Source of the DNA: a virus
Lineage: Duplodnaviria; Heunggongvirae; Uroviricota; Caudoviricetes
IMG/VR virus record: IMGVR_UViG_2541047866_000012
Reading direction: 5' to 3' (one strand)
DNA length: 44,933 nt
Shown here: positions 1 to 44,933 of the stretch, piece by piece
Layout of the letters: the number at the start of each line of letters is the position of its first letter
Numbering within the stretch: position 1 is the stretch's first letter
The notes under the pieces: generated by a model
Databases searched by the model: none
Seen by the model: the letters and a program-made list of their open reading frames with translations, nothing else
Told to the model about the DNA's origin: nothing
Made by a program: the position numbers and the translations under genes

Positions 1-90
1 TTGCCTCCCCCCCGTTGATGGGTAAAATAGCCGCAATTTTTCGTTTTCAACAAGCGCGGCGCGATGCCGCTTACTCAAGAAGAAAGAATT

Positions 91-165
91 ATGACGTTGT
101 CTCCTTATTTGCAAGAGGTGGCGAAGCGCCGCACTTTTGCCATTATTTCTCACCCCAATAATTAA
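91..165 (+). pseudogene. prfC: 5' fragment of host peptide chain release factor 3 gene, interrupted by prophage insertion
   Basis: Translates [22 protein letters not shown] then NN-stop; first 22 residues match my recollection of the E. coli RF3 N-terminus, with the P-loop truncated. Confidence 0.55.
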
Positions 166-319
166 GTCCAAATTAAAGCTCTTTCACTCTTTCAAAATCC
201 TTTCAGTTAATTGAGGTCGAGCTATATAACTCATTTAAATACATTTGGTTATGTGACTTCTTTAATTGAAAATTCTTTCATGTAACTTTAAATCGATCAG
301 GTTGCTTTCATCAAAAATC

Positions 320-376
320 TGTACATATGCTTGTACATAATGTACAAAGCAGCAGAGGTGTTTTGCGATTTGTACA
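320..376. promoter_or_regulatory. Four copies of palindromic hexamer TGTACA (320, 332, 341, 371) just upstream of int; candidate int operator or arm-type sites
   Basis: Directly visible repeats within 70 bp of the int start codon; CTTTCA also recurs about 5 times between 190 and 310. Confidence 0.3.
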
Positions 377-385
377 AGGTGAGTA

Positions 386-1600
386 ATGGCGCTGTCTGAT
401 GCGTGGTTGCGTTCAGTCGTTGGAAAGGAACGTGATAAGGTTTTGGTTAAATCCGATCGTGATGGTCTGTCTGTCAGAGTATCACCGAAAGGTCGCGTAG
501 TGTTCCAATATCGTTATCAATGGGCAGGGAAAGGTGAGCGTCTTGATATCGGAACTTACCCGGCAACTGGATTAAAAGAGGCCAGAGAAGAAGTTATTCG
601 TCTCCGTGGTGAACTCGAGTCAAACCGTAATCCACGATTGGTCAAGCAGGCTGAAAAACGAAAAGCTACTGAAGCCATGACGGTAGAGTCTGTGATCCGT
701 GCCTGGTATGAAGCATATTGTGTAAAAAATAAAAAAGGTTCTGAACAGATACTCCGCTCGTTTGAGCTGCACCTGTTCTCTAAAATCGGGAATATCCCTC
801 ACGATGCAGCTACATTGCATGATTGGTTAGAAGTCCTGGAGCCTCTTAGCACTAAGACTCCAGCAATAGCAGACCGATTGCTAATTAACGCAAAGCAGGC
901 CCATGTCTGGGCGTATAAGAGAAAGCTCATTGAAACTCGCCCGCTGTCGGATATCACGGGTAAAGATATGGATATCCGTAAAGGTCAGAAGAAACGGTTT
1001 CTGACACATGATGAAATTAAAATCCTTTATGCTGCGATCGATGGTTCTCGAATGGTTCCTAAATACCGGGCCTTCATTAAACTATTGCTTCATTTTGGTT
1101 GCCGTAGTTCAGAGCTAATTACCGCCAGGGTGGACGATTTTGATTTCATTAATAAAGTATGGACTGTACCACCAGAACGACATAAGACTGGGGAGATAAC
1201 AGGCGAACCGCTAAAGCGGCCCATTATTGAACCGGTTGAAGAGCTTATAAAGTACGCTATTTCTATGAACAATGGTTCCGATATGCTTTTTACTAAGGAA
1301 GGAAGCAGGGAACCCGTTGGTCGGACATCATTGCAGTCGCTGCCTTACAATTTAATGCAGTATGCATGGCGGCGTTTGGGTTATCAATTCCCTCATTGGT
1401 CTCTTCATGATTTGAGGCGAACAGCACGAACAAACTTTTCTGATCTTACTGCGCCTCATATTGCAGAAATTATGCTAGGTCATAAACTGCCAGGGGTATG
1501 GCAAGTTTATGACAAGAGCGATTATCTAGAAGAACAGCGTAAAGCCTACCAAGCGTGGTGGGAGAGGGTTGAATCGATCGTTACTTGTACTGGTTCATAA
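386..1600 (+). CDS. int: Tyrosine recombinase / phage integrase (P4-type)
   Basis: 404 aa; RBS AAGGTGAG before ATG; catalytic HDLRRTARTNF (HxxR box) and C-terminal GHKLPGVWQVYDKSDY with Tyr; N-terminal arm-binding-like domain. Confidence 0.93.
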   Translation: MALSDAWLRSVVGKERDKVLVKSDRDGLSVRVSPKGRVVFQYRYQWAGKGERLDIGTYPATGLKEAREEVIRLRGELESNRNPRLVKQAEKRKATEAMTVESVIRAWYEAYCVKNKKGSEQILRSFELHLFSKIGNIPHDAATLHDWLEVLEPLSTKTPAIADRLLINAKQAHVWAYKRKLIETRPLSDITGKDMDIRKGQKKRFLTHDEIKILYAAIDGSRMVPKYRAFIKLLLHFGCRSSELITARVDDFDFINKVWTVPPERHKTGEITGEPLKRPIIEPVEELIKYAISMNNGSDMLFTKEGSREPVGRTSLQSLPYNLMQYAWRRLGYQFPHWSLHDLRRTARTNFSDLTAPHIAEIMLGHKLPGVWQVYDKSDYLEEQRKAYQAWWERVESIVTCTGS

Positions 1601-1975
1601 TCGAAATGATATTTTGCATATCTAGTACGCAATAAAATATGACAGTCCGCTTTGAGCTGCGGGCATTGCTAGCAGCATTTTCTGTGAAGTAACGGGAGGT
1701 TGTTCAATATTGCCTCTGAAAAGGATAACCATTCAATTCTTCATTGAAAAAACTCATCGAAGATTTTATGGAGGGATGCAATTTATTTTGAGCGAATTTA
1801 ATTCATCACTAATGATCCTACATAGTTATTGCCTTGCTCACTAAAAGGTGAGATTTCATTAGCTCACCAACAATAATTAAATAGGATCATTAGCACTTTA
1901 TATCAGGCTATAATTTTAATAAATTACGTTATTTAAAGCCATTTTCTCCATCAAGTAATATCTTCATGCTAATGT

Positions 1976-2971
1976 TCACTTTTGTTTTAGCTTTATAATT
2001 TCTGATATCATAGTTGTTAGCTTTGAATCGGAAAGATTCTGCAGTCTATCTTTCTCAATAGAAACTGTAGTTTGTCCCTTTTCTAATATGAAATTTCTTT
2101 CTGTTTTCATTAAAAGCATTGCCAACTCTTTTATCATGTCTTCGTTCTTGAATTCTTGAGCATATTTTAGAGACATGACTTTCATCTCAATATTTGTGAT
2201 TTCATTCTGAAAATATTTGATTTCGTCAAACCCATTTTTATAGAGGCGTAGAAAAAAATAAGCAAACAATTCAACGACTATTACAAATGATAATTTAGGA
2301 AGGTGATGAATAAAAAATCCCACCCCATCCACAATGTCTGGCGCGCTGTAAAGAAAGTAAGCAAGAGATAATATCCCTGTCAACGCAATTATTGTTCCGA
2401 TTGCAAGGTTAAGCCCACCTCGTCGATTGAGTCTGTCTATTTCAGACTCTAATCTTAGAACCATATCAGTATGGAGTTTATGTAAGCTGTAGCTCTTCTT
2501 AAAATCAGATATATCGCTTTTTAGGCTGTTATCTGCCAGAAGTATTGTGTTTCCAATTATTCTCTTTTTTGCATCGGATATTAACTTCTCCCTTTCACTC
2601 TCTGTTATTTCAATGGAAACTCCGGAAGATGTTCTATTTTCAATTTCGCTCAATTTTTTATTTAGCTTAACTATTTCTTTGTGAAAAATATATCTCGTGT
2701 TTTCAATATCTCTACCACCAATTCCTTTGTTTAAATAAGAAGTCATTATTGCGACAAAAGAACCAACAAAAACTAGGGCAGTTGCTGTAAATAAAATAAA
2801 CTCTTTCTTCTCGTTTATTAAATTTACTATTGATGATGATTCCAGTTGAATGTCTGAAAGCGAAGTTTTAAGCACAAAATTCATCACAGGTGAAACCATG
2901 ATTATGGCAACAACTATAATAAATCCATATTTTTTTATAATGTAAATAAGAAGACCAAATAAATCTTTCAT
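1976..2971 (-). CDS. AT-rich predicted 4-TM membrane protein with coiled-coil segments, unknown function (cargo / moron)
   Basis: ORF 1976-2992 (TTG); first ATG at 2971 gives about 331 aa; hydrophobic helices near residues 12-36, 66-88, 194-216, 225-250; much more AT-rich than backbone; no enzymatic motif seen. Confidence 0.8.
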   Translation of the reverse strand: MKDLFGLLIYIIKKYGFIIVVAIIMVSPVMNFVLKTSLSDIQLESSSIVNLINEKKEFILFTATALVFVGSFVAIMTSYLNKGIGGRDIENTRYIFHKEIVKLNKKLSEIENRTSSGVSIEITESEREKLISDAKKRIIGNTILLADNSLKSDISDFKKSYSLHKLHTDMVLRLESEIDRLNRRGGLNLAIGTIIALTGILSLAYFLYSAPDIVDGVGFFIHHLPKLSFVIVVELFAYFFLRLYKNGFDEIKYFQNEITNIEMKVMSLKYAQEFKNEDMIKELAMLLMKTERNFILEKGQTTVSIEKDRLQNLSDSKLTTMISEIIKLKQK

Positions 2972-3344
2972 TTTATCTTTTACCTGAAACAAATTTTTAT
3001 TAAAGTAACTTAAAAAATGATTGATTGCAAGATTTACTATTGCTGTTCATTTTAAATTACTATACCCCCCTATGCATACATATAATCCCATAGGGGAGAA
3101 GTTTATTAGTTAGTTAAGTTGAAGGCTATACCTACAATCTAATTCCCCTCCAACCTAACATGCACAAGCGTCAACCTATCGGTAGTGATAATTTTATGAG
3201 GATACGTATAAACAAGATTCTGAGTTGCTCCTATTCATTAAGACAATACATTTTGTAACTTCTGCTTTTGGCTCAGGGTGGGGTGTGAGATTAGGTTTGG
3301 CTCTGTGCCATAGATGTGTCAGTTCACATCTGAGCTAATACACA

Positions 3345-3539
3345 TTACTCAATCACTCCAGCAAACCTATATATCTTGTGTGACGCCCATTTATTTGGGC
3401 ATGATTTAATATCAGGATCTGGAAAATCAGGCCTGTATTTCTGGCCAGTTCTCCGGTTTACGCTGTTCCAGCGAAGAACTGTCGATACTGAAACGCCACA
3501 GAAGTCGGCGACTTGTTTAGTTGTCATTAAGTTGTTCAT
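3345..3539 (-). CDS. xis: Excisionase / AlpA-type HTH DNA-binding protein
   Basis: 64 aa; motif TTKQVADFCGVSVSTVLRWN typical of AlpA/Xis HTH; start overlaps stop of upstream gene (TAATG). Confidence 0.75.
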   Translation of the reverse strand: MNNLMTTKQVADFCGVSVSTVLRWNSVNRRTGQKYRPDFPDPDIKSCPNKWASHKIYRFAGVIE

Positions 3540-4333
3540 TACTTCACCTCCTGCGGCGGTTCCGGTAGCGGCATCCAGTGGGTTACTTTCGATGCCGGTT
3601 CTTCCACATCGTCAGTAACTGCCCACCATTTGTTTCTCGACCAATCGTAATACCCTTCGAAGGTATCGCACTCAGTCCAGCCGTAAGACTTCCCCCAACA
3701 CCAAACATACTGTTTATCGTTCGGCATTCGCTCACTACAGCTTATCCAACCATCCGGAGTTACCGGAGAGTTGCCCGATAGCGCATTACGCAATCGCTCC
3801 AGCTTCACGTATTCCTGAACCCTGTTTCCGTCGCATGCCTGAAGCCATTGCGCAGCCTTTTGCGCATCAGTGTGAAAGGCACAAGTGCGACCGTCATCAA
3901 ATTGCATTTCGTAGAGGTCAGCAACTTGTTCAAACTGCGTGTGTTGTGACTTGTAAGTTTGGCTTACAGGTTCGGCACCATGAAGCATGGCGGCGCGGCA
4001 GGCGTTCCAGCCATCAACATAATCAAACGTATTGCTATCGTCTGGCTCGATTTCATCTGGCACTATCAGCACCGGCTGGACGGTGACATTGGCAAAGGCA
4101 GCACGCAACCCGGTTTTAATTTCTTCGATTTCATCAGAGCCAAGCGATGAGTCAGAAAGCGCATGGTGGAATGCGTAAGCCATGTCGTCGTTTACTGCCA
4201 CCGGCTCTGCTTCCAGTGATGCCAGCGCGATAAGCGCCAGCTCACGAATTTCACCGCCGTCTATATCGTCAATGTCATCGCGGCCAGAAATGTTAGCCAG
4301 CCATTGCAGTCGCTCTTTGGAAATAGTGATCAT
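3539..4333 (-). CDS. Phage early protein with C-terminal DUF551-like domain
   Basis: 264 aa; C-terminal WISCSERMPNDKQYVWCWG...THWMPLPEPP resembles DUF551; N-terminal part paralogous to ORF 4697-5053; ATGA overlap with upstream gene. Confidence 0.8.
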   Translation of the reverse strand: MITISKERLQWLANISGRDDIDDIDGGEIRELALIALASLEAEPVAVNDDMAYAFHHALSDSSLGSDEIEEIKTGLRAAFANVTVQPVLIVPDEIEPDDSNTFDYVDGWNACRAAMLHGAEPVSQTYKSQHTQFEQVADLYEMQFDDGRTCAFHTDAQKAAQWLQACDGNRVQEYVKLERLRNALSGNSPVTPDGWISCSERMPNDKQYVWCWGKSYGWTECDTFEGYYDWSRNKWWAVTDDVEEPASKVTHWMPLPEPPQEVK

Positions 4334-4695
4334 GCCGTAGCCCCTTCTTGATATTTTTCAAACCAGAACACAACCGGGTCAGATTTCATTTCAACCAATC
4401 CCATACGAACCAGCGCCTTGCCTTTCCCGGACGCAAGGAATTCACGACGACCATCACTGATAATTCGCCGATAGTCTTCCAGGCTACTGCAATGCTTGTG
4501 CAGATTGCATGGGTGGCATGCCGGAACCATGTTGGATATATCGTCACGCTCCTGGTGAAGCATATTTCCATCAAAACGAATGACCGGTTTTACATGATCT
4601 GCATGCCACTTTTCGCCAAGTTCGCAGCCGCAATAAGCGCAGCGACCACCGAACTTCATGCGCAGTTCTGCACGTTGTTTTTTCGTCAGTGCCAT
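4330..4695 (-). CDS. HNH endonuclease
   Basis: Start taken at MALTKK (ATG 4695); motifs CAYCG, HADHVKP, ACHPCNLHK fit an HNH zinc-finger nuclease. Confidence 0.85.
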   Translation of the reverse strand: MALTKKQRAELRMKFGGRCAYCGCELGEKWHADHVKPVIRFDGNMLHQERDDISNMVPACHPCNLHKHCSSLEDYRRIISDGRREFLASGKGKALVRMGLVEMKSDPVVFWFEKYQEGATA

Positions 4696-4696
4696 A

Positions 4697-5053
4697 TCAC
4701 TCTCCTTTCCCCTGAAGCATGGCTTCGCGGCAATCGTTCCATCCTTCAGCATAATCACTATACGCAAGAGGCCAACCTCTTATGTATTCACGCGGCAACT
4801 TATCAGGCACTACCAGCGCTGGCGGCGCGGTGTAAAGCTGGTGCGTTCCATCTGGCAGCGAGTGACCTACATACTCACCGACCCCGTCAACACACATGCA
4901 CCCATCCTCAATAATGCATTCCGCTACAGGCTCTGCCTCCAGCGATGCCAGCGCAATTTCATAAGCACGGCGCTCAATATTGTCTCTAACGTCCAGGCTA
5001 CCGATTCGCTCTTTGATTTCTTTAATCAGTTCCTTATCGGTGAAAGTGGTCAT
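4697..5053 (-). CDS. Phage early protein, paralogue of N-terminal domain of ORF 3539-4333
   Basis: 118 aa; shares IALASLEAEPVA and GWN(A/D)CR(A/E)AML motifs with ORF 3539-4333. Confidence 0.7.
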   Translation of the reverse strand: MTTFTDKELIKEIKERIGSLDVRDNIERRAYEIALASLEAEPVAECIIEDGCMCVDGVGEYVGHSLPDGTHQLYTAPPALVVPDKLPREYIRGWPLAYSDYAEGWNDCREAMLQGKGE

Positions 5054-5415
5054 TATGCCCCAGCCTCCGGTGCTTTTGGCATTACTGCCCAGTGAGTGAT
5101 ATTGACGTTTTCAAGGTCCCCGACCTGAAATGTCCACTGCCATTCTCCGGTTTCTTTTTGTCCCCAGGTGTACCAGAGAGAACGCCAGCCAATCAGCCAG
5201 CCTTCTCCGTTAATATCAAATAACAGAACACTTTCATTTGCTGGTGGAAGTTCAACTGACACTGGTATTACTTTGTTTTCCAGTGCCGCACATTTAGCTT
5301 CAAGCGCATCGAATTTACGTACCAGATACTCAGCATTTGTTTCATTCACTTTCAGATCTCGCGGTACACATTTCCCGCGAAGAAACCCTTCCATTTCGAA
5401 AACATTCATGCGCAT
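5053..5415 (-). CDS. Hypothetical phage early protein (DUF551-like C-terminus)
   Basis: 120 aa; C-terminal ITHWAVMPKAPEA resembles the THW..P.P end of ORF 3539-4333; operon-packed. Confidence 0.65.
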   Translation of the reverse strand: MRMNVFEMEGFLRGKCVPRDLKVNETNAEYLVRKFDALEAKCAALENKVIPVSVELPPANESVLLFDINGEGWLIGWRSLWYTWGQKETGEWQWTFQVGDLENVNITHWAVMPKAPEAGA

Positions 5416-5942
5416 TTGCGTAACTCCGATAACTCGTTAAAACGTTCCATAAACATCCCATAGGCATGGCCTGGCGACAGTGGAATAACTTTGAACATCT
5501 CTGTTGCCGGGATACCTTCCAGTACAGGCCAGAAAGAGCCATCATCAAGCCCGAGATCGCGGCGTTCGGTTGCCAGCATGATGAGATCGGCATATTTCAC
5601 AGGCGTGCTCATAACCGGGGGTAACCCGTATTTCTCACGGATTACGGCGTCTATTTTTTCTTCCATCCGTTTATAGTCAGGAAGAAGGCGTTTCAGTGGC
5701 GCGGGGATGTCCTGGCAATACGCTTCTGTTGCATCATGCATTAACGCTTCAAAAGCAAATTCCTGCGGCACCAGCTGGCTGCAAAGCACCGCATGCTGGG
5801 CGACGCTGTAGAAGTGTGAAAGATGTCCTGCAAAGCGACAGATATTTGAAAGGGAAACCGCGATATCGTTAATCACGATGTCGTCTTTATTTATCCTGTC
5901 ATAATAAAAATGCTTCCCGGAAAAAGTTTTAATAAATGACAT
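5406..5942 (-). CDS. HD-domain phosphohydrolase (YfdR-like, 5'-deoxynucleotidase-like)
   Basis: Start at MSFIKT (ATG 5942) with GGAG RBS; H..HD signature FAGHLSHFYSVAQHA...EALMHDATE. Confidence 0.8.
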   Translation of the reverse strand: MSFIKTFSGKHFYYDRINKDDIVINDIAVSLSNICRFAGHLSHFYSVAQHAVLCSQLVPQEFAFEALMHDATEAYCQDIPAPLKRLLPDYKRMEEKIDAVIREKYGLPPVMSTPVKYADLIMLATERRDLGLDDGSFWPVLEGIPATEMFKVIPLSPGHAYGMFMERFNELSELRKCA

Positions 5943-6069
5943 TTTGTTCTCCACGTATATGTGCTGCACCACGCTGAATTCTGGTAAAAGGAAGCCCTCA
6001 CCATCCGGTGATTATTGAGTTAATTACGTTTCCATAAATGCCCCCGCAGGGGCATTTGCAGTAATGAAA

Positions 6070-6894
6070 TCAGGCGGTGAAAGTACCAATAAAGGTTTCT
6101 ACTTTGCTGTCCTTGAATTTCTCAACAAGCAGATCACGAAATTCGTTAGCCATTTCCTCCTGCACTGCTTCCAGCTGAATAATGCGCAGAACCAGTACAG
6201 GACGATCGCCAGTGAGAATGCTGAGGCGTAATTTAAACGGACGTTCTTTCAGGCCTTCAAACGGAACGCATTTAAATTCAAATGCCACTGGCATAATGTC
6301 TTTGGTTTTCGCTTCGACAGACTCCATCAGAGAGCGTTTGCCGCTGAAGTCATTGTCTTCAAAATCAGCGGTCTGGTTTGCTTCAATCGTGATTTTACGG
6401 ACCGCCGCAGCCGCTTTTGTTGCCTGAATGGCGTCACCATTAGCATCAAAGCCCACAAGGTAGTCGGCCCAGTCTTCAATCCATTCTGCCAGTGACTTCT
6501 GGGAGTTACGCTCGCCATTAACAGACAACAGAGCAGAGAACGGTGCTGTCTTTTTCAGTTTGAGAGTGGCGGTGTTATCTGCGTGACCTGGTTCATCAAT
6601 AGTACCCAGATTAAGCACACTGACAGCACGCATATTATCAGCATCGATAAAGCAGCGGGTGCCTTCATCTGCAAGATCTTTAGAATAACGGGTAAAGTCA
6701 TCGATGCTGGCAGTGGAAAGCGCACCACGGAAACGGAAGCGATTTAAATTAAATTTTTCCAGATCATGAATGCGGAAATTCTCAGGCAATGCCACAGCAT
6801 CGGCACCAATCTTACTGATAATTTCATTAACACCCTGAGCAGAAATAAGGGCATGGATTTGATTAATTGCGGTTGCGTCTAAGTTCTGAGACAT
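6070..6894 (-). CDS. YfdQ-like phage protein (DUF2303-like)
   Basis: 274 aa; size and sequence recalled as CPS-53 YfdQ-like; sits in a yfdP-yfdT-like gene order. Confidence 0.75.
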
Positions 6895-6959
6895 AATAAG
6901 TCCTCACTATATAAAGATATTCAGTGATGAGATAAATAATCAGTTAATTAAGAACGATA

Positions 6960-7322
6960 TTAATGACCTGCTGCGCGGAGTTTTCCGTCAGGTTCACCGG
7001 CAAGAGTCAGTAATTGTCCCTGGTCTTCCTGCAGAATAGTCAGGCGACCACCGCGATTGACATACATCGGCGTTTCGGTGGTGTCTTCTTCGGAAATTTT
7101 CCCGCGGTTAGTTGGGCGAACATATGAGAGTTTGTGTTTGATTTTCACACGGTTCTCATCAAACGGTTCGATTTCCAGATTGAGTGAGACCTTCCCTTTG
7201 GTTTTCGTGTTCATCACACCGGAAGCGACTTCACTTAGAACTGCGCCGATTTTTGTTTCAAATACGCCGCCGTCCAGCTCCCCGATAAATGCCTGCACAT
7301 CAGTACTGCGTTCACTAGCCAT
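6960..7322 (-). CDS. Hypothetical phage early protein (first gene of leftward operon)
   Basis: Start at MASERS (ATG 7322) preceded by GAGGAG RBS; 120 aa; the upstream extension in the ORF track lacks an RBS. Confidence 0.7.
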   Translation of the reverse strand: MASERSTDVQAFIGELDGGVFETKIGAVLSEVASGVMNTKTKGKVSLNLEIEPFDENRVKIKHKLSYVRPTNRGKISEEDTTETPMYVNRGGRLTILQEDQGQLLTLAGEPDGKLRAAGH

Positions 7323-8000
7323 TTTGCTGCTCCTCATCATATCGACCCTGCAATGTCGGTTAGTTTCTCCACAAAACAGAGAAGAACACCTGCGGTGGTA
7401 GCCGCCCGGATGGATTGGGTTATGAGCCCGTCGTCCGGTGATGTTCTTCTCTGTTTTGTAAAAAGAGCGGTACCAGCCGGAAGCAAGTGTACAAACTGGT
7501 ACCGCCAAAGCAGTGGCTGTTGTGGTGACCGGTGCTGATCTCCGGCTTGCGGTTATTTCAGACTCTCACGGGCATTTAATTGCCCCGCCGAACAGCTCTT
7601 TTCCGCAATAGCTGCAATGTCTTTCGCGCATCAGCCTGCGCATTCACCACAACGCTGAGAGCACTTAGCCAGTTACGGCACCACACTTTGTCGCGGTTCC
7701 ATAAATGCCCTCATCGTTGCACCCTGGTCTCTTCCCAGGTGTCAAACCGAACCGCCACGCTGGTTAGGCGTCTTATCAGCATCATCATTGACTTGCACAT
7801 TCCGGCTACCTGGTTTGTTTGCCCGAGCAAGGAGTGGATTGTCCCCTTTAACGTCCCCAGACCGCTAACGACGCATGTGCCATACGCCGTGTTACAACCA
7901 AATTTTGTTAGTACCTTGTTTGTTTGTCTGGAAAGAAAGATAAAATGAAGTTGCGCATTATGCAAGTGTTTTTGTTGCGAGATATGCAATTTAATGGGTA

Positions 8001-8024
8001 ATGAAAAGCCACCTTCGGGTGGCT
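8001..8024 (-). terminator. Intrinsic terminator downstream of cI
   Basis: Perfect hairpin AGCCACC-TTCG-GGTGGCT followed on the minus strand by TTTTCA; sits 20 bp after the cI stop. Confidence 0.7.
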
Positions 8025-8044
8025 AATTGATGAGGAGGTAAGGG

Positions 8045-8737
8045 TTAATTGTGTCGCTTAAGGGTTTGTGACTGGCTGATTAAGACCTTTCCAAAGACCA
8101 TAAACCGGTGTTCATTTTCGCTGGTAATTCCCCATTCACGGTAAATCTGGTTATCAGAAATCACCAGTAGTTTGTCAGGTATCATTTGCAGTCGTTTGAC
8201 ATAAATTTTATCATCAAAACCAAATACATAGATACCATCTCCATCAAACTGATTGATACTGACATCAACGAAGATGAGATCTCCTGGCTCAATGGTTGGA
8301 CACATACTGTCCCCACGAACGTTGATAACTTTAATGTGATTGGCTGGCCGTCCGCCAAACATCGATACAGCATTATCAGTTCTGTATTCAATGGCATGAA
8401 TCACATCAATGACATCACCGCCCTGGATAAGGCCATTTCCCGCACTGGCACTGACATCCAGCATTTCAATACGGAATACATCCTTCACCTGCGCAACATC
8501 CTCACTAATACTGTTTTTACATACAGTATTACTTTTGAAGTCTGAGGTAAAGAGATCAGCAATATCAACACCTAAGCTCCTGGCAATATTACTCAGGGCT
8601 TGTTCAGTGAATTGTTTCTGCTTACCTGTTTCCAGGCGTGAGATATTCGCCGCATCCACTCCTATTGCTTCAGCGAGATCGGCGATTTTCATGTTCTTCG
8701 CCTGGCGAAGTTGTCTGACTCGGTTTCCTATGTTCAT
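8045..8737 (-). CDS. cI: CI-type phage repressor (HTH_XRE + S24 LexA-like peptidase domain)
   Basis: 230 aa; N-terminal HTH (IADLAEAIGVDAANISRLETGK); C-terminal S24 motifs (GDSM, VKRL); divergent from cro across an operator region. Confidence 0.93.
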   Translation of the reverse strand: MNIGNRVRQLRQAKNMKIADLAEAIGVDAANISRLETGKQKQFTEQALSNIARSLGVDIADLFTSDFKSNTVCKNSISEDVAQVKDVFRIEMLDVSASAGNGLIQGGDVIDVIHAIEYRTDNAVSMFGGRPANHIKVINVRGDSMCPTIEPGDLIFVDVSINQFDGDGIYVFGFDDKIYVKRLQMIPDKLLVISDNQIYREWGITSENEHRFMVFGKVLISQSQTLKRHN

Positions 8738-8757
8738 GCGTTTATTACATTTCTTTA

Positions 8758-8820
8758 TTGCGCGTTAAGCAAATCAACTTGCGCAAAATATTTGCGTGAA
8801 ATAATATGCTCATCACGCAA
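8758..8820. promoter_or_regulatory. OR operator region: two 29-bp sites with inverted TTGCG(T/C)G...C(A/G)CGCAA arms, overlapping PR (-35 TTGCGC 8779-8784, -10 TAATAT 8802-8807)
   Basis: Inverted repeat TTGCGTGA-N13-TCACGCAA at 8792-8820 and TTGCGCG...CTTGCGCAA at 8758-8786; 17-bp promoter spacer; between divergent cI and cro. Confidence 0.7.
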
Positions 8821-8834
8821 TATGTGGAGGTCAT

Positions 8835-9095
8835 ATGCAATCACCATTACGGAATGTGCGTAAGGCGCACGGATTTACTTTGCAGCATGTTGCTGCTGGC
8901 GTTCAGGTCAATCCAGCGACGCTGAGTCGTATTGAAAGACTGGAACAAATTCCATCTATCGATCTTGCAGAACGTCTGGCCAATTTTTTTAAGGGTGAAA
9001 TCAGCGAAATGCAGATTCTTTATCCGGCACGTTTTCAATCTAGCCAAAACCAGAATGGGTTTAAACCACAGGAACAGGAGGTAAGCCGTGGGTAA
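8835..9095 (+). CDS. cro: Cro-like HTH regulator
   Basis: 86 aa; RBS GGAGG; HTH FTLQHVAAGVQVNPATLSRIE; first gene rightward from OR. Confidence 0.85.
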   Translation: MQSPLRNVRKAHGFTLQHVAAGVQVNPATLSRIERLEQIPSIDLAERLANFFKGEISEMQILYPARFQSSQNQNGFKPQEQEVSRG

Positions 9096-9639
9096 TCATC
9101 ACTGGAAAGTGGAAAAACAGCCTGAGTGGTACGTGAAAGCTGTCAGAAAAACTATCGCGGCGTTGCCGGGGGGTTACGCTGAAGCTGCTGAGTGGCTGGA
9201 TGTAACAGAGAACGCTTTATTCAACCGCCTTCGTGCAGATGGCGATCAGATTTTCCCGCTGGGATGGGCAATGATTTTACAGCGTGCTGCTGGCACTCAC
9301 TACATTGCGGATGCTGTCGCACAGTCTGCTGGTGGGGTGTTTGTATCGCTTCCTGAAATTGAGGAAGTAGAGAACGCAGATATAAACCAGCGCCTGCTGG
9401 AAGTCATCGAACAGATCGGGAGTTACTCAAAGCAGATTCGTTCGGCAATCGAAGATGGGGTAGTGGAGCCACACGAGCAGACAGCAATTAATGATGAATT
9501 GTATCTGTCAATTTCGAAGCTCCAGGAGCATGCGGCACTGGTCTACAAAATTTTCTGCGCTCCAGAAAAGAGTGACGCCCGCGAGTGTGCAGCTCCGGGC
9601 GTCGTGGCGTTTTGTGTCTGTGGAGAAACTAACGCATGA
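9088..9639 (+). CDS. CII-like early regulatory protein (186-type CII / CP76-like, tentative)
   Basis: 183 aa; GTG start with AGGAGG RBS; position after cro; family assignment from memory only. Confidence 0.55.
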   Translation: MGNHHWKVEKQPEWYVKAVRKTIAALPGGYAEAAEWLDVTENALFNRLRADGDQIFPLGWAMILQRAAGTHYIADAVAQSAGGVFVSLPEIEEVENADINQRLLEVIEQIGSYSKQIRSAIEDGVVEPHEQTAINDELYLSISKLQEHAALVYKIFCAPEKSDARECAAPGVVAFCVCGETNA

Positions 9640-10472
9640 ACAGTTTAACGGCAAATAACCGTTTGTCGCAACAGCTGGTGGTCAGTGTCGCTGCACACCT
9701 GTTGTTACGGCATGAATGCAGATTACCAAATCACCTGGCTGTAAGTAACCACAGAGAACTTTACCTGACTGTGGGGGGCGAGTTGTGCAGGAACTTAACC
9801 GCTGGTTTCGTGACGGAAGAGGACTTTATGTTCATGTTATTCGTTGGGAGCCAGAAACACAGCGCGTTATCTATCTTCGCAAAGACTACCCGCATGAGTG
9901 CTTTAGTCCTTTGTGGAAATTCAGGCGTGATTTTGTTGAGTGTGAAGGACCACCAGCACATTGATTCTGCCATTCCGGGACGTTACACTGTTCAGGCACC
10001 TTATAAAGCGGGTGCCGGGCGTGGCGCCCCGGAATTGCATACGGCGACAATTGGCGCGTTAGCGTCTTTTTTGTTGCTACAACTCAGCTATACCCAAATT
10101 ATGGTGGGCTGGGTGGGGGCACCGAAAGGTGCGCCGGTTTCCGTATGCGCCGGTTACGCCAACCCTGCTCAGTTCACCACCAGCGAAATTGGCGTTTCCG
10201 GTGGTGGAAGTTATCCATTGCATACGGAGGCTGCCATCATGGCTACTGTCCCAGCCCTCTCTCGTCTGAATGATGACGACTTACATAAACTCAGTTATGT
10301 AACAACTGCACTACGTGCTCTGCGCAAGGTAACTCTTTCGGATCCGCAGGCACATCAGGTTCTGGTAGAAACCCTTCTTAACTTGCAGGCTGAACGTATT
10401 CGTCTGGCGGATAAGGCTAATTTTCATATTCACCGTCTCCTTAATATCAGCGGAGGGCATCGTCATGCTTAA
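9636..10472 (+). CDS. Hypothetical protein (frame uncertain in 5' third)
   Basis: 278 aa; start and stop overlap neighbours; 3' half shows purine-first / pyrimidine-third codon bias; an alternative frame at 9785-9963 also reads protein-like. Confidence 0.5.
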   Translation: MNSLTANNRLSQQLVVSVAAHLLLRHECRLPNHLAVSNHRELYLTVGGELCRNLTAGFVTEEDFMFMLFVGSQKHSALSIFAKTTRMSALVLCGNSGVILLSVKDHQHIDSAIPGRYTVQAPYKAGAGRGAPELHTATIGALASFLLLQLSYTQIMVGWVGAPKGAPVSVCAGYANPAQFTTSEIGVSGGGSYPLHTEAAIMATVPALSRLNDDDLHKLSYVTTALRALRKVTLSDPQAHQVLVETLLNLQAERIRLADKANFHIHRLLNISGGHRHA

Positions 10473-10701
10473 TCCGTTGATTCTCAATATTTGCCGTTTT
10501 CTTCAGCGTAAAAAAACATCAATTCCTACAGTTGGGCAGTGGTACACCACGCCTGCAGGGCATGTTCTACGTGTTAGCCTGGTTGACCGTGAATGTCAGA
10601 AGGTGATTTGTGAACCGCTGGGCCGTAATTACCGCGTCAGTATGCCGCTTATAGCCTTTTGCTCCGGAAAAATGTTTAAGCGTCTGGGAGGTGTGGCGTG
10701 A
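10465..10701 (+). CDS. Hypothetical small protein
   Basis: 78 aa; GGAGGG RBS; start and stop overlap neighbours. Confidence 0.5.
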   Translation: MLNPLILNICRFLQRKKTSIPTVGQWYTTPAGHVLRVSLVDRECQKVICEPLGRNYRVSMPLIAFCSGKMFKRLGGVA

Positions 10702-10997
10702 ACTGTTTTCAGTTTGTGTGCGGATGTGCTTTCGATAACCCGATTCAGCGCCTGATTATGTTGCGTGTTTTGATGTCGGGTTCTTCAGACGGTGAAGGCG
10801 AGAGAGTTATTGATCATCAGGTGCTTGCTGATTTCTGCTGTTGTTCTAAGCAAGCGATATTCAGGGAAACCCTGGCACTGGAAAGAGCTGGTTATCTTCA
10901 TATCCGAAAAATTGCAACGCTTACTATTGATGCAAAAGCCAGACTACAACCTGCGCGTGGCTACACAATTCTCATGCTGCGGAAGGAGGTTGTATGA
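10698..10997 (+). CDS. Hypothetical protein, possible HTH
   Basis: 99 aa; GTG start with GGAGG RBS 7 nt upstream; overlapping stops and starts. Confidence 0.55.
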   Translation: MNCFQFVCGCAFDNPIQRLIMLRVLMSGSSDGEGERVIDHQVLADFCCCSKQAIFRETLALERAGYLHIRKIATLTIDAKARLQPARGYTILMLRKEVV

Positions 10998-11989
10998 GCC
11001 GTTACGCCCCCACACCGGAAGTTATGGCTATTGGTCAAATTAATATTTCCGGCAATGTTACACCTGCGACCTGGTGGAAATATATTCGACTACCCAGTGG
11101 GCGTCCGGATGCGACGGCTATCGCTCTGCTTTCAGAGATCGTTTACTGGTACCGCCCGACAGAGGTCAGGGATGAGCACACCGGAGCGTTGCTGGGATAT
11201 CGCAAGCGTTTTCAGGGCGACAAACTGCAAAGAAGCTACCAGGCGTTTGCTGAGCAGTTTGGTTTCGGGAAAAGGGAAACCGCAGATGCGCTGAAGCGTC
11301 TGCGCGATGCAGGGTTTATTACTCTGGATTTACGCACGGTGGAAATGCTCGATGGGGTGAAATGCAGCAATATTTTGTTTGTCGGGATCAACCCACAGGC
11401 AATTGCGGCCATCACCACACCTTCTTCTGTTTCGCCAGAAAGTAACAGCAATAATGCAATCAGCGATACAGCTATTACGTTAAAACGGAACACCCCCCGA
11501 CGTCATAACGGAACAGGGGATACGCCGAATGTTGATACAAATACAGAGATTACTACAGAGATTACTACAGAGATTACAACGGAGACTAAAAACACTATTG
11601 GCGCATCCGCTGACGCGTCTGCACCAGCGCGTTCTGCCAGACAGGAATATTCACCGGAATTTGAACAGGCCTGGCAGGAATATCCCAAACGTGCTGGTGG
11701 TAATTCAAAATCCGCCGCTTTTAAAGCCTGGAAAGCCCGAATCAGGGAAGGTGTGACACCCGAAACCATGCTCGACGGTGTGAAACGCTATGCCGCCTGG
11801 GTGCGTGTCTCTGGAAATACCGGTACCCAGTTCGTGAAGCAGGCGTCGACGTTCTTTGGTCCGGATCGTCATTTCGAAGAATCCTGGGAAGTTCCTGCAG
11901 TATCTGCAGCCAGACGCGAGGACCCGTACTTCAAAGCCAGTTACGACAACGTGGACTACAGCCAGATCCCGGCAGGATTCAGGGGGTGA
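10994..11989 (+). CDS. Replication initiator (O-like replisome organiser) with internal iterons
   Basis: 331 aa; N-terminal replisome-organiser-like region; internal EITTEITTEITTE encoded by 12-bp tandem repeats. Confidence 0.75.
   Translation: MSRYAPTPEVMAIGQINISGNVTPATWWKYIRLPSGRPDATAIALLSEIVYWYRPTEVRDEHTGALLGYRKRFQGDKLQRSYQAFAEQFGFGKRETADALKRLRDAGFITLDLRTVEMLDGVKCSNILFVGINPQAIAAITTPSSVSPESNSNNAISDTAITLKRNTPRRHNGTGDTPNVDTNTEITTEITTEITTETKNTIGASADASAPARSARQEYSPEFEQAWQEYPKRAGGNSKSAAFKAWKARIREGVTPETMLDGVKRYAAWVRVSGNTGTQFVKQASTFFGPDRHFEESWEVPAVSAARREDPYFKASYDNVDYSQIPAGFRG
11543..11587 (+). repeat. About 3.5 tandem copies of 12-bp unit ACAGAGATTACT inside the replication gene; candidate ori iterons
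   Basis: Repeats directly visible; lambda ori likewise lies inside gene O. Confidence 0.45.
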
Positions 11990-11991
11990 TT

Positions 11992-12480
11992 ATGAGTCTT
12001 TTGAATGAAGTTCAGAAATTCATTGAAGCCCATCCGGGGTGTACTTCTGGAGACATTGCGGATGCTTTTGCTGGTTACTCACGGCAGCGCGTTCTGCAGT
12101 CAGCAAGCAAGTTACGTCAGAGTGGGCGTGTGGCTCACCGTTGTGAAGGAGATACACGCAGACATTTCCCGCGCCTGACTGAGAGAGCGCAGGAGCCGGA
12201 ACCACAATCTGTTCGTGAAACCAGACCTGTGCGCAATTTCTATGTCGGCACTAACGACCCCCGGGTGATTTTGTGCCTGACCCGCCTGGCTGAAGAACTG
12301 GAGTCCAGGGGCTTATTCCGTCGAGCTGCAACGGTGTGGATGGAGGCATTCCGTGAAAGCCACTCCCAGCCAGAACGAAACAATTTTCTGGCGCATCGTG
12401 AGCGGTGCTTACGGAAAAGCAGCAAGCGCGCTGCATCGGGTGAAGAGTGGTATCTGTCAGGGAATTACGTGGGGGCTTAA
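11992..12480 (+). CDS. PerC-family-like transcriptional regulator with N-terminal winged-helix-like region (tentative)
   Basis: About 162 aa from ATG 11992 (AGGGGG RBS); C-terminal LAEELESRGLFRRAATVWMEAF resembles the PerC motif. Confidence 0.55.
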   Translation: MSLLNEVQKFIEAHPGCTSGDIADAFAGYSRQRVLQSASKLRQSGRVAHRCEGDTRRHFPRLTERAQEPEPQSVRETRPVRNFYVGTNDPRVILCLTRLAEELESRGLFRRAATVWMEAFRESHSQPERNNFLAHRERCLRKSSKRAASGEEWYLSGNYVGA

Positions 12481-13133
12481 TGAGTAATAAATATTGCCAG
12501 GCGCTGGTGGAGCTGCGGAACAAACCAGCCCATGAACTGAAGGAAGTGGGCGATCAGTGGCGCACGCCGGACAACATTTTCTGGGGAATTAACACCCTGT
12601 TTGGCCCGTTTGTTCTGGATCTGTTTACTGATGGTGATAACGCCAAATGTGCCGCTTATTACACTGCGGAAGACAACGCGCTGGCGCATGACTGGTCAGA
12701 ACGTCTTGCGGAGCTTAAAGGTGCTGCCTTTGGTAATCCCCCGTACAGCCGCGCGAGTCAGCATGAGGGGCAATACATCACCGGCATGCGTTACATCATG
12801 AAACATGCCAGTGCTATGCGTGATAAAGGCGGGCGCTATGTTTTCCTGATCAAAGCTGCCACCAGCGAAGTTTGGTGGCCGGAAGATGCAGACCATATTG
12901 CTTTTATTCGCGGGCGTATTGGTTTTGAACTGCCAGCCTGGTTTATCCCGAAGGACGAGAAGCAGGTGCCGACAGGCGCTTTCTTCGCTGGTGCTATTGC
13001 TGTTTTCGACAAGACCTGGAAGGGACCGGCAATCAGCTACATCGGGCGCGATGAACTTGAGGCATGTGGTGAGGCCTTTCTGGCGCAGGTTCGCCAGCAG
13101 GCGGAAAAACTGGTCAGGGAGATGGCGGCATGA
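12480..13133 (+). CDS. Phage N6-adenine DNA methyltransferase (Dam-type, orphan)
   Basis: 217 aa; catalytic FGNPPYS (NPPY) motif; TAATG overlap with upstream gene; no adjacent restriction enzyme. Confidence 0.85.
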   Translation: MSNKYCQALVELRNKPAHELKEVGDQWRTPDNIFWGINTLFGPFVLDLFTDGDNAKCAAYYTAEDNALAHDWSERLAELKGAAFGNPPYSRASQHEGQYITGMRYIMKHASAMRDKGGRYVFLIKAATSEVWWPEDADHIAFIRGRIGFELPAWFIPKDEKQVPTGAFFAGAIAVFDKTWKGPAISYIGRDELEACGEAFLAQVRQQAEKLVREMAA

Positions 13134-13456
13134 CGACATTAACTCAATGCCAGCAGCAGGTGCTGGATATGCTGATTTCTTACCAGAAAGAACGTGGCTT
13201 CCCGCCAACCAATCAGGAGGTGGCAACCATGCTGGGATACCGTTCAGTGAATGCAGCGGTGGAGCATCTTCGCGCACTGGAGAAAAAAGGCGTCATCACG
13301 ATAAAGCGTGGTGTGGCCCGGGGGATCACGCTTCATACCGCGGTGAAGGACGACGACAGCGAGGCGGTCGGGATTATCCGCTCACTGCTTGCCGGTGAGG
13401 AAAACGCAAGGCTGTGTGCAACCCACTGGTTACATGAGAGAGGCCTGAAAGTATGA
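13130..13456 (+). CDS. LexA-like DNA-binding protein (N-terminal domain only, no S24 peptidase)
   Basis: 108 aa; LTQCQQQVLDMLISYQKERGFPPTNQEVATMLGYRSVNAAVEHLRALEKKGVI closely resembles the LexA N-terminal winged helix. Confidence 0.75.
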   Translation: MTTLTQCQQQVLDMLISYQKERGFPPTNQEVATMLGYRSVNAAVEHLRALEKKGVITIKRGVARGITLHTAVKDDDSEAVGIIRSLLAGEENARLCATHWLHERGLKV

Positions 13457-13842
13457 AGCTGATCCTGCCTTTTCCGCCCAGCGTGAACACGTACTGGCGA
13501 CACCCCAACAAAGGGGCGTTTGCAGGTAAGAGCCTGATAAGCGCGGCGGGGCGAAAATTCCAGAGCGCGGCGTGTGCAGCAATAGTTGAGCAGTTACGTC
13601 GTCTGCCAAAACCAACGTCGGCACCTGCTTCAGTGGAGATCGTGTTGTTTCCTCCGGATAACCGGATCCGCGATCTGGACAACTATAACAAGGCGCTGTT
13701 TGACGCCTTGACCCACGCGGGTGTGTGGGAAGACGACAGTCAGGTGAAAAGAATGCTGGTTGAGTGGGGACCGGTTATCCCGAAAGGGAAGGTCGAGATC
13801 ACTATCAGTAAGTATGAGAAACCGGCGGGTGCAGCCGCCTGA
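13453..13842 (+). CDS. rusA: Holliday junction resolvase RusA
   Basis: 129 aa; RusA-like motifs incl. DLDNYNKALFDALT. Confidence 0.9.
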   Translation: MKLILPFPPSVNTYWRHPNKGAFAGKSLISAAGRKFQSAACAAIVEQLRRLPKPTSAPASVEIVLFPPDNRIRDLDNYNKALFDALTHAGVWEDDSQVKRMLVEWGPVIPKGKVEITISKYEKPAGAAA

Positions 13843-13861
13843 TTAAGAGGAGAAACGAAGT

Positions 13862-14659
13862 ATGAATAATCTGATGGTCATTGATGGTATTGAAGTTCGT
13901 CGTGATGCTTATGGTCGTTACAGCCTGAACGATCTTCACAGGGCTGCCGGTTCTCTGGATAAGCATAAGCCTGCATTCTGGCTCCGCAATGAGCAAACTG
14001 AACATTTAATAAGCGAGTTGCAGATTTGCAACTCGGTCAATATAGAGCCAGTTAACGTTATTCGTGGCGGAAATAACCAGGGGACGTATGTCTGCAAAGA
14101 ACTGGTGTATGCCTATGCAATGTGGATAAGCCCGTCATTCCATCTTAAGGTGATCCGTACTTTCGATATGGTAACCAGCGTACCGGAAAAATTATCCGGG
14201 CAGGCTGCTGACAAGATGCAGGCTGGTGTGATTCTGCTGGACTTTATGCGCCGGGAATTAAATCTGTCTAACTCTTCAGTGCTTGGTGCCTGTCAGAAAC
14301 TCCAGGAGGCTGTTGGCTTACCGAATCTGGCACCGCGCTATGCCATTGATGCTCCTGCTGACGCGCCTGATGGCTCAAGCCGCCCCACGCTGTCACTGAG
14401 TGCACTGCTGAAGCAGTATGGTATCCGCCTGACAGCTAATCAGGCATATCACCAGATGGCGAAGCTGGGGATCGTTGAACAACGTGAACGATACAGCCGT
14501 ACCGAGATTAATAACATCAAAAAATTCTGGTCGCTGACGGCGAAAGGCTGCATGTTCGGCAAGAACATCACCAGTCCGGCAAATCCGCGCGAGACGCAGC
14601 CACACTTCTTCGAATCCCGATTCCCTGAGCTGTTAAAGCTGCTCGATACCGTTCATTGA
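13862..14659 (+). CDS. KilA-N domain protein (antirepressor-like)
   Basis: 265 aa; N-terminal KilA-N signature (IEVRRDAYGRYSLNDLHRAAG...KPAFWLRNEQTEHLI...VYAYAMWISPSFHLKV). Confidence 0.85.
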   Translation: MNNLMVIDGIEVRRDAYGRYSLNDLHRAAGSLDKHKPAFWLRNEQTEHLISELQICNSVNIEPVNVIRGGNNQGTYVCKELVYAYAMWISPSFHLKVIRTFDMVTSVPEKLSGQAADKMQAGVILLDFMRRELNLSNSSVLGACQKLQEAVGLPNLAPRYAIDAPADAPDGSSRPTLSLSALLKQYGIRLTANQAYHQMAKLGIVEQRERYSRTEINNIKKFWSLTAKGCMFGKNITSPANPRETQPHFFESRFPELLKLLDTVH

Positions 14660-14660
14660 G

Positions 14661-15656
14661 GTGACCGTGAGAGCACTACTGACCCCTGAAATTGCCCCGC
14701 GTATGGGGATCGTATTGTTCAGACCCGGTTCAGAGCTGATGCCCCTGTTTATGCAGGGGCGTGTCCTGCTGGAGCCTGAGCCGGAACGTTATTCATCTTT
14801 CGCCAGTGGTGCCGTTCCGGCGGCATCACAACCGCTGGCGGATGATCCTGCCGTTCGGGCCGTGTTCCGCAATGAGGCAGTTATTCGTCGTGCGGGTGGC
14901 GTGGAATGTCTTGAAAGCTGGTTACTTCGTGAAAAGGGCTGTCAGTGGCCTCATTCCGACTGGCACAGCGAGAACATGACCACAATGCGACACGCTCCGG
15001 GCGCAATCCGTCTGTGCTGGCACTGCGATAACCAGCTGCGCGATCAGTTCACGGAACGGCTGGAATCAATGGCAACGGATAACTGTGCCCGCTGGGTGTT
15101 GTCTGTTGTGCGTCGGGATCTCGGTTTTGATGACAGTCACGTTGTGACAATGCCGGAACTGTGCTGGTGGCTGATTCGTAATGACCTGGCGGATGCCTTA
15201 CCGGAAAGTGCAGCCCGTAAGGCACTGAGATTACCAAAGCCTGTTGTGCCGTCTGTCACCCGGGAAAGTGACCTTGTGCCTTCGGTTCCTGCCACCAGCA
15301 TCATCCAGGATAAAGCGAAAAAGGTGCTGGCGCTGAAAGTGGATCCGGAGTCGCCGGAGTCTTATATGTTACGCCCAAAACGTCGCCGCTGGGTTAATGA
15401 AAAGTACACGCGCTGGGTTAAGACACAGCCGTGTGCATGTTGTGGAAAGCCCGCTGATGATCCCCACCACCTGATAGGTCACGGTCAGGGTGGAATGGGA
15501 ACAAAAGCGCATGACCTTTTTGTGTTGCCTTTGTGCAGAAAGCATCACGACGAGCTGCATGCGGATACCGTGGCATTTGAAGAGAAGTATGGCTCCCAGC
15601 TGGAGCTGATATTTCGTTTTATCGATCGTGCGCTGGCAATTGGCGTGCTGGCCTGA
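14661..15656 (+). CDS. DUF968-family phage protein with C-terminal HNH-like Cys/His motif
   Basis: 331 aa; C-terminal CACCGKP...DPHHLIGHG...CRKHHDELH; typical position between rusA and Q. Confidence 0.8.
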
Positions 15657-15673
15657 TTTTGTGGAGAAAGTTG

Positions 15674-16039
15674 ATGCGTGATATTCAAATGGTTCTTGAA
15701 CATTGGGGGGCATGGGTGGCAAATAATCACGAGGATGTCACCTGGTCGTCTATTGCTGCAGGATTTAAAGGACTAATCCCTTCAAAAGTAAAATCCCGCC
15801 CGCAATGTTGTGACGATGATGCGATGATCATTTGTGGGTGCATGGCTCGCTTGAAAAAGAACAACAGCGATTTGCACGATTTATTAGTGGATTATTATGT
15901 AGGTGGTATGACGTTTATGGCGCTTGCCCGTAAACATGGGCGTTCTGATTGCTGGGTTGGGCGTTTATTGCAAAAGGCTGAAGGTGTAGTTGATGGCATG
16001 TTAATGATGTTAGAAATTGAGCTAGAGATGGATCGTTAG
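15674..16039 (+). CDS. Q: Late-gene antiterminator Q (82/21-type)
   Basis: 121 aa from ATG 15674 (GGAG RBS); [34 protein letters not shown]...CGCMARLKK matches recalled Q-family sequences. Confidence 0.85.
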
Positions 16040-16081
16040 AAGACCTCTTATTGAGGGGGTAATTGAATCAGTTTAATGTGT

Positions 16082-16112
16082 GGGGAGTCGATTTATTCTC
16101 CCCATTTTATTT
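16082..16112. terminator. Bidirectional intrinsic terminator between convergent Q and lipoprotein genes
   Basis: Hairpin GGGGAG-N10-CTCCCC followed by ATTTTATTT; lies between Q stop (16039) and lipoprotein stop (16124). Confidence 0.65.
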
Positions 16113-16123
16113 AATTAATTTAC

Positions 16124-16570
16124 TTAAGGTTTTAATTCATCAAGACGTTGTTGGATAGTGTTTTTGCTTGCGTTGTCTGTTATAGCCATTTGTTGTACTT
16201 GCCCCATTGCCATTTGAGTTTCCATCCACATATCGGCCCACACTTTTGTATCGTTATTAACTTGAGCGATAGTAAATCTGACTTTTGATACCGGGGTTGT
16301 TGAATAGGCATTGCCGATTAACATTTGTCCAAAAACGGCAGAGCCGCCTTCCAGTTCTTTACCACATATAACACTGCTGTTATCCGCGTTGTAAATTATC
16401 AACCCTCTACTATTGCAGTAATTCACAAGGGCATCTTTGACTTTATCTTTTGTCGTATTTTGATAAACCCCCTCAGGTTTTCCTGATTGAGTTTTCTTTA
16501 TCAATGGTACGGAAGAAGTACAACCTGAAATGATAGTTGCGCTAAGTAATAGTACAGTTATTTTATTCAT
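16124..16570 (-). CDS. AT-rich predicted lipoprotein (moron), unknown function
   Basis: 148 aa; signal peptide with lipobox ISGC (Cys17); opposite strand to flanking phage genes; lower G+C by eye. Confidence 0.8.
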   Translation of the reverse strand: MNKITVLLLSATIISGCTSSVPLIKKTQSGKPEGVYQNTTKDKVKDALVNYCNSRGLIIYNADNSSVICGKELEGGSAVFGQMLIGNAYSTTPVSKVRFTIAQVNNDTKVWADMWMETQMAMGQVQQMAITDNASKNTIQQRLDELKP

Positions 16571-16840
16571 GTTTCTTATCCATTGTTAAGGGCATACCCA
16601 CACAATTATTTTTATTGGAGATGAATAATCAACCGTTTACAATCGTAAAAAATCAAATATGCTGTTAAGAGTGGTTACTTCGCCACACAACTTAAACCCG
16701 CCGCTGAGCGGTTTTTTTGTACCTGTAAACTTGGTGCAGTACAGTAAACACGCTGGTGGTCGTGAATACTGACTTTTTATCTTGCTGGCTTTTTAGACAA
16801 GAGTTATTGGTATGTCATGTTAATCAGAAGGGAAAAAGAC

Positions 16841-17044
16841 ATGCTAAAACAGCAAGATATGACAGAAACCGCCGCCGCAGTCCTTCATTTCTTACCTGCT
16901 GACAAGTGGGTAACGCCACGCATGATGACGAGAACTACCGGAGTAAGCGAAGCCCAGTGCCAGTTAATACTGACTCAGTTAGTTCTGGCGGGTCTGGCGA
17001 AGGATAACGGCGGGTACGGGAATAAATTCAGACGCTGCCAGTAA
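16841..17044 (+). CDS. Hypothetical small protein (uncertain)
   Basis: About 67 aa from ATG 16841; weak RBS; no recognisable motif. Confidence 0.35.
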   Translation: MLKQQDMTETAAAVLHFLPADKWVTPRMMTRTTGVSEAQCQLILTQLVLAGLAKDNGGYGNKFRRCQ

Positions 17045-17194
17045 TGGCGGTTTCCTGCTGTGAAAATGGGCGGCTGGTGGGTGTTGGTAGCACCTGCCAG
17101 CCATTCGCTCATGCTTACTGGTCACAAGCGAACCACGGCCCACTGCTTTAGCGCAAAAGCAGAGTGAGCCTACCAGAGTTACGCTTACTGATCC

Positions 17195-18247
17195 ATGAAA
17201 AATACTGTAAGAATAAACAGTGTTGATTTAATCAACGCTGATTGCCTGCATTTTATTCAGTCCCTGCCTGATGATTCCATTGACCTGATTGTTACCGATC
17301 CGCCGTACTTCAAGGTGAAACCCAACGGCTGGGACAATCAGTGGAAAGGGGACGAAGATTACCTTAAGTGGCTGGACCACTGTCTGGCCCAGTTCTGGCG
17401 GGTGTTAAAACCTGCCGGAAGCCTTTACCTGTTCTGTGGGCATCGTCTGGCATCTGATATTGAGGTCATGATGCGTGAACGTTTCAACGTGCTTAACCAT
17501 ATCATCTGGGCGAAGCCGTCCGGACGTTGGAATGGGTGTAATAAAGAAAGTCTGCGCGCATATTTTCCTGCCACAGAGCGCGTTCTGTTTGCTGAACATT
17601 ACCAGGGGCCATATCGCGGCAAAAGTGACGGCTATGCGGCAAAAGAAAGGGAACTCAAACAGCACATAATGGCACCGCTGATATCGTATTTCAGGGATGC
17701 TCGTGCCGAACTGGGTATAACGGCAAAACAAATTGCCGAAGCCACAGGTAAGAAAAATATGGTTTCCCACTGGTTTGGTGCCAGTCAGTGGCAGTTGCCG
17801 AATGAGGCTGACTATCGGAAGTTACAGGCACTGTTTTCCCGTATAGCGGCAGAGAAGTTTCAGGAACAACAACTGGAACAACCACACCACCAGCTGGTGG
17901 CATCTTATGATTCACTGAATCGCAAATATTCTGAATTGCTGGATGAGTTTAAATCTCTCCGGCGCTATTTCTCCGTATCAGTCTCCGTGCCTTATACCGA
18001 TGTCTGGATGCATAAACCCGTTCAGTTCTACCCGGGTAAACATCCGTGTGAGAAACCGGCGGATATGCTCAGGCAAATAATCAATGCCAGTAGTCGACCT
18101 GGTGATCTGGTTGCTGATTTTTTTATGGGATCCGGTTCCACAATAAAAGCAGCAATGGCGCTGGGGCGTCGGGCCTTAGGTGTTGAGCTTGAGTCAGAGC
18201 GGTTTAACCAGACAGTGAAAGAGATAAACGAGCTGGTGGGGAAATAA
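17195..18247 (+). CDS. DNA methyltransferase (beta-class N6-adenine / N4-cytosine, orphan)
   Basis: 350 aa; motif [10 protein letters not shown] near N-terminus and motif I FFMGSGST near C-terminus. Confidence 0.85.
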
Positions 18248-18314
18248 TTTGGTGGCCACGTCAGGTGGCCTTTTTATTTCCATTACACAGCACCCGCATC
18301 TGCGAGGTGGGGTT

Positions 18315-18530
18315 ATGAAATCCATGGATAAGTTAACAACGGGTGTCGCCTATGGCACCTCAGCAGGTAGTGCCGGTTACTGGTTTTTACAGCTGCTCGA
18401 TAAAGTCACGCCCTCACAGTGGGCAGCAATAGGTGTGCTGGGTAGCCTGGTATTTGGCCTGCTGACGTACCTGACAAACCTTTATTTCAAGATTAAAGAA
18501 GATAAGCGCAAGGCTGCGAGAGGTGAATAA
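18315..18530 (+). CDS. Holin (class II, EssD-like)
   Basis: 71 aa from ATG 18315 ([10 protein letters not shown]...); matches recalled DLP12-type holin; two hydrophobic helices. Confidence 0.9.
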
Positions 18531-19027
18531 TGCCTCCATCATTACGAAAAGCAGTTGCTGCTGCTATTGGTGGCGGAGCAATTGCTATAGCATCAGTGTT
18601 AATCACTGGCCCAAGTGGTGACGATGGCCTGGAAGGTGTCAGCTACATACCATACAAAGATATCGTTGGCGTATGGACTGTATGTCACGGACACACCGGA
18701 AAAGACATCATGCTCGGTAAAACGTATACCGAAGCAGAATGCAAAGCCCTCCTGAATAAAGACCTTGCCACGGTTGCCAGACAAATTAACCCGTACATCA
18801 AAGTCGATATACCGGAAACAACGCGCGGCGCTCTTTACTCGTTCGTCTACAACGTGGGTGCTGGCAATTTCAGAACATCGACGCTTCTTCGCAAAATAAA
18901 CCAGGGCGATATCAAAGGCGCATGTGACCAGCTACGTCGCTGGATATACGCTGGCGGTAAGCAATGGAAAGGCCTGATGACTCGTCGTGAGATTGAGCGT
19001 GAAGTCTGTTTGTGGGGGCAACAATGA
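18530..19027 (+). CDS. SAR endolysin (GH24 lysozyme with N-terminal signal-anchor-release domain)
   Basis: 165 aa; N-terminal Gly/Ala-rich weak TM ([18 protein letters not shown]); lysozyme-type catalytic region follows. Confidence 0.92.
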
Positions 19028-19491
19028 GCAGAGTAACCGCGATTATCTCCGCTCTGGTTATCTGCATCATCGTCTGCCTGTCGTGGGCGGTCAATCATTA
19101 CCGTGATAACGCCATCGCCTACAAAGAACAGCGAGATAAAAAAGTCAGTGAGCTGAAGCAGGCGACCGCCACCATTACTGACATGCAGCAGCGCCAGCGT
19201 TCTGCTGATGCACTCGATGCTAAATACACGAAGGAGTTAGCTGATGCGAAAGCTGAAAATGATGCTCTTCGGCGCAAGCTTGATAATGGTGGTCGGGTGT
19301 TCGTCAAAGGAAAATGCCCTGTGCCATCCTCAGCCGAAACCTCCAGCGCCTCCGGCATGGGCAATGATGCCACCGTCGAACTCTCTCCAGTTGCTGGACG
19401 AAACGTTCTCGGTATCCGGGACGGAATTATCCGCGACCAAACAGCACTGAGAACGCTTCAGGAATACATCAGGACGCAATGCCTTCGATGA
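19024..19491 (+). CDS. Rz: i-spanin Rz
   Basis: [22 protein letters not shown]-terminal TM, coiled-coil periplasmic domain; ATGA overlap with endolysin stop. Confidence 0.9.
19244..19450 (+). CDS. Rz1: o-spanin Rz1 (lipoprotein embedded in +1 frame of Rz)
   Basis: 68 aa; lipobox VVGC; proline-rich ([11 protein letters not shown]); fully nested in Rz. Confidence 0.85.
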
Positions 19492-19697
19492 TAGCGATAA
19501 TTTTACTCATCATCCTCCACATCTGGCTCTGTAGACAGGATGGTGATCACTTCTGGAGTGAATCCAGATTAAACATCTCATTGCTGATGCTTGATATTGA
19601 GCATCTTGCGCGCGGTAAGGGGCTGCGTTGAGATAAGAGCCAGTCATTACAAATACCAGGATTTAGCCTCGCATTCGCGGGGCTTTTTATTGCCATT

Positions 19698-19729
19698 ATC
19701 AAAGCCACTCCCTACAGAGTGGCTTTGAT
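19698..19729. terminator. Perfect 13-bp-arm palindrome (ATCAAAGCCACTC-CCTACA-GAGTGGCTTTGAT); candidate bidirectional terminator or protein site
   Basis: Directly visible; follows a weaker hairpin plus T-run at about 19665-19690 after Rz. Confidence 0.5.
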
Positions 19730-19772
19730 AATGGCTTATACCCTACACGGGATAGCTTAACTGATATCCCTT

Positions 19773-19988
19773 TTAACGGATAAAGGTATTCAAGCCTGAC
19801 ACATCATGCGCTGTATCGTCGCCGTATTCCCGTATTAACAGAGACCGTAGCCCGACGGGGAACTCCTTCTGCGCGAGTGTGCGGGAATAATCAAAAACGA
19901 TGCACACCGGGTTTTTACCGCGTTTATGGTTCGCGGGTTTGTCCCTCATGCTCGCCAGTCCTGTGCGGGGGTGGAAGAAACAGGACAC
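19773..19988 (-). CDS. Hypothetical small protein (uncertain)
   Basis: 71 aa; ends just upstream of the palindrome; no recognised motif. Confidence 0.35.
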   Translation of the reverse strand: MSCFFHPRTGLASMRDKPANHKRGKNPVCIVFDYSRTLAQKEFPVGLRSLLIREYGDDTAHDVSGLNTFIR

Positions 19989-20089
19989 TTACACAGATTC
20001 TTGTGGGCACGATGCTATGCCTTTCTGGATTATCCCGATGCCATTCATGCAAGGCGTTGTATCAGACGTTCGTCAGAGCTGTCAGGCTG

Positions 20090-20140
20090 ACGGGTCCTCC
20101 CGGTGGGGTGGCCTGCCACGGGGCGGGAGCGTCGCGGAAA
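20090..20140. other. Candidate cos site (cosQ/cosN-like)
   Basis: ACGGGTCCTCCCGGTGGGGTGGCCTGCCACG-GGGCGGGAGCGT-CGCGG resembles my recollection of lambda ...ACGGGTCCTTTCCGGTGATCCGACAGGTTACG-GGGCGGCGACCT-CGCGG; sits about 170 bp upstream of the Nu1-like gene. Confidence 0.55.
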
Positions 20141-20306
20141 AAGGCTAGTTTTTGCATTTTTATCGGCCACCATCATCTTTGCATCTTATTGATTATTAAT
20201 GGTTGTTTGTTTTTTGTATGTCGAATTGAGTGTTTTTTGTTCGACATCGAACGCGTTTTCTTAAAGTTGTTCGCACGATGCATGTTTAAAGCTCTCCGGA
20301 GGAAAT

Positions 20307-20798
20307 ATGGATCATGAGTTGAAAAAACTGGTGCTGAATATTAATCAACTGGCGGCTTTATCTGGTCTGCACCGCCAGACTGTCGTGGCAAGACTGAAAA
20401 ACATTCGTCCCGCTGGTGGACATGACAAACTCAAGCTATACCGGTTGACCGATATTCTGACTGAATTTATGGGGTTACCACCGCCGGTTGCTGAGGGCGA
20501 AATGGATCCACATGAACGCAAAGCCTGGTATCAGTCTGAACGTGAGCGTCTTAAGTTCGAACAGGAAACGGCACAACTCATTCCGGCCAGTGATGTCAGA
20601 CGGGAGTTTGCCATCTGGGCAAAAGCGGTCGTGCAGGTGCTGGAGACATTACCGGATATTCTGGAACGTGACTGTGGTCTGCAGCCTGCCGCTGTGAGCC
20701 GTGTTCAGTCCATTATTGATGATCTGCGCGATCAGATAGCCCTGCGGGTGACCGAAGCAGGTGCGGATGATGAGGAGGAATTACAGCAGGAGGAGTAA
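20307..20798 (+). CDS. Terminase small subunit (Nu1-like)
   Basis: 163 aa; N-terminal HTH-like LNINQLAALSGLHRQTVVARL; immediately upstream of and overlapping terminase large subunit. Confidence 0.8.
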   Translation: MDHELKKLVLNINQLAALSGLHRQTVVARLKNIRPAGGHDKLKLYRLTDILTEFMGLPPPVAEGEMDPHERKAWYQSERERLKFEQETAQLIPASDVRREFAIWAKAVVQVLETLPDILERDCGLQPAAVSRVQSIIDDLRDQIALRVTEAGADDEEELQQEE

Positions 20799-22900
20799 TG
20801 CTGAATCAGGAAACCGCAAAGGCAGCACGAACCGATTCAGGTTATATCCTTCGCGCACCGAGACGAATGCGGGTTGCTGATGCCGTTGCTCAGTATATGC
20901 GGGTGCCCATGGGGGCAGGGAACTCAGTCCCGTGGGATCCGCTGGTGGCACCGTATGTTATTGAGCCGATGAACTGCCTGGCCTCGCGTGAATACGACGC
21001 AGTGATATTTGTTGGCCCGGCACGAACCGGCAAGACTATCGGCCTGATTGACGGCTGGGTGATTTACAACGTGATTTGCGATCCTGCGGATATGCTGATC
21101 ATTCAGATGACGGAGGAAAAAGCCCGCGAACACTCCAAAAAACGACTCGCCAGAACGTTTCGCGTCAGCCCGGAAGTGGTCAGTCGCCTGAGTCCGAACA
21201 AAAATGACAACAACGTTTATGACAGAACATTCCTTGCTGGCAACTACCTGAAAATCGGCTGGCCGTCAGTCAATATCATGTCCTCATCAGATTATAAATG
21301 CGTGGCGCTGACGGATTATGACCGTTTTCCGGAAGATATTGATGGCGAGGGGGATGCCTTCTCTCTTGCCTCAAAACGTACCACCACATTTATGTCCAGT
21401 GGTATGACGCTGGTGGAGAGTTCCCCCGGCAGGGATGTGAAGGATGTGAAATGGCGACGGACTTCACCGCATGAGGCTCCACCAACCACGGGGATACTGT
21501 CGCTCTATAACCGTGGCGATCGCCGTCGCTGGTACTGGCCCTGTCCACACTGTGGTGAGTATTTTCAGCCCTGCGGCGATGTGGTTGCTGGTTTCCGTGA
21601 TATTGCCGATCCCGTGCTGGCAAGTGAGGCGGCTTATATTCAGTGTCCTTCCTGTTCAGGACGGATTATGCCTGAACAAAAACGCGAGCTGAACGGACGT
21701 GGGGTCTGGTTGCGGGATGGTGAATCCATCAATGCGGATGGCAGTCGTTATGGTGATCCCCGACGCTCACGTATTGCGTCATTCTGGATGGAGGGTCCGG
21801 CAGCTGCTTACCAGACACTCTCGCAACTCGTTTACAAACTGCTTACTGCAGAACAGGAATACGAGACAACCGGAAGTGAAGAAACACTCAAGACGGTTAT
21901 CAATACCGACTGGGGATTACCTTATCTTCCCCGTGCCAGCATGGAGCAACGAAAAAGTGAACTGCTTGAGCAGCGGGCAGAGCCAGTTCCTTCCCGCAGT
22001 GTGCCGGATGGCGTTAATTTCCTTGTGGCGACAGTGGATGTGCAGGCGGGACGTCATCGCCGTTTTGTGGTTCAGGTAACGGGCTATGGCAGCCGTGGCG
22101 AACGCTGGATTATTGATCGTTACAACATCACGCAGTCATTGCGCGGTGACAGCGACGGGGAGAGCCAGCGAATTGATCCGGCCAGCTATCCGGAAGACTG
22201 GGATGTCCTGCTGACGGATGTTTTTCATAAAAGCTGGCCGCTGGCCTCCGATCCTTCTCAACAAATGCGACTGATGGCAATGGCGGTGGACTCCGGCGGT
22301 GAAGACGGGGTCACTGATAATGCCTATAAATTCTGGCGTCGTTGCCGTCGTGATGGCCTTGGTAAACGTATTTACCTGTTTAAGGGCGACAGCATCCGGC
22401 GCGCAAAACTGATCACCCGTACATTCCCTGATAACACCGGACGAACAGGCCGACGGGCGCAGGCCGCAGGTGATGTGCCGCTCTGGCTTCTTCAGACGGA
22501 TGCCCTGAAAGACCGGGTGAATAACGCGTTATGGCGTGACTCTCCAGGTCCCGGCTATGTGCATTTCCCTGACTGGCTGGGGAGCTGGTTTTACGACGAA
22601 CTGACGTATGAAGAGCGGAGTAGTGACGGGAAATGGAGTAAGCCGGGTCGCGGTGCCAACGAAGCTTTTGACCTGATGGTGTATGCCGAGGCTCTGGTCA
22701 TTCTGCATGGATACGAAAAGATCCGCTGGCCGGATGCACCGGGGTGGGCGAGCCGGGAAACCTGGCTGGAGTGTGTCCCGGACAGTACCGAACCGTCACC
22801 CTCACCGGAACCGGTATCCACGCCTGTTAAAAAACAAAAACGGAAGAAAACAGTAACTGACGATGTTAACCCCTGGCTGACTTCCGGAGGATGGTTATGA
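20798..22900 (+). CDS. Terminase large subunit (lambda GpA family)
   Basis: 700 aa; Walker A-like VGPARTGKT; WYWPCPHCGEYFQP parallels lambda gpA VACPHCGEEQYLKF. Confidence 0.95.
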   Translation: MLNQETAKAARTDSGYILRAPRRMRVADAVAQYMRVPMGAGNSVPWDPLVAPYVIEPMNCLASREYDAVIFVGPARTGKTIGLIDGWVIYNVICDPADMLIIQMTEEKAREHSKKRLARTFRVSPEVVSRLSPNKNDNNVYDRTFLAGNYLKIGWPSVNIMSSSDYKCVALTDYDRFPEDIDGEGDAFSLASKRTTTFMSSGMTLVESSPGRDVKDVKWRRTSPHEAPPTTGILSLYNRGDRRRWYWPCPHCGEYFQPCGDVVAGFRDIADPVLASEAAYIQCPSCSGRIMPEQKRELNGRGVWLRDGESINADGSRYGDPRRSRIASFWMEGPAAAYQTLSQLVYKLLTAEQEYETTGSEETLKTVINTDWGLPYLPRASMEQRKSELLEQRAEPVPSRSVPDGVNFLVATVDVQAGRHRRFVVQVTGYGSRGERWIIDRYNITQSLRGDSDGESQRIDPASYPEDWDVLLTDVFHKSWPLASDPSQQMRLMAMAVDSGGEDGVTDNAYKFWRRCRRDGLGKRIYLFKGDSIRRAKLITRTFPDNTGRTGRRAQAAGDVPLWLLQTDALKDRVNNALWRDSPGPGYVHFPDWLGSWFYDELTYEERSSDGKWSKPGRGANEAFDLMVYAEALVILHGYEKIRWPDAPGWASRETWLECVPDSTEPSPSPEPVSTPVKKQKRKKTVTDDVNPWLTSGGWL

Positions 22901-23109
22901 ACCAGAATGATATCGAAGCCATGATTCAGCGTTATACGGAAGCTGAAATGGCGGTGCTGGACGGAAAATCCGTCACCTTTAATGGTCAGCAGATGACCAT
23001 GGAAAACTTATCTGAGATCCGGCAGGGACGGCAGGAGTGGGAGCGCCGCCTTGCGGCTCTGATTACACGACGACGGGGGCATCCCGGGTACCGGCTGGCG
23101 AGGTTCTGA
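22897..23109 (+). CDS. Head-tail joining protein W-like
   Basis: 70 aa; C-terminal ...RRRGHPGYRLARF parallels lambda gpW ...RRRGPAGFYV; ATGA overlaps with terminase and portal. Confidence 0.8.
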   Translation: MNQNDIEAMIQRYTEAEMAVLDGKSVTFNGQQMTMENLSEIRQGRQEWERRLAALITRRRGHPGYRLARF

Positions 23110-24617
23110 TGGCAATTCTTGATGATGTGATTGGCGTTTTTTCACCAGGATGGAAAGCGGCAAGGCTGCGTTCCCGTGCGGTGATCCAGGCTTATGAGGC
23201 CGTAAAAACGACGCGGACACACAAAGCCCGGCGGGAAAACCGAACTGCCGACCAGTTAAGCCAGTACGGGGCCGTGTCGTTACGTGAGCAGGCCCGTTAC
23301 CTTGATAACAACCACGATCTGGTTATTGGTGTATTTGACAAGCTGGAAGAACGGGTGGTGGGGAAAAACGGGATTATTGTCGAGCCACATCCGGTATTAC
23401 GCAATGGGGCCATTGCCCGTGATCTGGCAGCAGAGATACGCACCCGATGGAGTGAATGGTCTGTCAGTCCGGAAGTCACCGGGCAGTTTACCCGTCCGAT
23501 GCTGGAACGTCTGATGCTGCGTACCTGGCTGCGCGATGGTGAGGTGTTTGCCCAGATGGTTTCCGGGCGCATAAACAGCCTGACGCCTTCTGCCGGTGTT
23601 CATTTCTGGCTGGAGGCGCTCGAGCCGGACTTTATTCCCATGACCAGTGATGAGAGCAACAGGCTGAATCAGGGCGTGTTTGTTGATGACTGGGGGCGTC
23701 CCGAAAAATATCTGGTGTATAAAAGCCGTCCCGTATCCGGGCGGCAGATGGAAACCAAAGAAGTGGATGCAGAGCGAATGCTGCATCTTAAATTTGTTCG
23801 CCGTCTGCACCAGATGCGCGGGACGTCTTTGTTGTCCGGTGTGCTGATCCGCCTCAGTGCCCTGAAAGAGTATGAAGATTCTGAGCTGACTGCAGCAAGG
23901 ATCGCCGCTGCTCTGGGGATGTACATCCGGAAAGGCGACGGGCAGAGCTATGAACCGGATGGTAATGGCAGCAAGGAGAATGAACGCGAGCTTACCATTC
24001 AGCCAGGCATTATTTACGACGATCTGAAACCCGGCGAAGAAATCGGAATGGTGAAGTCGGATCGTCCCAATCCTAACCTTGAAACTTTTCGTAATGGTCA
24101 GTTGCGTGCCGTGGCGGCGGGCAGTCGTCTGAGTTTTTCCAGTACGGCACGCAACTATAACGGCACTTACAGCGCCCAGCGTCAGGAGCTGGTTGAATCC
24201 ACTGATGGCTACCTGATCCTGCAGGACTGGTTTATTGGTGCCGTCACCCGCCCGATGTATCGTGCCTGGCTGAAACAGGCTGTGGCATCCGGTGTTATCA
24301 GGCTACCCCGCGATCTTGACCGTTCTTCACTGTATACCGCGGTGTATTCCGGACCGGTGATGCCGTGGATTGACCCTGTTAAGGAGGCTGAGGCCTGGAA
24401 AATTCAGATTCGTGGCGGAGCGGCGACAGAATCAGACTGGGTACGTGCAGGTGGTCGTAATCCGGATGATGTCAAACGTCGGCGCAAGGCAGAAATTGAT
24501 GAAAACCGCAAGCTGGATCTGGTATTTGATACCGATCCGGCCAGTGATAAAGGAGGCAGCAGTGCCGCAACGAAACGACAGGAGCCGCAGCACACCGACG
24601 ACCAGTCCGAAGAATAA
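23109..24617 (+). CDS. Portal protein (lambda B family)
   Basis: 502 aa from ATG 23109 (MAILDDVIGVF...); size and position as for portal. Confidence 0.9.
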   Translation: MAILDDVIGVFSPGWKAARLRSRAVIQAYEAVKTTRTHKARRENRTADQLSQYGAVSLREQARYLDNNHDLVIGVFDKLEERVVGKNGIIVEPHPVLRNGAIARDLAAEIRTRWSEWSVSPEVTGQFTRPMLERLMLRTWLRDGEVFAQMVSGRINSLTPSAGVHFWLEALEPDFIPMTSDESNRLNQGVFVDDWGRPEKYLVYKSRPVSGRQMETKEVDAERMLHLKFVRRLHQMRGTSLLSGVLIRLSALKEYEDSELTAARIAAALGMYIRKGDGQSYEPDGNGSKENERELTIQPGIIYDDLKPGEEIGMVKSDRPNPNLETFRNGQLRAVAAGSRLSFSSTARNYNGTYSAQRQELVESTDGYLILQDWFIGAVTRPMYRAWLKQAVASGVIRLPRDLDRSSLYTAVYSGPVMPWIDPVKEAEAWKIQIRGGAATESDWVRAGGRNPDDVKRRRKAEIDENRKLDLVFDTDPASDKGGSSAATKRQEPQHTDDQSEE

Positions 24618-26589
24618 TTCCTGGTTCAGGATGCAGGCTGGTCACCAGAGTGACGCGGATATTTATATTTATGACGAGATTGGTTTCTGGGGTGTTACAG
24701 CGAAGCAGTTTATCAGTGATCTGAATGCACTGGGCGATATCACCCACATTAATCTCCATATCAATTCACCGGGTGGCGATGTCTTTGAAGGCATCGCCAT
24801 TTTTAATGCGCTGAAAACACATGGTGCGTCCATTACCGTTTATGTCGACGGTGTGGCGGCGTCAATGGCGTCGGTCATTGCGATGGTGGGAAACCCGGTC
24901 ATTATGCCGGAAAACACCTTCATGATGATTCATAAACCATTTGGCTTTACGGGCGGTGATGCGGAGGACATGCGCACCTATGCCGACCTGCTCGATAAGG
25001 TTGAGGCGGTTCTGTTACCCGCTTATGCACAGAAAACCGGGAAAACCACCGATGAAATTGCTGCCATGCTGGCGGATGAGACCTGGATGTCCGGTGCCGA
25101 ATGTCTGGCACATGGATTTGCTGATCAGGTGACGCCAGCCGTTAAGGCAATGGCATGTATTCAGTCAAAACGTACAGAGGAATTTAAAAAGATGCCGGAA
25201 TCCATTCGAAACATGATTACTCCGCCACGCAACAGTGCTCCACGCGTACAGGATGATGAACCTGCAGCCTCCCGGACGCCAGTGCAGGCAGCAGCACCCG
25301 TGGTGGATGAAAACAGTATCCGTGCGCAGGTACTGGCAGAGCAAAAAGCGCGTGTAAACGGTATTAATGATCTGTTTGCCATGTTTGGCGGGCGTTATCA
25401 GACGCTACAGGCTCAGTGTCTTGCCGATCCTGAATGTTCGCTGGAGCAGGCCCGCGAAAAGCTGTTGAACGAGATGGGGCGCGAGTCCACGCCATCCAAT
25501 AAAAATACCCCGGCTCATATTTATGCCGGTAACGGTAATTTTGTGGGGGACGGGATCCGCCAGGCGCTGATGGCGCGTGCCGGATTTGAAAAAACCGAAC
25601 GTGATAATGTCTACAACGGGATGACCCTGCGTGAATATGCCCGTATGTCACTGACTGAACGGGGTATTGGGGTTTCCAGTTATAACCCGATGCAGATGGT
25701 CGGTGCGGCGTTCACACACAGTACGTCTGACTTCGGTAATATTCTGCTGGATGTTGCGAACAAAGCCATTCTGCAGGGCTGGGAAGATGCTCCTGAAACC
25801 TATGAACAGTGGACGCGGAAAGGTCAGTTGTCTGATTTTAAAATTGCCCATCGTGTGGGTATGGGGGGCTTCAGTGCTCTGCGTCAGGTGCGTGAAGGGG
25901 CGGAATATAAATACGTCACCACCGGAGATAAACAGGCCACTATTGCACTGGCGACCTATGGCGAGCTGTTCAGTATCACCCGTCAGGCCATTATCAATGA
26001 TGATCTGAATATGCTGACCGATGTCCCGATGAAACTGGGCCGTGCGGCGAAATCCACTATTGCCGATCTGGTTTATGCCATTCTGACGTCTAACCCGAAA
26101 ATCTCCACAGATAATGTAAGTCTGTTCGATAAAGCGAAACATGCAAACGTACTGGAGAGCGCTGCAATGGACGTGGCATCGCTGGATAAAGCCCGCCAGT
26201 TGATGCGCGTTCAGAAAGAGGGGGAGCGTCATCTGAATATTCGTCCTGCGTTCGTACTGGTACCGACGGCGATGGAGTCTGTTGCTAACCAGGTCATTCG
26301 CTCCTCAAGTGTCAAGGGGGCTGACATTAACGCCGGTATTATTAACCCGGTGAAAGATTTTGCGACCGTTATTGCAGAGCCTCGTCTTGATGATAACAGC
26401 CAGACCACCTTCTACCTGGCTGCGTCAAAAGGCTCCGATACAATTGAAGTGGCTTATCTCAACGGTGTGGATACGCCATATATTGATCAGATGGAGGGCT
26501 TCAGTGTGGATGGCGTGACAACGAAAGTGCGTATTGACGCCGGTGTCGCGCCAGTTGATCACCGCGGTCTGGTGAAATGTACGGCGTAA
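24562..26589 (+). CDS. Fused prohead protease (ClpP-like S14) - scaffold-like linker - major capsid protein
   Basis: Start proposed at GTG 24562 (AGGAGG RBS 5 nt upstream; alternative ATG 24631); ClpP-like INSPGGDVFEG, GVAASMAS, MMIHKP; C-terminal about 340 aa capsid-like domain. Confidence 0.88.
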   Translation: MPQRNDRSRSTPTTSPKNNSWFRMQAGHQSDADIYIYDEIGFWGVTAKQFISDLNALGDITHINLHINSPGGDVFEGIAIFNALKTHGASITVYVDGVAASMASVIAMVGNPVIMPENTFMMIHKPFGFTGGDAEDMRTYADLLDKVEAVLLPAYAQKTGKTTDEIAAMLADETWMSGAECLAHGFADQVTPAVKAMACIQSKRTEEFKKMPESIRNMITPPRNSAPRVQDDEPAASRTPVQAAAPVVDENSIRAQVLAEQKARVNGINDLFAMFGGRYQTLQAQCLADPECSLEQAREKLLNEMGRESTPSNKNTPAHIYAGNGNFVGDGIRQALMARAGFEKTERDNVYNGMTLREYARMSLTERGIGVSSYNPMQMVGAAFTHSTSDFGNILLDVANKAILQGWEDAPETYEQWTRKGQLSDFKIAHRVGMGGFSALRQVREGAEYKYVTTGDKQATIALATYGELFSITRQAIINDDLNMLTDVPMKLGRAAKSTIADLVYAILTSNPKISTDNVSLFDKAKHANVLESAAMDVASLDKARQLMRVQKEGERHLNIRPAFVLVPTAMESVANQVIRSSSVKGADINAGIINPVKDFATVIAEPRLDDNSQTTFYLAASKGSDTIEVAYLNGVDTPYIDQMEGFSVDGVTTKVRIDAGVAPVDHRGLVKCTA

Positions 26590-26612
26590 ACGTCGCAGAC
26601 AACAACTCTGAT

Positions 26613-26632
26613 GGCCCGTAAGGGCTTTTTTT
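26613..26632 (+). terminator. Intrinsic terminator / attenuator after capsid gene
   Basis: Hairpin GCCC-GTAA-GGGC followed by TTTTTTT; a second hairpin CAGCCCC-TGAAC-GGGGCTG at about 26644-26662. Confidence 0.6.
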
Positions 26633-26675
26633 GTACCTGAAATCAGCCCCTGAACGGGGCTGTGCGGAGACAGTT

Positions 26676-26999
26676 ATGGCAAAGAATTTTGTAGAAGAAG
26701 GAAAAACGGTGGCGATTGTTGCCAGTGCAGCCATCAGCAGCGGAGATCTGGTGCAGGTGGGTGATGTTTTTGCGGTGGCGCTGACCGATATTCCACAGGG
26801 TGAAACAGGCGACGGCATGACCGAAGGTGTGTTTATGCTGCCTAAGCTGAAAACGGATGACATGAAAACGGGTAAGAAGGTTTATCTGAAGTCCGGAAAA
26901 GTTCAGCTGACTAACAGCGGCTCTGATCCGCTGGTCGGGGTTGTCTGGGCAGATGCCGGAACCAGTGCAGAAGAAGTGCCGGTAAAACTCAATGTCTGA
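26676..26999 (+). CDS. Capsid-associated small protein (DUF2190-like / head decoration-like, tentative)
   Basis: 107 aa from ATG 26676 (GGAG RBS); directly after capsid gene; assignment from memory. Confidence 0.6.
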   Translation: MAKNFVEEGKTVAIVASAAISSGDLVQVGDVFAVALTDIPQGETGDGMTEGVFMLPKLKTDDMKTGKKVYLKSGKVQLTNSGSDPLVGVVWADAGTSAEEVPVKLNV

Positions 27000-27267
27000 T
27001 CCCTTTTCCCGGCTGGCAGCGCGTATGGATGCGATCACGGTCAGAAAGATGGGAAAGACAGCCTCGATTAATGATGTCGATATGACTGTGATCCCGGGAG
27101 AAACACTGGCAGAGCTGAATGCTCTGTCCGGACCTGCGGTCTCTCTGGTGGTGTTTTCTTCGGGATACCGCCCACGGCGCGGGGATCGCGTTGTTTATGA
27201 CGGACAACAATGGACGGTCACACGGCATGAACGCTTTAACGGTAAGCCAATGATCTTTATTGAGTAA
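26992..27267 (+). CDS. Head-tail connector protein (lambda FII-like)
   Basis: 91 aa; position between head and Z/U; RRGDRVVYDGQQWTV resembles FII RRGDTLTIGEENFWV. Confidence 0.7.
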   Translation: MSDPFSRLAARMDAITVRKMGKTASINDVDMTVIPGETLAELNALSGPAVSLVVFSSGYRPRRGDRVVYDGQQWTVTRHERFNGKPMIFIE

Positions 27268-27278
27268 AGAGGTGTGGG

Positions 27279-27869
27279 ATGAAGGGGCTTGAGAATGCCA
27301 TCCGCAATCTGAACAGCCTTGATACCCGTATGGTGCCACAGGCCAGCGCATGGGCGATAAACCGTGTGGCACAGAAAGCGGTCTCGGTTGCCACCCGGCA
27401 GGTTGCCGGGAATACCGTTGCGGGAGATAACCAGGTGAAAGGGATCCCCCTGAAACTGGTACGTCAGCGTGTCCGGGTGTTTAAAGCCAGTCCGTCAGGA
27501 AAAATGACGGCCAGGATCCGCGTTAACCGGGGCAATCTGCCCGCCATCAAACTGAACACAACACGGCGGCGTGCTGGTGAAGGACTGAGAGTGGGAAAAT
27601 ACTTTTTCCGGAGGGCATTTGTTCAGCAACTGGCGAATGGCCGCTGGCATGTTCTGAGGCGTCTTCCTGAAGCGCGTTTTGCAACAGGGCATGACCATCA
27701 GGGCAGGCCAAGAAAAAATCGTCTTCCTGTGGAGGTAGTGAAAATCCCGCTGTCCGGACCGCTGACACAGGCATTTGAAGATGCCCGCGACCGCATCATT
27801 GCTGCGGAAATGCCGAAACAGCTGGGGTATGCACTGAAACAACAACTGAGGTTATGGCTGACTCGATGA
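27279..27869 (+). CDS. Minor tail protein Z-like
   Basis: 196 aa; position and sequence as lambda gpZ family. Confidence 0.85.
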   Translation: MKGLENAIRNLNSLDTRMVPQASAWAINRVAQKAVSVATRQVAGNTVAGDNQVKGIPLKLVRQRVRVFKASPSGKMTARIRVNRGNLPAIKLNTTRRRAGEGLRVGKYFFRRAFVQQLANGRWHVLRRLPEARFATGHDHQGRPRKNRLPVEVVKIPLSGPLTQAFEDARDRIIAAEMPKQLGYALKQQLRLWLTR

Positions 27870-28267
27870 ACCGACATACACAAATCCGCCAGGCCGTACT
27901 GGCACGCCTTCGGGAACAGTGTGGAGACAGCGCCACGTTTTTTGACGGGCTTCCGGCATTTATTGATGCGCAGGAACTGCCTGCCGTGGCGGTGTGGCTG
28001 AGTGATGCTCAGTACACCGGAAAAATGACGGATGAAGATGACTGGCAGGCTGTTCTGCATATTGCCGTCTTCATCCGGGCACAGGCACCGGATTCAGAGC
28101 TGGATATGTGGATGGAGAGCACCATTTTCCCTGCCCTGAATGATATACCGGCACTTTCCGGACTCATCGACACCCTGATCCCACTCGGTTTTAACTATCA
28201 ACGTGATAATGAGATGGCCACCTGGGCGATGGCGGAAATCACGTACCAGATCACGTACACGAATTAA
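27866..28267 (+). CDS. Minor tail protein U (tail terminator)
   Basis: Start at MNRHTQIRQAVLARL aligns with lambda gpU MKHTELRAAVLDAL; ...ATFFDG.PA...PAVAV...DSELD.WMES conserved. Confidence 0.88.
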   Translation: MNRHTQIRQAVLARLREQCGDSATFFDGLPAFIDAQELPAVAVWLSDAQYTGKMTDEDDWQAVLHIAVFIRAQAPDSELDMWMESTIFPALNDIPALSGLIDTLIPLGFNYQRDNEMATWAMAEITYQITYTN

Positions 28268-28277
28268 GGAGGTGGTA

Positions 28278-29021
28278 ATGACCACACCAAATCCACTGGC
28301 AAAGACGAAAGGTGCGGGGACGACGTTCTGGATGTATACCGGCAACGGCGACGCATTTGCGAACCCTTTGTCGGACACTGACTGGCTGCGTCTTGCGATG
28401 GTGAAGGATCTGCAACCTGGCGAAATGACCGCTGATGCAGAAGATGATACTTATCTCGATGATGAAGATGCAGACTGGAAAACGACAACCCAGGGGCAGA
28501 AATCCGTTGGTGATACTTCGGCGACGCTGGCCTGGCGTCCGGGTGACAGCGGGCAGAAAAAACTGGTTCAGTTGTTCGACTCCGGTGAAGTCTGCGCGTT
28601 TCGTATCAAATATCCCAACGGTACTGTTGATGTTTTCCGTGGCTGGCTGAGTTCACTGGGTAAAACCATTGCCTCAAAAGACGTGATGACCCGCACTGTG
28701 AAAATCAGCGGTGTGGGGCGTCCGTATCTGGCAGAGGAAGGCACTGAAATAGTGAGCGTTACCGGGCTGACGGTGGCACCGGCATCTGCCAGTGTAAAAG
28801 TGGGAGCAACCACCACGCTGACCTTTACAGTAAAACCTGACGGAGCCAGTGACAAAGCGATCAGTGTGCATTCGTCAGATCCACAGACTGCCACGGTGAC
28901 CCTGAACGGGCTTGTAGCCACGGTGAAAGGCGTGAAGCAGGGCAGTGTCAGCATTGTGGGCATGACCGCTGACGGGAATTTTGTGGCTGTGGTTGCGGTG
29001 ACTGTCAGCGCCGCAGGTTAA
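28278..29021 (+). CDS. Major tail protein V with C-terminal Ig-like (Big_2) domain
   Basis: 247 aa; AGGAGG RBS; C-terminal Ig-like segment. Confidence 0.92.
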   Translation: MTTPNPLAKTKGAGTTFWMYTGNGDAFANPLSDTDWLRLAMVKDLQPGEMTADAEDDTYLDDEDADWKTTTQGQKSVGDTSATLAWRPGDSGQKKLVQLFDSGEVCAFRIKYPNGTVDVFRGWLSSLGKTIASKDVMTRTVKISGVGRPYLAEEGTEIVSVTGLTVAPASASVKVGATTTLTFTVKPDGASDKAISVHSSDPQTATVTLNGLVATVKGVKQGSVSIVGMTADGNFVAVVAVTVSAAG

Positions 29022-29041
29022 CAGGACGATACTCATCATTT

Positions 29042-29065
29042 GCCCCGGTTATCCGGGGCTTTTTT
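29042..29065 (+). terminator. Intrinsic terminator / attenuator after major tail gene
   Basis: Hairpin GCCCCGG-TTAT-CCGGGGC followed by TTTTTT, 20 bp after V stop. Confidence 0.6.
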
Positions 29066-29078
29066 GCAGGTGGAGAAC

Positions 29079-29468
29079 ATGATGTTTCTGAAACAGGGCA
29101 CGTTTAATTATGAAAAACAGTCCGTGGTGCTCAGTGAGCTGTCCGGGCTGCAGAGAATTGAATATCTGGCGTTTGTTCAGCAGCGAACGGCAAAGTTTGA
29201 TGCCGGTGAGGGAGAACTGCCGGAGGCTGAACGACAGATTGCTTTTCTGCGGATGGGGATGGATATCAATGCCTGGCTGGTTTCCCGCTCACTGTGGAAT
29301 GCGGATCAGTCTAAGGATGTAGAGACGCTTTGCGCATCCGTTATTACAACATGGTCGTATGATGCCCTGGGTGCGGGGGCGGAGATGGTTCTGTCGCTGA
29401 GCGGTATGGGGGCCATTGATAATGCCGGGGATGATGAGCATGAGGCGCTGACGCCGGAAAAGTCCTGA
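29079..29468 (+). CDS. Tail assembly chaperone G
   Basis: About 129 aa; GGAG RBS; position between V and tape measure; acidic C-terminus. Confidence 0.85.
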   Translation: MMFLKQGTFNYEKQSVVLSELSGLQRIEYLAFVQQRTAKFDAGEGELPEAERQIAFLRMGMDINAWLVSRSLWNADQSKDVETLCASVITTWSYDALGAGAEMVLSLSGMGAIDNAGDDEHEALTPEKS

Positions 29469-29806
29469 CGCGGGAAATGCAGTTTGTCATGCGGCTTGCC
29501 CGGGAGTTCCGGCGGGCAGACTGGCGGCGGATGCTGTCGGAAATGTCGGCCACTGAGCTTGGTGAGTGGGGTGATTATTTCCGGATGCAGAGCTTCAGTG
29601 ATGTGTGGATGGATGCGCAGTTTGCCTCGCTGAAGGCATTGATCGTGAGAATGGTGTCCGGCAGCAGTGATGCTGCGGTGGCTGATTTCAGCCTTTTACC
29701 GGAAGAGAACGGGATACCGGAGCGAACGGACGAAGAACTGATGCATCTTGGGGAAGGTATTTCCGGAGGTGTGCGTTATGGACCAGATAGCCAACCTGGT
29801 CATTGA
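29079..29806 (+). CDS. Tail assembly chaperone G-T fusion (predicted -1 programmed frameshift near 29456-29462)
   Basis: Downstream ORF is in the -1 frame relative to G and open from 29444; overlap window 29444-29466 contains GGAAAAG (lambda uses GGGAAAG). Confidence 0.65.
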
Positions 29807-32800
29807 TTTGGGGATTGATGCGGCAGAGTTTAAAAATGAAATCCCCCGTATCAAAAACCTTCTGAATGGTGCAGCCAGCGATGCAGAACGGTCTTCTGCC
29901 CGTATGCAGCGTTTTATGGAGCGTCAGACTCAGGCCGCCCGGCAGACAACGCAGGCGGCGTCTTCGGCTGCAACAGCCGCATCCGTCCATGCGCAGACGG
30001 TGGAGAAGAACGCACAGGCTCATGAACGCATGGCCCGCGAGGTGGAGAAAACCCGCCAGCGCATGGAGGCGCTGAGCCAGAAAATGCGCGAGGAACAGGC
30101 GCAGGCCATGGCTCTGGCGGAGGCTCAGGATAAAGCGGCTGCTGCGTTTTATCGTCAGATTGACAGTGTGAAACAGGCCAGTGCGGGTCTGCAGGAATTA
30201 CAGCGTATTCAGCAGCAGATCCGACAGGCCAGAAACAGTGGCGGGATTGGTCAGCAGGATTATCTGGCGCTGATTTCTGAGGTTACGGCGAAAACCCGTG
30301 TTCTTACACAGGCTGAGGAAGAGGCTACCCGACAGAAAGTGGCGTTTATCCGTCAGCTTAAAGAGCAGGCAACCCGCCAGAATCTTTCATCTTCTGAGTT
30401 GCTTCGTGCTAAGGCTGCCCAGCTGGGGGTAAGCAGTGCTGCAGAAGTGTATATCCGCAAAATGGAGCAGGCAGGAAAAGCCACGCATTCGCTGGGTCTG
30501 AAAAGTGCAGCGGCCCGCCAGGAGATAGGCGTTCTGATAGGTGAACTGGCCCGCGGCAATTTAGGGGCGCTGAGGGGATCCGGGATAACGCTGGCTAACC
30601 GTGCCGGATGGATAGACACACTGATGTCACCGAAAGGCATGATGCTGGGCGGGGTTATTGGCGGTATTGCCGCAGCTGTCTATGGTCTGGGTAAAGCCTG
30701 GTATGACGGTCAGAAGGAGGGGGAAGAATTTAACCGCCAGCTGTCGCTGACGGGGCATTATGCCGGAGTCACTGCCGGGCAGCTGTGGACGCTCAGTCGT
30801 GCTATTTCCGGGAATGGTATCACGCAACATGCTGCAGCCGGTGCGCTGGCTCAGGTGGTGGGGAGTGGTGCATTTCGTGGAAACGATATTGGTATGGTGG
30901 CGAGAGCTGCCGCACAGATGGAGCGATCGGTTGGCCAGTCGGTCAGCGATACCATAAGTCAGTTTAAGCGGCTGAAGGATGATCCTGTAAATGCCGCGAA
31001 GGCTCTGGACAATGAGCTGCATTTTCTTGCTGCCACTCAGCTTGAGCAGATACGCGTCCTTGGGGAACAGGGGCGGTCCAGTGATGCGGCACGGATAGCC
31101 ATGTCTGCACTGGCAGAGGAAACCGGTCGGCGTACTGCGGATATTGATAATAACCTCAATGCGCTGGGCAGTACGCTGAAGTATCTGTCTGATTTATGGA
31201 GTCGTTTCTGGGATGCGGCCATGAATATTGGTCGTGAAGACTCGCTGGATGAACAGATTTCCGCTTTACAGGAGAAAGTGTCGCGGGCGAAAAGACTCCC
31301 CTGGACGGCATCATCTTCTCAGGTTGAGTACGATCAGCAGCGTCTTAACGAGCTTCAGGAAAAAAAACGCCAGAAGGATTTGCAGGATGCAAAAGAGCAG
31401 GCAGAGCGGAATTATCAGGAGCAACAGAAACGCCGTAATGCTGAAAATGCTGCACTGAACCGGATGAATGAAACGGAAGCAGCACGACATCAGCGTGAAA
31501 TTGCGCGTATTAATGCCATGCAGTACGCCGATCAGACTGTCAGGGATGCGGCGATACAACGTGAAAATGAACGTTACGAGAAAGCCCTGGCATCCGGTAA
31601 GAAAAAAACACGCGAAACCCGTAATGATGAGGCCACCCGGTTATTGCTGCAGTACAGTCAGCAACAGGCACAGGTGGAAGGACAGATTGCTGCTGCCAGA
31701 CAGTCAGCAGGCATTGCCACGGAAAGGATGACAGAAGCGCATAAACAGCTTCTGGCTCTGCAGCAGCGCATCAGCGACCTGGACGGGAAAAAACTGACGG
31801 AAGATGAAAAGAGTGTGCTGGCCCGTAAAGATGAACTGATTCAGGCACTGACGCTGCTGGATGTAAAACAGCAGGAGCTTCAGAAACAGACGGCACTCAA
31901 CGAGCTGAAGAAAAAAACAATTCAGCTGACCAGTCAACTGGCTGAAGAAGAGCGTGCTCAGCGTCAACAACATAATCTGGATATCGCCACGGTGGGTATG
32001 GGTGATCAGCAGCGGCAGCGATATCAGGTACAACTGAGTCTTCGTCAGAAATACCAGCAACAGCTGGAGCAGTTGAGGCGGGATAGTGAGCAGAAAGGGA
32101 CATATAACACGGATGACTACAGAAAGGCCGAGCAGGCGCTGACGGAGAGCCTGAACCGACAACTGAATGAGAATCGCCGTTACTGGCAACAGCTTGAAAT
32201 TGCTCAGGGTAACTGGAAAAACGGAGTCCTGCGTGCACTCCAGAATGTCACTGAGAATGCGGATAACACAGCCTGGACAGTGGAACAGTTGTTCACGTCT
32301 GCGTTCAGTAGCATGAGTGACTGGCTGGCGACATTCTGTACTACAGGCAAACTCAATTTCAAATCTTTTACTTCTTCTGTGCTGTCAGATATGTCCAGAA
32401 TCATGGCTCAGATAGCTTTAATGAAAGCGGTAAAAGGCATTGCTTCCGCGCTGCCTTTTGATTTTGTAGCCAATGCTGATGGCGGTGTTTATCAGTCGGC
32501 TGATTTGAGTCGCTACAGTGGCACGGTGGTTAACCGTCCGACGTTTTTTGCTTTTGCAAAAGGCGCGGGTGTGATGGGGGAAGCGGGACCTGAAGCCATT
32601 CTGCCACTGCGTCGTGGTGCTGACGGTAAGCTGGGGGTTGTGGCGGATATTGGTGGTTCAGGTATGGCGATGTTTGCCCCGCAGTACAACATTGAGATCA
32701 ATAACGATGGCACGAACGGGCAGATAGGTCCGGCTGCCCTGAAGGTGGTTTATGACCTTGGGAAAAAAGCGGCAGCGGACTTTATGCAACAGCAGGCCCG

Positions 32801-32834
32801 TGATGGTGGTCGGTTAAGTGGAGCATATCGGTAA
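29778..32834 (+). CDS. Tail tape measure protein (lambda H-like)
   Basis: 1018 aa from ATG 29778 (MDQIANLVIDLGIDAAEF... like lambda H MAEPVGDLVVDLSLDAARF...); C-terminus matches lambda H end incl. NNDGTNGQIGPAALK. Confidence 0.95.
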   Translation: MDQIANLVIDLGIDAAEFKNEIPRIKNLLNGAASDAERSSARMQRFMERQTQAARQTTQAASSAATAASVHAQTVEKNAQAHERMAREVEKTRQRMEALSQKMREEQAQAMALAEAQDKAAAAFYRQIDSVKQASAGLQELQRIQQQIRQARNSGGIGQQDYLALISEVTAKTRVLTQAEEEATRQKVAFIRQLKEQATRQNLSSSELLRAKAAQLGVSSAAEVYIRKMEQAGKATHSLGLKSAAARQEIGVLIGELARGNLGALRGSGITLANRAGWIDTLMSPKGMMLGGVIGGIAAAVYGLGKAWYDGQKEGEEFNRQLSLTGHYAGVTAGQLWTLSRAISGNGITQHAAAGALAQVVGSGAFRGNDIGMVARAAAQMERSVGQSVSDTISQFKRLKDDPVNAAKALDNELHFLAATQLEQIRVLGEQGRSSDAARIAMSALAEETGRRTADIDNNLNALGSTLKYLSDLWSRFWDAAMNIGREDSLDEQISALQEKVSRAKRLPWTASSSQVEYDQQRLNELQEKKRQKDLQDAKEQAERNYQEQQKRRNAENAALNRMNETEAARHQREIARINAMQYADQTVRDAAIQRENERYEKALASGKKKTRETRNDEATRLLLQYSQQQAQVEGQIAAARQSAGIATERMTEAHKQLLALQQRISDLDGKKLTEDEKSVLARKDELIQALTLLDVKQQELQKQTALNELKKKTIQLTSQLAEEERAQRQQHNLDIATVGMGDQQRQRYQVQLSLRQKYQQQLEQLRRDSEQKGTYNTDDYRKAEQALTESLNRQLNENRRYWQQLEIAQGNWKNGVLRALQNVTENADNTAWTVEQLFTSAFSSMSDWLATFCTTGKLNFKSFTSSVLSDMSRIMAQIALMKAVKGIASALPFDFVANADGGVYQSADLSRYSGTVVNRPTFFAFAKGAGVMGEAGPEAILPLRRGADGKLGVVADIGGSGMAMFAPQYNIEINNDGTNGQIGPAALKVVYDLGKKAAADFMQQQARDGGRLSGAYR

Positions 32835-33163
32835 TGGAGACGTTTCACTGGAAAGTGCGCCCGGATATGAATGTGGTATCAGAGCCGAAAGTGGTGACAG
32901 TGAAGCTGGGCGATGGTTATGAACAGCGTCGTGCGGCGGGACTGAATAACCAGTTGTCGACTTACAGCGTGACGATACGTGTTCGTAAATGTGAACACCC
33001 ATCTTTAAAAGCCTTTCTGGAACGGCACGGTGGCGTCCGCGCATTTCAGTGGACGCCACCTTATGACTGGAAACCGATTAGGGTGGTTTGTCGTAAATGG
33101 TCGGCAAGCGTGGGGGCGCTGTGGGTAACCATAACGGCAGATTTTGAACAGGTCGTGGCATAG
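32834..33163 (+). CDS. Minor tail protein M
   Basis: 109 aa; closely matches recalled lambda gpM (METFHWKVRPDM.../...EFEQVV). Confidence 0.93.
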   Translation: METFHWKVRPDMNVVSEPKVVTVKLGDGYEQRRAAGLNNQLSTYSVTIRVRKCEHPSLKAFLERHGGVRAFQWTPPYDWKPIRVVCRKWSASVGALWVTITADFEQVVA

Positions 33164-33172
33164 GAGGCTCTG

Positions 33173-33871
33173 ATGCAGGATATTCCACAGGAAACACATC
33201 ATGAGACGACACGCCTCACTCAGTCAGCCCAGGTGGTGCTCTGGGAAATCGATCTGACAGAGGTCGGTGGTGAACGTTATTTTTTCTGTAATGAGCAGAA
33301 CGAAAAAGGTGAGCCGGTTACCTGGCAGGGGCGGCAGTATCAGGCATACCCCATTCAGGGGACAGGATTTGAACTGAACGGCAAGGGCAGTGCTGCCCGT
33401 CCGACACTGACGGTTTCTAACCTGCACGGCATGGTCACGGGGATGGCGGAAGACCTGCAGAGTCTGGTCGGCGGAACGGTGGTCAGGCGTAAGGTTTACG
33501 CCCGTTTTCTGGATGCGGTGAACTTCGTCAACGGAAACAGCGACGCCGATCCGGAGCAGGAGGTGATCAGCCGCTGGCGCATCGAGCAGTGCAGCGAACT
33601 GAGTGCGGTCAGTGCCTCCTTTGTGTTGTCCACACCGACGGAAACGGATGGTGCTGTTTTTCCGGGGCGTATCATGCTGGCCAACACCTGCACCTGGACC
33701 TATCGCGGTGATGAGTGTGGTTATCACGGTCCGGCTGTCGCGGATGAATATGACCAGCCGACAACCGATATCACGAAGGATAAATGCAGCAAATGCCTGA
33801 GCGGTTGTAAGTTTCGCAATAACGTCGGCAACTTTGGCGGCTTCCTTTCCATTAACAAACTTTCGCAGTAA
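33173..33871 (+). CDS. Minor tail protein L
   Basis: 232 aa; lambda gpL-like incl. C-terminal Cys cluster (CSKCLSGCKFRNN). Confidence 0.93.
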   Translation: MQDIPQETHHETTRLTQSAQVVLWEIDLTEVGGERYFFCNEQNEKGEPVTWQGRQYQAYPIQGTGFELNGKGSAARPTLTVSNLHGMVTGMAEDLQSLVGGTVVRRKVYARFLDAVNFVNGNSDADPEQEVISRWRIEQCSELSAVSASFVLSTPTETDGAVFPGRIMLANTCTWTYRGDECGYHGPAVADEYDQPTTDITKDKCSKCLSGCKFRNNVGNFGGFLSINKLSQ

Positions 33872-33875
33872 ACCC

Positions 33876-34619
33876 ATGACAGAGACAGAATCAGCGATTC
33901 TGGCGCACGCCCGGCGATGTGCGCCAGCGGAGTCGTGCGGCTTCGTGGTGAGAACGCCGGAGGGGGAAAGATATTTTCCCTGCGTGAATATTTCCGGTGA
34001 GCCGGAGGGGTATTTCCGGATGGCTCCGGAGGACTGGCTGCAGGCAGAGATGCAGGGTGAGATTGTGGCGCTGGTTCACAGCCACCCCGGTGGTCTGCCC
34101 TGGCTGAGTGAGGCCGACCGGCGGTTGCAGGTGCAGAGTGATTTGCCGTGGTGGCTGGTCTGCCGCGGGGCGATTCATAAGTTCCGCTGTGTGCCGCATC
34201 TCACCGGGCGGCGCTTTGAGCACGGGGTGACGGACTGTTACACGCTGTTCCGGGACGCTTACCATCTGGCGGGGATTGAGATGCCGGATTTTCATCGCGA
34301 GGATGACTGGTGGCGTAACGGTCAGAATCTCTATCTGGATAATCTGGAGGCCACAGGGCTGTATCAGGTGCCGTTGTCAGCGGCGCAGCCGGGCGATGTG
34401 CTGCTGTGCTGCTTTGGTTCATCGGTGCCGAATCATGCCGCCATTTACTGCGGCGACGGCGAGCTGTTGCACCATATTCCTGAACAACTGAGCAAACGAG
34501 AGAGGTATACCGACAAATGGCAGCGACGCACACACTCCCTCTGGCGTCACCGGGCATGGCACGCATCTGCCTTTACGGGGATTTACAACGATTTGGCCGC
34601 CGCATCGACCTTCGTGTGA
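33876..34619 (+). CDS. Tail assembly protein K (JAB/MPN + NlpC/P60-like)
   Basis: Start at MTETESAIL (ATG 33876); JAMM-like ALVHSHPGG; NlpC/P60-like Cys/His region. Confidence 0.93.
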   Translation: MTETESAILAHARRCAPAESCGFVVRTPEGERYFPCVNISGEPEGYFRMAPEDWLQAEMQGEIVALVHSHPGGLPWLSEADRRLQVQSDLPWWLVCRGAIHKFRCVPHLTGRRFEHGVTDCYTLFRDAYHLAGIEMPDFHREDDWWRNGQNLYLDNLEATGLYQVPLSAAQPGDVLLCCFGSSVPNHAAIYCGDGELLHHIPEQLSKRERYTDKWQRRTHSLWRHRAWHASAFTGIYNDLAAASTFV

Positions 34620-35164
34620 AAACGGGGGCCGAAGCCATCCGGGCGCTGGCCACGCAGCTTCCGTCGTTTCGCCAGAAACTGAATGAGGGCTGGTATCAGG
34701 TGCGCATTGCCGGGCGTGATGCAGGCGAAAATGAATTATCTGCCCGTCTTAATGAGCCGCTGGCAAATGGTGCCGTGATCCACATTGTGCCGCGTCTGGC
34801 GGGAGCTAAAAGTGGCGGTGTTTTTCAGGCAGTGCTGGGTGCGGCGCTGATTGCGGTGGCATGGTGGAACCCTGTGGGCTGGCTGGGTGCCGCGGCTGTA
34901 TCGGGCATGTATGCGGCAGGGGCCAGTATGATCCTGGGCGGTGTGGCTCAGATGCTGGCACCGAAAGCCAGAACTCCCCGCACACAGACAACGGATAACG
35001 GTAAGCAGAACACCTATTTCTCCTCACTGGATAACATGGTTGCCCAGGGCAATGTTATGCCTGTTCTGTATGGTGAAATGCGCGTGGGGTCACGTGTGGT
35101 ATCTCAGGAGATCAGCACGGCAGATGAAGGGGACGGTGGTCAGGTTGTGGTGATTGGTCGATGA
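34517..35164 (+). CDS. Tail assembly protein I
   Basis: 215 aa; near-identical to recalled lambda gpI (MAATHTLPLASPGMARICLYGDLQRFGRRIDL...). Confidence 0.93.
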   Translation: MAATHTLPLASPGMARICLYGDLQRFGRRIDLRVKTGAEAIRALATQLPSFRQKLNEGWYQVRIAGRDAGENELSARLNEPLANGAVIHIVPRLAGAKSGGVFQAVLGAALIAVAWWNPVGWLGAAAVSGMYAAGASMILGGVAQMLAPKARTPRTQTTDNGKQNTYFSSLDNMVAQGNVMPVLYGEMRVGSRVVSQEISTADEGDGGQVVVIGR

Positions 35165-35224
35165 TGCAAAATGTTTTATGTGAAACCGCCTGCGGGCGGT
35201 TTTGTCGTTTATGGAGCATGACGA

Positions 35225-38200
35225 ATGGGTAAAGGCAGCAGTAAGGGACATACCCCGCGCGAAGCAAAGGACAATCTGAAGTCCACGCAGTTGCTGAGTG
35301 TGATCGATGCCATCAGCGAAGGGCCGATTGAAGGTCCGGTGGATGGATTAAAAAGCGTGCTGCTGAACAGTACGCCGGTGCTGGACAGTGAGGGGAATAC
35401 CAACATCTCCGGTGTCACGGTGGTGTTCCGGGCAGGTGAGCAGGAACAGACACCGCCGGAGGGATTTGAATCCTCCGGATCCGAGACGGTGCTGGGTACG
35501 GAAGTGAAATACGACACGCCGATCACCCGGACCATCACGTCTGCAAACATCGACCGTCTGCGCTTTACCTTCGGTGTGCAGGCACTGGTGGAAACCACCT
35601 CAAAGGGGGACCGGAATCCGTCGGAAGTCCGCCTGCTGGTTCAGATACAGCGTAATGGTGGCTGGGTGACGGAAAAAGACATCACCATTAAGGGCAAAAC
35701 CACCTCGCAGTATCTGGCCTCGGTGGTGGTGGATAACCTGCCGCCGCGCCCGTTTAATATCCGGATGCGCAGAATGACGCCGGACAGCACCACAGACCAG
35801 CTGCAGAACAAAACGCTCTGGTCGTCATACACCGAAATCATCGATGTGAAACAGTGCTACCCGAACACGGCACTGGTCGGCGTGCAGGTGGATTCGGAGC
35901 AGTTCGGCAGCCAGCAGGTGAGCCGTAATTATCATCTGCGCGGGCGTATTCTGCAGGTGCCGTCGAATTATAACCCGCAGACGCGGCAATACAGCGGTAT
36001 CTGGGACGGAACGTTTAAACCGGCATACAGCAACAACATGGCCTGGTGTCTGTGGGATATGCTGACCCATCCGCGCTACGGCATGGGGAAACGTCTTGGT
36101 GCGGCGGATGTGGATAAATGGGCGCTGTATGTCATCGGCCAGAATTGCGACCAGTCGGTGCCGGATGGCTTTGGTGGCACGGAGCCGCGCATCACCTGTA
36201 ACGCTTACCTGACCACGCAGCGTAAGGCGTGGGATGTTCTCAGCGATTTCTGCTCGGCGATGCGCTGTATGCCGGTATGGAACGGGCAGACGCTGACGTT
36301 CGTGCAGGACCGACCGTCGGATAAGGTGTGGACCTATAACCGCAGTAATGTGGTGATGCCGGATGATGGCGCGCCGTTCCGCTACAGCTTCAGCGCCCTG
36401 AAGGACCGCCATAATGCCGTTGAGGTGAACTGGATTGACCCGGATAACGGCTGGGAGACGGCGACAGAGCTTGTGGAGGACACGCAGGCCATTGCCCGTT
36501 ACGGTCGTAACGTCACGAAGATGGATGCCTTTGGCTGTACCAGTCGGGGGCAGGCACACCGCGCCGGGCTGTGGCTGATTAAAACGGAACTGCTGGAAAC
36601 GCAGACCGTGGATTTCAGCGTCGGCGCAGAAGGGCTTCGCCATGTACCGGGCGATGTTATTGAAATCTGTGATGATGACTATGCCGGTATCAGCACCGGT
36701 GGTCGTGTGCTGGCGGTGAACAGCCAGACCCGGAAGCTGACGCTCGACCGTGAAATCACGCTGCCATCCTCCGGTACCACGCTGATAAGCCTGGTTGACG
36801 GAAGTGGCAATCCGGTCAGCGTGGAGGTCCAGTCCGTCACCGACGGCGTGAAGGTGAAAGTGAGCCGGGTTCCTGACGGCGTTGCCGAGTACAGCGTGTG
36901 GGGGCTGAAGCTGCCGACGCTGCGCCAGCGCCTGTTCCGCTGTGTGAGTATCCGTGAGAACGATGACGGCACGTATGCCATCACTGCCGTGCAGCATGTA
37001 CCGGAAAAAGAGGCCATCGTGGATAACGGGGCGCACTTTGACGGCGACCAGAGCGGCACGGTGAATGGTGTCACGCCGCCAGCGGTGCAGCACCTGACTG
37101 CCGAAGTCACCGCAGACAGCGGGGAATATCAGGTGCTGGCGCGCTGGGACACGCCGAAGGTGGTGAAGGGGGTGAGCTTTATGCTTCGCCTGACCGTGGC
37201 AGCGGATGACGGCAGTGAGCGGCTGGTCAGCACGGCCCGGACGACGGAAACCACATACCGCTTCACGCAACTGGCGCTGGGGCGGTACACGCTGACAGTC
37301 CGGGCGGTAAATGCGTGGGGACAGCAGGGCGATCCGGCGTCGGTATCGTTCCGGATTGCCGCACCGGCAGCACCGTCGAGGATTGAGCTGACGCCGGGCT
37401 ATTTTCAGATAACCGCCACGCCGCATCTTGCCGTTTATGACCCGACGGTACAGTTTGAGTTCTGGTTCTCGGAAAAGCGGATTACCGATATCAGGCAGGT
37501 TGAAACCACAGCCCGCTATCTTGGTACGGCGCTGTACTGGATAGCCGCCAGTATCAATATCAAACCGGGCCATGATTATTACTTTTATATCCGCAGTGTG
37601 AACACCGTTGGCAAATCGGCATTCGTGGAGGCCGTCGGTCGGGCGAGCGATGATGCGGAAGGTTACCTGGATTTTTTCAAAGGCAAGATAACCGAATCCC
37701 ATCTCGGCAAGGAGCTGCTGGAAAAAGTCGAGCTGACGGAGGATAACGCCAGCAGACTGGAGGAGTTTTCGAAAGAGTGGAAGGACGCCAACGATAAATG
37801 GAATGCCATGTGGGGCGTCAAAATTGAGCAGACCAAAGACGGCAAACATTATGTCGCGGGGCTTGGCCTCAGCATGGAGGATACGGAGGAAGGCAAACTG
37901 AGCCAGTTCCTGGTTGCCGCTAACCGTATCGCGTTTATTGACCCGGCAAACGGGAATGAAACGCCGATGTTTGTGGCGCAGGGCAACCAGATATTCATGA
38001 ACGAAGTGTTCCTGAAGTATCTGACGGCTCCCACCATTACCAGCGGCGGTAATCCTCCGGCATTTTCCCTGACACCGGACGGGCGGCTGACGGCGAGAAA
38101 TGCTGATATCAGCGGTAACGTGAATGCGAACTCCGGGACGCTCAATAATGTCACGGTAAATGAAAACTGTACGATTAAGGGCATGCTGGAGGCGAACCAG

Positions 38201-38638
38201 GTCAGAGGTGACTTCGTTAAAACTGTATCCAAATCATTCCCGAAAAAGGCTGGTACGTGGGGTAACACGGAAACACCAAACGGGACGGTTACAGTCACCA
38301 TTTACGATGATCATAACTTTGACCGCCAAATCATTATTCCGCCCATTATTTTTAACGGTGTGGCGTATGACGATCCGGGGAGCGGTAATAACCCGGGAGG
38401 TACGCGATACACGGGTTATGGTTTTGAAGTTCGCAAAAATGGCGTATTAATCGCATCCAGAGAAACTAAAGGAGCCATTCCCGGTAGTTACAGTGCGGTT
38501 ATTGATATGCCGAGTGGTGGTGGTAACGTCACTCTGGAGTTTAAGATTTTCCAGAAAGGCAATCAGGGCGCAGGAAACATCACAGACTGTACGGTGATTG
38601 TGACCAAAAAAGCTGCTTCCGGTATCAGTATCCGTTGA
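35225..38638 (+). CDS. Tail tip / host specificity protein J, divergent C-terminal receptor-binding domain
   Basis: 1137 aa; first about 980 residues near-identical to recalled lambda J; last about 150 residues (from about nt 38180) differ. Confidence 0.96.
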
Positions 38639-38658
38639 AATATTTATAACCCCAATAC

Positions 38659-38684
38659 GGGCGCCAGCAATGGCGCCTTTTTTA
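38659..38684 (+). terminator. Intrinsic terminator after J
   Basis: Hairpin GGCGCC-AGCAAT-GGCGCC followed by TTTTTT. Confidence 0.65.
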
Positions 38685-38698
38685 TTTGTGGAGTGAGT

Positions 38699-41071
38699 AT
38701 GGCAGTACAGATTTCAGGTGTGCTGAAAGATGGTGCGGGAAAACCAATACAGAACTGCACTATTCAACTGAAGGCAAAGCGTAACAGCACCACGGTACTG
38801 GTGAACACGGTGGCCTCTGAAAATCCGGATGAAGCCGGGCGTTACAGCATGGATGTTGAGTATGGCCAGTACAGCGTCATCCTGCTGGTTGAAGGTTTTC
38901 CGCCTTCACATGCCGGGACCATTACCGTCTATGAAGGCTCCAGACCAGGTACGCTGAATGATTTTCTCGGTGCCATGACGGAAGATGATGTCATGCCGGA
39001 GGCATTGCGTCGTTTTGAGGAAATGGTGGAAGAAGCGGCACGCAACGCTGAAGCCGCCTCTCAGAGCGCAGCGGCGGCAAAGAAATCCGAAACTGCAGCG
39101 GCATCATCGAAGAACGCGGCGAAAACCTCAGAAACGAATGCAGCTAATAGTGCACAGGCGGCAGCGACCTCACAGACTGCATCAGCAAACTCCGCGACAG
39201 CAGCCAAAAAATCAGAAACCAACGCGAAAAATAGCGAGACAGCCGCAAAGACGAGCGAAACCAACGCAAAGTCCAGCCAGACGGCAGCGAAGACCAGCGA
39301 AACGAATGCTAAAGCCAGTGAAACTGCGGCAAAAAACAGCCAGGTTGCAGCAGCCCAAAGCGAGAGCGCGGCAGCCGGTTCTGCGACTTCAGCAGCTGGA
39401 TCAGCAACTGCTGCGGCTAACAGCCAGAAAGCTGCGAAGACGAGTGAAACTAACGCAAAGTCCAGCCAGACGGCAGCGAAGACCAGCGAAACGAATGCCA
39501 AAGCCAGTGAAACTGCGGCGAAAAGCAGTCAGGATGCAGCGGCCCAAAGCGAGAGTGCCGCAGCCAGTTCTGCAAGTGAGGCGGCGGCTTCTGCTACTGC
39601 ATCAGCCAACAGTCAAAAAGCTGCAAAAACCAGTGAAACCAACGCAAAGGCGAGCGAGACTACGGCGGCCAACTCGGCGAAAGCATCCGCTGCAAGCCAG
39701 ACCGCTGCAAAAGCAAGTGAAGACGCAGCCAGAGAGTATGCAAGCCAGGCAGCAGATCCGTATAAATATGTCTTACAGCCGCTACCTGATGTGTGGATAC
39801 CGTTTAACGATTCACTGGATATGATTACGGGCTTTTCGCCATCATATAAAAAGATTGTTATTGGTGACGACGAAATAACGATGCCTGGCGACAAGATTGT
39901 TAAGTTTAAACGTGCATCGAAAGCAACCTATATTAACAAATCTGGTGTGCTGACAGAGGCTGCCATTGATGAGCCTCGATTTGAACGTGATGGCCTGCTT
40001 ATTGAGGGGCAAAGAACGAACTACATGCTCAATTCGGAAAACCCTGCCAGTTGGGGGCGATCGTCAAATATGGATGTTCCCGAAACCGGGACGGATAGTT
40101 TTGGTTTTACCTATGGAAAGTTTGTCTGTAACGATTCTCTGATTGGGCAAACCTCAGCCATTAATATGGCATCAATTGCTGCAACAAAGTCAGTTGATGT
40201 CTCAGGCGATAATAAATACGTGACAACCTCATGTCGTTTTAAAACAGAACTGCAGGTAAGGTTGCGTATCCGATTTGATAAATATGACGGTAGCGCAACA
40301 ACTTTTCTTGGTGATGCGTATATTGATACACAAACGCTTGAAATTAATATGACAGGCGGCGCTGCCTCAAGGATTACAGCGAGAGTCAGAAAGGACGAAG
40401 CTACCGGATGGATTTTTGCAGAGGCAACAATTCAGGCAATTGATGGGGAGTTAAAAATAGGTTCTCAGATACAGTATTCTCCTAAGCAGGGCGGGGCAAC
40501 CGTATCTGGTGACTATATTTATCTGGCCACCCCACAAGTAGAAAATGGGCCTTGTGTATCATCTTTTATTATATCAGGAACGACGGCGGCGACCCGCGCA
40601 AGCGATATAGTTACAGTTCCCATTAAGAATAATCTTTATAATCTTCCTTTTACGGTTCTTTGTGAGGTACATAAGAACTGGTATAAAACGCCAAATGCAG
40701 CGCCGCGTGTTTTTGACACCGGCGGTCATCAAACCGGAGCGGCTATTATTCTTGGCTTCGGTTCTTCAGCAGATTACGACGGATTTCCTTATTGCGATAT
40801 TGGAGGAGCTAACAGACGGGTAAACGAAAACGCATTGCTTGAAAAAATGGTTATGGGGATGCGTGTAAAGTCAGATCAGTCTACGTGCTCAGTAAGTAAC
40901 GGGCGTATATCCAGCGAAACAAAAACCACATGGTCCTGTATTCAGAACACCGCAATTATCCGTATTGGAGGCCAGACTACAGCCGGGTTACGTCATTTAT
41001 TTGGTCATGTCAGGAATTTCAGAATATGGCACAAGGCATTGACTGATGCTCAGGTGGGGGAGTCAATCTAA
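38699..41071 (+). CDS. stf: Side tail fibre: lambda Stf-like N-terminus, KTSETNAK-type repeat shaft, replaced C-terminal LamG/ConA-like domain
   Basis: ATG 38699 with GGAG RBS; N-terminus MAVQISGVLKDGAGKPIQNCTIQLKAKRNSTTV matches lambda Stf; C-terminal about 430 aa unlike lambda Stf, ending ...LFGHVRNFRIWHKALTDAQV. Confidence 0.9.
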   Translation: MAVQISGVLKDGAGKPIQNCTIQLKAKRNSTTVLVNTVASENPDEAGRYSMDVEYGQYSVILLVEGFPPSHAGTITVYEGSRPGTLNDFLGAMTEDDVMPEALRRFEEMVEEAARNAEAASQSAAAAKKSETAAASSKNAAKTSETNAANSAQAAATSQTASANSATAAKKSETNAKNSETAAKTSETNAKSSQTAAKTSETNAKASETAAKNSQVAAAQSESAAAGSATSAAGSATAAANSQKAAKTSETNAKSSQTAAKTSETNAKASETAAKSSQDAAAQSESAAASSASEAAASATASANSQKAAKTSETNAKASETTAANSAKASAASQTAAKASEDAAREYASQAADPYKYVLQPLPDVWIPFNDSLDMITGFSPSYKKIVIGDDEITMPGDKIVKFKRASKATYINKSGVLTEAAIDEPRFERDGLLIEGQRTNYMLNSENPASWGRSSNMDVPETGTDSFGFTYGKFVCNDSLIGQTSAINMASIAATKSVDVSGDNKYVTTSCRFKTELQVRLRIRFDKYDGSATTFLGDAYIDTQTLEINMTGGAASRITARVRKDEATGWIFAEATIQAIDGELKIGSQIQYSPKQGGATVSGDYIYLATPQVENGPCVSSFIISGTTAATRASDIVTVPIKNNLYNLPFTVLCEVHKNWYKTPNAAPRVFDTGGHQTGAAIILGFGSSADYDGFPYCDIGGANRRVNENALLEKMVMGMRVKSDQSTCSVSNGRISSETKTTWSCIQNTAIIRIGGQTTAGLRHLFGHVRNFRIWHKALTDAQVGESI
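39251..39628 (+). repeat. In-frame 189-bp tandem duplication (about 90 percent identical) within stf shaft
   Basis: Copy 1 from 39251 and copy 2 from 39440 (ACGAG(C/T)GAAAC(C/T)AACGCAAAGTCCAGCCAGACGGCAGCGAAGACCAGCGAAACGAATGC...); further diverged KxSETNAK units upstream. Confidence 0.8.
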
Positions 41072-41352
41072 TGAAAGATTTAACACTCAAATTTGCCGAC
41101 AGGGCCGACTTTTCGGCCTTTATGGAGAGTATTGGCTATTATGATGACGAGTCGATGCAGGATGATATTCTTATTGACGTGATAGGTAACGTGTACAAAG
41201 AAAACGGAGAACTGAATGAAGATGGCGAACCGGTATGTGTTAAGGACGACGGATATTTTGTAAACGTGCGCATCATTAATGATGTGAAAACACCATCAAT
41301 ATTCGATGAATACGTGGTTGCTGTTGAGCATCAACTTCGTGGCTGGATGTGA
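41071..41352 (+). CDS. Hypothetical acidic small protein, translationally coupled to stf
   Basis: 93 aa; TAATG overlap with stf stop; no recognised motif. Confidence 0.6.
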   Translation: MKDLTLKFADRADFSAFMESIGYYDDESMQDDILIDVIGNVYKENGELNEDGEPVCVKDDGYFVNVRIINDVKTPSIFDEYVVAVEHQLRGWM

Positions 41353-41361
41353 GGAAGAAAA

Positions 41362-42402
41362 ATGGCTACATCGACAGTAATTCCTGATGACATCAAAACG
41401 CTAAAATCCGACGTTAGCAAATTAAAAAACGATCAAGGAAGCTACGCAACAAAATCATATGTAGACAGCAAAGATGAAACCGTTGGTGACTGGTCTGCTT
41501 CATGGTATCAGCAGGTATTGCCAACTAGCGGAGCTATATTTGGGAGAAAACTCCGCTCAACTCACAGGACGGCAGGTGTTGAGGATGCGTATTGCGAACT
41601 ATACCTCAAAAAATGGATAGACAGTCCAGGTAACGCAATGGCGCGCCTTAACCTGAACGATAACGGGACAAACATTTGCTGGGACTTTACCAACCTTTAT
41701 GGCGGTACGATGATTTTTCCCGGTGACAGCGGATACCTCAAAATGGGTAACTGCCTTATGTCATACAGCAAGCGTGGAAGTAACGCGCTTATTAAATTTG
41801 ATTACACCGACACATTACAGATCAAATATGCCAATCATGGGTCAACCATGACATTAAACACACAGGGAACCGCTCATTCTGGCGCTACTACTAGTTTGTG
41901 GGGTAACTCTACCCGTCCGGTTGTATATGAAGTTGGTGCTGATGGTGGCGCGTATATGTTCTATGCGCAGAAAAATACCGATAACACCTATATGTTAAGC
42001 GTTAATGGTGCATGTCATGCCACCGCATTTAACCAGCATTCCGACCGGGATCTGAAAGACAACATTCAGGTGATCGATAATGCAACCGACCGCATCCGTA
42101 AAATGAACGGCTATACATACACGCTTAAAGAAAACGGTATGCCCTATGCTGGTGTCATTGCACAGGAAGCACTGGAAGCAATCCCAGAAGTTGTAGGTTC
42201 CGCAATGAAATATCAGGACGGTGCAGGCGGATCGGAAGGTGAAGAAGGTGAACGTTATTACACAGTAGATTATTCTGGTGTTACTGGCTTGCTTGTTCAG
42301 GTAGCCAGAGAGTCAGACGACAGAATAACAGCACTGGAAGAAGAAAACGCAGAATTAAGACAAAGATTATCTGCAATTGAGGCGGCGCTTGCGTCTAAAT
42401 AA
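41362..42402 (+). CDS. Tail fibre / tailspike-like protein with C-terminal intramolecular chaperone (peptidase S74) domain
   Basis: 346 aa; C-terminal HSDRDLKDNIQVIDNATDRIRKMNGYTYTLKENG...AGVIAQEALEAIPEVV plus terminal coiled coil fits the self-cleaving chaperone signature. Confidence 0.8.
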   Translation: MATSTVIPDDIKTLKSDVSKLKNDQGSYATKSYVDSKDETVGDWSASWYQQVLPTSGAIFGRKLRSTHRTAGVEDAYCELYLKKWIDSPGNAMARLNLNDNGTNICWDFTNLYGGTMIFPGDSGYLKMGNCLMSYSKRGSNALIKFDYTDTLQIKYANHGSTMTLNTQGTAHSGATTSLWGNSTRPVVYEVGADGGAYMFYAQKNTDNTYMLSVNGACHATAFNQHSDRDLKDNIQVIDNATDRIRKMNGYTYTLKENGMPYAGVIAQEALEAIPEVVGSAMKYQDGAGGSEGEEGERYYTVDYSGVTGLLVQVARESDDRITALEEENAELRQRLSAIEAALASK

Positions 42403-42408
42403 TATTAA

Positions 42409-42428
42409 GGGGCCGAGCGCCCCGTTTT
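42409..42428 (+). terminator. Intrinsic terminator after S74 fibre gene
   Basis: Hairpin GGGGC-CGAGC-GCCCC followed by GTTTTATT. Confidence 0.65.
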
Positions 42429-42444
42429 ATTGGGTAGGATGAAA

Positions 42445-42738
42445 ATGGATATAACACCTTTCCTTCATGCGCTTTGTGCTGCGGCTGCGCAGCTATTGAT
42501 TGGTCTTTTTACCGGGAACTGGGCTTACGGGGCGATAGCCGGTTGTACGTTCTTCATTGCGCGCGAACATACCCAGGCAGAATATCGCTGGATTGAAATG
42601 TTCGGGCATGGCAAGCGTATGAATATGCCGTGGTGGGGCGGTTTTGATCCTCGTGCATGGGATGTGGCAAGCCTGATGGATTTTTCTGTGCCGGTGGTGG
42701 CGTGTCTGCTGGTCTGGCTGTTGGTTAATCGTGGGTGA
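42445..42738 (+). CDS. Hypothetical small membrane protein
   Basis: About 97 aa from ATG 42445 (AGGA RBS); hydrophobic N- and C-terminal segments. Confidence 0.5.
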   Translation: MDITPFLHALCAAAAQLLIGLFTGNWAYGAIAGCTFFIAREHTQAEYRWIEMFGHGKRMNMPWWGGFDPRAWDVASLMDFSVPVVACLLVWLLVNRG

Positions 42739-42748
42739 AAAAAGGTGA

Positions 42749-42876
42749 GCTGTATATGCAACGGAGGAAGAAACCTCGTTGCTGGAAGCCTGGAAGAAGT
42801 ATCGGGTGTTGCTGAATCGCGTTGATACATCAGTAGCACCGGATACTGAGTGGCCGGAAGAACCAGACACAATGTA
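42749..42876 (+). pseudogene. tfa: C-terminal remnant of tail fibre assembly gene (about 42 codons)
   Basis: Translates ...[39 protein letters not shown]-stop, the conserved Tfa C-terminus; in-frame TGA at 42746 and no start codon. Confidence 0.65.
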
Positions 42877-43041
42877 AGTGAAAAAGAAAAAACGCAGACA
42901 CGACGTATGCAGGACGTGCTGCGGTTGGCTGGTGAACTTTCGATAGTGCGAGTATTGAATGATTTCCAGCCGTTACTGATTTTACGCATTTCACGCGCAA
43001 GAGAAATTGAACTTTATCCCTCTGTCACCCCATGACGGGGA

Positions 43042-43800
43042 TTAACATTCTGGATTTTTTATTTCTAAATCAGATAAAGCATTAATTCTTATTTTTTCTA
43101 AGGCTTTATCCATGGCCCCCTTGATTCTGTATCCATAATCATCCGGTTCTTCATATTCCTGTGGGGACGGATTTGTACCAATATTCTCAATCAATTCATT
43201 TAAAATAACTGTTACTTCTTTATTAAGAAGAACTGCTTTAGTTAACATCATCTCTGTTAATGCTGTGAAGGCTAGGCTAAGTTTCTGTTGTAGCTCTTTA
43301 TTTTTTAATTTTAGATCTTCATCGTTTAGTGCTTTATCACGGTCTTCGTGAGCCTGTTGTACTTCATCCCAAAACTGCTTTTCTTGTTCTTGATTAAAAT
43401 ATCCTTGATAACTATTGGCTACATATGTTGGCATCATGTGAATCTCAATAATTTCAAATTCATTATCAGCCCATTTTTTTATACTAAGTAACTGTGTGTA
43501 AATGTACTCATACATATCGTACTTTTTTTGCCAGATTTGTTGAGAAATCCACAACTCAGAAGTAATCTTTTTTTCTATATCTTTGATAGTTGTTGTATTT
43601 AATGCTAACTGCTTTCTGAGTATTTCATAGTTAGCGTTGGTAGCAGAAATTTTTGCTTTTTCAGTTATAAAAGAAACAATAAAGTTCACTATGAGAGCTA
43701 CAATAATAATAGCGAAGCTCAACCCCAAAATCTCTGTGGTTGAGAAATTGGATGACTGTAATGCTTTGATAAGTTCAAAAAACTGTTTTTCTGTGAGCAT
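43042..43800 (-). CDS. AT-rich single-TM coiled-coil membrane protein, unknown function (cargo gene B)
   Basis: 252 aa; TAAGG RBS; TM helix about residues 24-45; Lys/Glu/Gln-rich coiled-coil-like remainder. Confidence 0.8.
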   Translation of the reverse strand: MLTEKQFFELIKALQSSNFSTTEILGLSFAIIIVALIVNFIVSFITEKAKISATNANYEILRKQLALNTTTIKDIEKKITSELWISQQIWQKKYDMYEYIYTQLLSIKKWADNEFEIIEIHMMPTYVANSYQGYFNQEQEKQFWDEVQQAHEDRDKALNDEDLKLKNKELQQKLSLAFTALTEMMLTKAVLLNKEVTVILNELIENIGTNPSPQEYEEPDDYGYRIKGAMDKALEKIRINALSDLEIKNPEC

Positions 43801-43872
43801 GGTGCCTTACCAAAAATTAAGACTGTTATCTATATAAAAATGTTACCCAAGAGGGATTGTAATGAAATAACA

Positions 43873-43892
43873 AACCGGCACATTGGCCGGTT
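43873..43892 (-). terminator. Hairpin between cargo genes A and B (possible attenuator)
   Basis: AACCGGC-ACATTG-GCCGGTT, followed on the minus strand by TTGTTATTTCATT. Confidence 0.45.
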
Positions 43893-43898
43893 TGAAGT

Positions 43899-44933
43899 TC
43901 AAGGAGGTGAGATTGTAGAGGCGTTACCTTGTTCTATCACACCAGACCTAATCTTGTAACTACCAAGGATGTTGACCGTTTTATTATTTTTCATCGCGTC
44001 AAAAATTAAGCCTATTTCATCAGGGTCATTGATAAAACTGGTATCAACATAGATCGGGAATGAATCATCACCTGTTGGCTCATGGCAGCTTAACGTTAGC
44101 TTATCGGCTGAGCGTTTTATACTATCAATGACAACTTCCAATGTTTGCTGCTCTGACTTAGCCTTTTCAATTGGGTTCTTGATGATTTCTTGAACCTGAC
44201 CTTGCGAAAGTTCAATATTGCTGGCCCCGCGGATCGTCACTTTGTCTGCATCAGATGCACCTTTAAGAACTCCAGTGTATGCCTTAGCGGTGTGCTCTTG
44301 GATACCTTCGGCGCGCTCTATCGTATCAATACCTTCATGTGCTTTTATTGCAGACAGCATACCATCGCGTAGAATTGTCATCCGCTCGGATTCTGCTCGC
44401 TGTTTTGCTTCTTCCTGTTGTAACTCAATAGTTTTGGTTTCGACTTGTGTCTGATGATCTAAGTAGGACGTACCGACCCATGCGCCGCCTAAAACTAAGA
44501 CAGCAAACAGGAAACACATTGTTTTCTGTCTTGGGCTCATACCTTGTGTTACCTTCTCAAATGCGTTACCAAAGGAATCAATAAGTTCTTTAACTGAGGT
44601 GATAATTTCTGTACAGCCAGGTTTGATAGTAAAAACCAACTCTGCAGCTTCTCTATCCTCAGCAGTGAGCTTCTGTAAGTTAGAGGTTTTGTACTTGATT
44701 AGAGTAAAAACCTTGTACATCTCAGTTTGAAATTCACAAATACCCTGTGCCAAACCTGCAGGCAGAGTACCATTATACTTATCTTCATCACCAAAAAATT
44801 TGAAATCAATACTTTCTAAGAAGTTTAACTTCAAATTTTCAATGTGGATTTCTTCGCCTGAAATAACTCGGTCGAAAATATTTCCTATATCATCAATATC
44901 ATTGATTTCATAGGTCTGAATTGCATCTTCCAT
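43899..44933 (-). CDS. AT-rich single-TM membrane protein, unknown function (cargo gene A)
   Basis: 344 aa; start ATG is the last three bases of the window; internal TM helix about residues 138-158 (TMCFLFAVLVLGGAWVGTSYL). Confidence 0.8.
   Translation of the reverse strand: MEDAIQTYEINDIDDIGNIFDRVISGEEIHIENLKLNFLESIDFKFFGDEDKYNGTLPAGLAQGICEFQTEMYKVFTLIKYKTSNLQKLTAEDREAAELVFTIKPGCTEIITSVKELIDSFGNAFEKVTQGMSPRQKTMCFLFAVLVLGGAWVGTSYLDHQTQVETKTIELQQEEAKQRAESERMTILRDGMLSAIKAHEGIDTIERAEGIQEHTAKAYTGVLKGASDADKVTIRGASNIELSQGQVQEIIKNPIEKAKSEQQTLEVVIDSIKRSADKLTLSCHEPTGDDSFPIYVDTSFINDPDEIGLIFDAMKNNKTVNILGSYKIRSGVIEQGNASTISPP

Follow-up and report, generated by a model that had tools for sequence, protein, structure and literature searches.

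A lambdoid prophage inserted 22 codons into E. coli prfC, and the phage-borne start joined in frame to the displaced gene in its nearest relatives

The stretch of viral DNA analysed here (44,933 nucleotides, referred to below as the window) opens with the left attachment junction, attL, of a complete lambdoid prophage that is inserted 22 codons into prfC, the E. coli gene for release factor 3 (RF3). Integration displaces the native start of the gene, and a surrogate start carried by the phage in all likelihood rebuilds prfC in frame at the right junction, attR. The probability of this reading is put at about 90%. The arrangement itself has already been published, and nothing in the finding is new.

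The proposed mechanism involves several steps. A P4-like integrase of the IntSXT type, encoded at 386-1600, would recombine the phage attachment site, attP, with a core of 11-14 bp (ATTATTTCTCACCC) within prfC. The P arm of attP would carry the surrogate prfC start, made up of a ribosome-binding region and 21 codons. Upon integration, the native promoter, the native ribosome-binding site (RBS), and codons 1-22 would be parted from the remainder of prfC and would stay at attL as a 24-codon remnant. At attR, the phage-borne start would be joined in frame to prfC codon 23, and the lysogen would then encode a full-length RF3 of 528 amino acids. The site falls in a strongly conserved part of a gene that is itself conserved, which explains why relatives of the integrase use it across the Gamma- and Betaproteobacteria.

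Evidence for the left junction is provided by alignment with an uninterrupted yjjG-prfC locus. Positions 1-155 of the window match it with 100% identity (E = 3e-74), which is far beyond chance, and a match to this segment is present in 5,425 of 5,426 complete E. coli genomes; among the matches listed, those in non-lysogens are annotated as prfC. The initial annotation had read positions 91-165 as the first 22 residues of RF3 followed by Asn-Asn-stop. This is exact: the ATG is at 91, codons 1-22 cover 91-156, and AAT AAT TAA covers 157-165. The same annotation had the gene split at its 5' end and AT-rich phage DNA beyond, and both statements agree with the alignment, in which native DNA stops after 155 and phage DNA follows, with GC content dropping from 49% (1-155) to 31% (156-385).

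The next base after 155 is G in K-12-type DNA (CCG GAC GCC GGT AAG) and C in the window (CCC AAT AAT TAA), so the break falls between 155 and 156. Codon 22 is thus CCC in the window, compared with CCG in the native gene. As this change is synonymous, a count of 22 native residues is right for the protein, whereas identity in the DNA stops one base sooner.

The host spacer at 1-90 also holds the native ribosome-binding region, and in the lysogen this spacer is left upstream of the remnant reading frame and the integrase gene. The 24-codon remnant is a pseudogene fragment, and RefSeq labels its equivalent in MS7163 as an incomplete CDS without a C-terminus. Table 1 lists the features of the window.

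Table 1. Features of the attL region and prophage, in window coordinates.
Feature	Position	Strand	Basis or remark
Host yjjG-prfC intergenic spacer	1..90	+	100% identity to uninterrupted loci; non-coding
Promoter-like site for native prfC, TTGCCT-16-TAAAAT	1-28	+	Consensus match only
Truncated prfC' remnant	91..165	+	22 native RF3 codons, then Asn-Asn-stop from phage DNA
att identity core ATTATTTCTCACCC	142..155	.	attB/attL/attR alignment; codons Ile18-Ile19-Ser20-His21-Pro22
P' arm, AT-rich (31% GC), non-coding, from core to int	156..385	+	Near-identical to the core-int stretch of Ayreon attP
Lambdoid prophage body	156..44933	.	Runs about 0.9 kb past the window to attR in nearest relatives
Four TGTACA motifs (320, 332, 341, 371), proposed arm-type integrase sites	320..376	.	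Motif count
Tyrosine integrase, P4-like / IntSXT type, 404 aa	386..1600	+	Pfam domains; transcribed away from attL
Candidate excisionase / recombination directionality factor, 64-aa helix-turn-helix	3345..3539	-	Weak assignment; sub-threshold HTH_17/MerR and Gifsy-1 Xis matches

The core repeat can be identified by comparing attL with the two types of attR found in related lysogens. It is 14 bp long against attR of the MS7163 type or of Stx phages, and 11 bp long (145-155) against attR of the UTI89 type, which has ATC at codon 18. Since the UTI89-type core spans only these 11 bp, strand exchange must fall within 145-155. The same 14 bp are annotated as a "duplication due to insertion" in records of Stx2c and Stx1a phages, and they are identical in LC727876. 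The consensus attP core of the SXT/R391 elements is the 17-bp sequence ATcATcTCtCACCCtGA (PMC9058013). The core described here overlaps with it, the 17 bp overlapping 142-158 of the window in attB terms. In the protein, the Ile-Ile-Ser-His-Pro codons of the core sit just before the GTPase P-loop of RF3.

These comparisons also bear on whether the 75 prfC-like bases mark a junction at all. Similar bases could arise by chance or from a chimeric assembly, or they could be a fragment carried by the phage, with native prfC located elsewhere. Free phages do hold a prfC-like mini-ORF in attP, which could resemble such a fragment. However, the copy in the phage is plainly another sequence, one codon shorter and changed at about one third of its nucleotides, and the perfectly matching segment of the window includes 90 bp of host spacer between yjjG and prfC. 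The same junction, with prfC' running into the same integrase gene, occurs in 701 independent genomes among the 5,426 complete ones of E. coli, and the attR junction in 699. Each lysogen has a single attL and a single attR; a search for a second, native copy of prfC in them found none, each junction query matching a single place per record. A source other than a junction is therefore extremely improbable, and the 75 bases are best read as the 5' end of prfC itself, separated from its gene at a duplicated core.

The window stops about 0.9 kb short of attR, and the right junction was read from its closest relatives. The initial annotation had expected attR to lie outside the window, and either the phage to supply a replacement promoter and N-terminus there or prfC to be inactivated. 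In UTI89, NU14, and other close relatives, attR is indeed found 915 bp past the window end, with 21 phage codons in frame with prfC codon 23. The last base of the window corresponds in UTI89 to the start codon of a gene on the minus strand; next come a dinI-like gene and then prfC. The attR of this strain reads ATG ACA AGC CTT TTG GCC GCA GAG GTA GCG AAA AGA AGA ACC TTT GCA ATC ATT TCT CAC CCG GAC GCC... In these relatives the hybrid reading frame begins with ATGACAAGCCTTTTGGCCGCAGAG... and runs on in frame from prfC codon 23 (DAGKTT...).

The in-frame fusion was seen in UTI89, MS7163, RM13745, EC11, and 36C_1_fosA3, and the surrogate start also in attP of free phages. Each of these lysogens (5/5 examined, strains of different origin) has an intact hybrid reading frame of 528 codons, which RefSeq annotates as intact prfC; native RF3 has 529 residues. 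From residue 8 onward, the hybrid has the same sequence as the E. coli RF3 that has been crystallised (2H5E). It differs from native RF3 only in about the first 7 residues (2-8), and these vary between species.

The surrogate prfC start is phage-borne: it is present in attP of the phages Ayreon, cdtI, and 2H10. In Ayreon, attP is intact and lies just upstream of int, the order of elements being TGTACA repeats, RBS-like stretch, mini-ORF, AT-rich arm, and int. A query with Ayreon attP finds the same attP at 96% identity in cdtI and 2H10. The RBS-like stretch of the surrogate resembles the native one (AAGAGACAACAATTATG compared with AAGAAGAAAGAATTATG).

Between Val10 and Ile18, the surrogate and the host gene differ at 9 of 27 nucleotides (33%), and every change is synonymous. 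The pairs of host and phage codons are GTG/GTA, AAG/AAA, CGC CGC/AGA AGA, ACT/ACC, GCC/GCA, and ATT/ATC, and the peptide VAKRRTFAI is kept. When sets of nine substitutions were drawn at random, none out of 300,000 kept the peptide. In the surrogate start of the SXT/R391 element R997, the same KRRTFAII motif is encoded by yet another codon set, the third. The synonymous divergence between phage and host shows the phage-borne start to be under purifying selection. Divergence restricted to synonymous positions would be expected of a segment that lysogens translate as part of RF3. The divergence of the surrogate in nucleotides would also restrict its homology with the host to the short core.

A simpler possibility is that the prophage inactivates prfC, the in-frame phage start being silent and a non-essential RF3 being lost in lysogens. 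Bobay et al. 2013 class prfC among the genes "disrupted" by prophages. Ogura et al. 2007 (PMC2323221) state that prfC is not essential and that its transcription and translation in lysogens of this kind are not known. A simple scan of the P arm for plus-strand sigma-70 sites matching at 9/12 or better also found no consensus promoter ahead of the surrogate ATG. Set against this are the peptide kept despite one third of its nucleotides having changed, the RBS-like stretch retained in the surrogate, and the intact downstream gene in all five lysogens, which come from unrelated strains. The distantly related SXT/R391 elements also bring a surrogate start of their own, and SXT, a family member of R997, reportedly has a new promoter. 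The same sigma-70 scan likewise found no promoter in R997, so the negative scan is uninformative, given that a member of this family has a reported promoter. Loss of RF3 by inactivation is accordingly unlikely, and restoration of the gene by the surrogate start is the preferred reading.

In the preferred reading, the promoter of the hybrid gene should lie within the conserved P arm of about 170 bp, because the dinI-like gene upstream is divergent. Candidates picked by eye in the P arm are weak and are not relied on; one of them is CATAAT, which lies 17 nt before the ATG and has a poor -35. The 528-residue protein is predicted to be active, and prfC at attR is very probably functional.

The layout allows a further idea, which is tentative and on balance doubtful: that a reciprocal swap of promoters couples the levels of RF3 and integrase to the state of integration. 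In the circular phage, the signals of the P arm (surrogate promoter, RBS, and mini-ORF) would lie directly upstream of int and in the same orientation. A search of the P' arm at 156-385 for a terminator-like site found none, and the P-arm signals could thus drive int in the excised form only. Once integrated, they would drive prfC, and the host prfC promoter would now lie upstream of the remnant reading frame and int. As GTACA pairs flank the surrogate start and the start of int, the integrase could feed back on both genes.

The integrase carries three Pfam domains above threshold, Arm-DNA-bind_3 (PF13356), Phage_int_M (PF22022), and Phage_integrase (PF00589). In an alignment of 18 integrases, R240, R344, H366, and Y375 do not vary, and conservation of H341 is 90% or more; these five are the presumed catalytic residues. 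The gene and its flanks are 95-97% identical in DNA to records of Stx phages and Ayreon, and 33 phage records match 96% or more of positions 156-1700 of the window, with identities of 95-99%. Smyshlyaev et al. 2021 (PMC8138268) group the integrases of cdt1-phage and SXT in a single prfC-targeting "SXT cluster" of the IntSXT subgroup. The present integrase can be assigned to that cluster by its domains, by the near-identity of its gene to the int region of cdtI, by its full-length homology with the R997 integrase, and by the prfC' fragment upstream.

A prfC' fragment lies directly upstream of int both here and in 16 related loci of other genera (Pantoea, Serratia, Pseudomonas, Marinobacterium, Halomonas, Microbulbifer, Methylomonas, Methylibium, Variovorax, and others). 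In those 16 loci, the fragment ends at the same codon, int begins 226-264 bp downstream of it, and the integrases are 49-84% identical to the one described here. Taken more widely, integrases of 49-99% identity occur beside prfC' fragments in at least a dozen genera of the Gamma- and Betaproteobacteria, and homologues of 30-48% identity mostly have no prfC fragment within 5 kb. Target specificity thus appears to be a property of one clade.

Short repeats near both junctions suggest where the integrase may bind. Four of the nine TGTACA motifs in the 44.9-kb window fall within 320-376, directly upstream of int, where 0.08 would be expected, and the first two (320 and 332) are 12 bp apart. The P arm at attR has four more, of which two directly precede the surrogate ATG. 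At the equivalent position, 15 of the 16 prfC-linked loci of other genera have a GTACA pair exactly 12 bp apart, and R997 has such pairs in both arms. The TGTACA and GTACA repeats are putative arm-binding sites of the integrase. The literature that could be searched gave no specific description of arm-type sites for integrases of the SXT cluster.

[quoted passage not shown] With the overlapping 17-bp core and a homologous integrase, this might suggest that the window is an integrative and conjugative element (ICE) of that family, or some other non-phage island. The homology with the R997 integrase is full-length (E = 1e-90), but identity is only 39%, and the family is defined by Int proteins that are near-identical, at about 99% (PMC2791158). 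The integrase of the window is a distinct lineage in that respect, and the surrogate N-terminus of the ICEs has another sequence. In R997, int faces the element end and converges with xis, whereas int is directed away from attL here. The candidate excisionase at 3345-3539 gave no alignment with the R997 protein in the Xis position. The conjugative backbone (tra genes, mobI, setCD/setR) is absent from the window, which has a full lambdoid gene set and phage-like content when compared with the ends of R997, and related free phage genomes exist. An ICE or island is very improbable on this evidence; the element is read as a prophage.

Other phages at this site are well documented. Stx1 and Cdt-I phages in prfC were published in 2007, and Stx1a and Stx2c phages at prfC have been catalogued in STEC CC119. 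The Stx1 phage described by Ogura et al. 2007 (PMC2323221) gives RF3 a short stretch of altered sequence at its N-terminus and does away with the native promoter and RBS. The SXT/R391 ICEs were reported at the same 17-bp site in 1999. The lambdoid phages of prfC include cdtI (AB285204 / NC_009514), Ayreon, 2H10, and the Stx1a and Stx2c phages of STEC O103 and CC119. They resemble the present prophage in int and P' arm (95-97% DNA identity), in the 14-bp duplication, in the surrogate start, and in the lambda-like late region. They differ in their mosaic cargo and early region: neither stx nor cdt genes occur in the window, and AT-rich reading frames at both of its ends are uncharacterised. The prophage of UTI89 and NU14 is the closest, two replaced segments apart.

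Two further systems can be set beside this one. Elements that target dusA (for example IMEVchUSA3) have another target gene and an integrase of another cluster. Phage 21 and e14 replace the 3' end of icd. They integrate inside a coding gene, carry a substitute for the displaced segment, and preserve the length of the reading frame (PMC3603311). No promoter or translation start is needed in icd, whereas in prfC the 5' end is replaced together with its expression signals.

We argue that "restored with altered start" describes prfC in these lysogens better than "disrupted". For annotation, this means that a 528-residue prfC at attR ought not to be counted among prophage-disrupted genes, where one comparative survey or more has placed it. 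The arrangement is found in about 13% of complete E. coli genomes, including those with Stx- and Cdt-converting phages, and SXT/R391 resistance elements use the same site. It is a clean example of an integrase that uses a conserved coding sequence as a portable landing site and carries a replacement for the part of the gene that it displaces.

The gene content of the window was taken from the annotation of the collinear prophages in UTI89 and MS7163. It includes integrase, repressor-type regulators, Rha, RusA, a Q antiterminator, lysis genes, terminase, portal, and a protease-capsid fusion, as well as Lom, tail fibres, and tail genes resembling those of lambda. Except in two replaced segments, the window is collinear with the prophage that the uropathogenic strains UTI89 and NU14 carry, and identity is 99.4-99.8%. 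Its last 3.9 kb (41000-44933) are 100% identical in UTI89, NU14, and others. This had suggested full identity with UTI89, which is ruled out by the figure of 99.4-99.8% for the collinear parts and by the two replaced segments. Among complete RefSeq E. coli genomes, no 100% match was found for window positions 1-25000; the best matches cover 94% of this stretch at 99.6% identity. The segments that do not align to UTI89, at 10036-11595 and 38170-38681, are mosaic modules in the early/regulatory region and around the J-lom junction.

Local variation is also seen in the early-left region. An uninterrupted reading frame of 264 codons lies at 3539-4333 on the minus strand and overlaps 3539-3778, which in UTI89 is a partial DUF551 pseudogene according to RefSeq. 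MS7163 has a DUF551 gene of 206 codons in its place.

Several AT-rich reading frames were found near the ends of the prophage. A 338-codon frame on the minus strand (1976-2992) lies in an island of 31% GC that separates int from the early genes; the frame carries a hypothetical annotation and is conserved in MS7163 and UTI89. Neither Pfam nor NCBIfam gave a family for it, and its PADLOC match to "2TM effector" is insignificant (E = 0.0075). It may be a moron or a gene of the abortive-infection type. Two more frames on the minus strand, at 43042-43800 (252 aa) and 43899-44933 (344 aa), lie between the tail-fibre genes and the dinI/attR end, and GC content is 34% over 43001-44000. Searches of the AT-rich cargo frames against Pfam, NCBIfam, and PADLOC found nothing significant: the two frames have no Pfam match, and the PADLOC match of the longer one is insignificant. 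In related prfC prophages, the same slot holds an anti-phage reverse transcriptase with a TIR domain (EC11 and 36C_1_fosA3) or a YadA-like gene (RM13745). It looks like a slot for variable cargo or defence, with the two frames as candidate defence genes.

Just upstream of the minus-strand dinI-like gene beside attR, about 0.7 kb past the window end in UTI89, lies the sequence TACTGTGTTTGTATACAGTA. It fits the LexA-box pattern, CTGT-N8-ACAG, and a promoter-like site, TTGACA-18-AAAAAT, is found on the same strand. Together, they point to a putative SOS-regulated gene divergent from the surrogate prfC start.

What the first reader, a model, noticed from the sequence alone, without database searches (positions are those of the whole stretch)
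1976..2971. AT-rich 4-TM cargo gene between integrase and excisionase
A 331-338 aa protein with two N-terminal and two central hydrophobic helices, each pair followed by a charged coiled-coil-like segment. It lies in a strongly AT-rich island (1601-3340) at the far end of the leftward operon, next to int and attL, a known moron hotspot. No motif I recognise. It may be a membrane-acting abortive-infection or exclusion effector.
Basis: partly seen in the sequence, partly recalled or inferred. Interest (0 to 1): 0.7.

Follow-up and report, generated by a model that had tools for sequence, protein, structure and literature searches.

The report
Orphan four-helix membrane gene in prophage hotspot
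A real, well-conserved gene for an inner-membrane protein of unknown family sits as a self-contained, AT-rich cassette in a swap-in/swap-out slot of an E. coli prophage where related prophages carry the known anti-phage gene Dsr1, so it is a good but untested candidate for a new single-gene membrane defence.

Summary
Window 1976-2971 (-) encodes a 331-aa protein (ATG 2971; the upstream TTG is not conserved). It has four hydrophobic helices and lies in the lowest-GC stretch of the window (32% against 50%), between integrase and excisionase.

It is a 1.6-kb cassette (about 1644-3275) with a conserved promoter-like site and a 3' hairpin. It fills a slot with sharp boundaries. Prophages at the same yjjG site, with about 95% identical integrase, carry at least six other cargoes there, including Dsr1.

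The protein belongs to a large family that has not been described: 2,812 clusters at 50% identity, in many phyla, always about 300-400 aa. No conserved neighbour gene was found. Pfam, NCBIfam and PADLOC give no match, and there is no significant PDB match by sequence or fold.

The TM3-TM4 hairpin and the C-terminal cytoplasmic part are under strong purifying selection (dN/dS 0.04-0.09). The N-terminal helix diverges faster than the non-coding flanks.

The layout resembles MotA. Homology to MotA/ExbB/TolQ was tested and is not shown, and there is no B-subunit partner gene.

Best reading, inferred and not shown: a stand-alone membrane sensor-effector acting in phage defence or exclusion. It is a candidate, not a demonstrated system.

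The parts
1976..2971 (-). CDS of the 331-aa four-helix membrane protein (stop TGA at 1976-1978, start ATG at 2969-2971)
   Evidence: ORF list. RefSeq annotation WP_000653746.1. The ATG is conserved in three alleles. dN/dS 0.14 over aa 86-331. phrog_5157 matches full length at E=2.7e-226.
2738..2932 (-). N-terminal membrane hairpin: TM1 (aa 14-36, nt 2864-2932), a short loop inferred to be periplasmic, and TM2 (aa 56-78, nt 2738-2806). This is the variable part of the protein.
   Evidence: Hydropathy. aa 1-40 are only 40% identical to the 84% allele, with dN/dS 0.82. The first 255 nt of the CDS are more diverged (59-77% identity) than the non-coding flanks (66-86%). The region is poorly conserved across the family.
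2420..2737 (-). Charged helical linker (aa 79-184), inferred to be cytoplasmic, ending in invariant R173 and E177
   Evidence: Charge table. Helices 89-116, 124-145 and 147-208 in the model. Invariant columns. dN/dS 0.23.
2237..2419 (-). Conserved TM3-TM4 hairpin (aa 185-245). Invariant or nearly invariant residues are G185, N188, G192 and G199 in TM3, and P225, E234 (mid-membrane) and the FAYFFLxLYK motif in TM4.
   Evidence: Hydropathy. Invariant columns in alignments of 34 and 78 sequences. dN/dS 0.04. pLDDT 87-94.
1979..2236 (-). C-terminal domain (aa 246-331), inferred to be cytoplasmic, with the motifs EIKYFQNExTN and TERNFxLxKGQxT
   Evidence: Invariant K252, Q255, N256, E257, T290, E291, R292, N293, T302 and E306. 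dN/dS 0.09.
3002..3030 (-). Promoter-like site: -35 TTGCAA (3030-3025), a 17-nt spacer, and -10 TACTTT (3007-3002)
   Evidence: Read from the sequence. Both hexamers and the spacing are conserved in the 84% and 73% alleles, where the -10 is TATTTT. The stricter automatic scan did not list it. This is a consensus match only.
1807..1894 (-). Long conserved 3' stem-loop. The inner hairpin is GGTGAG (1868-1863) / CTCACC (1852-1847) followed by TTTT (1846-1843). It is a probable terminator between the convergent cargo gene and int.
   Evidence: RNA fold z=-3.57, and no shuffle of 200 folds as well. In a 7-sequence alignment, 5 of 28 pairs keep pairing through changes on both sides. A terminator-like site is also called on the + strand at 1837-1852.
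1644..3275 (.). The mobile cassette, which equals the variable slot between int and xis
   Evidence: Homology to the 73% allele at the end of an unrelated Mu/P2-like prophage spans window 1644-3275. In seven prophages with other cargo, homology to the window stops at 1591-1657. In the six whose fetched stretch reaches the far side (L010, with Dsr1, ends before it), homology resumes at 3243-3295. GC is 0.321.
386..1600 (+). Tyrosine integrase (left flank, convergent with the cargo gene)
   Evidence: Pfam Phage_integrase, Arm-DNA-bind_3 and Phage_int_M. phrog_1.
3345..3539 (-). Excisionase (right flank)
   Evidence: phrog_1553 excisionase, E=4.1e-36. HTH_17, sub-threshold. Not annotated in RefSeq UTI89.

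Best explanation
The gene is an autonomous prophage cargo cassette: its own promoter-like site, one gene and a terminator-like hairpin. It encodes a stand-alone inner-membrane protein that most likely protects the lysogen against other invading elements.

Proposed working, all inferred. The protein inserts with its N- and C-termini in the cytoplasm. The conserved TM3-TM4 hairpin, with heptad-spaced glycines, a proline and a buried glutamate (E234), assembles into an oligomeric ion-conducting core. The two cytoplasmic helical regions and the polar motifs (R173/E177, KYFQNE, TERN...KGQ) hold that core closed. The fast-evolving N-terminal helix and loop act as the specificity or sensor part, detecting a phage component at the membrane. 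On triggering, the core dissipates membrane potential, so the infected cell stops supporting phage growth (abortive infection).

Shown: the gene is real and under selection; it is a mobile cassette; it sits in a slot that alternately holds Dsr1; the family is large, single-gene and uncharacterised.

Inferred: topology, oligomerisation, ion conduction, trigger and defence function.
For: 1. Variable slot with fixed boundaries, holding at least seven different cargoes. These are this gene; 239-aa, 515-aa, 413-aa and 342-aa unknowns; a 260-aa protein plus a CHAT-domain protein; and Dsr1 (PADLOC Dsr1 E=0).

2. The same cassette, with its flanks, is found at the end of an unrelated prophage. In all 11 Enterobacterales homologues looked up the gene lies in or at the edge of a prophage: next to int, after tail-fibre genes, next to gtrABC, next to AbiJ/Abi_C, or next to a GmrSD_N gene plus an AAA_15/21 ATPase.

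3. A Halomonadaceae homologue lies directly after KwaA-KwaB.

4. In IMG/VR viral contigs of at least 20 kb, 22 of 54 copies lie within 3 kb of a contig end, against 8.9 expected.

5. No conserved partner gene in 80 loci from many phyla, so the gene works alone.

6. dN/dS is 0.04-0.09 in the core and 0.82 in aa 1-40, and the N-terminal coding DNA is more diverged than the non-coding flanks. This is the pattern expected of a conflict interface.

7. A nearly invariant (at least 90%) mid-membrane glutamate and an invariant proline in TM4, and a glycine face in TM3.

8. Single-gene membrane 'sentinels' with no known domains that cause energy depletion have recently been described (Namtar and Attar, bioRxiv 10.64898/2026.07.06.735840). 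This gives the proposed mechanism a precedent.
Against: There is no functional data of any kind.

PADLOC (2023) has no significant match; the best is a '2TM effector' at E=0.0075.

Among one-genome-per-species loci the immediate neighbours are mostly ordinary or unknown genes. Only a minority are defence-type or mobile-element genes, and only 6 of 80 have a detectable integrase within 7 kb. Defence-island enrichment is therefore not demonstrated.

The gene is absent from 50,697 sequenced phage genomes.

At 32% GC the cassette may be H-NS-silenced in the lysogen (inference from general knowledge). That would be awkward for a constitutive guard.

The monomer model (pLDDT 81.6, pTM 0.63) says nothing about oligomers or pores.
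Confidence: 0.38

Rival explanations
1. Constitutive superinfection exclusion. The protein sits in the inner membrane and blocks genome entry of incoming phages, in the manner of P22 SieA, T4 Imm or HK97 gp15, without killing the cell.
For: It is an inner-membrane protein encoded at a prophage end with its own promoter-like site. It sits next to O-antigen-modifying gtrABC in Pantoea. The variable periplasm-facing N-terminal hairpin could track phage injection proteins.
Against: Known entry blockers are narrow, phage-group-specific families (general knowledge). This family spans Proteobacteria, Bacteroidota, Planctomycetota, Acidobacteriota, Nitrospirota and others. Its most conserved parts are cytoplasmic and intramembrane, not periplasmic. 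No similarity to any Sie family was found in PHROGs or PADLOC.
Confidence: 0.2
2. An orphan, very divergent MotA/ExbB/TolQ-type 'A subunit'. It either forms a channel by itself or borrows a host B subunit (TolR, ExbD or MotB). In that way it would interfere with Tol/Ton-dependent entry of phages and colicins, or use proton flow as ZorA does in Zorya.
For: The layout is the same as MotA: two TMs, a cytoplasmic loop of about 105 aa, a TM hairpin whose helices continue far into the cytoplasm, and a C-terminal tail of about 85 aa. It has a buried acidic residue, as ExbB E176 and TolQ E173 have (and general knowledge).

UniRef names one member 'MotA/TolQ/ExbB proton channel domain-containing'. PF01618 is hit sub-threshold by 6 of 78 members. 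hhalign independently aligns the same pre-TM3/TM3 stretch to the equivalent stretch of TolQ, ExbB and MotA, with P=0.005-0.2. ExbB, PomA and TolQ recur in the Foldseek top 50.
Against: No score is significant. Foldseek gives E about 1 and TM 0.2-0.4. A deeper TolQ profile gives P=0.36. The UniRef-named member itself has no PF01618 hit. The proline-to-glutamate spacing differs: P..E is +9 here and +4 in ExbB/TolQ. No B-subunit-like neighbour occurs in 80 loci. PADLOC ZorA models do not match.
Confidence: 0.1
3. Cargo with a role other than phage defence. It could be a membrane sentinel against conjugative plasmids, or a lysogenic-conversion factor that changes envelope physiology or stress tolerance of the host.
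For: Many family members lie in ordinary chromosomal neighbourhoods with no detectable integrase or defence genes. Anti-plasmid single-gene membrane systems exist. Prophage-end cargo includes non-defence genes such as lom and umuDC-like genes in these same loci.
Against: The same slot holds Dsr1. Several homologues are adjacent to phage-defence genes. The family is not among the Namtar, Attar or Ishtar homologue tables: a motif search of their Table S3 found nothing.
Confidence: 0.22
4. A decaying or functionless ORF in AT-rich junk DNA.
For: It is annotated only as hypothetical. The Shine-Dalgarno sequence is weak. Truncated copies exist in some assemblies.
Against: There is strong purifying selection (dN/dS 0.04-0.14). 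The family has 2,812 clusters at 50% identity with 21 invariant columns across phyla. The length is uniform.
Confidence: 0.01

Closest known systems
MotA / ExbB / TolQ / ZorA (A subunits of 5:2 ion-driven motors, Pfam PF01618)
   Same: Four-TM, N-in/C-in layout like MotA. A long cytoplasmic insert lies between TM2 and TM3. The helices of the TM hairpin extend into the cytoplasm. There is a conserved buried acidic residue and a proline. ZorA shows that such proteins can serve in phage defence.
   Different: No significant sequence, profile or fold match. The motif spacing differs. No B subunit (MotB, ExbD, TolR or ZorB) or any other conserved partner gene is present. There is no long ZorA-type tail.
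Single-gene membrane 'sentinel' immune proteins Namtar and Attar (bioRxiv 10.64898/2026.07.06.735840)
   Same: One gene, several TM helices and no recognisable domain. They are widely but sparsely distributed. They are proposed to sense an invader's membrane machinery and to cause energy depletion and growth arrest.
   Different: They are different protein families: none of this family's motifs occur in their homologue tables. They have five TM helices rather than four. They act against conjugative plasmids. Activity for the present family is untested.
Lambda RexB (with RexA) and Kiwa KwaA (with KwaB)
   Same: Prophage- or island-encoded four-TM inner-membrane proteins that act in phage defence, with RexB described as an ion channel (general knowledge). 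A homologue of the present family lies next to KwaAB.
   Different: RexB (144 aa) and KwaA (about 190 aa) are much smaller and lack the two large cytoplasmic helical regions. They need a soluble partner. PADLOC models for them do not match. The present gene has no partner.
Prophage and satellite defence hotspots (P2/P4 hotspots, Rousset et al. 2022, PMC9122126)
   Same: Conserved flanks, sharp boundaries, many alternative AT-rich cargoes, and a mix of known defence systems and unknowns.
   Different: This slot is between int and xis of a lambdoid prophage at the yjjG-prfC site. It is not one of the P2 or P4 loci. Whether this slot has been described before was not established.
Mycobacteriophage Butters gp30/gp31 (PMC7542560)
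   Same: A prophage-expressed four-pass membrane protein that contributes to defence against heterotypic phages, as the paper's title and abstract indicate.
   Different: It is a two-protein system in an actinobacteriophage.

Membership tests
MotA/ExbB/TolQ (PF01618) 5:2 motor A subunit | Significant match to the PF01618 profile | tested here: not met
   The window protein has no hit. Of 78 diverse members, 6 hit below threshold, best E=0.004. The member that UniRef names MotA/TolQ/ExbB has no hit.
MotA/ExbB/TolQ (PF01618) 5:2 motor A subunit | Profile-profile similarity to TolQ, ExbB or MotA | tested here: inconclusive
   hhalign of A2 against single sequences gives P=0.11, 0.0047 and 0.23. 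Against the 3-sequence alignment it gives P=0.0096, collinear over 195 columns. Against an 82-sequence TolQ/ExbB profile it gives P=0.36. The positive control, MotA against the same profile, reached only P=0.008, so the test lacks power.
MotA/ExbB/TolQ (PF01618) 5:2 motor A subunit | Fold match to solved ExbB, TolQ, MotA, PomA or ZorA structures | tested here: not met
MotA/ExbB/TolQ (PF01618) 5:2 motor A subunit | Adjacent gene for a B subunit (MotB, ExbD, TolR or ZorB) | tested here: not met
   All-against-all clustering of ORFs in 80 loci from many phyla finds no neighbour family in more than 4 loci. None is present in the window, where the cassette holds one ORF.
MotA/ExbB/TolQ (PF01618) 5:2 motor A subunit | Membrane layout: TM hairpin preceded and followed by large cytoplasmic helical regions | tested here: met
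   Hydropathy and charge distribution. Helices 147-208 and 216-274 run through TM3 and TM4 into the flanking (inferred cytoplasmic) regions. The segment lengths compare with the E. coli MotA sequence.
Known anti-phage defence families (PADLOC-DB v2.0.0, including ZorA, KwaA, RexB, Abi proteins, CBASS/Pycsar TM effectors) | Significant HMM match | tested here: not met
   The only hit is PDLC00707 '2TM effector' at E=0.0075, 13.5 bits.
Namtar / Attar / Ishtar anti-plasmid systems | Sequence membership in the published homologue tables | tested here: not met
   The motifs KYFQNE, FAYFFL, TERNF and YFQNE, and four accessions of this family, are absent from Table S3, which lists sequences. This was a text search only, not a profile search.
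Moron (autonomous cargo cassette in a prophage) | Base composition distinct from the surrounding phage genes | tested here: met
   GC 0.321 against 0.498. It is the lowest 1.6-kb stretch in the window.
Moron (autonomous cargo cassette in a prophage) | Own promoter and terminator flanking the gene | tested here: inconclusive
   A conserved TTGCAA-17-TA(C/T)TTT site lies upstream. A conserved hairpin followed by a T-run lies downstream. These are sequence predictions only, and the stricter scan did not call the promoter.
Moron (autonomous cargo cassette in a prophage) | Present or absent among otherwise related phages, and found in unrelated phages | tested here: met
   Replaced by other cargo in related prophages. 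The same cassette occurs in a Mu/P2-like prophage end.
Prophage defence hotspot | Conserved flanks with many alternative cargoes, including validated defence systems | tested here: met
   At least seven cargo states lie between boundaries at 1591-1657 and 3243-3295. One is Dsr1, and one contains a CHAT-domain protein. The other cargoes are unknowns.
Housekeeping transporter or channel families | Significant match in Pfam, NCBIfam or PDB | tested here: not met
   Pfam and NCBIfam give none. PDB sequence profiles give nothing meaningful.

The most novel reading that the evidence does not exclude
This would be the founding member of a very large, previously unnamed family of single-protein membrane immune sentinels: at least 2,800 clusters at 50% identity, spread across many bacterial phyla. 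In this reading, a MotA-like ion-conducting core works without any B subunit and is gated by a hypervariable N-terminal transmembrane hairpin that recognises invader components inside the membrane.
Probability: 0.25. Interest if true: 0.8.

Novelty: new variant of a known kind. Interest (0 to 1): 0.58.

Why it matters
If the protein defends against phages, it adds a widespread one-gene membrane system to the known immune repertoire. It is small enough (1 kb) to be easy to study, and natural allelic variation points to the specificity element, the N-terminal helix.

It would also mark the int-xis slot of yjjG-site lambdoid prophages as a place to find further systems, because five other cargoes there are also unknowns.

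If the distant likeness to MotA/ExbB is real, it would show that the A-subunit scaffold can work without a B subunit. That bears on how 5:2 motors arose and were recruited to immunity, as in Zorya.

Tried and rejected
- Pfam, NCBIfam, PADLOC and PHROGs scans of the protein and of 34- and 78-member alignments gave no named family, only phrog_5157 of unknown function.
- Recurrent sub-threshold DUF2207_C hits (23 of 78 members) cover only hydrophobic segments and were not pursued.
- PDB sequence-profile searches returned coiled-coil noise: keratin, ATP synthase b and haemagglutinin.
- Chemoreceptor, colicin and AhlB pore-toxin hits at E about 0.4-1 were treated as long-helix noise. The UniRef label 'Chemotaxis protein' has no supporting MCPsignal hit.
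- MotA/ExbB/TolQ homology was tested several ways. One used a TolQ profile built from 80 metagenomic sequences. The result was not significant, and the positive control showed the test is weak.
- Internal duplication, (2 TM + coil) twice, was rejected.
- No conserved small ORF lies in the 300-bp upstream region, and there is no Rfam match in 1500-3600.
- No conserved partner gene was found.
- Literature searches for the accession, the PHROG id, a family motif and related keywords found nothing on this family.
- The defence systems of Vassallo et al. were checked by text and do not match.
- The other cargo proteins of the slot have no PDB relatives.
Full report
**1. What is there**

The stretch holds one long ORF on the minus strand, 1976..2992 (338 aa from TTG).

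- RefSeq annotates the 331-aa form from the ATG at 2971 as hypothetical protein WP_000653746.1 in E. coli UTI89.
- An alignment of the upstream region with two diverged alleles shows that the ATG and its context are conserved and the TTG is not. The product is therefore 331 aa.
- Hydropathy gives four transmembrane helices at aa 14-36, 56-78, 185-207 and 224-245.
- Both inter-helix and terminal soluble parts are highly charged.
- The short 208-222 loop is acidic and the residues after TM4 are basic. From this I infer N-in/C-in, with both large helical regions in the cytoplasm.
- Two AlphaFold models are all-helical. The better one, built from a 78-sequence alignment, has pLDDT 81.6 and pTM 0.63. 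In it, TM3 and TM4 are parts of helices about 60 residues long that run on into the flanking soluble regions.
- The island is the lowest-GC 1.6-kb stretch in the window, 0.321 against 0.498.
- The integrase (386-1600, + strand) and excisionase (3345-3539, - strand; phrog_1553, E=4e-36) flank it.

One correction: int is convergent with the gene rather than in the same operon.

**2. It is a real gene under selection**

I compared the gene with an 84%-identical allele at the same slot in other E. coli strains.

| Region (aa) | dN/dS |
|---|---|
| 1-40 | 0.82 |
| 41-85 | 0.37 |
| 86-180 | 0.23 |
| 181-250 (TM3-TM4) | 0.04 |
| 251-331 | 0.09 |

dS is similar throughout, at 0.24-0.48. The first 255 coding nucleotides are more diverged (59-77% identity) than the non-coding flanks (66-86%). 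The N-terminal membrane hairpin is thus evolving unusually fast while the rest is tightly constrained.

**3. It is a self-contained cassette in a variable slot**

Prophages integrated at the same yjjG-prfC site, with about 95-97% identical integrase, share homology with the window only up to 1591-1657. In the six whose fetched stretch reaches the far side, homology resumes at 3243-3295. The locus with Dsr1 ends before that point.

Between those points they carry other cargo:

- a 239-aa protein (phrog_8440);
- a 515-aa protein (phrog_13820);
- a 413-aa protein (phrog_30399);
- a 342-aa protein;
- a 260-aa protein plus a CHAT-domain protein;
- the 1,275-aa sirtuin Dsr1 (PADLOC Dsr1, E=0).

A 73%-identical allele sits at the end of an unrelated Mu/P2-like prophage, after the tail-fibre and invertase genes. 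There, DNA homology with the window runs from 1644 to 3275, which is the ORF plus about 300 bp on each side.

The upstream flank carries a conserved TTGCAA-17-TA(C/T)TTT promoter-like site at 3030-3002.

The downstream flank carries a long stem-loop at 1807-1894, whose inner hairpin is followed by TTTT. Its fold z-score is -3.6, and 5 of 28 pairs keep pairing through changes on both sides.

This matches the classical description of a moron. Expression was not tested.

**4. The family**

- A search with the protein found 1,080 relatives.
- A profile search of 1.84 billion representatives found 2,812 clusters at E<=1e-3 and 1,524 at E<=1e-30. The 150 best listed are mostly about 300-400 aa, plus some shorter, probably partial, sequences.
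- Eighty loci from a one-genome-per-species collection span Gamma-, Beta-, Alpha- and Epsilonproteobacteria, Bacteroidota, Planctomycetota, Acidobacteriota, Nitrospirota, Verrucomicrobiota and others.
- Across 78 diverse members, 21 columns are invariant: R173, E177, L189, G192, G199, P225, F239-L241, L243, Y244, K252, Q255-E257, T290-N293, T302 and E306. E234 in mid-TM4 is conserved in at least 90%.
- The N-terminal third is barely alignable.
- There is no internal duplication.
- There are no domain fusions.
- There is no conserved neighbour: the most frequent neighbour family occurs in 4 of 80 loci.
- The gene is in 142 of 5,426 complete E. coli genomes at the DNA level, on 74 IMG/VR contigs and on 7 plasmids.
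- It is in none of 50,697 deposited phage genomes.

**5. Context elsewhere**

In Enterobacterales, every homologue I looked up lies in or at the edge of a prophage:

- Enterobacter and Kosakonia: between icd and the integrase of icd-site prophages.
- Proteus: at the right end of a prophage, after the tail fibres.
- Pantoea: after the tail-fibre assembly gene and near gtrABC.
- Siccibacter: beside a GmrSD_N gene and an AAA_15/21 ATPase gene.
- Citrobacter: beside an AbiJ/Abi_C gene in the late region.
- Kosakonia sacchari: near a tail-spike gene and umuDC.

A Vreelandella homologue directly follows KwaA-KwaB. In IMG/VR contigs of at least 20 kb, 22 of 54 copies are within 3 kb of a contig end, against 8.9 expected. 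The contigs are not independent of each other.

Across the 80 diverse genomes the picture is weaker. I scanned the 146 immediately adjacent ORFs. The commonest hits were each seen in only 2-3 of them:

- CAP12-type TIR domain;
- AAA_15/AAA_21 (OLD/Gabija-like) ATPases;
- Schlafen/AlbA_2;
- PADLOC candidate PDC-S35;
- integrases;
- DDE transposases.

KAP NTPase was seen once. Many neighbours are housekeeping genes. Only 6 of 80 loci have a detectable integrase nearby. I could not compute a proper defence-association score.

**6. What it is not, and what it may resemble**

No Pfam, NCBIfam or PADLOC family matches. PHROGs has it only as phrog_5157, of unknown function.

One lead was MotA/ExbB/TolQ, for four reasons:

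- UniRef names one member that way.
- The layout equals that of MotA.
- Six of 78 members hit PF01618 below threshold.
- ExbB, PomA and TolQ recur in the Foldseek top 50.

I fetched E. coli TolQ, ExbB and MotA and ran profile comparisons.

| Comparison | P value |
|---|---|
| A2 vs single TolQ, ExbB, MotA | 0.11, 0.0047, 0.23 |
| A2 vs 3-sequence alignment (collinear over 195 columns) | 0.0096 |
| A2 vs TolQ/ExbB profile built from 80 metagenomic TolQ relatives plus E. coli TolQ and ExbB | 0.36 |
| Positive control: MotA vs that same profile | 0.008 |

All three single-sequence comparisons aligned the same pre-TM3/TM3 stretch. The positive control shows the test is too weak to decide. Homology is therefore not shown. 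The functional hallmark of these motors, a B-subunit gene next door, is absent.

The family is also not among the recently described single-gene membrane systems Namtar, Attar and Ishtar. This was a text search of their sequence tables.

**7. Most likely working**

I favour a stand-alone membrane sensor-effector that protects the lysogen (confidence about 0.4).

- The conserved TM3-TM4 hairpin, with its glycine face, proline and buried glutamate, would form an oligomeric ion path.
- The conserved cytoplasmic polar motifs would act as a gate.
- The fast-evolving N-terminal hairpin would be the part that meets the invader.

Every one of these steps is inferred.

The rivals are:

- constitutive entry exclusion (0.2);
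- a non-phage role, such as an anti-plasmid sentinel or lysogenic conversion (0.22);
- an orphan MotA/ExbB-like subunit that uses host partners (0.1).

A junk ORF is excluded by the selection data.

**8. Verdict**

The finding is real, and the cargo-in-a-hotspot reading is well supported. The defence function is a reasonable but untested inference.

The protein family is large and, as far as these libraries and the searchable literature show, undescribed. The kind of thing it probably is, prophage-borne single-gene membrane immunity, is known. I rate it a new variant of a known kind, of moderate-to-good interest, and cheap to test.

Noticed in passing
window 1807-1894 (- strand): A long stem-loop in the 3' flank of the gene is conserved in alleles down to 73% protein identity, with compensatory changes in 5 of 28 pairs (for example GATCC/GGATC becomes GATGC/GCATC). 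It is larger than a simple terminator needs to be and travels with the cassette.
   Followed up: partly
window 2717-2971 (codons 1-85 of the gene): The N-terminal coding DNA is more diverged between alleles (59-77% identity) than the non-coding DNA on either side (66-86%). dN/dS is 0.82 in aa 1-40. This suggests diversifying selection or segment swapping in TM1.
   Followed up: partly
Same slot in other genomes: L007 2497-3216, L008 2382-3929, L009 2395-3636, L106 4838-6969, L107 4984-6012: Five other cargoes of the int-xis slot are also unknowns. They are the 239-, 515-, 413- and 342-aa proteins and a 260-aa protein plus a CHAT-domain protein. The four scanned (239, 515, 413 aa against PADLOC and Pfam) or searched (515, 413, 342 aa and the CHAT protein against PDB) had no significant match. 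They are further defence candidates.
   Followed up: partly
window 3345-3539 (-): The 64-aa excisionase ORF (phrog_1553, E=4e-36) is not annotated in the RefSeq record of UTI89. The DUF551 gene next to it (3539-4333, intact here, 264 aa) is annotated there only as a pseudogene fragment.
   Followed up: partly
window 43042-43800 (-) and 43899-44933 (-): Two leftward-reading hypothetical genes (252 and 344 aa) lie beyond the tail-fibre genes at the right end of the prophage. In UTI89 a DinI-like gene and then prfC follow them. This is a second likely cargo position. I did not analyse them.
   Followed up: no
window 16124-16570 (-) and 17195-18247 (+): Between the Q antiterminator and the lysis genes lie an oppositely oriented 148-aa hypothetical ORF and a DNA methyltransferase. 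This is another typical moron position in lambdoid phages.
   Followed up: no
collections: The family has a PHROG and occurs on 74 IMG/VR contigs, but tblastn finds no copy in 50,697 deposited phage genomes. It seems to be carried by prophages that have not been isolated as phages, or to be lost from or under-represented in cultured phages.
   Followed up: partly
window 3069-3107 (- strand): An 8-bp inverted repeat, CCCCTATG...CATAGGGG, lies about 40 bp upstream of the promoter-like site. It is not conserved in the 84% or 73% alleles, so it is probably incidental.
   Followed up: partly

Follow-up and report, generated by a model that had tools for sequence, protein, structure and literature searches.

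The long gap between cI and the first leftward early gene in the phage DNA analyzed here (the window, 44,933 nucleotides in total) belongs to an SfV/mEp460-like prophage and forms the ~607-nt minus-strand leader of the prophage's pL operon. This leader is partly known, in that it contains sRNA-17, and partly new, in that it contains an undescribed three-way-junction RNA. On balance, we lean toward a model whereby positions 7323 to 7965 comprise the promoter–operator and the leader of a cI-repressed early-left operon and form a cassette of the Qin dicBF kind for RNA processing and attenuation. More broadly, our findings suggest that early operons are gated by a modular cassette of a terminator and processing sites in P1 and in the SfV/ST64B/mEp460 group of N-less lambdoid phages.

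The leader region is bordered on the right by the intrinsic terminator of cI (8007 to 8024, minus strand), which consists of a 7-bp G+C-rich stem followed by a T-run, and beyond which lies the cI gene itself (8045 to 8737, minus strand); ST64B and phiNP have a corresponding hairpin. On the left, the leftward operon begins with a yfdP homologue (ATG at 7322 to 7320, minus strand; PHROG 204, E = 1e-49), and its Shine-Dalgarno sequence GAGGAG is located at 7335 to 7330 (element 7320 to 7335, minus strand). A long gap is a conserved feature of related phages (ST64B, ~815 bp; phiNP, ~990 bp). An earlier note on this DNA had described the gap as free of ORFs and had named a coding gene detected by homology as the finding that would speak against this. 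In the literal sense, the description does not hold because mechanical ORFs do exist at 7323 to 8000 (one of 122 aa on the plus strand; four, of 92, 49, 36, and 25 aa, on the minus strand). However, no gene is supported on either strand: none of these ORFs reaches threshold in a Pfam search, the indels between homologous copies of the gap are not multiples of three and the reading frames are not kept, the junction element ranges from 95 to 122 nt with length steps not divisible by three, and segments of the gap recombine independently of any ORF boundary. The gap is noncoding. Among the candidates that we rejected, a small CxxC ORF (7569 to 7643) has only sub-threshold zinc-ribbon matches, and its last Cys is an Arg in the copies of P1 and RS218; a 182-aa N-terminal extension of YfdP from a TTG at 7508 would cross the junction RNA, the length of which varies out of frame; and a 10-nt inverted repeat between the cI 3′ UTR (8028 to 8037) and the yfdP ribosome-binding site (7330 to 7339) is at chance level, with ~0.35 expected in the region by a rough estimate, and is absent from ST64B. 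The window encodes CII-like and Q-like proteins. As the earlier note had stated, no N-like protein is recognizable among the early ORFs scanned, in which the only antitermination family is Q-like.

The suggestion that pL and OL lie in this stretch, in which the earlier note had seen recurring TTGCG-type half-sites, proved well founded. The stretch contains two operators with the exact palindrome TTGC-N7-GCAA, i.e., OL2 (TTGCGAGATATGCAA, 7975 to 7989) and OL1 (TTGCGCATTATGCAA, 7951 to 7965). The motif is common to OL1 and OR, with one match in the OR region (8758 to 8772); one further match, the fourth in the 45-kb window, does not exceed chance. In alignment A1, the operators of ST64B and phiNP are found at the same position. 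OL1 overlaps the −35 hexamer and the spacer of the predicted pL (7929 to 7965, minus strand), for which we read a −35 hexamer TTGCAT (7965 to 7960), a 17-nt spacer, a −10 hexamer TATCTT (7942 to 7937), and a putative start near 7929. Hexamers at matching positions are TTGCGC/TAATTT in ST64B and TTGCGT/TATCTT in phiNP. Because the score of pL is below the threshold of the promoter scanner, its position is inferred from sequence.

Downstream of the predicted pL, the leader is a series of folded, conserved RNA modules. The 5′ leader module (7726 to 7908, minus strand) has 78% identity to the trnI-ban spacer of P1-like plasmids and is also present in Klebsiella phage Kp4866-6. As a whole, it has no significant structure (folding z = −0.7); it contains a hairpin with a purine-rich loop, CCUGG-GAAGAGA-CCAGG (7743 to 7727, minus strand), and the comparison to the P1-like plasmids yields frame-breaking indels together with compensatory changes in this hairpin. 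Next follows X#1, a long imperfect hairpin of ~17 pairs (7653 to 7721, minus strand; MFE z = −3.7). The stem of X#1 covaries: 12 to 13 of 13 pairs are formed in 19 of 20 loci, with eight different arm sequences. Its 3′ arm bears the boxA-like sequence UGCUCUCA (7668 to 7661) and terminates at the 5′ end of sRNA-17.

The published sRNA-17 is this locus, with the same sequence and on the same strand, and the earlier guess that the gap might hold an sRNA was thus correct. sRNA-17 was described in Escherichia coli K1 strain RS218, in which it derives from the same locus and strand of a near-identical mEp460-like prophage. The primers of Sun et al. 2020 for RACE, Northern, and full-length detection map with 0 to 1 mismatch to 7461 to 7654 (PMC7719688): the full-length primers match 7461 to 7492 and 7622 to 7654 without mismatches, and the Northern probe, which is antisense to the minus strand, has one. 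In the window, the 193-nt RNA (7461 to 7653, minus strand) consists of a closed domain and a terminator. The closing stem pairs GUUGUGGUGA (7653 to 7644) with UCACCACAAC (7528 to 7519) and is based on alignment A1 and manual reading, because in divergent loci the automated search for its 3′ partner gave noisy results. Five distant phages share the 5′ box CGUUGUGGUG without change. sRNA-17 begins where the covarying X#1 helix has its 3′ base, and the published RACE data do not separate a primary from a processed 5′ end. In RS218, sRNA-17 was characterized by RACE and Northern analysis, was detected in the lysogen, increases in stationary phase, and accumulates to oxygen- and ArcA-dependent levels (PMC7719688). 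Deletion of 7511 to 7628 in RS218 increased yfdP from 0.5 to 47 normalized reads (log2 change 6.6), and yfdR also increased (PMC7719688), which points to a cis effect. This deletion retains the terminator hairpin, and simple attenuation does not explain the increase in yfdP.

sRNA-17 ends in a DicF-like intrinsic terminator (7461 to 7506, minus strand; fold z = −4.1). The 13-bp stem of this terminator (7506 to 7494/7478 to 7466, with the core GCGGUACCAG/CUGGUACCGC) is followed by UCUUUUU and covaries between phages, reading GUCGGCGUC in ST64B and GGCGGUUAUCC in Kp4866-6, with compensatory versions in others as well. The element, thus, has the G+C-rich hairpin, the U-run, and the conserved structure of Rho-independent terminators; the terminator scanner overlooked it because its loop is longer than 8 nt. 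It shares with DicF the run UUUGGCGGUAYCAGUUU, and in a local alignment to DicF, the first 17 aligned positions, UUUGGCGGUA[U/C]CAGUUU, are identical except for one. The Rfam DicF model (RF00039; gathering score 48 bits) has no match in the window even at E ≤ 10, while it gives 28.5 bits for the e14 counterpart of the terminator and 76.7 bits for genuine DicF. The predicted duplex energy of the DicF-like tail with the ftsZ leader was no better than that of shuffles, in a crude test that genuine DicF also failed.

The terminator is directly followed by the new part of the leader, a 95-nt three-way-junction RNA (X#2; 7365 to 7459, minus strand) for which the MFE structure is the structure that we draw (z = −7.2). 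It consists of P1 (20 bp; 7459 to 7440/7390 to 7371), P2 (7438 to 7406) with the invariant tip GGG-CUCAUAA-CCC (7429 to 7417), and P3, a variable hairpin (7405 to 7392), and has the conserved tail GUGGAGAA. Several lines of evidence support this structure and its strand. First, in 29 nonredundant copies, 96% of cells are paired, eight pairs have compensatory changes, and none of 500 shuffles reaches the observed covariation score. Second, a U·G pair that is kept in 26 of the 29 copies, and 13 G·U pairs in addition, are compatible with the minus strand only. Third, the covariance model scores 108 bits on the sense strand versus 46 bits on the antisense strand. One position in the middle of P1 is mismatched in 21 of the 29 copies. 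The junction RNA is present in one copy per locus in 97 of the 98 IMG/VR prophage loci searched. It occurs in ~24 species of Enterobacterales, and 91 of 94 distinct copies directly follow a terminator U-run (T-run in DNA). Because the gene downstream differs between phages, the junction RNA goes with the position rather than with the gene. An Rfam scan, proposed earlier as a check, found nothing in the leader of the window or in related loci at gathering or permissive thresholds; the C4 and isrK matches lie elsewhere in the window. The junction RNA is, therefore, a well-supported RNA motif that is absent from Rfam. Between this RNA and the Shine-Dalgarno sequence lies a short hairpin with a (U/G)UGCAG loop (7341 to 7360, minus strand), which is weak by itself in the window (z = −0.8); among phages, its stem varies (CCGAC/GUCG, GGCGG/CCGCC, GCGCC/GGCGC) while the UGCAG loop is retained. 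Parts of the leader match about half of the complete E. coli genomes (2,945 of 5,426).

By analogy with dicBF of prophage Qin, we suggest that transcription begins at pL near 7929 when repression by cI is lifted or leaky, and that the pL RNA passes the 5′ module and X#1 and then the closed domain ending in the DicF-like terminator (7461 to 7506). Termination together with an endonucleolytic cut at the base of X#1 would yield the stable 193-nt sRNA-17. The enzyme would most likely be RNase III; RNase P could act instead, given that sRNA-17 begins precisely with the first pair of a helix. yfdP and the genes behind it would be transcribed only in read-through RNAs, and the terminator would, thus, attenuate early-left expression. 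P1, as a 20-bp helix with a central mismatch right after the U-run, may serve as a second RNase III site on the read-through RNA, and a cut there would free the mRNA from the sRNA, so that a hairpin would protect the new 5′ end of the mRNA next to the ribosome-binding site. Compared to the ~20 bp of double-stranded RNA of RNase III sites, P1 has 20 bp that covary and X#1 has ~17 pairs. The central mismatch of P1 resembles that of single-cut RNase III sites, e.g., R1.1 of phage T7. However, the near-invariant nucleotides of P2 would not be needed in a plain RNase III site, and a more specific role of the junction RNA is, therefore, probable.

Some observations fit less well with the cassette model. 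sRNA-17 was detected in lysogens without induction, a state in which pL is expected to be repressed; the sRNA body and terminator of the window are without STnc100 or DicF matches at E ≤ 10; and in the Mixta locus L136 and in L080, the junction RNA has no preceding terminator and directly follows pL (~25 nt downstream). Moreover, ArcA binds in gel shifts to a fragment mapping to 7654 to 7903, which Sun et al. took to be the promoter of sRNA-17 (PMC7719688). It is conceivable, if unlikely, that sRNA-17 is indeed an independent gene with its own ArcA-repressed promoter within the leader, in which case the remaining gap would be spacer and yfdP 5′ UTR. The RACE ends, the Northern signal, the oxygen- and ArcA-dependent levels, the gel shift, and the expression in the lysogen would all agree with such a promoter. 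However, the promoter scan identified no σ70-like promoter on the minus strand upstream of 7653; the putative −10 region lies in the covarying helix and varies between phages in alignment A1; the GTTA-N-GTTA ArcA motif is ~190 nt upstream of the sRNA-17 5′ end; the whole gap, and not only the sRNA, is conserved and structured; and Qin provides a precedent without an internal promoter (PMC10448788). The earlier note had raised the possibility of a cis-acting antitermination RNA similar to put of HK022. That the junction RNA, and perhaps also X#1, replaces N as such a processive antiterminator would be in line with the lack of an N-like gene among the early ORFs scanned, with the strong, strand-specific conservation of an RNA located in the nascent early transcript, and with the putL-like spacing from pL of the Mixta and L080 copies. 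We nevertheless regard this as improbable. put of HK022 comprises two open stem-loops of ~70 nt ahead of terminators (PMC9378689), whereas the element in the window is a closed junction, and in 91 of 94 copies the leader's only strong terminator precedes it. In the HK022 immunity region, blastn finds no similarity, and the junction model R1 scores no more than 16 bits, with a generic hairpin. Also, intrinsic terminators on the minus strand of the operon body are not above chance, so there would be little left to antiterminate; Rho-dependent sites are not predictable here. What the two systems do have in common is a noncoding RNA in the nascent early transcript of an N-less lambdoid phage (HK022 putL/putR and the window leader). 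The other suggestion of the earlier note, a nut site with a small Arg-rich N-like peptide, appears scarcely credible. The candidate peptide, (M)VNAQADARKTLQLLRKRAVRRGN, lies inside sRNA-17 in an Arg-rich frame of 23 codons that begins at the conserved GUG/AUG of the 5′ box, and would be accompanied by the boxA-like UGCUCUCA and by the GAAGAGA-loop hairpin of the 5′ module, which resembles the GAAGA loop of λ nutL boxB. This hairpin (7743 to 7727) has a covarying stem of 5 bp and a loop of 7 nt (6 to 8 nt in relatives), compared to the five-base GNRA-like loop of boxB. However, the peptide has neither a Shine-Dalgarno sequence nor a Pfam match, is not conserved in the copies of ST64B, Qin, and Klebsiella beyond the constraint of the RNA hairpin, and lacks the regions with which N binds NusA and RNAP; none of the small Arg-rich ORFs is conserved at the protein level. 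UGCUCUCA is not a single-stranded boxA of the CGCUCUUA type but is paired and covaries as the 3′ arm of X#1 in 19 of 20 loci.

With regard to the junction RNA itself, 14 nt of its P2 arm, CGGGCUCAUAACCC, are identical to the anticodon stem-loop of E. coli tRNA-fMet and include the three G-C pairs that mark initiator tRNAs. A mimic of the initiator-tRNA anticodon arm, acting as a decoy or binding site for a tRNA-fMet–recognizing factor (candidates are a VapC-type anticodon nuclease, the 30S P site with IF3, and MetRS), or a tRNA-gene relic would account for this identity, for the GGG/UCAUA/CCC core that is invariant in all copies including those of P1, Yersinia, and Pantoea, and for the finding that related modules adjoin real tRNA genes in P1 and bear T-arm–like hairpins. 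We consider such an origin or function highly doubtful because the match was spotted after the fact, loop position 37 is a U in the copies of ST64B and Klebsiella, the anticodon-equivalent base varies in e14 and L105, and neither ARAGORN (window and related lambdoid loci) nor the Rfam tRNA model (loci L003 to L006) calls a tRNA. Also, we know of no binding partner for the tRNA-like arm. A wider reading, which we put forward as a speculation with rather little chance of being correct, is that the junction RNA represents a new class of cis-acting phage RNA that is more than a nuclease site, mimics the initiator-tRNA anticodon stem-loop with its invariant arm, marks the entry into early operons of temperate phages across the Enterobacterales, and occurs in tandem in the ban operon of P1. 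Such an RNA could recruit or divert a tRNA-fMet–recognizing factor, possibly an anticodon nuclease, the ribosomal P site with IF3, or a modification enzyme, or could modify RNA polymerase. In a published screen, a clone of e14 “ymfH” triggered the toxin of Retron-Sen2. The ymfH ORF overlies an RNA array of this kind, and the triggering would fit an activity at the RNA level; our literature search on ymfH returned this retron-trigger mention only.

The assignments made here have implications beyond the window. sRNA-17, which is linked to virulence, is now placed in a cI-controlled pL leader and tied to DicF. Sun et al. treat sRNA-17 as a stand-alone, ArcA-regulated, trans-acting sRNA, and their paper does not contain the placement in a pL leader, the DicF-like terminator, the flanking conserved structures, or the idea of processing (PMC7719688). 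The placement in the leader changes how the regulation of sRNA-17 and the effect of its deletion on yfdP are read. In addition, annotated “hypothetical proteins” overlie conserved RNA structures, i.e., ymfH (e14 in K-12), mEp460_036, and mEp460_037, and probably also plp and upl of P1.

The cassette model finds parallels in several known systems. RNase III sites such as those of the λ N leader and of the T7 R1.1 type share with the junction RNA a mismatched helix of about two turns that is located between the functional units of a polycistronic early RNA and just upstream of a ribosome-binding site; unlike the junction RNA, they are simple hairpins without an invariant branched interior. The closest likeness is to dicBF of Qin, in which, as here, a terminator-ended sRNA lies in a repressor-controlled early prophage operon and obtains its 3′ end from an intrinsic terminator inside that operon. 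DicF derives from a polycistronic RNA without an internal promoter and accumulates in stationary phase, and the 5′ end of its 190-nt form depends on RNase III (PMC10448788); for its 3′ end there are two routes, the terminator and RNase III cleavage ~19 nt further on in the read-through RNA (PMC5069750). The two loci, thus, have in common a form of ~190 nt with a 5′ end in a long stem, the accumulation in stationary phase, and a long helix directly after the terminator. Our covariance model detects the stem equivalent to X#1 in Qin at 17.8 bits; this stem ends at a GUUGUGG box resembling that of sRNA-17, and length arithmetic places the start of the 190-nt DicF form within it. The two loci differ in that the terminator loop is 19 nt in the window versus ~11 nt in DicF, in that the junction RNA has only a weak counterpart in Qin, and in module order, with DicF preceding an STnc100-like element in Qin and an STnc100-like body preceding the terminator in the window. 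The STnc100 model (RF02076) scores 35.1 bits in ST64B, 29.2 in e14, 34.4 in Qin, and 38.0 in P1-like elements, all below the gathering score of 47, and does not match the window copy even at E ≤ 10; the likeness to STnc100 and PasD lies in the (U)GGUG…CACC(A) closing stem, the GAAU box, the first hairpin, and a last hairpin that abuts the closing stem. STnc100 and PasD are encoded near Q and the lysis genes and not in a pL leader (bioRxiv 10.64898/2026.05.13.724894), and we rejected the Pas sRNAs of this Zhu/Storz preprint as the identity of the RNA because they belong to the late region, at another locus. Finally, the leader of the P1 ban operon (Pban/Op72, the “dicF-like region”) belongs to an early operon repressed by C1 and is built of the same module types: the sRNA-17 core has 95% identity, the module at 7726 to 7903 has 78% identity, and there are two diverged junction RNAs. 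In P1, these modules form a tandem array that is interleaved with real tRNA genes and tciABC and is annotated in part as the antisense ORFs plp and upl.

The window represents a lambdoid prophage of the SfV/mEp460 type and, across the region, shares 98-99% identity with phages PhiR63_1 and mEp460. A gap at 7323-8000 separates cI (8045-8737, minus strand) and its terminator (8007-8024) from the leftward genes, the first of which, a yfdP homologue, begins at 7322 after the Shine-Dalgarno sequence GAGGAG and is followed by yfdQ and yfdR homologues; cro (8835-9095, plus strand), a CII-like gene (9088-9636) and a Q-like gene (15659-16036) are also present. In ST64B and phiNP, the repressor gene is separated from the first leftward gene by an equally long gap. 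The earlier note described this gap as ORF-free. Mechanical ORFs are present, but none matches Pfam at threshold, and indels between homologous copies are not multiples of three; the gap is real and non-coding. By BLAST it is a mosaic, and its pieces (7323-7508/7535, 7518-7666, 7647-7909 and 7910-8044) are found separately in other phages, e14 and P1-like plasmids. Copies of the operator motif TTGC-N7-GCAA lie at 7951-7965, 7975-7989 and 8758-8772. Because the promoter scanner gave pL no score, we infer its position from the minus-strand sequence and the alignment with ST64B and phiNP, with a −35 element TTGCAT at 7965-7960, a −10 element TATCTT at 7942-7937 and a predicted start near 7929.

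Read as minus-strand RNA, the leader is a chain of conserved modules, mapped by alignment with ST64B, phiNP, Klebsiella phage Kp4866-6 and e14 and in 120 IMG/VR loci retrieved with a degenerate pattern. The 5' module (7908-7726) is 78% identical to the trnI-ban spacer of P1-like plasmids, with frame-breaking indels, and contains a hairpin (7743-7727) with compensatory stem changes. Next comes a long imperfect hairpin, X#1 (7721-7653, z = −3.7), whose arms are paired at 12-13 of 13 positions in 19 of 20 loci and occur in eight different sequences. The following sRNA domain (7653-7519) is closed by GUUGUGGUGA and UCACCACAAC; the five aligned phages share an unchanged 5' box, CGUUGUGGUG, and a copy of the core with 95% identity is carried by ∼280 plasmids of roughly 90-100 kb, P1-like in appearance. 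The window copy has no match to Rfam STnc100, whose gathering score of 47 is also not reached by the counterparts in ST64B, e14, Qin and P1 (29-38 bits). A strong intrinsic terminator with a 13-bp stem and UCUUUUU (7506-7461, z = −4.1) has a covarying stem in the five-phage alignment; its 5' half UUUGGCGGUACCAGUUU matches UUUGGCGGUAUCAGUUU of DicF, and Rfam DicF gives 28.5 bits for its counterpart in e14. Last, a short hairpin (7360-7341), whose loop reads (U/G)UGCAG and whose stem differs among phages, precedes the Shine-Dalgarno sequence and ATG. The cI 3' UTR sequence CUCCUCAUCA (8028-8037) is a perfect 10-nt complement to the yfdP ribosome-binding region UGAUGAGGAG (7330-7339); a rough estimate puts such a match at the level of chance given the size of the region, and it is not conserved in ST64B.

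The core of this leader is already known. An sRNA in the gap, one of the suggestions of the earlier note, has been published as the 193-nt sRNA-17, mapped by RACE and Northern blot in the mEp460-like prophage of E. coli K1 strain RS218 (Sun et al. 2020, PMC7719688). The published primers fall at 7461-7492 and 7622-7654 with 0 mismatches and the probes detect minus-strand RNA; therefore, sRNA-17 corresponds to 7461-7653 on the minus strand, the strand of the pL operon. Its level rises in stationary phase, and with an RS218 deletion equivalent to 7511-7628, yfdP rose from 0.5 to 47 reads and yfdR increased as well (PMC7719688), genes that lie adjacent to and downstream of the deleted stretch. 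The 10-mer GACAUUGCAG (RNA sense) occurs twice, at 7348-7357 in the loop of the pre-Shine-Dalgarno hairpin and at 7612-7621 in a single-stranded part of sRNA-17.

Between the terminator and the short hairpin lies a three-way-junction RNA (7459-7365, minus strand; arms P1, P2 and P3), for which the minimum free energy fold equals the alignment-derived structure (z = −7.2). Several lines of evidence support it. Pairing holds in 96% of cells across 29 non-redundant copies, with both sides changed in eight pairs; 0 of 500 shuffles reach the covariation score, and slid controls collapse. A U.G pair in 26 of the 29 copies and 13 G.U pairs fit the minus strand only, and the covariance model gives 108 bits in sense versus 46 bits in antisense. 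This model finds exactly one copy per locus in 97 IMG/VR loci and, in a scan of one genome per species, copies in ∼24 Enterobacterales species from Escherichia to Erwinia, Mixta, Pantoea and Yersinia. The interior CACCGGGCGACGGGCUCAUAACCCAAUCCACCCGG is near-invariant, while the flanking P2a pairs covary (CCGGG/CCCGG, CCGGA/UCCGG, CUGAAU/AUUCGG), and in 21 of 29 copies the 20-bp helix is mismatched at its centre. A 14-nt stretch of the tip, CGGGCUCAUAACCC, is also part of E. coli tRNA-fMet, in which this sequence was verified in 5,426 of 5,426 complete genomes. A run of at least five T lies within 14 nt upstream of P1 in 91 of 94 distinct copies; exceptions include Mixta and L080, with the junction RNA directly after pL. 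Because the downstream gene varies, the junction RNA is tied to position rather than to yfdP. With no matching Rfam family, it is a well-supported motif that is undescribed as far as Rfam shows. UUGCAG and UGGCAG loops also occur in arm P3 of other phages. A full-scoring copy (94.8 bits) at 3333-3452 of a contig labelled Chryseobacterium sp. 18061 (L139), assigned to a Bacteroidota genome, is probably enterobacterial contamination or a mis-binned prophage.

Relatives of these modules recur elsewhere. In P1-like plasmids, a tandem array follows tRNA-Asn and tRNA-Thr, in which long-stem elements, two of them diverged junction RNAs (42.5 and 34 bits), alternate with sRNA-17/STnc100-like domains. 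The P1 record places this array within the C1-repressed ban operon, with a "dicF-like region" annotated behind Pban and the ORFs plp and upl on the opposite strand; these ORFs may be annotation artefacts. From tRNA-Thr to tciA, the array occupies the ban-operon strand in pS51_2 (L127, 2300-3220, minus strand) and P1 (L158, 1473-2042). In e14, the annotated gene ymfH (2502-2813, minus strand, in the E. coli K-12-type locus L006) covers a junction RNA at 2533-2627, a terminator of DicF type at 2633-2686 and an STnc100-like domain, and is therefore probably not a protein gene. A ymfH clone is a reported trigger of the Retron-Sen2 toxin RcaT (bioRxiv 10.1101/2020.06.22.160242), an effect that might therefore be RNA-mediated.

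Other leaders showed further features. In many relatives (L004, L005, L010, L015, L038 and others), three hairpins lie within the X#1 stem, ∼120-250 nt upstream of the terminator, two of them with T-arm-like loops (CUGG-UUCGAUU-CCAG and GUCCG-UUCGAUU-CGGAC). In L096 and L078, the sRNA-like domain resembles a tRNA that has D- and T-arms plus a long insert. ARAGORN called no tRNA in either set. Another conserved module, GGCGCGGCGGUAAGYAUGGC...GGUUGACCAURCGC, lies upstream of DicF in Qin (L128, 4870-4960), behind Pban in P1, where the "dicF-like region" is annotated (L127, 3880-3990), and within the sRNA-like domain of several lambdoid leaders (L025, L038, L121, L153). In the rightward early operon of the window, an isrK-like RNA (56.9 bits) and, immediately after it, a P1-type C4 antisense RNA (80.7 bits) occupy 9996-10184 (plus strand) within a mechanical 278-aa ORF (9636-10472), where mEp460 has a Rha-type antirepressor gene; the pair suggests a P1 immI-like RNA immunity module in a lambdoid phage.

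We suggest that sRNA-17 is a processed and terminated product of pL transcripts and that the terminator at 7506-7461 would act as an attenuator for the leftward operon. The junction RNA abutting the U-run would then be a punctuation site in read-through RNA, and a cut in its 20-bp helix would place a hairpin close to the new 5' end of the yfdP mRNA; all nuclease steps at the leader are inferred. The antitermination elements suggested in the earlier note are not supported. The junction RNA has no similarity to the HK022 put RNA, differs in architecture and lies on the wrong side of the terminator. As for a nut site with a small N, the boxA-like UGCUCUCA is ruled out, because X#1 arms are paired across differing sequences and it is thus part of a helix. 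The loop of the boxB-like hairpin is 7 nt long, and a scan of early ORFs revealed no N-like protein. No further minus-strand terminators above chance were detected in the operon body, so that processive antitermination is not obviously needed.

Two other views are alive. sRNA-17 could be transcribed from its own promoter, since ArcA binding upstream of it was reported (PMC7719688) and it is present in uninduced lysogens, which does not fit processing from pL; nor does simple attenuation fit the RS218 deletion, which retains the terminator, yet yfdP increases. Likewise, the junction RNA could bind a specific ligand, as the near-invariance of the P2 interior exceeds the needs of a nuclease site.

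The processing model has a precedent in Qin. There, the ydfC-dicB gap contains, in order, a weak long-stem relative (17.8 bits), DicF and an STnc100-like domain just before dicB. DicF derives from a repressor-controlled polycistronic RNA without an internal promoter, accumulates in stationary phase, and exists in two forms, one of 190 nt with an RNase III-dependent 5' end and one of 53 nt that depends on RNase E (PMC10448788). Either the terminator or, in read-through RNA, RNase III cleavage ∼19 nt beyond it generates the 3' end of DicF (PMC5069750). By length arithmetic, the 5' end of the 190-nt form falls in the 3' arm of the model-detected long stem, adjoining a GUUGUGG box. Similarly, the 193-nt sRNA-17 begins at GUUGUGG at the X#1 base, ends at a DicF-like terminator and increases in stationary phase; we therefore read it as the counterpart of long DicF. 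Altogether, we class sRNA-17 with DicF as a probable processed RNA of an early operon, and the leader as a whole as a new example of this type.

Follow-up and report, generated by a model that had tools for sequence, protein, structure and literature searches.

Access to a lysogen by other phages, and in some cases by toxins or host defences, is governed by the envelope proteins that its prophages encode. To our knowledge, only a handful of exclusion lipoproteins are understood, namely, Cor, Llp and Ltp. Cor of phages phi80, N15 and HK022 and Llp of phage T5 inactivate FhuA and mediate superinfection exclusion; Llp has a second role, masking the receptor on the debris of lysed cells, which spares the progeny. 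Ltp of TP-J34, which comes from a Gram-positive host, and gp15 of HK97, an inner-membrane protein, block DNA entry after adsorption. Known entry-exclusion genes are found in tail or receptor-binding surroundings, as in the cases of HK97 gp15, cor, located near J, and T5 llp, located beside pb5. Among other envelope proteins, Bor/Iss and TraT confer serum or complement resistance, and the Lc porin acts by replacing OmpC.

Here we describe a reverse-strand gene in a window of 44,933 nucleotides (the whole stretch of DNA analyzed, IMG/VR record IMGVR_UViG_2541047866_000012, Caudoviricetes). It is an envelope-lipoprotein moron of a lambda-like Escherichia coli prophage, and its family is large and unnamed.

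Comparison with the described systems reveals likeness in position and design. The gene nmpC of DLP12 and lc of PA-2 occupy the same slot, antisense after a QuuD-type Q (84% identical) and followed by the same downstream element and the lysis genes. Their product is an outer-membrane protein, as predicted for the lipoprotein, but it is a 16-strand porin with no sequence relation to the 148-aa lipoprotein, for which we know of nothing comparable to OmpC replacement. Bor/Iss of lambda and DLP12 are likewise lipoprotein morons that are antisense to late genes, lie near the lysis cassette and are presumably expressed by the prophage. They differ in being located after the lysis genes, whereas the gene described here precedes them; BLASTP of Bor against the lipoprotein yielded an E-value of 0.2 over 42 residues.

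Cor and Llp are small phage lipoproteins with a lipobox, and the homologues of the lipoprotein described here are, like them, linked to the tail-tip and receptor-binding module; the periplasm-facing entry block that we propose below is modelled on these two proteins. However, N15 Cor consists of 78 aa, about half the size of the lipoprotein, and belongs to a different predicted fold class; Llp is also much smaller. No BLASTP match between N15 Cor (gp24) and the lipoprotein was detected at E-values up to 100. Unlike Cor and Llp, the lipoprotein has motifs that are conserved far beyond enterobacteria, and because Cor co-occurs with lipoprotein homologues in the same phages, the lipoprotein is no replacement for Cor. 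HK97 gp15 and TP-J34 Ltp offer another parallel: lipoprotein homologues are morons in tail operons beside the tape-measure gene, Ltp is itself a lipoprotein, and a block of DNA entry after adsorption is the same idea as that proposed here. The gp15 and Ltp families are absent from the results of the Pfam, PHROG and PDB searches with the lipoprotein.

The lipoprotein gene and the cargo slot next to Q

The 148-aa ORF with an ISGC lipobox is present exactly as claimed in the preliminary description of this locus (Table 1). As also reported there, it lies on the opposite strand to every neighbouring phage gene (a DUF968 gene is among these forward-strand neighbours) and is convergent with Q. Within the interval between Q and the lysis cassette, the gene adjoins Q, and the small ORF and the methylase gene intervene before the holin gene.

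Table 1. Features of the lipoprotein locus, with positions in the window
Feature	Position	Strand	Basis
Antiterminator Q, 121/126 aa	15674..16039	+	PF06530, E 4e-51; 84% identical to DLP12 QuuD (BLASTP)
Mosaic cargo module (hairpin, lipoprotein gene, promoter region), G+C 0.36	16040..16656		Similarity breakpoints and composition
G+C-rich hairpin between the stop codons of Q and the lipoprotein gene	~16080..16103		Terminator scan and folding
Lipoprotein precursor CDS, 148 aa, ATG start	16124..16570	-	ORF list; WP_001033965.1; phrog_3152
Signal peptide and lipobox, residues 1-17 (MNKITVLLLSATIISG followed by C)	16520..16570	-	Read from sequence; Cys17 codon 16520-16522
Promoter-like site, TTGATT-16 nt-AATAAT, ~35 nt upstream of the ATG	16605..16632	-	Consensus scan, 9/12
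Candidate pR', TTTACA-16 nt-TATGCT	16636..16663	+	Consensus scan and conservation
Candidate tR' of the late leader, short hairpin and T7 run	16700..16719	+	Terminator scan
Small ORF, 67/75 aa	ends 17044	+	
N6-adenine methylase	17195-18247	+	
Holin, lysozyme, Rz/Rz1	from 18315	+	

The hairpin reported after Q was recovered, with folding energies of -14.4 kcal/mol on the forward strand and -11.2 kcal/mol on the reverse strand (z about -4 on both). However, a T-rich tail follows it on the forward strand only, on which it resembles a terminator; on the strand of the lipoprotein gene it is followed by ACACAUUAAAC, with no U-tract, so that the label "bidirectional" is unjustified. Nor is the gene bracketed by this element, which flanks only its 3' side. 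Upstream of the gene, the reverse-strand promoter-like site is located back to back with the candidate pR', and a leader of ~35 nt separates the latter from the candidate tR' hairpin, the fold of which is weak (-6.4 kcal/mol, z -1.1). Of the 50 E. coli-type viral loci, 49 extend far enough to be informative, and in all of these the candidate pR' lies at a constant distance; the promoter-leader-terminator element is nearly identical in DLP12, where it lies upstream of essD, and in E. coli 55989. Following the general layout of Q, pR', SDPE and terminator (preprint 10.1101/651190), we infer that the segment 16636-16719 comprises pR', the leader and tR', such that the cargo would lie between Q and its target promoter. 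With the candidate pR' in this place, Q-driven late transcription would begin downstream of the lipoprotein gene and head away from it.

Similarity breakpoints delimit the module on both sides. Similarity to other QuuD-type prophages breaks off within Q or at its end; on the right, similarity to other prophages resumes at ~16644-16663 or 16695, and similarity to phages with a different type of Q begins only at ~16657-16695. The 3' end of Q and the cassette occur together in 185 of the 5426 complete E. coli genomes, and Q is convergent with the lipoprotein gene, at a distance of 87-92 nt, in 48 of 49 viral loci. The cassette was also detected in two of 50,697 phage records, PhiR40_1 and PhiR55_1. 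Both are temperate phages, with E. coli ECOR13 and C as the recorded hosts. The E. coli that carry the cassette are human, animal and environmental strains.

The reverse-strand slot after a QuuD-type Q holds different envelope cargo in other prophages: DLP12 and E. coli 55989 have an nmpC/ompC-like porin there, and the prophages of other strains have a lipocalin lipoprotein (PF08212). This slot is the correct precedent for the location of the lipoprotein gene. The position had been likened to that of the Shiga toxin genes, and the comparison holds only loosely. The stx genes lie downstream of pR'/tR', are co-oriented with the late genes and depend on Q, whereas the lipoprotein gene lies on the opposite strand, between Q and the candidate pR'/tR' at 16636-16719; in the precise sense, this is not stx-type, Q-dependent late cargo.

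The composition of the ORF deviates from that of its surroundings, as initially noted. The G+C content is 0.38 and GC3 is 0.33, compared with 0.498 for the window, 0.44 for Q and 0.48 for the methylase gene, which places the ORF within the lowest 6.6% of 447-bp windows. The designation of the gene as a moron is borne out by its presence/absence polymorphism, this deviant composition, its own promoter-like site (a 9/12 match) and hairpin, albeit one without a U-tract on the strand of the gene, and the insertion of the family at many places.

The ORF is a real gene under purifying selection. The orthologues from Salmonella and Jejubacter share 70-72% amino-acid identity with the lipoprotein, with pN of 0.18-0.19 against pS of 0.80-0.85 (pS being saturated). 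This bears on the idea that the gene is a hitch-hiker with no current function, kept by its position between Q and the promoter of Q. A single Q allele accompanies the cassette in every case, and any gene that lies between Q and its cognate pR' would be passed on together with this pair. However, strong purifying selection and the intact lipobox, cysteine pair and motifs in diverged orthologues at unrelated insertion sites render this explanation very improbable.

Lipoprotein signals, family and predicted fold

The N-terminus of the precursor reads MNKITVLLLSATIISG followed by CTSS: a basic n-region (Lys) precedes a hydrophobic core free of charged residues, and the cysteine of the lipobox I-S-G-C is residue 17. 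This layout, MNK-ITVLLLSATI-ISG-C17, conforms to the pattern [LVI][ASTVI][GAS]C with the cysteine within ~15-35 residues, and a weak match to Pfam LPAM_1 was obtained. Cys17 is invariant in both alignments of the family (A1 and A2), and 208 of the 238 full-length members possess a lipobox. The check proposed for the signal peptide and lipobox returned canonical features; the signal peptide looks cleavable. The +2 residue is Thr in the lipoprotein and A, V, T, S, M, G, L, Q, F or I in the 208 homologues, none of which has Asp, the inner-membrane retention signal, at this position. Under the E. coli +2 rule, lipoproteins that lack Asp at +2 undergo Lol-dependent sorting to the outer membrane. 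The Lol system should therefore deliver the lipoprotein to the inner leaflet of the outer membrane, where it is predicted to face the periplasm.

A word-indexed search of 5.8 billion proteins retrieved 31 relatives, all from Enterobacterales, all annotated as "hypothetical" and none containing a Pfam domain. The profile search against 1.84 billion cluster representatives extended the family to 823 clusters at E-values of 1e-3 or lower, 408 of these at 1e-10 or lower (the ~820 family clusters are defined at 50% identity). The members span alpha-, beta- and gamma-proteobacteria. Conservation in the family alignments reaches at least 90% for residues C52 and C69 and for the motifs T-x-SG-x-PE, GN-x-YSTTP and ETQMA-x-GQ, and a C52-C69 disulfide is probable. 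Some distant relatives are fusions to PDZ and TPR domains.

Annotation of this family is minimal. The only strong PHROG match, which covers the full length of the protein, is to phrog_3152, of unknown function (E 4.9e-104), and the RefSeq entry WP_001033965.1 (strain LS4) is a "hypothetical protein". The Pfam scan detected no curated family above threshold, TraT included, the NCBIfam scan gave nothing beyond noise, and the PADLOC models of anti-phage defence yielded no family at E-values up to 0.1. Searches of PDB sequences with phmmer and with a profile produced noise at the level of the signal peptide only; in the Pfam and PDB searches, there was no similarity to lysozyme inhibitors or immunity proteins. 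Thus, the homology search suggested in the preliminary description identified no housekeeping homologue in Pfam, NCBIfam or PDB. We found no functional study of WP_001033965.1, phrog_3152, PhiR40_1 or PhiR55_1 in the literature; one paper names PhiR40.1 and PhiR55.1, which were used there merely for testing.

Two specific identities were considered and rejected. The label "VirB7" attached in UniRef to a Xenorhabdus homologue is unsupported by any search and looks like a misannotation driven by the lipobox. An Rz1-like spanin is contradicted by the extent of the PHROG matches, which cover only residues 1-33 or 1-45 at E-values of 0.013 or weaker, and by the presence in this phage of its own Rz/Rz1 pair.

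A confident AlphaFold2 model of the lipoprotein, built from a 21-sequence alignment (pLDDT 85, pTM 0.75), consists of a signal helix, a linker and a beta-alpha-beta-beta-alpha-beta-beta-beta-alpha domain, with a mature protein of ~131 aa. Foldseek comparison of this model with the PDB and with viral structures (BFVD) found nothing at an E-value of 1e-3 or better. The predicted domain appears to adopt a common helix-grip-like fold that is BamC-like at the fold level only, and nothing more can be read from the fold. Similar small alpha+beta helix-grip-like domains are those of BamC, Flpp3 (DUF3568) and DUF4468, several of which occur in envelope lipoproteins; this likeness, too, is confined to the level of the fold. 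When the model and the alignment are combined, the conserved motifs map to loops (residues 29-34, 86-93 and 117-124), which suggests a binding surface. The concentration of motifs in loops, the cysteine pair and the PDZ and TPR fusions fit a periplasmic ligand-binding module.

These features, together with the location of the gene, may also be viewed as those of a conversion factor that modifies the host envelope for fitness or virulence (serum resistance, stress, adhesion or membrane homeostasis), with no direct effect on phages. The design of the gene, antisense, AT-rich and with its own promoter, is like that of lambda bor and DLP12 nmpC; the same Q-proximal slot elsewhere holds a lipocalin (Blc-like) lipoprotein or a porin; the cassette is found in E. 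coli from humans, animals and the environment; and the predicted fold resembles that of BamC and Flpp3-type envelope lipoproteins. Nevertheless, we consider this explanation unlikely: the lipoprotein shows no sequence relation to Bor and no Pfam match, including TraT, and the family extends to phages whose hosts are alpha- and beta-proteobacteria from soil and marine habitats, for which serum resistance is irrelevant. It also leaves unexplained the strong bias of the family for insertion into tail operons, which is described next.

Genomic neighbourhoods of the homologues

The homologues are nearly all located on phages or other mobile elements, although at least one distant member of the family looks chromosomal. 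The scan of IMG/VR with alignment A1 identified 76 loci, 50 of them of the E. coli type and 25 diverged (48-70% identity). In the diverged set, the gene lies inside the tail operon, always co-oriented with it, in 23 of the 25 loci, a count that overstates independence because these loci form only ~6 related groups. At least five insertion points in the tail operon are represented: between the chaperone and tape-measure genes, between tape measure and M, between M and L, between K and I, and between the distal-tail (Dit)/tail protein and NlpC-P60 genes. In the lambdoid prophages of Salmonella and Jejubacter, the homologue is inserted between K and I, one gene from J. The Salmonella orthologue is followed, directly after its stop codon and in the middle of the tail operon, by a strong hairpin and a T-run; this copy has the classic anatomy of a moron.

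Outside tail operons, the contexts are diverse. The homologue of Phytobacter, likewise in a lambdoid prophage, is located between a RecA-like gene and LexA-like/RusA genes; in a Mu-like prophage of Acinetobacter, it follows an HTH gene, which is divergent from the transposase-side genes, and directly precedes the endolysin gene; and at the end of a Paraburkholderia prophage, near J, it again follows an HTH gene. On alpha- and beta-proteobacterial contigs, homologues adjoin portal, primase, terminase, resolvase or integrase genes. A fixed operon with a partner, composed of an HTH gene and a small upstream ORF, was considered for the Jejubacter, Acinetobacter and Paraburkholderia loci and rejected, the small ORFs being of different families.

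The co-orientation of the gene with the late tail operon in most of the diverged relatives, in which it would be transcribed together with late genes, raises the question of whether the protein assists the lytic cycle, by masking receptors on the debris of lysed cells, in the manner of the second role of T5 Llp, or by modulating lysis or peptidoglycan hydrolysis. The Acinetobacter copy directly upstream of the endolysin gene and the proximity of the lysis cassette in the E. coli prophage are compatible with such a helper. However, the E. coli copy, antisense and situated upstream of the candidate pR', cannot be expressed by late transcription; furthermore, the phage encodes its own Rz/Rz1, and the spanin PHROG matches involve the signal peptide alone (E 0.01 or weaker). 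A lytic-cycle role accordingly appears quite improbable for the gene described here.

Many of the tail-embedded loci belong to N15-like tail modules, with M, L, K, I and J proteins that share 70-92% identity with their counterparts in phage N15. In N15 itself, K and I are adjacent, with no insert. The N15-like modules that contain the lipoprotein gene also carry a Cor homologue after J (55-62% identity). A 45%-identical paralogue from E. coli resides on a plasmid-like contig, next to ToxN and 1.36 kb from mcjA, which encodes the microcin J25 precursor. Microcin J25 and phage N15 both use FhuA, and the paralogue near mcjA and the orthologues in Cor-containing N15-type modules could thus point to protection against envelope attack other than by phages, that is, by bacteriocins or microcins, peptidoglycan hydrolases or T6SS effectors, for example, through damping FhuA from the periplasmic side. 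A conserved target, such as the TonB-dependent machinery, would be in keeping with loop motifs that are conserved across the proteobacteria. Still, we regard protection of this kind as rather improbable. The two contextual coincidences come without statistical support, J of the prophage described here resembles the 434 type rather than the FhuA type, Cor already covers FhuA in N15-like phages, and no resemblance to lysozyme inhibitors or immunity proteins emerged from the Pfam and PDB searches.

The J protein also offers a view of possible receptor specificity. The C-terminus of J in this prophage is 92% identical to that of the lambda h434 hybrid, whereas the J C-terminus of PhiR55_1, which carries the same lipoprotein, is only 54% identical to that of this prophage. 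Comparison of this prophage with PhiR55_1 thus revealed no pairing of the lipoprotein with a receptor via the J C-terminus.

Candidate role in exclusion at genome entry

The best single explanation of these observations, which we put forward tentatively, is a lipoprotein that is expressed in the lysogen and blocks phage entry. The precursor would be processed by Sec, Lgt and LspA, and the product would be sent by Lol to the inner leaflet of the outer membrane. Transcription would be driven by the gene's own sigma-70-type promoter, antisense to the early and late transcription of the phage; with such a promoter, expression would be independent of Q-driven late transcription and would occur, most plausibly, in the lysogen. 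The lipoprotein would then bind a conserved, periplasm-facing component that is required for genome entry, and infection would be blocked at or after adsorption. The target might be an outer-membrane receptor or channel, approached from the periplasmic side, or the incoming tape-measure or tail-tip proteins. We infer lysogen expression, the exclusion function and the nature of the target from the signals and genomic contexts described above.

Exclusion is supported by the lipoprotein signals, the cargo behaviour of the gene and the features that fit periplasmic ligand binding, and by further observations: in related prophages the same slot contains other reverse-strand envelope cargo (porin or lipocalin), the family is borne by phages and other mobile genetic elements, and its members are associated with tail operons, a context that favours an entry-related role. 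Several points have to be set against it. The protein has no detectable homology to any characterised exclusion protein, as judged by BLASTP with Cor and Bor and by the Pfam, NCBIfam and PADLOC searches. The viral structure library likewise yielded no match at an E-value of 1e-3 or better. Tail operons are also general sites of moron insertion, and one or more distant family members look chromosomal. Given that Cor is already present in N15-like modules, a simple blocker of the receptor used by the same phage would be redundant, and the strong conservation across proteobacterial classes is unlike that of receptor-specific blockers.

These counterpoints bear in particular on the suggestion in the preliminary description that the lipoprotein blocks a defined receptor, an idea weakened by the co-occurrence of Cor with tail-embedded homologues and by the different J C-termini that accompany the same lipoprotein. 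A single variable receptor is an improbable target because the motifs are conserved from enterobacteria to alpha-proteobacteria, because Cor is present in the N15-like carriers, and because the J C-termini of this prophage and PhiR55_1 differ. A broader version of the exclusion hypothesis, which is doubtful although worth considering, is that the whole family, of which the lipoprotein would be the founding representative, is a general entry-exclusion module that acts on a conserved periplasm-facing component instead of one variable receptor, with candidates such as TonB-dependent transporters or TonB, the BAM machinery, or the incoming tape-measure/tail-tip complex. A general module of this kind would explain both the repeated insertion into tail-tip operons and the co-existence with Cor.

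Whereas the kind of gene described here is itself unsurprising, the association with tail operons across the family is the most informative result on the lipoprotein. The family is sizeable and unnamed in databases; its carriers are almost exclusively phages and other mobile elements, and its members are repeatedly found in tail-tip operons. The locus further illustrates how the interval between QuuD-type Q genes and their late promoter can be reused as an antisense slot for cargo. Should the lipoprotein turn out to be an exclusion factor, the repertoire of superinfection exclusion would gain a new protein family, one that would be relevant to the prediction of host range in phage therapy because ~3% of complete E. 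coli genomes carry the gene, and the conserved loops would indicate that phage genome entry involves a conserved step at the envelope.

A possible antisense cargo site between Q and the candidate late promoter

A conserved promoter-leader-terminator element is found in three prophages with the QuuD-type antiterminator gene Q, those of the window, L009 and L095, in each case after a reverse-strand envelope cargo gene. The cargo varies among these prophages, being a porin, a lipocalin lipoprotein or, in the window, the 148-aa lipoprotein. Recurrence of the same element after differing reverse-strand cargo suggests that the stretch from Q to the candidate late promoter pR' is a hotspot for antisense cargo.

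Downstream of the candidate pR' and ahead of the holin gene, the window carries a small ORF (phrog_331) and then a gene for an N6-adenine DNA methylase (PADLOC MTase_II, E 4e-152) that looks like an orphan. Both are about 98-99% identical to their counterparts in cdtI, mEp460 and many Stx2c phages with a different Q.

Coordinates of the features discussed
Feature	Locus	Position	Strand	Remarks
Promoter-leader-terminator element	window	16636-16719	+	TTTACA/G, 16 nt, TATGCT, GTTAAGAGTGGTTACTTCG..., hairpin, T-run
Copy of element	L009	8113-8195
Copy of element	L095	near 4921
Methylase gene	window	17195-18247	+
J tail-tip protein, C-terminal 299 aa	window	37739-38638	+
ORF, 338 aa	window	1976-2992	-	prophage end; strongly AT-rich
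ORF, 252 aa	window	43042-43800	-	prophage end; strongly AT-rich
ORF, 344 aa	window	43899-44933	-	prophage end
Genes 22, 23, Cor (reference)	L092 (N15)	6528-7855
Homologues of genes 22, 23, Cor	L083-L086, L066	about 10300-12260		after J
Membrane protein gene	L067-L069	6464-7144
Tandem 175-aa genes	L096	6474-7528
Paralogue and mcjA region	L011	4467-6453

Reverse-strand ORFs at the prophage ends

Three reverse-strand ORFs at the prophage ends, two of them with G+C of about 0.27-0.35, are candidates for further cargo or defence genes. None matched Pfam or PADLOC, and PHROGs placed two of the three in families of unknown function (phrog_5157 and phrog_6191).

Distant members and a paralogue of the lipoprotein

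Distant members of the lipoprotein family carry C-terminal extensions (P0051, P0054, P0056, P0058; P0100, P0105, P0116, P0142, P0187; P0106), in some cases a Cys-rich module (GPGFETY..C..GD....RCEFGNCR), in others PDZ domains (in one protein also with SHOCT) or TPR/YfiO-like repeats. A family member on L096, a marine (TARA) contig, is the second of two tandem 175-aa genes, which lie beside genes for a methylase, a DUF5681 protein and a terminase. A paralogue with 45% identity is separated by 1.36 kb from mcjA, which encodes the precursor of microcin J25 (C-terminal end of the translated peptide, GGAGHVPEYFVGIGTPISFYG), on a plasmid-like E. coli contig (JAOSCJ010000003.1) that also carries ToxN, H-NS and mcjBCD-like genes.

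Tail modules

The C-terminal part of the window's J is 100% identical to that of phage HannyBb and 92% identical to J of a lambda h434 hybrid, but only 54% identical to that of PhiR55_1, a phage with the same lipoprotein cassette.

In one tail-embedded group (L067-L069), the lipoprotein gene is directly followed by a gene for a multi-pass, zinc-ribbon membrane protein (DUF2545 + Zn_ribbon_3), which could represent a second piece of cargo in the lipoprotein's island. In N15-like tail modules (L083-L086 and L066), the lipoprotein gene lies between K and I, and after J come genes homologous to genes 22 and 23 of N15 and to the gene for the small exclusion lipoprotein Cor (55-62% identity). Thus, the tail region of each of these phages encodes two different small lipoproteins.

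Follow-up and report, generated by a model that had tools for sequence, protein, structure and literature searches.

A predicted phage 434-type receptor-binding domain at the C-terminus of the J tail tip protein of a lambdoid prophage

The h434 host-range allele of J, the tip attachment or central tail fibre protein, is an old tool of lambda genetics. Its classical form is present in the hybrid lambda h434 imm21 (PMC9119081), and OmpC serves as receptor both for phage 434 and for lambda whose J gene comes from 434 (PMC3509688, PMC11101478, PMC12502783). An AlphaFold3 model has the trimeric fibre of 434 docked on trimeric OmpC (PMC12502783). In lambda, four distal loops of the C-terminal Ig-like domain of J enter LamB, the trimer spreads as a result and the tail tip is thereby made to open; modelling indicated that the loops of OmpC clash with the open lambda J domain (PMC11101478). 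Residues 960-1132 of lambda J constitute an independently recombining "specificity region", whose modular exchange was analysed in 1207 natural homologues, and four indel hot spots (1012, 1048-1049, 1077-1078, and 1107) mark the natural J lineages (Maddamsetti et al., PMC6646904). Small numbers of substitutions can alter receptor use. With four mutations lambda can already use OmpF, only the changes at 1012 and 1107 being always required (PMC6646904), a single J mutation opens OmpC to phage 21, a native LamB user (PMC11336670), and the OmpC-binding gpJ variants A8 and 1A2 differ in the OmpC alleles that they accept (PMC11338833).

The window analysed here, meaning the whole stretch of 44,933 nucleotides, contains a lambdoid prophage that has integrated between the genes yjjG and prfC, and the 12 kb at the right-hand end of the window match E. 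coli FDAARGOS_1303 with 100% identity. The J gene (35225..38638, + strand) is an intact open reading frame of 1137 residues, the stop codon ending at 38638, as compared with 1132 residues for lambda J (NC_001416 15505-18903). Six gpJ-specific Pfam families, FNIII-A_GpJ, Phage-tail_3, Ig_J, Ig_J_second, Phage_Tail_Tip and Ig_GpJ_C, were found in the expected order, all above their cut-offs, and the protein was collinear with lambda J. The gene has the place expected of gpJ, downstream of the tail-tip genes (M, L, K, I) and ahead of those for the side tail fibres: on the upstream side Pfam identified Lambda_tail_I and a K-like protein of the JAB/NlpC-P60 type, and on the downstream side phage_tail_N (stf), in agreement with RefSeq, where the protein is named gpJ (WP_021548540.1, annotated in E. 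coli FDAARGOS_1303). Two further reading frames within J, 37849..38301 (-) and 38160..38450 (+), are mechanical ORFs without support, and a database fragment designated P0028 is a frameshift chimera of an alternative frame inside the gene. A terminator-like GC-rich hairpin followed by a T-run (38659..38688, + strand), with an 8-bp stem that includes 6 GC pairs, begins 21 nt past the J stop; it is a consensus match only, and the phage 434 record has a terminator annotated at the equivalent site.

J was compared with lambda J by MAFFT alignment, a check that the earlier note had proposed. Residues 1-985 (35225..38179, + strand), which comprise the hub domains, the FNIII and Ig domains, the helical shaft and most of the beta-prism fibre, were identical to lambda at 955/985 positions (97.0%), while residues 986-1137 (38180..38635, + strand), the putative receptor-binding or specificity domain, were identical at only 55/158 aligned positions (34.8%; 34.6% in the domain-wise comparison). 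Near-identity to lambda J over about 980 residues followed by divergence to the end, as the earlier note had described, was thus borne out. The nucleotide identity was about 0.95 up to 38024, mostly 0.92-1.00 with one window at 0.89, then fell to 0.86 (38025-38124) and 0.74 (38125-38224) and remained at about 0.4-0.5 to the end of the gene. The motif at which the note had placed the start of the divergence begins at residue 981 (nt 38165), so the boundary was right to within five residues; its starting coordinate of 38180, residue 986, is the onset of the sharp drop and lies 15 nt downstream of the start of the motif. A step from 97% to 35% within a single ORF, with five indels that all fall in the last 130 residues, is far beyond chance.

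Ahead of the sharp drop there is a transition zone (residues about 927-985; 38003..38179, + strand) in which substitutions build up. At residues 927, 932, 954, 958, 965 and 978, lambda and 434 are alike and the prophage J departs from both, and 10 substitutions relative to 434 J were counted over residues 927-985. The same variants were also found in J proteins of other receptor-binding classes, which points to a further recombination junction inside J, within the beta-prism part.

The divergent segment nevertheless belongs to the family of the lambda domain. Pfam PF12421 (Ig_GpJ_C), the C-terminal receptor-binding domain of lambda J, matched residues 1001-1136 with 88.8 bits against a cut-off of 26.2 and covered profile positions 1-134 of 135. 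The core common to all J C-terminus classes, DDHxFDRQ, DMPxGxG and KK..GIS, was retained. An AlphaFold2 model of the domain, computed as a monomer from 21 homologues with moderate overall confidence (mean pLDDT 66.5), was an all-beta structure with an Ig-like beta-sandwich resembling the solved lambda J domain, in which the block-mean pLDDT was about 70-94 over residues 997-1132; the trimeric prism that precedes the domain was poorly modelled, as is expected of a monomer prediction. The top Foldseek matches to the model were 8xck, 9wca, 8xcj and 9wcb, with E-values of 1e-14 to 1e-20, scores that are owed in part to sequence similarity. Of these, 8xck is the closed lambda J fibre, 8xcj the lambda J-LamB complex, 9wca A8 gpJ and 9wcb the A8 gpJ-OmpC complex. 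Judging from the profile match and the predicted fold, the end of J is an allele that shares the family and fold of the lambda domain while differing strongly in sequence, and replacement by a non-homologous domain was ruled out. The description of the domain as "non-lambda" in the earlier note is therefore too strong.

Relative to lambda J, the five indels were +2 residues at 1011/1012, +6 at 1043-1049, +1 at 1078, +2 at 1099 and -6 at 1109-1114. As aligned, they coincide with the four hot spots reported for natural J lineages (PMC6646904), and in the AlphaFold2 model they sit between or beside predicted strands. The loop GTWGNT (residues 1010-1015; 38252..38269, + strand), which is 2 residues longer than in lambda and aligns with the 1012 hot spot, lies between predicted strands 1007-1009 and 1016-1018 and is identical in phage 434. 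The 6-residue insertion forms part of a long hairpin (residues about 1046-1058; 38360..38398, + strand) that aligns with the hot spot at lambda 1043-1049 and is the same in 434 except for V1046I. The third segment (residues 1108-1121; 38546..38587, + strand) has first 2 residues more and then 6 fewer than lambda, aligns with the 1107 hot spot and holds 3 of the 11 differences from 434, I1108V, Q1110H and G1115R. The large loops set apart from lambda by indels have the same sequence as in 434. In its likeness to lambda J 960-1132, at the positions of residues 1012 and 1107 and in the lengths of its loops, the domain was not of the lambda LamB-binding type.

When the last 150 or so residues were compared with J proteins of known receptor, phage 434, an OmpC user, was the nearest. 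The two domains were 92.8% identical (141/152) without gaps and had the same indel pattern relative to lambda, while the identities to the other alleles were 41.9% (A8-like), 40.6% (phage 21), 37.4% (1A2-like) and 34.6% (lambda). The 11 substitutions that separate the domain from that of 434 are N991T, T1000A, S1004A, A1009V, N1019D, Y1027S, V1046I, N1101S, I1108V, Q1110H and G1115R. At full length, J shared 97% of its residues with 434 J and 99.2% with the J protein of Tritos, both without gaps, and residues 986-1137 were 100% identical to those of Tritos, PhiR11_1 and PhiR63_1. A DNA search of phage genomes with the 459-bp interval gave 99.8% identity in Tritos, HannyBb, PhiR11_1 and PhiR63_1 and about 92% in phage 434, mEp460, cdtI, phage 2851 and many Stx-converting phages. 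The hybrid lambda h434 imm21 gave a single unbroken alignment over the entire J gene, with 95.2% nucleotide identity. Among the phage records, 74 had a J domain at least 90% identical and 169 one less than 60% identical, with none between 60% and 90%, so the J domains fall into discrete allele classes. On these comparisons, the C-terminal domain of J can be assigned to the phage 434 (h434) allele, and J reads as a mosaic of a lambda/434-type body of about 985 residues and a 434-allele Ig-like domain of about 150 residues. Among lambdoid phages, the receptor-binding domain acts as a module that can be swapped. The OmpC-binding Eligo chimeras A8 and 1A2 were considered as carriers of the same allele and rejected, as the A8 PDB sequence and the 1A2 supplementary DNA belong to other classes.

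The allele is already known and ordinary. The 459-bp interval matched 2112 of 5426 complete E. coli genomes (about 39%), 2057 of the matching records being at 90-95% nucleotide identity and 45, the Tritos-type sub-allele, at 99% or more. A protein search with J returned thousands of members annotated as host specificity protein J, and the exact J protein is already listed in RefSeq and occurs in plaque-forming phages that have been sequenced.

The class assignment, together with the receptor reported for phage 434, makes OmpC the likely receptor of this J allele. The earlier note had expected a porin other than LamB, and the expectation is supported by homology, namely the 92.8% gap-free identity to an OmpC-using phage. 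The note had also taken the C-terminal region to be the receptor-binding part of J, which agrees with the insertion of the lambda Ig-like domain loops into LamB (PMC11101478). Tritos, which is prophage 3 of E. coli LF82, forms plaques on MG1655 hsdR- (PMC9928086), and the listed host of PhiR11_1 is K-12 MG1655; the identical domain in these two phages indicates that it is functional on the K-12 surface. We have put the probability of OmpC no higher because there are 11 substitutions relative to 434 and few changes can shift receptor use. Caution in reading the receptor from the allele class alone is also advisable since the domains of phage 21, which uses LamB, and of the A8 type, which uses OmpC, are 82% identical over the aligned region (L005 6568-7173 compared with the A8-like P0052). 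In the literature reached, no adsorption or host-range data were found for this exact J allele, neither receptor nor OmpC occurs as a word in the report on Tritos (PMC9928086), and a search for HannyBb, the PhiR-named phages and STEC1575 together with OmpC returned nothing useful. The passages of the SNIPE paper that were consulted deal with PhiR-style temperate phages, including PhiR68.2, that are named in the manner of the PV340xxx records, and give a dependence on ManYZ and no outer-membrane receptor.

The alternative that survives best, although we consider it rather improbable, is that the Tritos-type sub-allele is 434-like with a specificity that has been shifted by the 11 substitutions, so that only certain OmpC variants, or OmpC and a second porin, are recognized. 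Several observations bear on it: 1) the sub-allele is a discrete cluster, separated in the E. coli genome records (45 at 99% or more) from the far larger group at 90-95%, 2) N1019D, Q1110H and G1115R adjoin positions that align with the lambda hot spots 1012 and 1107, 3) A8 and 1A2 gpJ accept different OmpC alleles (PMC11338833), 4) all of the long loops are nevertheless the same as in 434 and most of the substitutions are conservative (T/A, S/A, V/I, N/D, N/S) and 5) phages with the exact domain grow on K-12, as does 434. The first three speak for a shift and the last two against it. If it were true, the range of the sub-allele would be a natural case of fine-scale receptor tuning inside one J allele class.

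Far less probable is the retention of LamB. Divergence alone is no proof of a change of receptor, for phage 21 natively uses LamB (PMC11336670) with a domain only 45% identical to that of lambda, and divergent alleles can therefore share a receptor. Against retention, the nearest characterised relative, at 92.8% identity, is the OmpC-using 434, replacement of lambda J by the 434 J gene switches binding to OmpC, and the domain resembles the LamB users (35% and 41%) no more than it does A8 and 1A2, which use OmpC (42% and 37%). That the divergent 3' end has no function, as a decayed or chimeric leftover in a defective prophage, is scarcely credible: prophage tail genes often decay and frameshifted fragments of the region occur in databases (e.g. 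P0028 and P0117), but such a reading is already contradicted by the intact ORF, which is collinear with 434 J without a gap and retains the conserved PF12421 core residues, and by the 100% identity of the domain to those of plaque-isolated phages (Tritos, PhiR11_1, PhiR63_1 and HannyBb).

With OmpC as the preferred receptor, a mechanism can be proposed by analogy with the lambda J-LamB and A8 gpJ-OmpC complexes. The second of these structures (9wcb) demonstrates that a domain of this fold is able to dock on OmpC. The J domain, a trimer at the end of the central fibre, would use its distal loops to dock on a trimeric porin, for this allele most likely OmpC, and porin binding would then open the tail tip.

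Several features of the surrounding prophage were recorded. The region that follows J (38693..42402, + strand) has no lom/ail-like gene, unlike lambda and 434; it encodes a 792-residue stf-like fibre with a PF08400 N-terminus, a 93-residue ORF and a second tail fibre of 346 residues with a Peptidase_S74 intramolecular-chaperone domain, and RefSeq also marks a tail fibre assembly gene remnant there. Because there are two tail fibre genes, the virion may bear two kinds of side fibre besides J. The stf-like gene contains imperfect tandem repeats (39215..39660, + strand) with periods of 21, 42 and 189 nt, the 189-nt unit being present in 2.3 copies with an 83% match; the repeats encode an Ala/Ser/Thr/Lys-rich shaft of the AAKTSETNAK type and show a strong A-over-T skew of 0.45-0.6. 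Between the tail fibre cluster and the right end of the prophage, where a DinI-like gene is followed by prfC, there are two hypothetical genes of 252 and 344 residues (43042..43800 and 43899..44933, both - strand) with a GC content of about 0.31-0.46 as compared with about 0.55 in the tail genes. No Pfam family and no meaningful PADLOC match were found for either. The pair sits at a typical accessory or moron position and is possibly an uncharacterised cargo or defence pair.

The head genes (24370..26589, + strand) are not lambda-like, the RefSeq equivalent in FDAARGOS_1303 being a fusion of a ClpP-like prohead protease and the major capsid protein, so that an unusual head module is coupled to a lambda-like tail. 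In the early region, the offset between the window (about 9636..11986) and FDAARGOS_1303 (L006, 11802..13986) changes from 2166 nt on the left of the stretch to 2000 nt on the right, and ORFs of 278 and 331 residues are found where FDAARGOS_1303 has a 383-residue Rha-family protein and others. The change of offset and the differing ORFs indicate that the early or replication region is a different module, although the tail region is 100% identical, a difference that is ordinary lambdoid mosaicism.

The practical value of the result lies in annotation, for the prophage can be labelled as having a 434-class, probably OmpC-dependent, tail tip. The label helps to predict host range, superinfection and transduction partners and aids the choice of natural J domains for engineered lambda-based delivery particles.

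Of the described systems, phage 434 is the closest with a known receptor. Its J protein (OL657226, UMO75286.1) has the same length of 1137 residues and occupies the same place in the tail gene cluster, the difference being that an Ail/Lom-like gene follows J in 434 whereas in the prophage a side tail fibre gene follows directly. The J proteins of Tritos, PhiR11_1, PhiR63_1 and HannyBb have a receptor-binding domain that is identical in amino acid sequence and 99.8% identical in nucleotide sequence. Tritos J has nine substitutions in its body and a different strain background, while the genes downstream, stf-like, the 93-residue ORF and the second tail fibre, are arranged as in the prophage. 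The lambda J domain in complex with LamB (PDB 8xcj and 8xci) shares the Pfam family, the fold, the trimeric fibre context and the conserved core, but is about 35% identical, differs by five indels in or next to loops and recognizes LamB. A8 gpJ (PDB 9wca and 9wcb) and the 1A2 gpJ chimera represent J C-termini from natural E. coli prophages with which lambda particles are retargeted to OmpC, and the point at which these were grafted, lambda residue 964, agrees with the junction in the prophage J (PMC11338833). The A8 domain has the same fold; with identities to the prophage domain of 41.9% (A8-like) and 37.4% (1A2-like), the OmpC contacts of these variants are not transferable residue by residue.

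Follow-up and report, generated by a model that had tools for sequence, protein, structure and literature searches.

Judged by its sequence, the stf region of this lambdoid E. coli prophage is a mosaic side-tail-fibre module. The new element to emerge from our comparisons is that the Stf tip, a small open reading frame and a second short fibre make up a conserved cassette. The locus is an ordinary and widespread form of what lambda-like E. coli prophages carry as their side-tail-fibre region. Of the 5426 complete E. coli genomes, 357 cover 80% or more of the module query, and the module is 97% identical in Tritos, HannyBb, PhiR63_1 and 2G7b. All four ORFs of the module match PHROG families over their full length.

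The window, i.e. the whole stretch of 44,933 nucleotides that was analysed (IMGVR_UViG_2541047866_000012), has its ORF coordinates from ORF calling and from the PGAP annotation of the 100%-identical FDAARGOS_1303 chromosome. The Stf tip, 93-aa ORF, S74 fibre, membrane ORF and tfa end that an initial annotation had listed were all recovered in place:

38659..38678, + strand: terminator-like hairpin in the J/stf gap (GC-rich 8-bp stem, then a T run)
38699..41071, + strand: stf, side tail fibre gene (790 aa from the PGAP ATG)
38699..38980, + strand: Stf N-terminal collar domain, for attachment to the tail tip (from Pfam, PDB and identity to lambda)
39023..39757, + strand: Ala/Ser/Thr-rich shaft (36% A, 19% S, 11% T)
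39776..41068, + strand: replaced Stf tip, aa 362-792 (conserved entry motif, then two ConA-like jelly-roll domains)
about 39998-40600, + strand: first tip jelly roll, GTA head-spike-fibre-like
about 40577-41068, + strand: second tip jelly roll, LamG/pentraxin-like
40020..40990, + strand: variable cassette 1, the tip core (from alignment across related loci)
41071..41352, + strand: orf93, small acidic protein of 93 aa, coupled to stf
41362..42402, + strand: f346, second short fibre of 346 aa (full-length match to PHROG 4563)
41362..41433, + strand: conserved f346 N-terminal peptide MATSTVIPDDIKTLKSDVSKLKND, the proposed docking peptide (kept across unrelated bodies)
41405..42430, + strand: variable cassette 2, the short-fibre body (from alignment across related loci)
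42040..42399, + strand: Peptidase_S74 intramolecular chaperone, f346 aa 227-346 (from Pfam and motif)
42409..42431, + strand: terminator-like hairpin 3' of f346 (GGGGCCGAGCGCCCC then GTTTTATT)
42445..42738, + strand: small membrane protein, 97 aa from the PGAP ATG (two hydrophobic stretches)
42758..42877, + strand: tfa stump, the last 39 codons of a lambda-type tfa (no start codon)

Recombinational replacement of the lambda-type tip and nearly all of tfa, as proposed initially, is well supported, because lambda homology stops after the stf N-terminus and returns in the last ~100 nt of tfa. A colinear alignment with lambda stf/tfa was looked for and is absent between nt 39048, where the alignment ends, and the tfa stump, where it resumes. 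The gp37-like distal half that needs Tfa is likewise absent, with lambda homology ending at Stf aa 112. The AT-rich character described for the C-terminal region is borne out by a drop in G+C from 0.52-0.57 (38650-39850) to 0.41-0.46 (39700-42400), with which the left junction at nt 39776 coincides. This junction (~39776-39778) recurs in the Nonagvirus ESCO3, a P2-like prophage and phage 21, while the junction between the membrane ORF (m102) and the tfa stump is also found in phage 21-type loci without a second fibre. Because the junction occurs in phage 21-type loci and the module in 357 E. coli genomes, the replacement is old and widely shared, and not particular to this prophage.

The lambda-like part that remains is well defined at the N-terminus. 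Stf matches PHROG 1419 'tail protein' over its full length (a GTG at 38693 offers an alternative start, giving 792 aa), its residues 3-133 match Pfam phage_tail_N (PF08400; E 1.8e-67, 225.9 bits against a cut-off of 26.6), and residues 3-96 match the Ur-lambda tail fibre chain in PDB 9e7m (E 1.7e-49). Attachment of the fibre to the tail tip is a known role of this collar (PMC12617516). The initial description of stf as lambda-like holds for the N-terminus, with 85% aa identity to lambda Stf over aa 1-112. For the shaft it holds in composition but not in sequence, where alignment with lambda found nothing but a 29-nt match. The shaft contains a 189-nt tandem repeat at 39233-39660 (TRF period 189, 2.3 copies, 83% matches).

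At the other end, PGAP annotates the tfa stump as a pseudogene 'missing N-terminus', for a tail fibre assembly protein that is incomplete. Identity to lambda is 86% over Tfa residues 156-191 (tblastn) and 92% at the nucleotide level over 42757-42855 (blastn), and an intact Caudo_TAP/Tfa gene with both N- and C-terminal domains is missing from this locus. The same scar is present in Tritos, phage 21-type and E. ruysiae loci. Compared to Ur-lambda, whose Stf forms a trimer on the tail tip (PMC12617516), the window shares the collar domain, the position after J and the Ala-rich shaft. In contrast, Ur-lambda has a hinge, a T4 gp37-like coiled-coil distal half and a whole Tfa, whereas the window has the ConA-like tip, orf93, a separate S74 fibre and 39 tfa codons, and lacks lom between J and stf.

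The tfa pseudogene, together with the absence of the pin recombinase and a regulator downstream of the module compared to Tritos, might suggest that the prophage is defective and the region decaying cargo that no longer yields functional fibres. We consider this highly improbable, since all four ORFs are intact and genomes deposited as phages, with propagation hosts named, have the module at 97% identity and carry the tfa scar too. The pin gene of a Pin/Gin-type invertible segment, present in Tritos and LF82, was not found in the window, and a search for hix/gix-like crossover sites at up to 2 mismatches found none.

The replaced tip has the jelly-roll beta-sandwich fold of the ConA-like lectin/glucanase superfamily. 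Its first domain is recognised in the window sequence itself, as Stf aa 436-636 match NCBIfam GTA_spike_fiber (NF048003) at 51.8 bits, above the curated cut-off of 36, and a family profile matches the RcGTA head spike fibre (6tb9) at E 1.4e-40. The LamG/ConA-like signature noticed earlier was confirmed at the level of the family. Pfam Laminin_G_3 remains under its cut-off of 27.6 on the window Stf alone (E 0.008, 16.8 bits), but matches 30 of 48 homologues at E ≤ 0.01 (best E 1.9e-11), and the family profile also matches pentraxins and the botulinum HCN domain. Structurally, the best neighbours with two such domains are Pa193 gp46 and E217 gp45, and CBM40 modules are among the relatives of the tip.

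By analogy with these relatives, in particular the RcGTA head spike fibre and CBM40, we infer that the tip binds a surface glycan. The first tip jelly roll is homologous to that of the RcGTA fibre (Rcc01080), and the GTA fibre binds capsular polysaccharide (PMC10218006). The carriers differ, however: a head spike in RcGTA and a baseplate wedge with two ConA domains in the PB1-like phages (Pa193 gp46, E217 gp45), versus the end of a trimeric fibre in the window. In Pa193, fibre attachment runs via a loop outside the ConA-like part.

The second fibre, f346, opens with an N-terminal peptide and a short coiled coil and ends in the S74 chaperone; the body between them is beta-rich and includes a T4 gp34-like knob. 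Its family profile matches T4 gp34 at aa 171-224 and the C-terminus of S16 gp37 at aa 213-336, the nearest 90%-identity cluster contains 2132 member sequences, and the monomer model is poor (pLDDT 56). The peptidase-S74 domain suggested initially is clearly present, with Pfam Peptidase_S74 (PF13884) matching aa 227-278 (E 6e-14, 52.5 bits against a cut-off of 22) and a C-terminal helix following the match. In chaperones of the S74/endosialidase CIMCD type, the catalytic Ser and Lys stand five residues apart at the cleavage site, as in endoNF. The spacing of S227 and K232 in f346 fits this arrangement; they lie in an SDRDLK motif (227-232), and across 26 homologues the conservation of S227, D228 and K232 is 90% or higher. 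By analogy, f346 is predicted to cleave itself before Ser227.

Two variable cassettes lie between conserved linkers. Cassette 1 aligns in ~45-54% of 84 related loci, versus 92-99% for both flanks, and cassette 2 in ~47-57% of the related loci; an alternative allele of the latter is a 234-aa S74 fibre. The central conserved linker comprises the last ~25 stf codons and orf93 and reaches ~15 codons into the short fibre, and nucleotide conservation in the start of f346 stops at ~41405. Tip and short-fibre alleles occur in mixed combinations, and the two variable regions swap independently. The peptide M[AV]TxT[VI]IPxDI..LK is common to the 346-aa, the 234-aa and the P2-linked 303-aa fibres and to that of L094, although their bodies are unrelated.

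The cassette is seen on lambda-type, Nonagvirus, P2-like and another myovirus fibre. Identity at the nucleotide level is 95.6% over 39776-42338 in ESCO3 and 93.9% over 39776-41093 in the P2-like prophage, where the genes after the tip encode an orf93 homologue (50% identity), a 303-aa fibre that has the shared N-terminal peptide, and the Caudo_TAP chaperone of that fibre. The trio of tip, small ORF and second fibre is also kept in L094 and, at greater distance, in L092 (tip 36% and orf100 28% identical, 272-aa S74 fibre) and in the myovirus baseplate context of L096 (tip 37% and orf93 25% identical, 235-aa fibre, then Caudo_TAP). In these two latter loci the N-terminus of the second fibre differs from the f346 peptide, and in myoviruses such a fibre might attach to the baseplate on its own. 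The attachment domain of the P2-type fibre is PF12571, unlike the lambda-type collar. On the P2-like shaft, the proposed docking partner of the short fibre must therefore lie within the shared block, either in the tip or in orf93.

Alternatively, the second fibre might sit outside the side fibre, attached to J, to the tail tip or in the collar region of Stf, or remain unassembled, so that gene order would reflect linkage only. Fibre genes cluster in most phages regardless of contact, in L021 and L027 the S74 fibre is followed by another complete stf-tfa pair, and the deviating N-terminus in L096 points the same way. We regard this explanation as quite unlikely, since a search of f346 for phage_tail_N or another known attachment domain found none, the block of tip, orf93 and short fibre moved as a unit to a P2-type fibre that has no lambda collar, and the N-terminal peptide is conserved under any upstream shaft.

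The small protein between the two fibres is acidic (pI 4.09) and, in agreement with the coupling noted initially, its ATG overlaps the stf stop (TAATG), which indicates translational coupling. It matches PHROG 1361, a family without assigned function, and had no match in Pfam, NCBIfam, PADLOC or PDB. Homologues lie directly 3' of ConA-tipped fibres in P2-like phages, phage 21, Nonagvirus and distant loci. In each of the 80 IMG/VR loci, 3 of which end before the downstream gene is fully visible, orf93 has a ConA-type tip on its 5' side and, on its 3' side, a gene opening with the MATxTxIPxDI peptide, a conservation that is partly by construction because the loci were selected on orf93 similarity. 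The protein would act as a connector or an assembly factor.

Considering these results together, Stf has kept the lambda-type collar, its fixation point on the tail tip, and an Ala-rich shaft of the coiled-coil type, while from residue ~362 a portable cassette has taken the place of the lambda-type distal half and almost all of tfa. This cassette comprises the ConA/LamG-like tip, orf93, f346 and the small membrane protein. In the model that we propose, f346 would trimerise, aided by its own S74 domain, and cut itself before Ser227, leaving a mature fibre of ~226 residues. Via the conserved N-terminal peptide this fibre would dock at the distal end of Stf, where orf93 would serve as connector. 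The side fibres of the virion would then be branched or jointed and have two specificities, each exchangeable independently of the other. The branched or dual-receptor fibre envisaged in the initial annotation is compatible with the two hypervariable cassettes, the conserved f346 peptide and the joint travel on unrelated shafts. We judge the whole explanation, from mosaic locus and glycan-binding tip to the docked f346 and the orf93 connector, about equally likely to be right or wrong. More tentatively, the tip, the 93-aa protein and the N-terminal peptide may form a portable joint that adds a second exchangeable fibre to any shaft. If true, orf93 would represent a new family of fibre connectors in jointed or branched side fibres of two specificities, built on a branching principle different from the T4 gp10-like one.

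A somewhat less probable explanation, and on balance an unlikely one, is that orf93 is a dedicated, non-structural folding or assembly chaperone of the tip, which functionally replaces Tfa, while the short fibre docks directly or is an independent add-on. Immediately 3' of, and coupled to, a fibre gene is the usual position of a fibre chaperone, and the second fibre brings its own Caudo_TAP (P2-like locus, L096) or S74 domain (window), which would give one helper to each fibre. Furthermore, phage 21 and its relatives have the tip, orf92 and the membrane protein but not the second fibre. Retention of orf92 in these loci implies a role of orf93 independent of the short fibre, and fits a tip chaperone at least as well as a connector. 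Yet, orf93 is unrelated to Caudo_TAP by hhalign (probability 0.2%) and resembles no known chaperone family. Its identity does not track that of the tip either: in the P2-like locus the tip is 94% identical in nucleotides and orf92 50%, while tips are 39-100% identical among loci sharing orf93 at ≥89% identity. Moreover, more distant ConA-tip fibres are without such a gene, and the trio was not found in the homologues L095 and L097.

The proposed branched fibre would have partial precedents. In the T5-like phages DT57C and DT571/2, LtfA and LtfB form a branched lateral fibre in which the second protein is attached through the first and each has a receptor-binding part (PMC10743462, PMC10713586). 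A siphovirus lateral fibre is here built from two proteins, as it would be in the window, where branching is putative. However, no small partner protein is described for these phages, and the first fibre of the window has a ConA-like tip without S74. In anchor-branch systems (G7C gp66/gp63.1, the K1-5 gp37 adaptor, Klebsiella phages KP32/KP34), a conserved short N-terminal peptide is combined with a varying body, and some members have S74 chaperones (PMC6872550). The f346 type shows the same combination of conserved peptide and variable body. These systems branch on a T4 gp10-like domain near the anchor N-terminus, whereas the docking site proposed here is distal, and domain and profile searches of the window fibre did not find such a domain.

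The phage 21/mEp460/ev017-type locus resembles the window in its tip family, junction, orf92 (52% identity), membrane protein and tfa scar, but has no second fibre between orf92 and the membrane gene. The membrane ORF, with hydrophobic stretches at aa 3-24 and 71-96 (102 aa from an alternative TTG start at 42430), matches PHROG 1443 (function unassigned) and lies 3' of the fibre genes in most related loci; its homologue in phage 21 carries the annotation of a membrane protein with 2 TMDs. The ORF has a terminator-like hairpin ahead of it, and it would more likely be an accessory gene expressed from the prophage than a part of the virion. In phage 21, a terminator is annotated at the position equivalent to the hairpin in the J/stf gap.

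The window is a lambdoid prophage of E. coli. The 4.5-kb region around its tail-fibre module is 100% identical to the FDAARGOS_1303 chromosome and 99.8% identical to UTI89, and prfC lies a few kb from the module in the matching E. coli chromosomes. The locus is organised as follows:

35225-38638, J, upstream of stf
38699-41071, stf, side tail fibre
41071-41352, 93-aa ORF (orf93)
41362-42402, 346-aa ORF (f346), a second short fibre
42409-42431, terminator-like hairpin preceding the membrane ORF
42445-42738, small membrane ORF (m102)
42758-42877, tfa pseudogene

The initial annotation read this region as a replaced tail-fibre module, which agrees with our results. Nucleotide homology to lambda is limited to three stretches: J up to 38194, the 5' end of stf (38682-39048, 84% identity) and the 3' end of tfa (42757-42855, 92% identity). 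The predicted AT-richer distal region was also found, with G+C dropping from ~0.55 to ~0.44 at about 39700 and staying low until 42400. Of tfa, the tail fibre assembly gene, only the final 39 codons are left, without a start codon and with 86% identity to residues 156-191 of lambda Tfa. These findings support recombinational replacement as the origin of the module.

Other phages define the left edge of the replaced segment more sharply than lambda does. The Nonagvirus ESCO3 is 95.6% identical across 39776-42338, a P2-like prophage is 93.9% identical across 39776-41093, and the match to phage 21 begins at 39778. This makes nt 39776 a recurrent exchange point. It corresponds to Stf residue ~362, immediately 5' of the motif PLPDVWIPFNDSL. 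The right edge falls within the C-terminal motif of Tfa, which is also conserved in the Caudo_TAP (Tfa family) proteins of the P2-like locus and of L096, a related myovirus locus. This conservation would fit an exchange in which a conserved linker served as the site of homologous recombination. The junction between m102 and the tfa stump is common to phage Tritos, phage 21-type loci and E. ruysiae prophages, so the replacement is old and widely inherited rather than an event specific to the prophage of the window.

In another related locus (L036, 8219-8488), an 89-aa ORF ends in the Tfa motif and represents an additional C-terminal fragment of Tfa. It lies ~1 kb downstream of the first stump, which suggests repeated exchanges at this motif. 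In relatives, pinR or pinQ lies directly downstream of the stump. The ~100 nt just past the stump in the window (42886-42987) are 91% identical to a Tritos segment that is located 1.75 kb further downstream, beyond pinR and a regulator, so that compared to Tritos the window appears to have lost pin and the regulator by deletion. We rejected the idea of an invertible segment, as the window has neither a pin gene nor a hix/gix-like crossover site, and the stump is in direct orientation.

At its distal end Stf carries a replaced tip, for which a LamG/ConA-like jelly roll had been proposed. With the window sequence alone, the Pfam family Laminin_G_3 scored below threshold (E 0.008); it matched 30 of 48 aligned members of the tip family. 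Residues 436-636 of Stf scored above the NCBIfam cut-off for the 'GTA head spike fiber' domain. Among 1.84 billion cluster representatives searched, 2011 are tip relatives at E<=0.001, and the domain ends at most 3 residues from the C-terminus in each of the 50 representatives covering it. The first half of the family profile matches the RcGTA head spike fibre (6tb9, 1.4e-40), while the second half matches pentraxins, an S-layer LamG-like domain and the botulinum HCN domain. Confidence in the AF2 model is high (pLDDT 90.5, pTM 0.86), and Foldseek ranks Pa193 gp46 and E217 gp45, both baseplate wedge proteins, as its best two-domain neighbours. Together, the profile, NCBIfam and structure matches confirm the jelly roll, and show that the tip consists of two such domains. 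For the RcGTA homologue the ligand is capsular polysaccharide (PMC10218006), and by analogy a glycan would be the natural candidate for the receptor of the tip. Pa193 gp46 was also considered as an example of a fibre that docks on a ConA-like domain, and was dropped as evidence because its attachment loop (residues 80-113 according to the paper on it) lies outside the matched region.

The start codon of orf93 overlaps the stop codon of stf (TAATG), and its product is acidic (pI 4.09), consistent with the coupled acidic ORF described in the initial annotation. The S74 chaperone domain assigned to the next gene was likewise recovered: f346 contains Peptidase_S74 at residues 227-278 (E 6e-14), with the motif SDRDLK at 227-232, of which the Ser and Lys are conserved in 26 homologues. 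Its closest cluster has 2132 member sequences. The monomer model of f346 was poor (mean pLDDT 56), so the fold search was replaced by sequence-profile matches. The last intact ORF, m102, has two hydrophobic stretches, as expected of a membrane protein. No family was detected for it except PHROG 1443 (function unknown), and we regard it as a putative accessory gene.

The block of tip, orf93 and short fibre also occurs on other shafts. The same tip (95% amino acid identity) is found on P2-type fibres bearing a different N-terminal attachment domain (PF12571), where the next three genes encode an orf93 homologue of 92 aa (coupled, 50% identity), a 303-aa fibre (Gp34_trimer) and the Caudo_TAP chaperone of that fibre. 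The first 24 residues of the 303-aa fibre resemble those of f346 (MATVTTIPADITNLKKEIDSIKSN vs MATSTVIPDDIKTLKSDVSKLKND). In the 80 IMG/VR loci recovered with orf93, orf93 directly follows a ConA-type tip (39-100% identical) in 80/80 and the next gene starts with the conserved N-terminal peptide in 80/80, although the conservation of orf93 across related loci partly reflects this selection of loci. The downstream fibre is either the 346-aa type or a 234-aa type, the latter essentially an N-terminal peptide, a coiled coil and an S74 domain. More distant loci retain the arrangement as well: L092 has a tip (36% identity), an orf100 (28%) and a 272-aa S74 fibre; L096, in a myovirus baseplate context, has a tip (37%), an orf93 homologue (25%), a 235-aa fibre and Caudo_TAP; and L094 retains it too. 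The trio was absent from two still more distant tip homologues, L095 and L097.

The 234-aa type is found at L036 6292-6996 and in about 30 further IMG/VR loci. Its S74 domain spans residues 116-172, which would leave scarcely more than the N-terminal peptide and coiled coil in the mature product, and a receptor-binding body is not obvious.

Across 84 related loci, variation is concentrated in two cassettes, the core of the tip (40020-40990) and the body of the short fibre (41405-42430). Conserved segments lie on either side of both, and the one between them comprises the last ~25 stf codons, orf93 and the first ~15 short-fibre codons. Tip and short-fibre alleles occur in mixed combinations; tips that are 97-99% identical are paired with either fibre type, and so are tips that are only 42-46% identical. 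Two independent specificity determinants would be expected to produce such a pattern.

Side tail fibres determine which E. coli strains are adsorbed by a lambdoid phage, and are the part exchanged when phage-based delivery vectors are retargeted. From the observed domain composition, exchange points and conserved linkage, a branched, dual-specificity fibre, as suggested in the initial annotation, seems plausible. Stf trimers would be held by a lambda-type collar (PMC12617516) and end in three ConA-like tips. The short fibre f346 would trimerise with its S74 domain, self-cleave before Ser227, and dock with its conserved N-terminal peptide at the distal end of Stf. The block works on shafts whose attachment domains differ, so the partner for docking should be part of the block itself, and would be either the tip or orf93.

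We favour orf93 as a putative connector at the joint between tip and short fibre, because its sequence varies with the kind of N-terminal peptide and not with the tip allele, and because it has no similarity to known chaperones. It had no match in Pfam, PDB, NCBIfam or PADLOC, and a divergent Tfa was rejected by profile-profile comparison (probability 0.2%). Almost as likely, orf93 is a chaperone. This would be supported by phage 21-type loci, where the tip and an orf92 are followed by a membrane protein, without a second fibre. A scan of species-representative genomes yielded only four orf93 loci. Three of them belong to Escherichia genomes, and the fourth lies on a short contig in a metagenome bin that is labelled Collinsella. 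This pattern-based search probably misses distant members; the homologues at 25-28% identity came to light only when the sequence following distant tip homologues was inspected.

If the tip, orf93 and short fibre do form a joint, they would offer a ready-made, shaft-independent means of adding a second specificity, which would account for orf93-type genes after ConA-tipped fibres in very different phages. Branched, multi-protein lateral fibres are established in the T5-like phages DT57C and DT571/2, and anchor-branch systems, in which a second receptor-binding protein has a conserved N-terminal peptide, in G7C, K1-5 and Klebsiella phages. The BASEL papers noted that lateral fibres of small siphoviruses may comprise one or several proteins. 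Our locus resembles the T5-like and anchor-branch systems in logic. However, it differs from them in lacking a T4 gp10-like domain, and in having a ConA-like distal tip and a small partner protein.

As such the locus is an ordinary one, and many annotated genomes already contain it. The module (at least 80% of the 4.5-kb query) occurs in 357 of 5426 complete E. coli genomes, which places it among the common fibre types of E. coli prophages, and phages Tritos, HannyBb, PhiR63_1 and 2G7b carry it at 97% identity. All four proteins have end-to-end PHROG matches (1419, 1361, 4563 and 1443), labelled as tail proteins for both fibres and as function unknown for both small ORFs. In the literature searched, we found no description of the module or of the function of any of its four proteins; Gifsy-1 Stf and the PhiNP family belong to the lambda/T4 gp37 type, unlike the module of the window. 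For the window, the outcome is mainly the correct annotation of an ordinary locus, and its modest interest lies in the cassette formed by tip, orf93 and short fibre, which is uncharacterised and independent of the shaft.

Two related prophages contain a second complete side fibre gene after the S74 fibre, in place of the membrane gene (L021 7377-9355, L027 7377-9349). This fibre has an N-terminal collar that is 41-42% identical and a full-length Tfa, so these prophages have two side-fibre systems in tandem. Two other loci (L017, L019) lie on opposite strands of one 25.5-kb contig (IMGVR_UViG_2724679539_000001) and are identical base for base. The fibre module is thus present on this contig as a perfect inverted duplication, which most likely arose as an artefact of assembly.

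Upstream of the module, the last ~148 residues of J (38195-38638), beyond the end of its lambda homology, represent a different allele of the receptor-binding domain. The C-terminus matches Pfam Ig_GpJ_C (E 4e-25), and the different allele means that the terminal receptor may be other than LamB. A lom gene is absent between J and stf, where 38639-38698 holds only a terminator-like hairpin. Downstream, two AT-rich genes (43042-43800 and 43899-44933, both on the minus strand; G+C 0.30-0.45) encode proteins of 252 and 344 aa, neither of which has a match in Pfam or a convincing one in PADLOC. The two genes occupy the position of pinR, the regulator and the integrase in Tritos, and could be a moron or defence-type island adjoining a DinI-like gene and prfC.

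Follow-up and report, generated by a model that had tools for sequence, protein, structure and literature searches.

A truncated tail fibre assembly gene (tfa) at a widely shared recombination junction in lambdoid prophages of Escherichia coli

The window, i.e. the whole stretch of 44,933 nucleotides that was analysed (IMG/VR record IMGVR_UViG_2541047866_000012), is a lambdoid prophage. In E. coli LS4 (NZ_CP024717), where the region is 100% identical to the window, the genes are arranged in the order J, stf, a 93-aa ORF, a second fibre gene, a gene for a small hypothetical protein, a stump of the tail fibre assembly gene tfa, two leftward hypothetical genes, dinI and the host gene prfC. The features of the window at this locus are as follows:

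38693-41071, plus strand, side tail fibre gene stf, 792 aa (Pfam phage_tail_N at residues 3-133)
41071-41352, plus strand, 93-aa ORF directly after stf (phrog_1361; same position in phage 21 and HannyBb)
41362-42402, plus strand, gene for a second tail fibre protein, 346 aa (phrog_4563, tail fiber protein)
42430-42738, plus strand, membrane-protein gene, 102 aa (from the ORF list; phrog_1443, E 4e-58)
42739-42756, no strand, 18-bp spacer AAAAAGGTGAGCTGTATA between the stop of the membrane-protein gene and the first tfa base (from the alignment)
42746-42748, plus strand, in-frame TGA that closes the stump frame on the 5' side (from the translation)
42757-42877, plus strand, tfa 3' stump, a pseudogene fragment (tblastn, blastn, Caudo_TAP, alignment, PGAP annotation in LS4)
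42881-42923, minus strand, hairpin with U-run that abuts the stump (from the minus-strand fold)
42893-43012, no strand, conserved non-coding block (blastn, 83% to lambda 24163-24283, between ea47 and ea31)
43042-44933, minus strand, two leftward cargo genes, 252 aa (43042-43800) and 344 aa (43899-44933) (from the ORF list)

When lambda Tfa (194 aa) was compared with the window by tblastn, the only real match was located at 42758-42865 and corresponded to residues 156-191, with 31 of the 36 residues identical (E 3e-15); the three remaining matches all had E values above 1. The Pfam family Caudo_TAP (PF02413) matched the stump with 60.5 bits (cut-off 22.1; E 2.4e-16), only positions 95-130 of the 131 positions of the profile being covered and not the full-length domain. 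At the DNA level, 42757-42855 showed 92% identity to lambda 22437-22535 (blastn). The codons for Tfa residues 156-194 extend from 42758 to 42874 and are followed by a stop codon at 42875-42877, which is at the natural tfa stop position, since 39 codons counted from A156 give the 194 aa of the lambda protein. Thus, the earlier note was right in assigning this frame to the conserved C-terminus of Tfa, and the span that it gave, 42749-42876, was correct within a few bases. Like pseudogenes such as tfaX of K-12, the stump is a tfa 3' remnant: it retains C-terminal tfa homology, lacks the N-terminal part and is located distally in a lambdoid tail fibre block. The stump is also already known: in LS4 it is annotated by PGAP as pseudogene CUB99_RS28840, which maps to 42758-42877 and is described as 'tail fiber assembly protein; incomplete; missing N-terminus'. 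It is therefore an ordinary feature, flagged in public annotation as an N-terminally truncated pseudogene.

The coding capacity of the stump is limited on its 5' side. A TGA at 42746-42748, directly 5' of 42749, lies in the stump frame and closes it, as had been stated before. The statement that the frame has no start held in so far as no in-frame ATG is present before the last codon; an in-frame TTG at 42779 and a GTG at 42806 do exist, neither of which is supported as a real start. The TTG, which is the one candidate start on the ORF list, gives a mechanical ORF of 32 aa. A start codon from which a functional Tfa protein could be made is not found, the frame offering the upstream TGA and an internal TTG. 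Moreover, tblastn with lambda Tfa identified no second Tfa segment in any frame of the whole window. Because residues 1-155 are missing, no start codon is present and an in-frame stop lies upstream, the stump is unable to make the Tfa chaperone. It is concluded from these homologies that the stump is the last 39 codons of a lambda-type tfa gene and, as predicted from its sequence, a non-functional relic. The possibility that read-through or frameshifting fuses the membrane protein to the stump was considered as well and rejected: relative to that gene, the stump is in the +1 frame, which is closed by the TGA at 42746, the -1 frame misses the stump, and the A AAA AAG run at 42738-42745 comes after the stop codon.

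The junction was located by alignment of the window with lambda, phage 21 and HannyBb. The genomes that carry the cassette on the left (the window, phage 21 and HannyBb) are identical through ...GGTGAGCTGTATA, and lambda enters the alignment at TGCAACG, i.e. at T42757. Complete E. coli genomes were searched with a query of 211 nt, one half of which is membrane gene and the other half stump. Among the E. coli matches listed, intact tfa genes start at query positions 108-112, which correspond to 42757-42761, or later, and never further left. No tfa sequence aligns with the spacer left of 42757, either in the listed rows for E. coli and phages or in 80 intact tfa loci, and local alignment of the spacer against tfa gave nothing better than 8 nt. 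The sole likeness is the hexamer GTGAGC, found at tfa codons 143-144 in the 80 intact alleles and expected by chance. The 3' end of the membrane gene is native, because a diverged homologue in PhiR47_1 ends alike without a stump. Since tfa homology begins at T42757 and the spacer matches nothing in tfa, the breakpoint is placed at about 42751-42757. The left breakpoint claimed in the earlier note thus exists, but its position is slightly to the right of the proposed 42740-42750. The further claim, that a tfa remnant lies at a recombination junction and that its upstream partner has been displaced, agrees with the absence of the rest of tfa from every frame of the window.

A microhomology of 12/13 was found between the 3' end of the membrane gene in PhiR47_1 (contig L005, positions 2560-2575, CTGCTGATCTGGA) and lambda tfa (22419-22431, CTGCAGATCTGGA). 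It was rejected as the cause of the junction, as it lies just upstream of the breakpoint and off the actual junction; it is probably due to chance, the random odds of such a match being about 5% by our own estimate.

The junction is widespread. Among 5426 complete E. coli genomes, at least 1029, i.e. about a fifth, have it at a query coverage of at least 80%, and some of the E. coli matches listed end at 42814 (query 3-165), which is the span of the phage 21-type stump. In addition, 35 phage records extend across the junction; phage 21, HannyBb, Tritos, 2G7b and many Lambda_ev isolates are among them. The exact junction 20-mer is present in 86 IMG/VR contigs. A 23-mer made up of the spacer and the adjoining end of the membrane gene was located in 79 IMG/VR contigs, and in all evaluable ones (78/78) the spacer is followed by the stump and by nothing else. 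Likewise, no row among the E. coli matches listed has the membrane gene and spacer without the stump, and no intermediate form, for example with a complete tfa behind the cassette, was seen. A shared junction without intermediate forms points to one founding event. As judged from the identical junction in E. coli, isolated phages and IMG/VR contigs, the event is neither recent nor specific to the source genome.

On the left side of the junction lies the cassette that appears to have replaced the lambda-type genes. At the DNA level, stf is lambda-like only in its 5' end (38682-39048 versus lambda 19633-19999, 84%, blastn), and the left edge of the replaced block is probably this conserved 5' end, at about 39048. 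The middle of Stf, at about 39050-39800, is alanine-rich and repetitive (repeats such as AAKTSETNAKSSQT) and produces long ORFs, such as 38985-39824 (plus) and 39061-39501 (minus), that are spurious and occur on both strands. The 93-aa ORF of family phrog_1361 occupies the place directly after stf that is usually taken by tfa, and it could encode an alternative fibre chaperone. The second fibre protein carries a C-terminal Peptidase_S74 intramolecular chaperone domain (PF13884, E 6e-14, residues 227-278).

The last gene of the replacement cassette is the membrane-protein gene, the start of which is placed at 42445 by PGAP in LS4 and whose homologue in phage 21 is annotated as 'putative membrane protein'. 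At 42409-42423, between this gene and the S74 fibre gene, a G+C-rich, terminator-like hairpin (GGGGCCGAGCGCCCC followed by GTTTTATT) is located, which suggests that the membrane gene may be expressed apart from the late operon. Searches of the Pfam, NCBIfam and PADLOC families gave nothing useful for the membrane protein, the 93-aa ORF or the two cargo proteins.

On the right side, the stump is directly followed by a hairpin in which CGCAG at 42893-42897 pairs with CTGCG at 42919-42923, the U-run of the minus strand being at 42881-42892. The hairpin is kept both after intact tfa genes and after stumps and is found directly 3' of tfa or the stump in many lambdoid phages. Across 15 variants, 93.9% of the positions are paired, two inner pairs have changed on both sides and the outer stem CCGCAG/CTGCGG is invariant. 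Lambda (NC_001416) has two copies, at 22572-22615 and 24161-24204, which are 77% alike and flank ea47. The hairpin is probably an intrinsic terminator for leftward transcription, as predicted from the conserved fold. It forms the left end of the conserved non-coding block. PhiR47_1 and O157 prophages have this block too, adjacent to dinI; in the window, block and dinI are separated by the two cargo genes.

The cargo genes, which are visibly A+T-rich, make up the variable part on the right side of the junction. The 252-aa protein apparently has one membrane-spanning segment that is followed by helical sequence, and for the 344-aa protein a match to phrog_6191 was obtained, the only family match of the pair; no Pfam, PADLOC or NCBIfam family was found for either protein. 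Among the 86 IMG/VR contigs that carry the junction, the match to the window extends over the 700 nt to the right of it in only 3; this distance covers the first cargo gene, and the representative of the 3 (L021) carries the second cargo gene too. As cargo at this position the pair of the window is rare, and it may represent a moron or a defence pair.

When the 300 nt past the stump were compared among the 71 contigs with enough sequence, 13 clusters of right flanks were obtained. One of these (L008) resembles HannyBb, in which a DNA invertase is annotated, and another (L017) resembles phage 21, in which sitD is annotated. In a third cluster (L034) the ORFs appear AppY- and OmpT-like, as in DLP12 of K-12, and in a fourth (L012) a leftward ORF of 218 aa is followed by a second, TfaX-like remnant. 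Other clusters, read by eye only, appear to contain transposase, transporter and other genes. The position at which relatives diverge from the window also varies: in phage 21 it lies after 42814, in HannyBb and most others at about 42850-42855, where the tfa alleles differ.

Tail fibre segments that are inverted by Gin/Cin/Pin-type enzymes have a crossover site with the core AAACC-NN-GGTTT. An invertible segment of this type was rejected for the window, since this core could not be found anywhere in it, even with up to one mismatch. No invertase was annotated or matched to the right of the stump in the window, although HannyBb-type relatives have one.

The stumps carry signs of decay. In the 15-residue core motif, the 72 long stumps contained the changes L164R, W167R, W167L, W167stop and V172M, with 28 variant occurrences. 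The 80 intact lambda-type tfa genes have no stop over the first 31 codons, and their sole change in the core is A166V (n = 2). The stumps thus gave no sign of purifying selection on the core motif (28 occurrences in 72 stumps compared with 2 in 80 intact genes); this contrast is suggestive and not a formal selection test, as the sequences are related and many of the contigs are close relatives. The pattern suggests that the stump is decaying and that constraint at the protein level has been lost.

Alleles are mixed within the stump. In the four-gamete test, 92 of 325 informative site pairs fail over 94 nt, although such failures can also come from recurrent mutation. A single left junction occurs together with various C-terminal tails (TNPVRE, ALP, LIQP and EEPDTM), which is the pattern expected of crossovers within the stump, and intact tfa alleles carry the tails TNPVRE and ALP as well as the near-identical EEPDTV. 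The mixed allele combinations therefore indicate that recombination has probably occurred inside the stump. In crosses of lambda with Rac, a third of the recombinants had the right crossover in a tfa region of 95% homology (PMC3945230).

Taken as a whole, these results are very probably best explained by a dead tfa relic that was formed in one illegitimate joining and has since spread and decayed. In the ancestor of a large group of lambdoid phages, a single illegitimate joining would have connected the 3' flank of the membrane gene to tfa codon 156, whereby tfa codons 1-155 would have been removed. The same block would have exchanged the distal part of a lambda-type stf for a new distal part of stf, the 93-aa ORF and, in the window, the second fibre with its own chaperone. 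The edges of this block would be located in the conserved 5' end of stf (about 39048) on the left and at 42757 on the right, and we infer that the block came from elsewhere and that tfa was not deleted in place.

With the new set of fibres, a separate Tfa chaperone would no longer have been needed. This is proposed because the second fibre has its own chaperone domain and because phages with the stump, such as phage 21, HannyBb and Tritos, have been deposited as complete phage genomes. The new fibres are thus likely to have made Tfa dispensable; the chaperone domain is not the whole reason, because phage 21 has the stump without an S74 fibre gene. Subsequently, the junction would have spread by descent and by homologous recombination, the latter being proposed because the 3' end of tfa is among the most conserved DNA stretches in lambdoid prophages. 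The junction now forms the border between the tail fibre module and a hypervariable cargo region, and the decaying stump may still serve as a passive homology patch for crossovers.

The same end product could have been formed by deletion in place, if an ancestor had carried the fibre cassette together with a complete tfa, the first 465 nt of which were then lost without any import. The 18-bp spacer at the junction would fit such a deletion, as would the microhomology between PhiR47_1 and lambda tfa near the breakpoint. However, this microhomology is off the actual junction and has a random chance of about 5%, and the spacer is followed by the stump in every evaluable IMG/VR contig, with no exception among the E. 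coli rows listed. Deletion in place therefore seems somewhat unlikely. It is decidedly less probable, though it deserves mention, that the stump and the hairpin (about 42757-42923) are kept as a unit that acts as a conserved linker, a homology patch with which lambdoid phages swap fibre cassettes on the left and cargo on the right. If this were true, the persistence of the stump would reflect selection for exchangeability and not mere slow decay, and the cargo that is swapped would include sitABCD, type III effectors, appY/ompT and possible defence genes.

Other readings concern the nature of the stump itself. It might be kept as a functional micro-protein, for example of 32 aa starting at TTG 42779, that contains the fibre-binding C-terminal helix of Tfa. 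The mechanical ORF does exist, a GGAGG is present 11 nt upstream of the TTG, and the short PHROG families phrog_2341 (88 aa) and phrog_3792 (78 aa) end with this motif. Nevertheless, many carriers have replacements or a stop at the conserved Trp and other core positions, stumps of the phage 21 type are without sequence after codon 175, there is no ATG, and the Shine-Dalgarno-like sequence is poorly spaced, which makes a micro-protein very improbable. An assignment of the region to the Rfam family IS009 (RF02111), as a small RNA gene, is even harder to maintain. cmscan did report a match at 42736-42834 (64.2 bits, E 4e-14), but this is below the gathering score of 117 and involves only the unstructured model positions 1-7 and 130-199, the 122 structured positions (about 8-129) being replaced by 22 nt; furthermore, the full-score match in K-12 (227.8 bits) falls within coding sequence of tfaD, on the same strand. 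Finally, an intact tfa that was broken by a frameshift in sequencing or assembly would account for the C-terminal homology and for nothing more. A frameshifted full-length Tfa was sought and not found in any frame of the window, the upstream sequence is a conserved and unrelated gene, and the same junction is present in more than 1000 complete genomes and in independently sequenced phages. The probability of such an error is practically negligible, and the earlier note was correct in regarding the sequence as a remnant.

The stump is of little weight by itself; it is a real but ordinary pseudogene fragment and the scar of an old recombination. It can be used as a landmark that shows where the tail fibre module ends and the variable cargo begins in E. 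coli prophages of a very common family. In addition, the 3' end of tfa as a recurrent crossover zone aids the reading of mosaic prophage maps and the tracing of the movement of cargo genes.

Comparison with known systems starts with Tfa of lambda (orf-194), to the last 36-39 codons of which the stump is 86% identical at the protein and 92% at the DNA level. Both share the stop position and the location at the end of the tail fibre block; unlike the stump, lambda Tfa has residues 1-155. The closest relatives are phage 21 (OL657228), HannyBb, Tritos, 2G7b and LS4, in which the left junction and the cassette are identical to those in the window. They differ on the right, where phage 21 continues with sitABCD after 42814 and HannyBb, which diverges near the stop, with a DNA invertase. 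The stump has been left unannotated in the phage records, whereas it is annotated in LS4. A literature search on the side tail fibre and sitABCD of phage 21 found no paper. The conserved tfa region was identified as an experimental crossover site by De Paepe et al. 2014 (PMC3945230), which fits the mixed alleles of the stump; their crosses involved the intact Rac and Qin genes, whereas here a remnant is concerned and recombination is deduced from population patterns.

In Rfam, IS009 (RF02111) is listed as a small RNA. Its full-score match in K-12 (NC_000913, 581856-582054) lies inside tfaD on the coding strand, and a second K-12 match, just below the threshold, lies over tfaX. Judging from these positions, IS009 models tfa coding DNA, and its matches in prophages are tfa coding DNA; such matches should not be taken as small RNA genes without further evidence.

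Other C-terminal tfa remnants are known. In DLP12 of K-12, tfaX likewise borders cargo genes; it ends in ...LEIATEEERSLLEA*, the codon of the conserved Trp having become a stop, and the DNA reads on for 13 more residues. The prophage at the ssrA site of O157:H7 has a stump of 153 nt that starts from aa 144 after espM2 and has an internal stop at the conserved Trp, followed by the same downstream hairpin and dinI. Strain P30_L1_05.20 has a tfa stump from aa 147, and the second, TfaX-like remnant of IMG/VR contig L012 starts from about aa 132. The left breakpoints of these remnants, at aa 132 (approximately), 144 and 147, are thus different from that in the window at aa 156, and the left neighbours of other tfa remnants (ybcY, espM2 and another fibre gene) differ from those in the window as well. 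As far as can be judged from these genomes, retention of the tfa 3' end at the border between fibre and cargo genes is a recurrent and known pattern.
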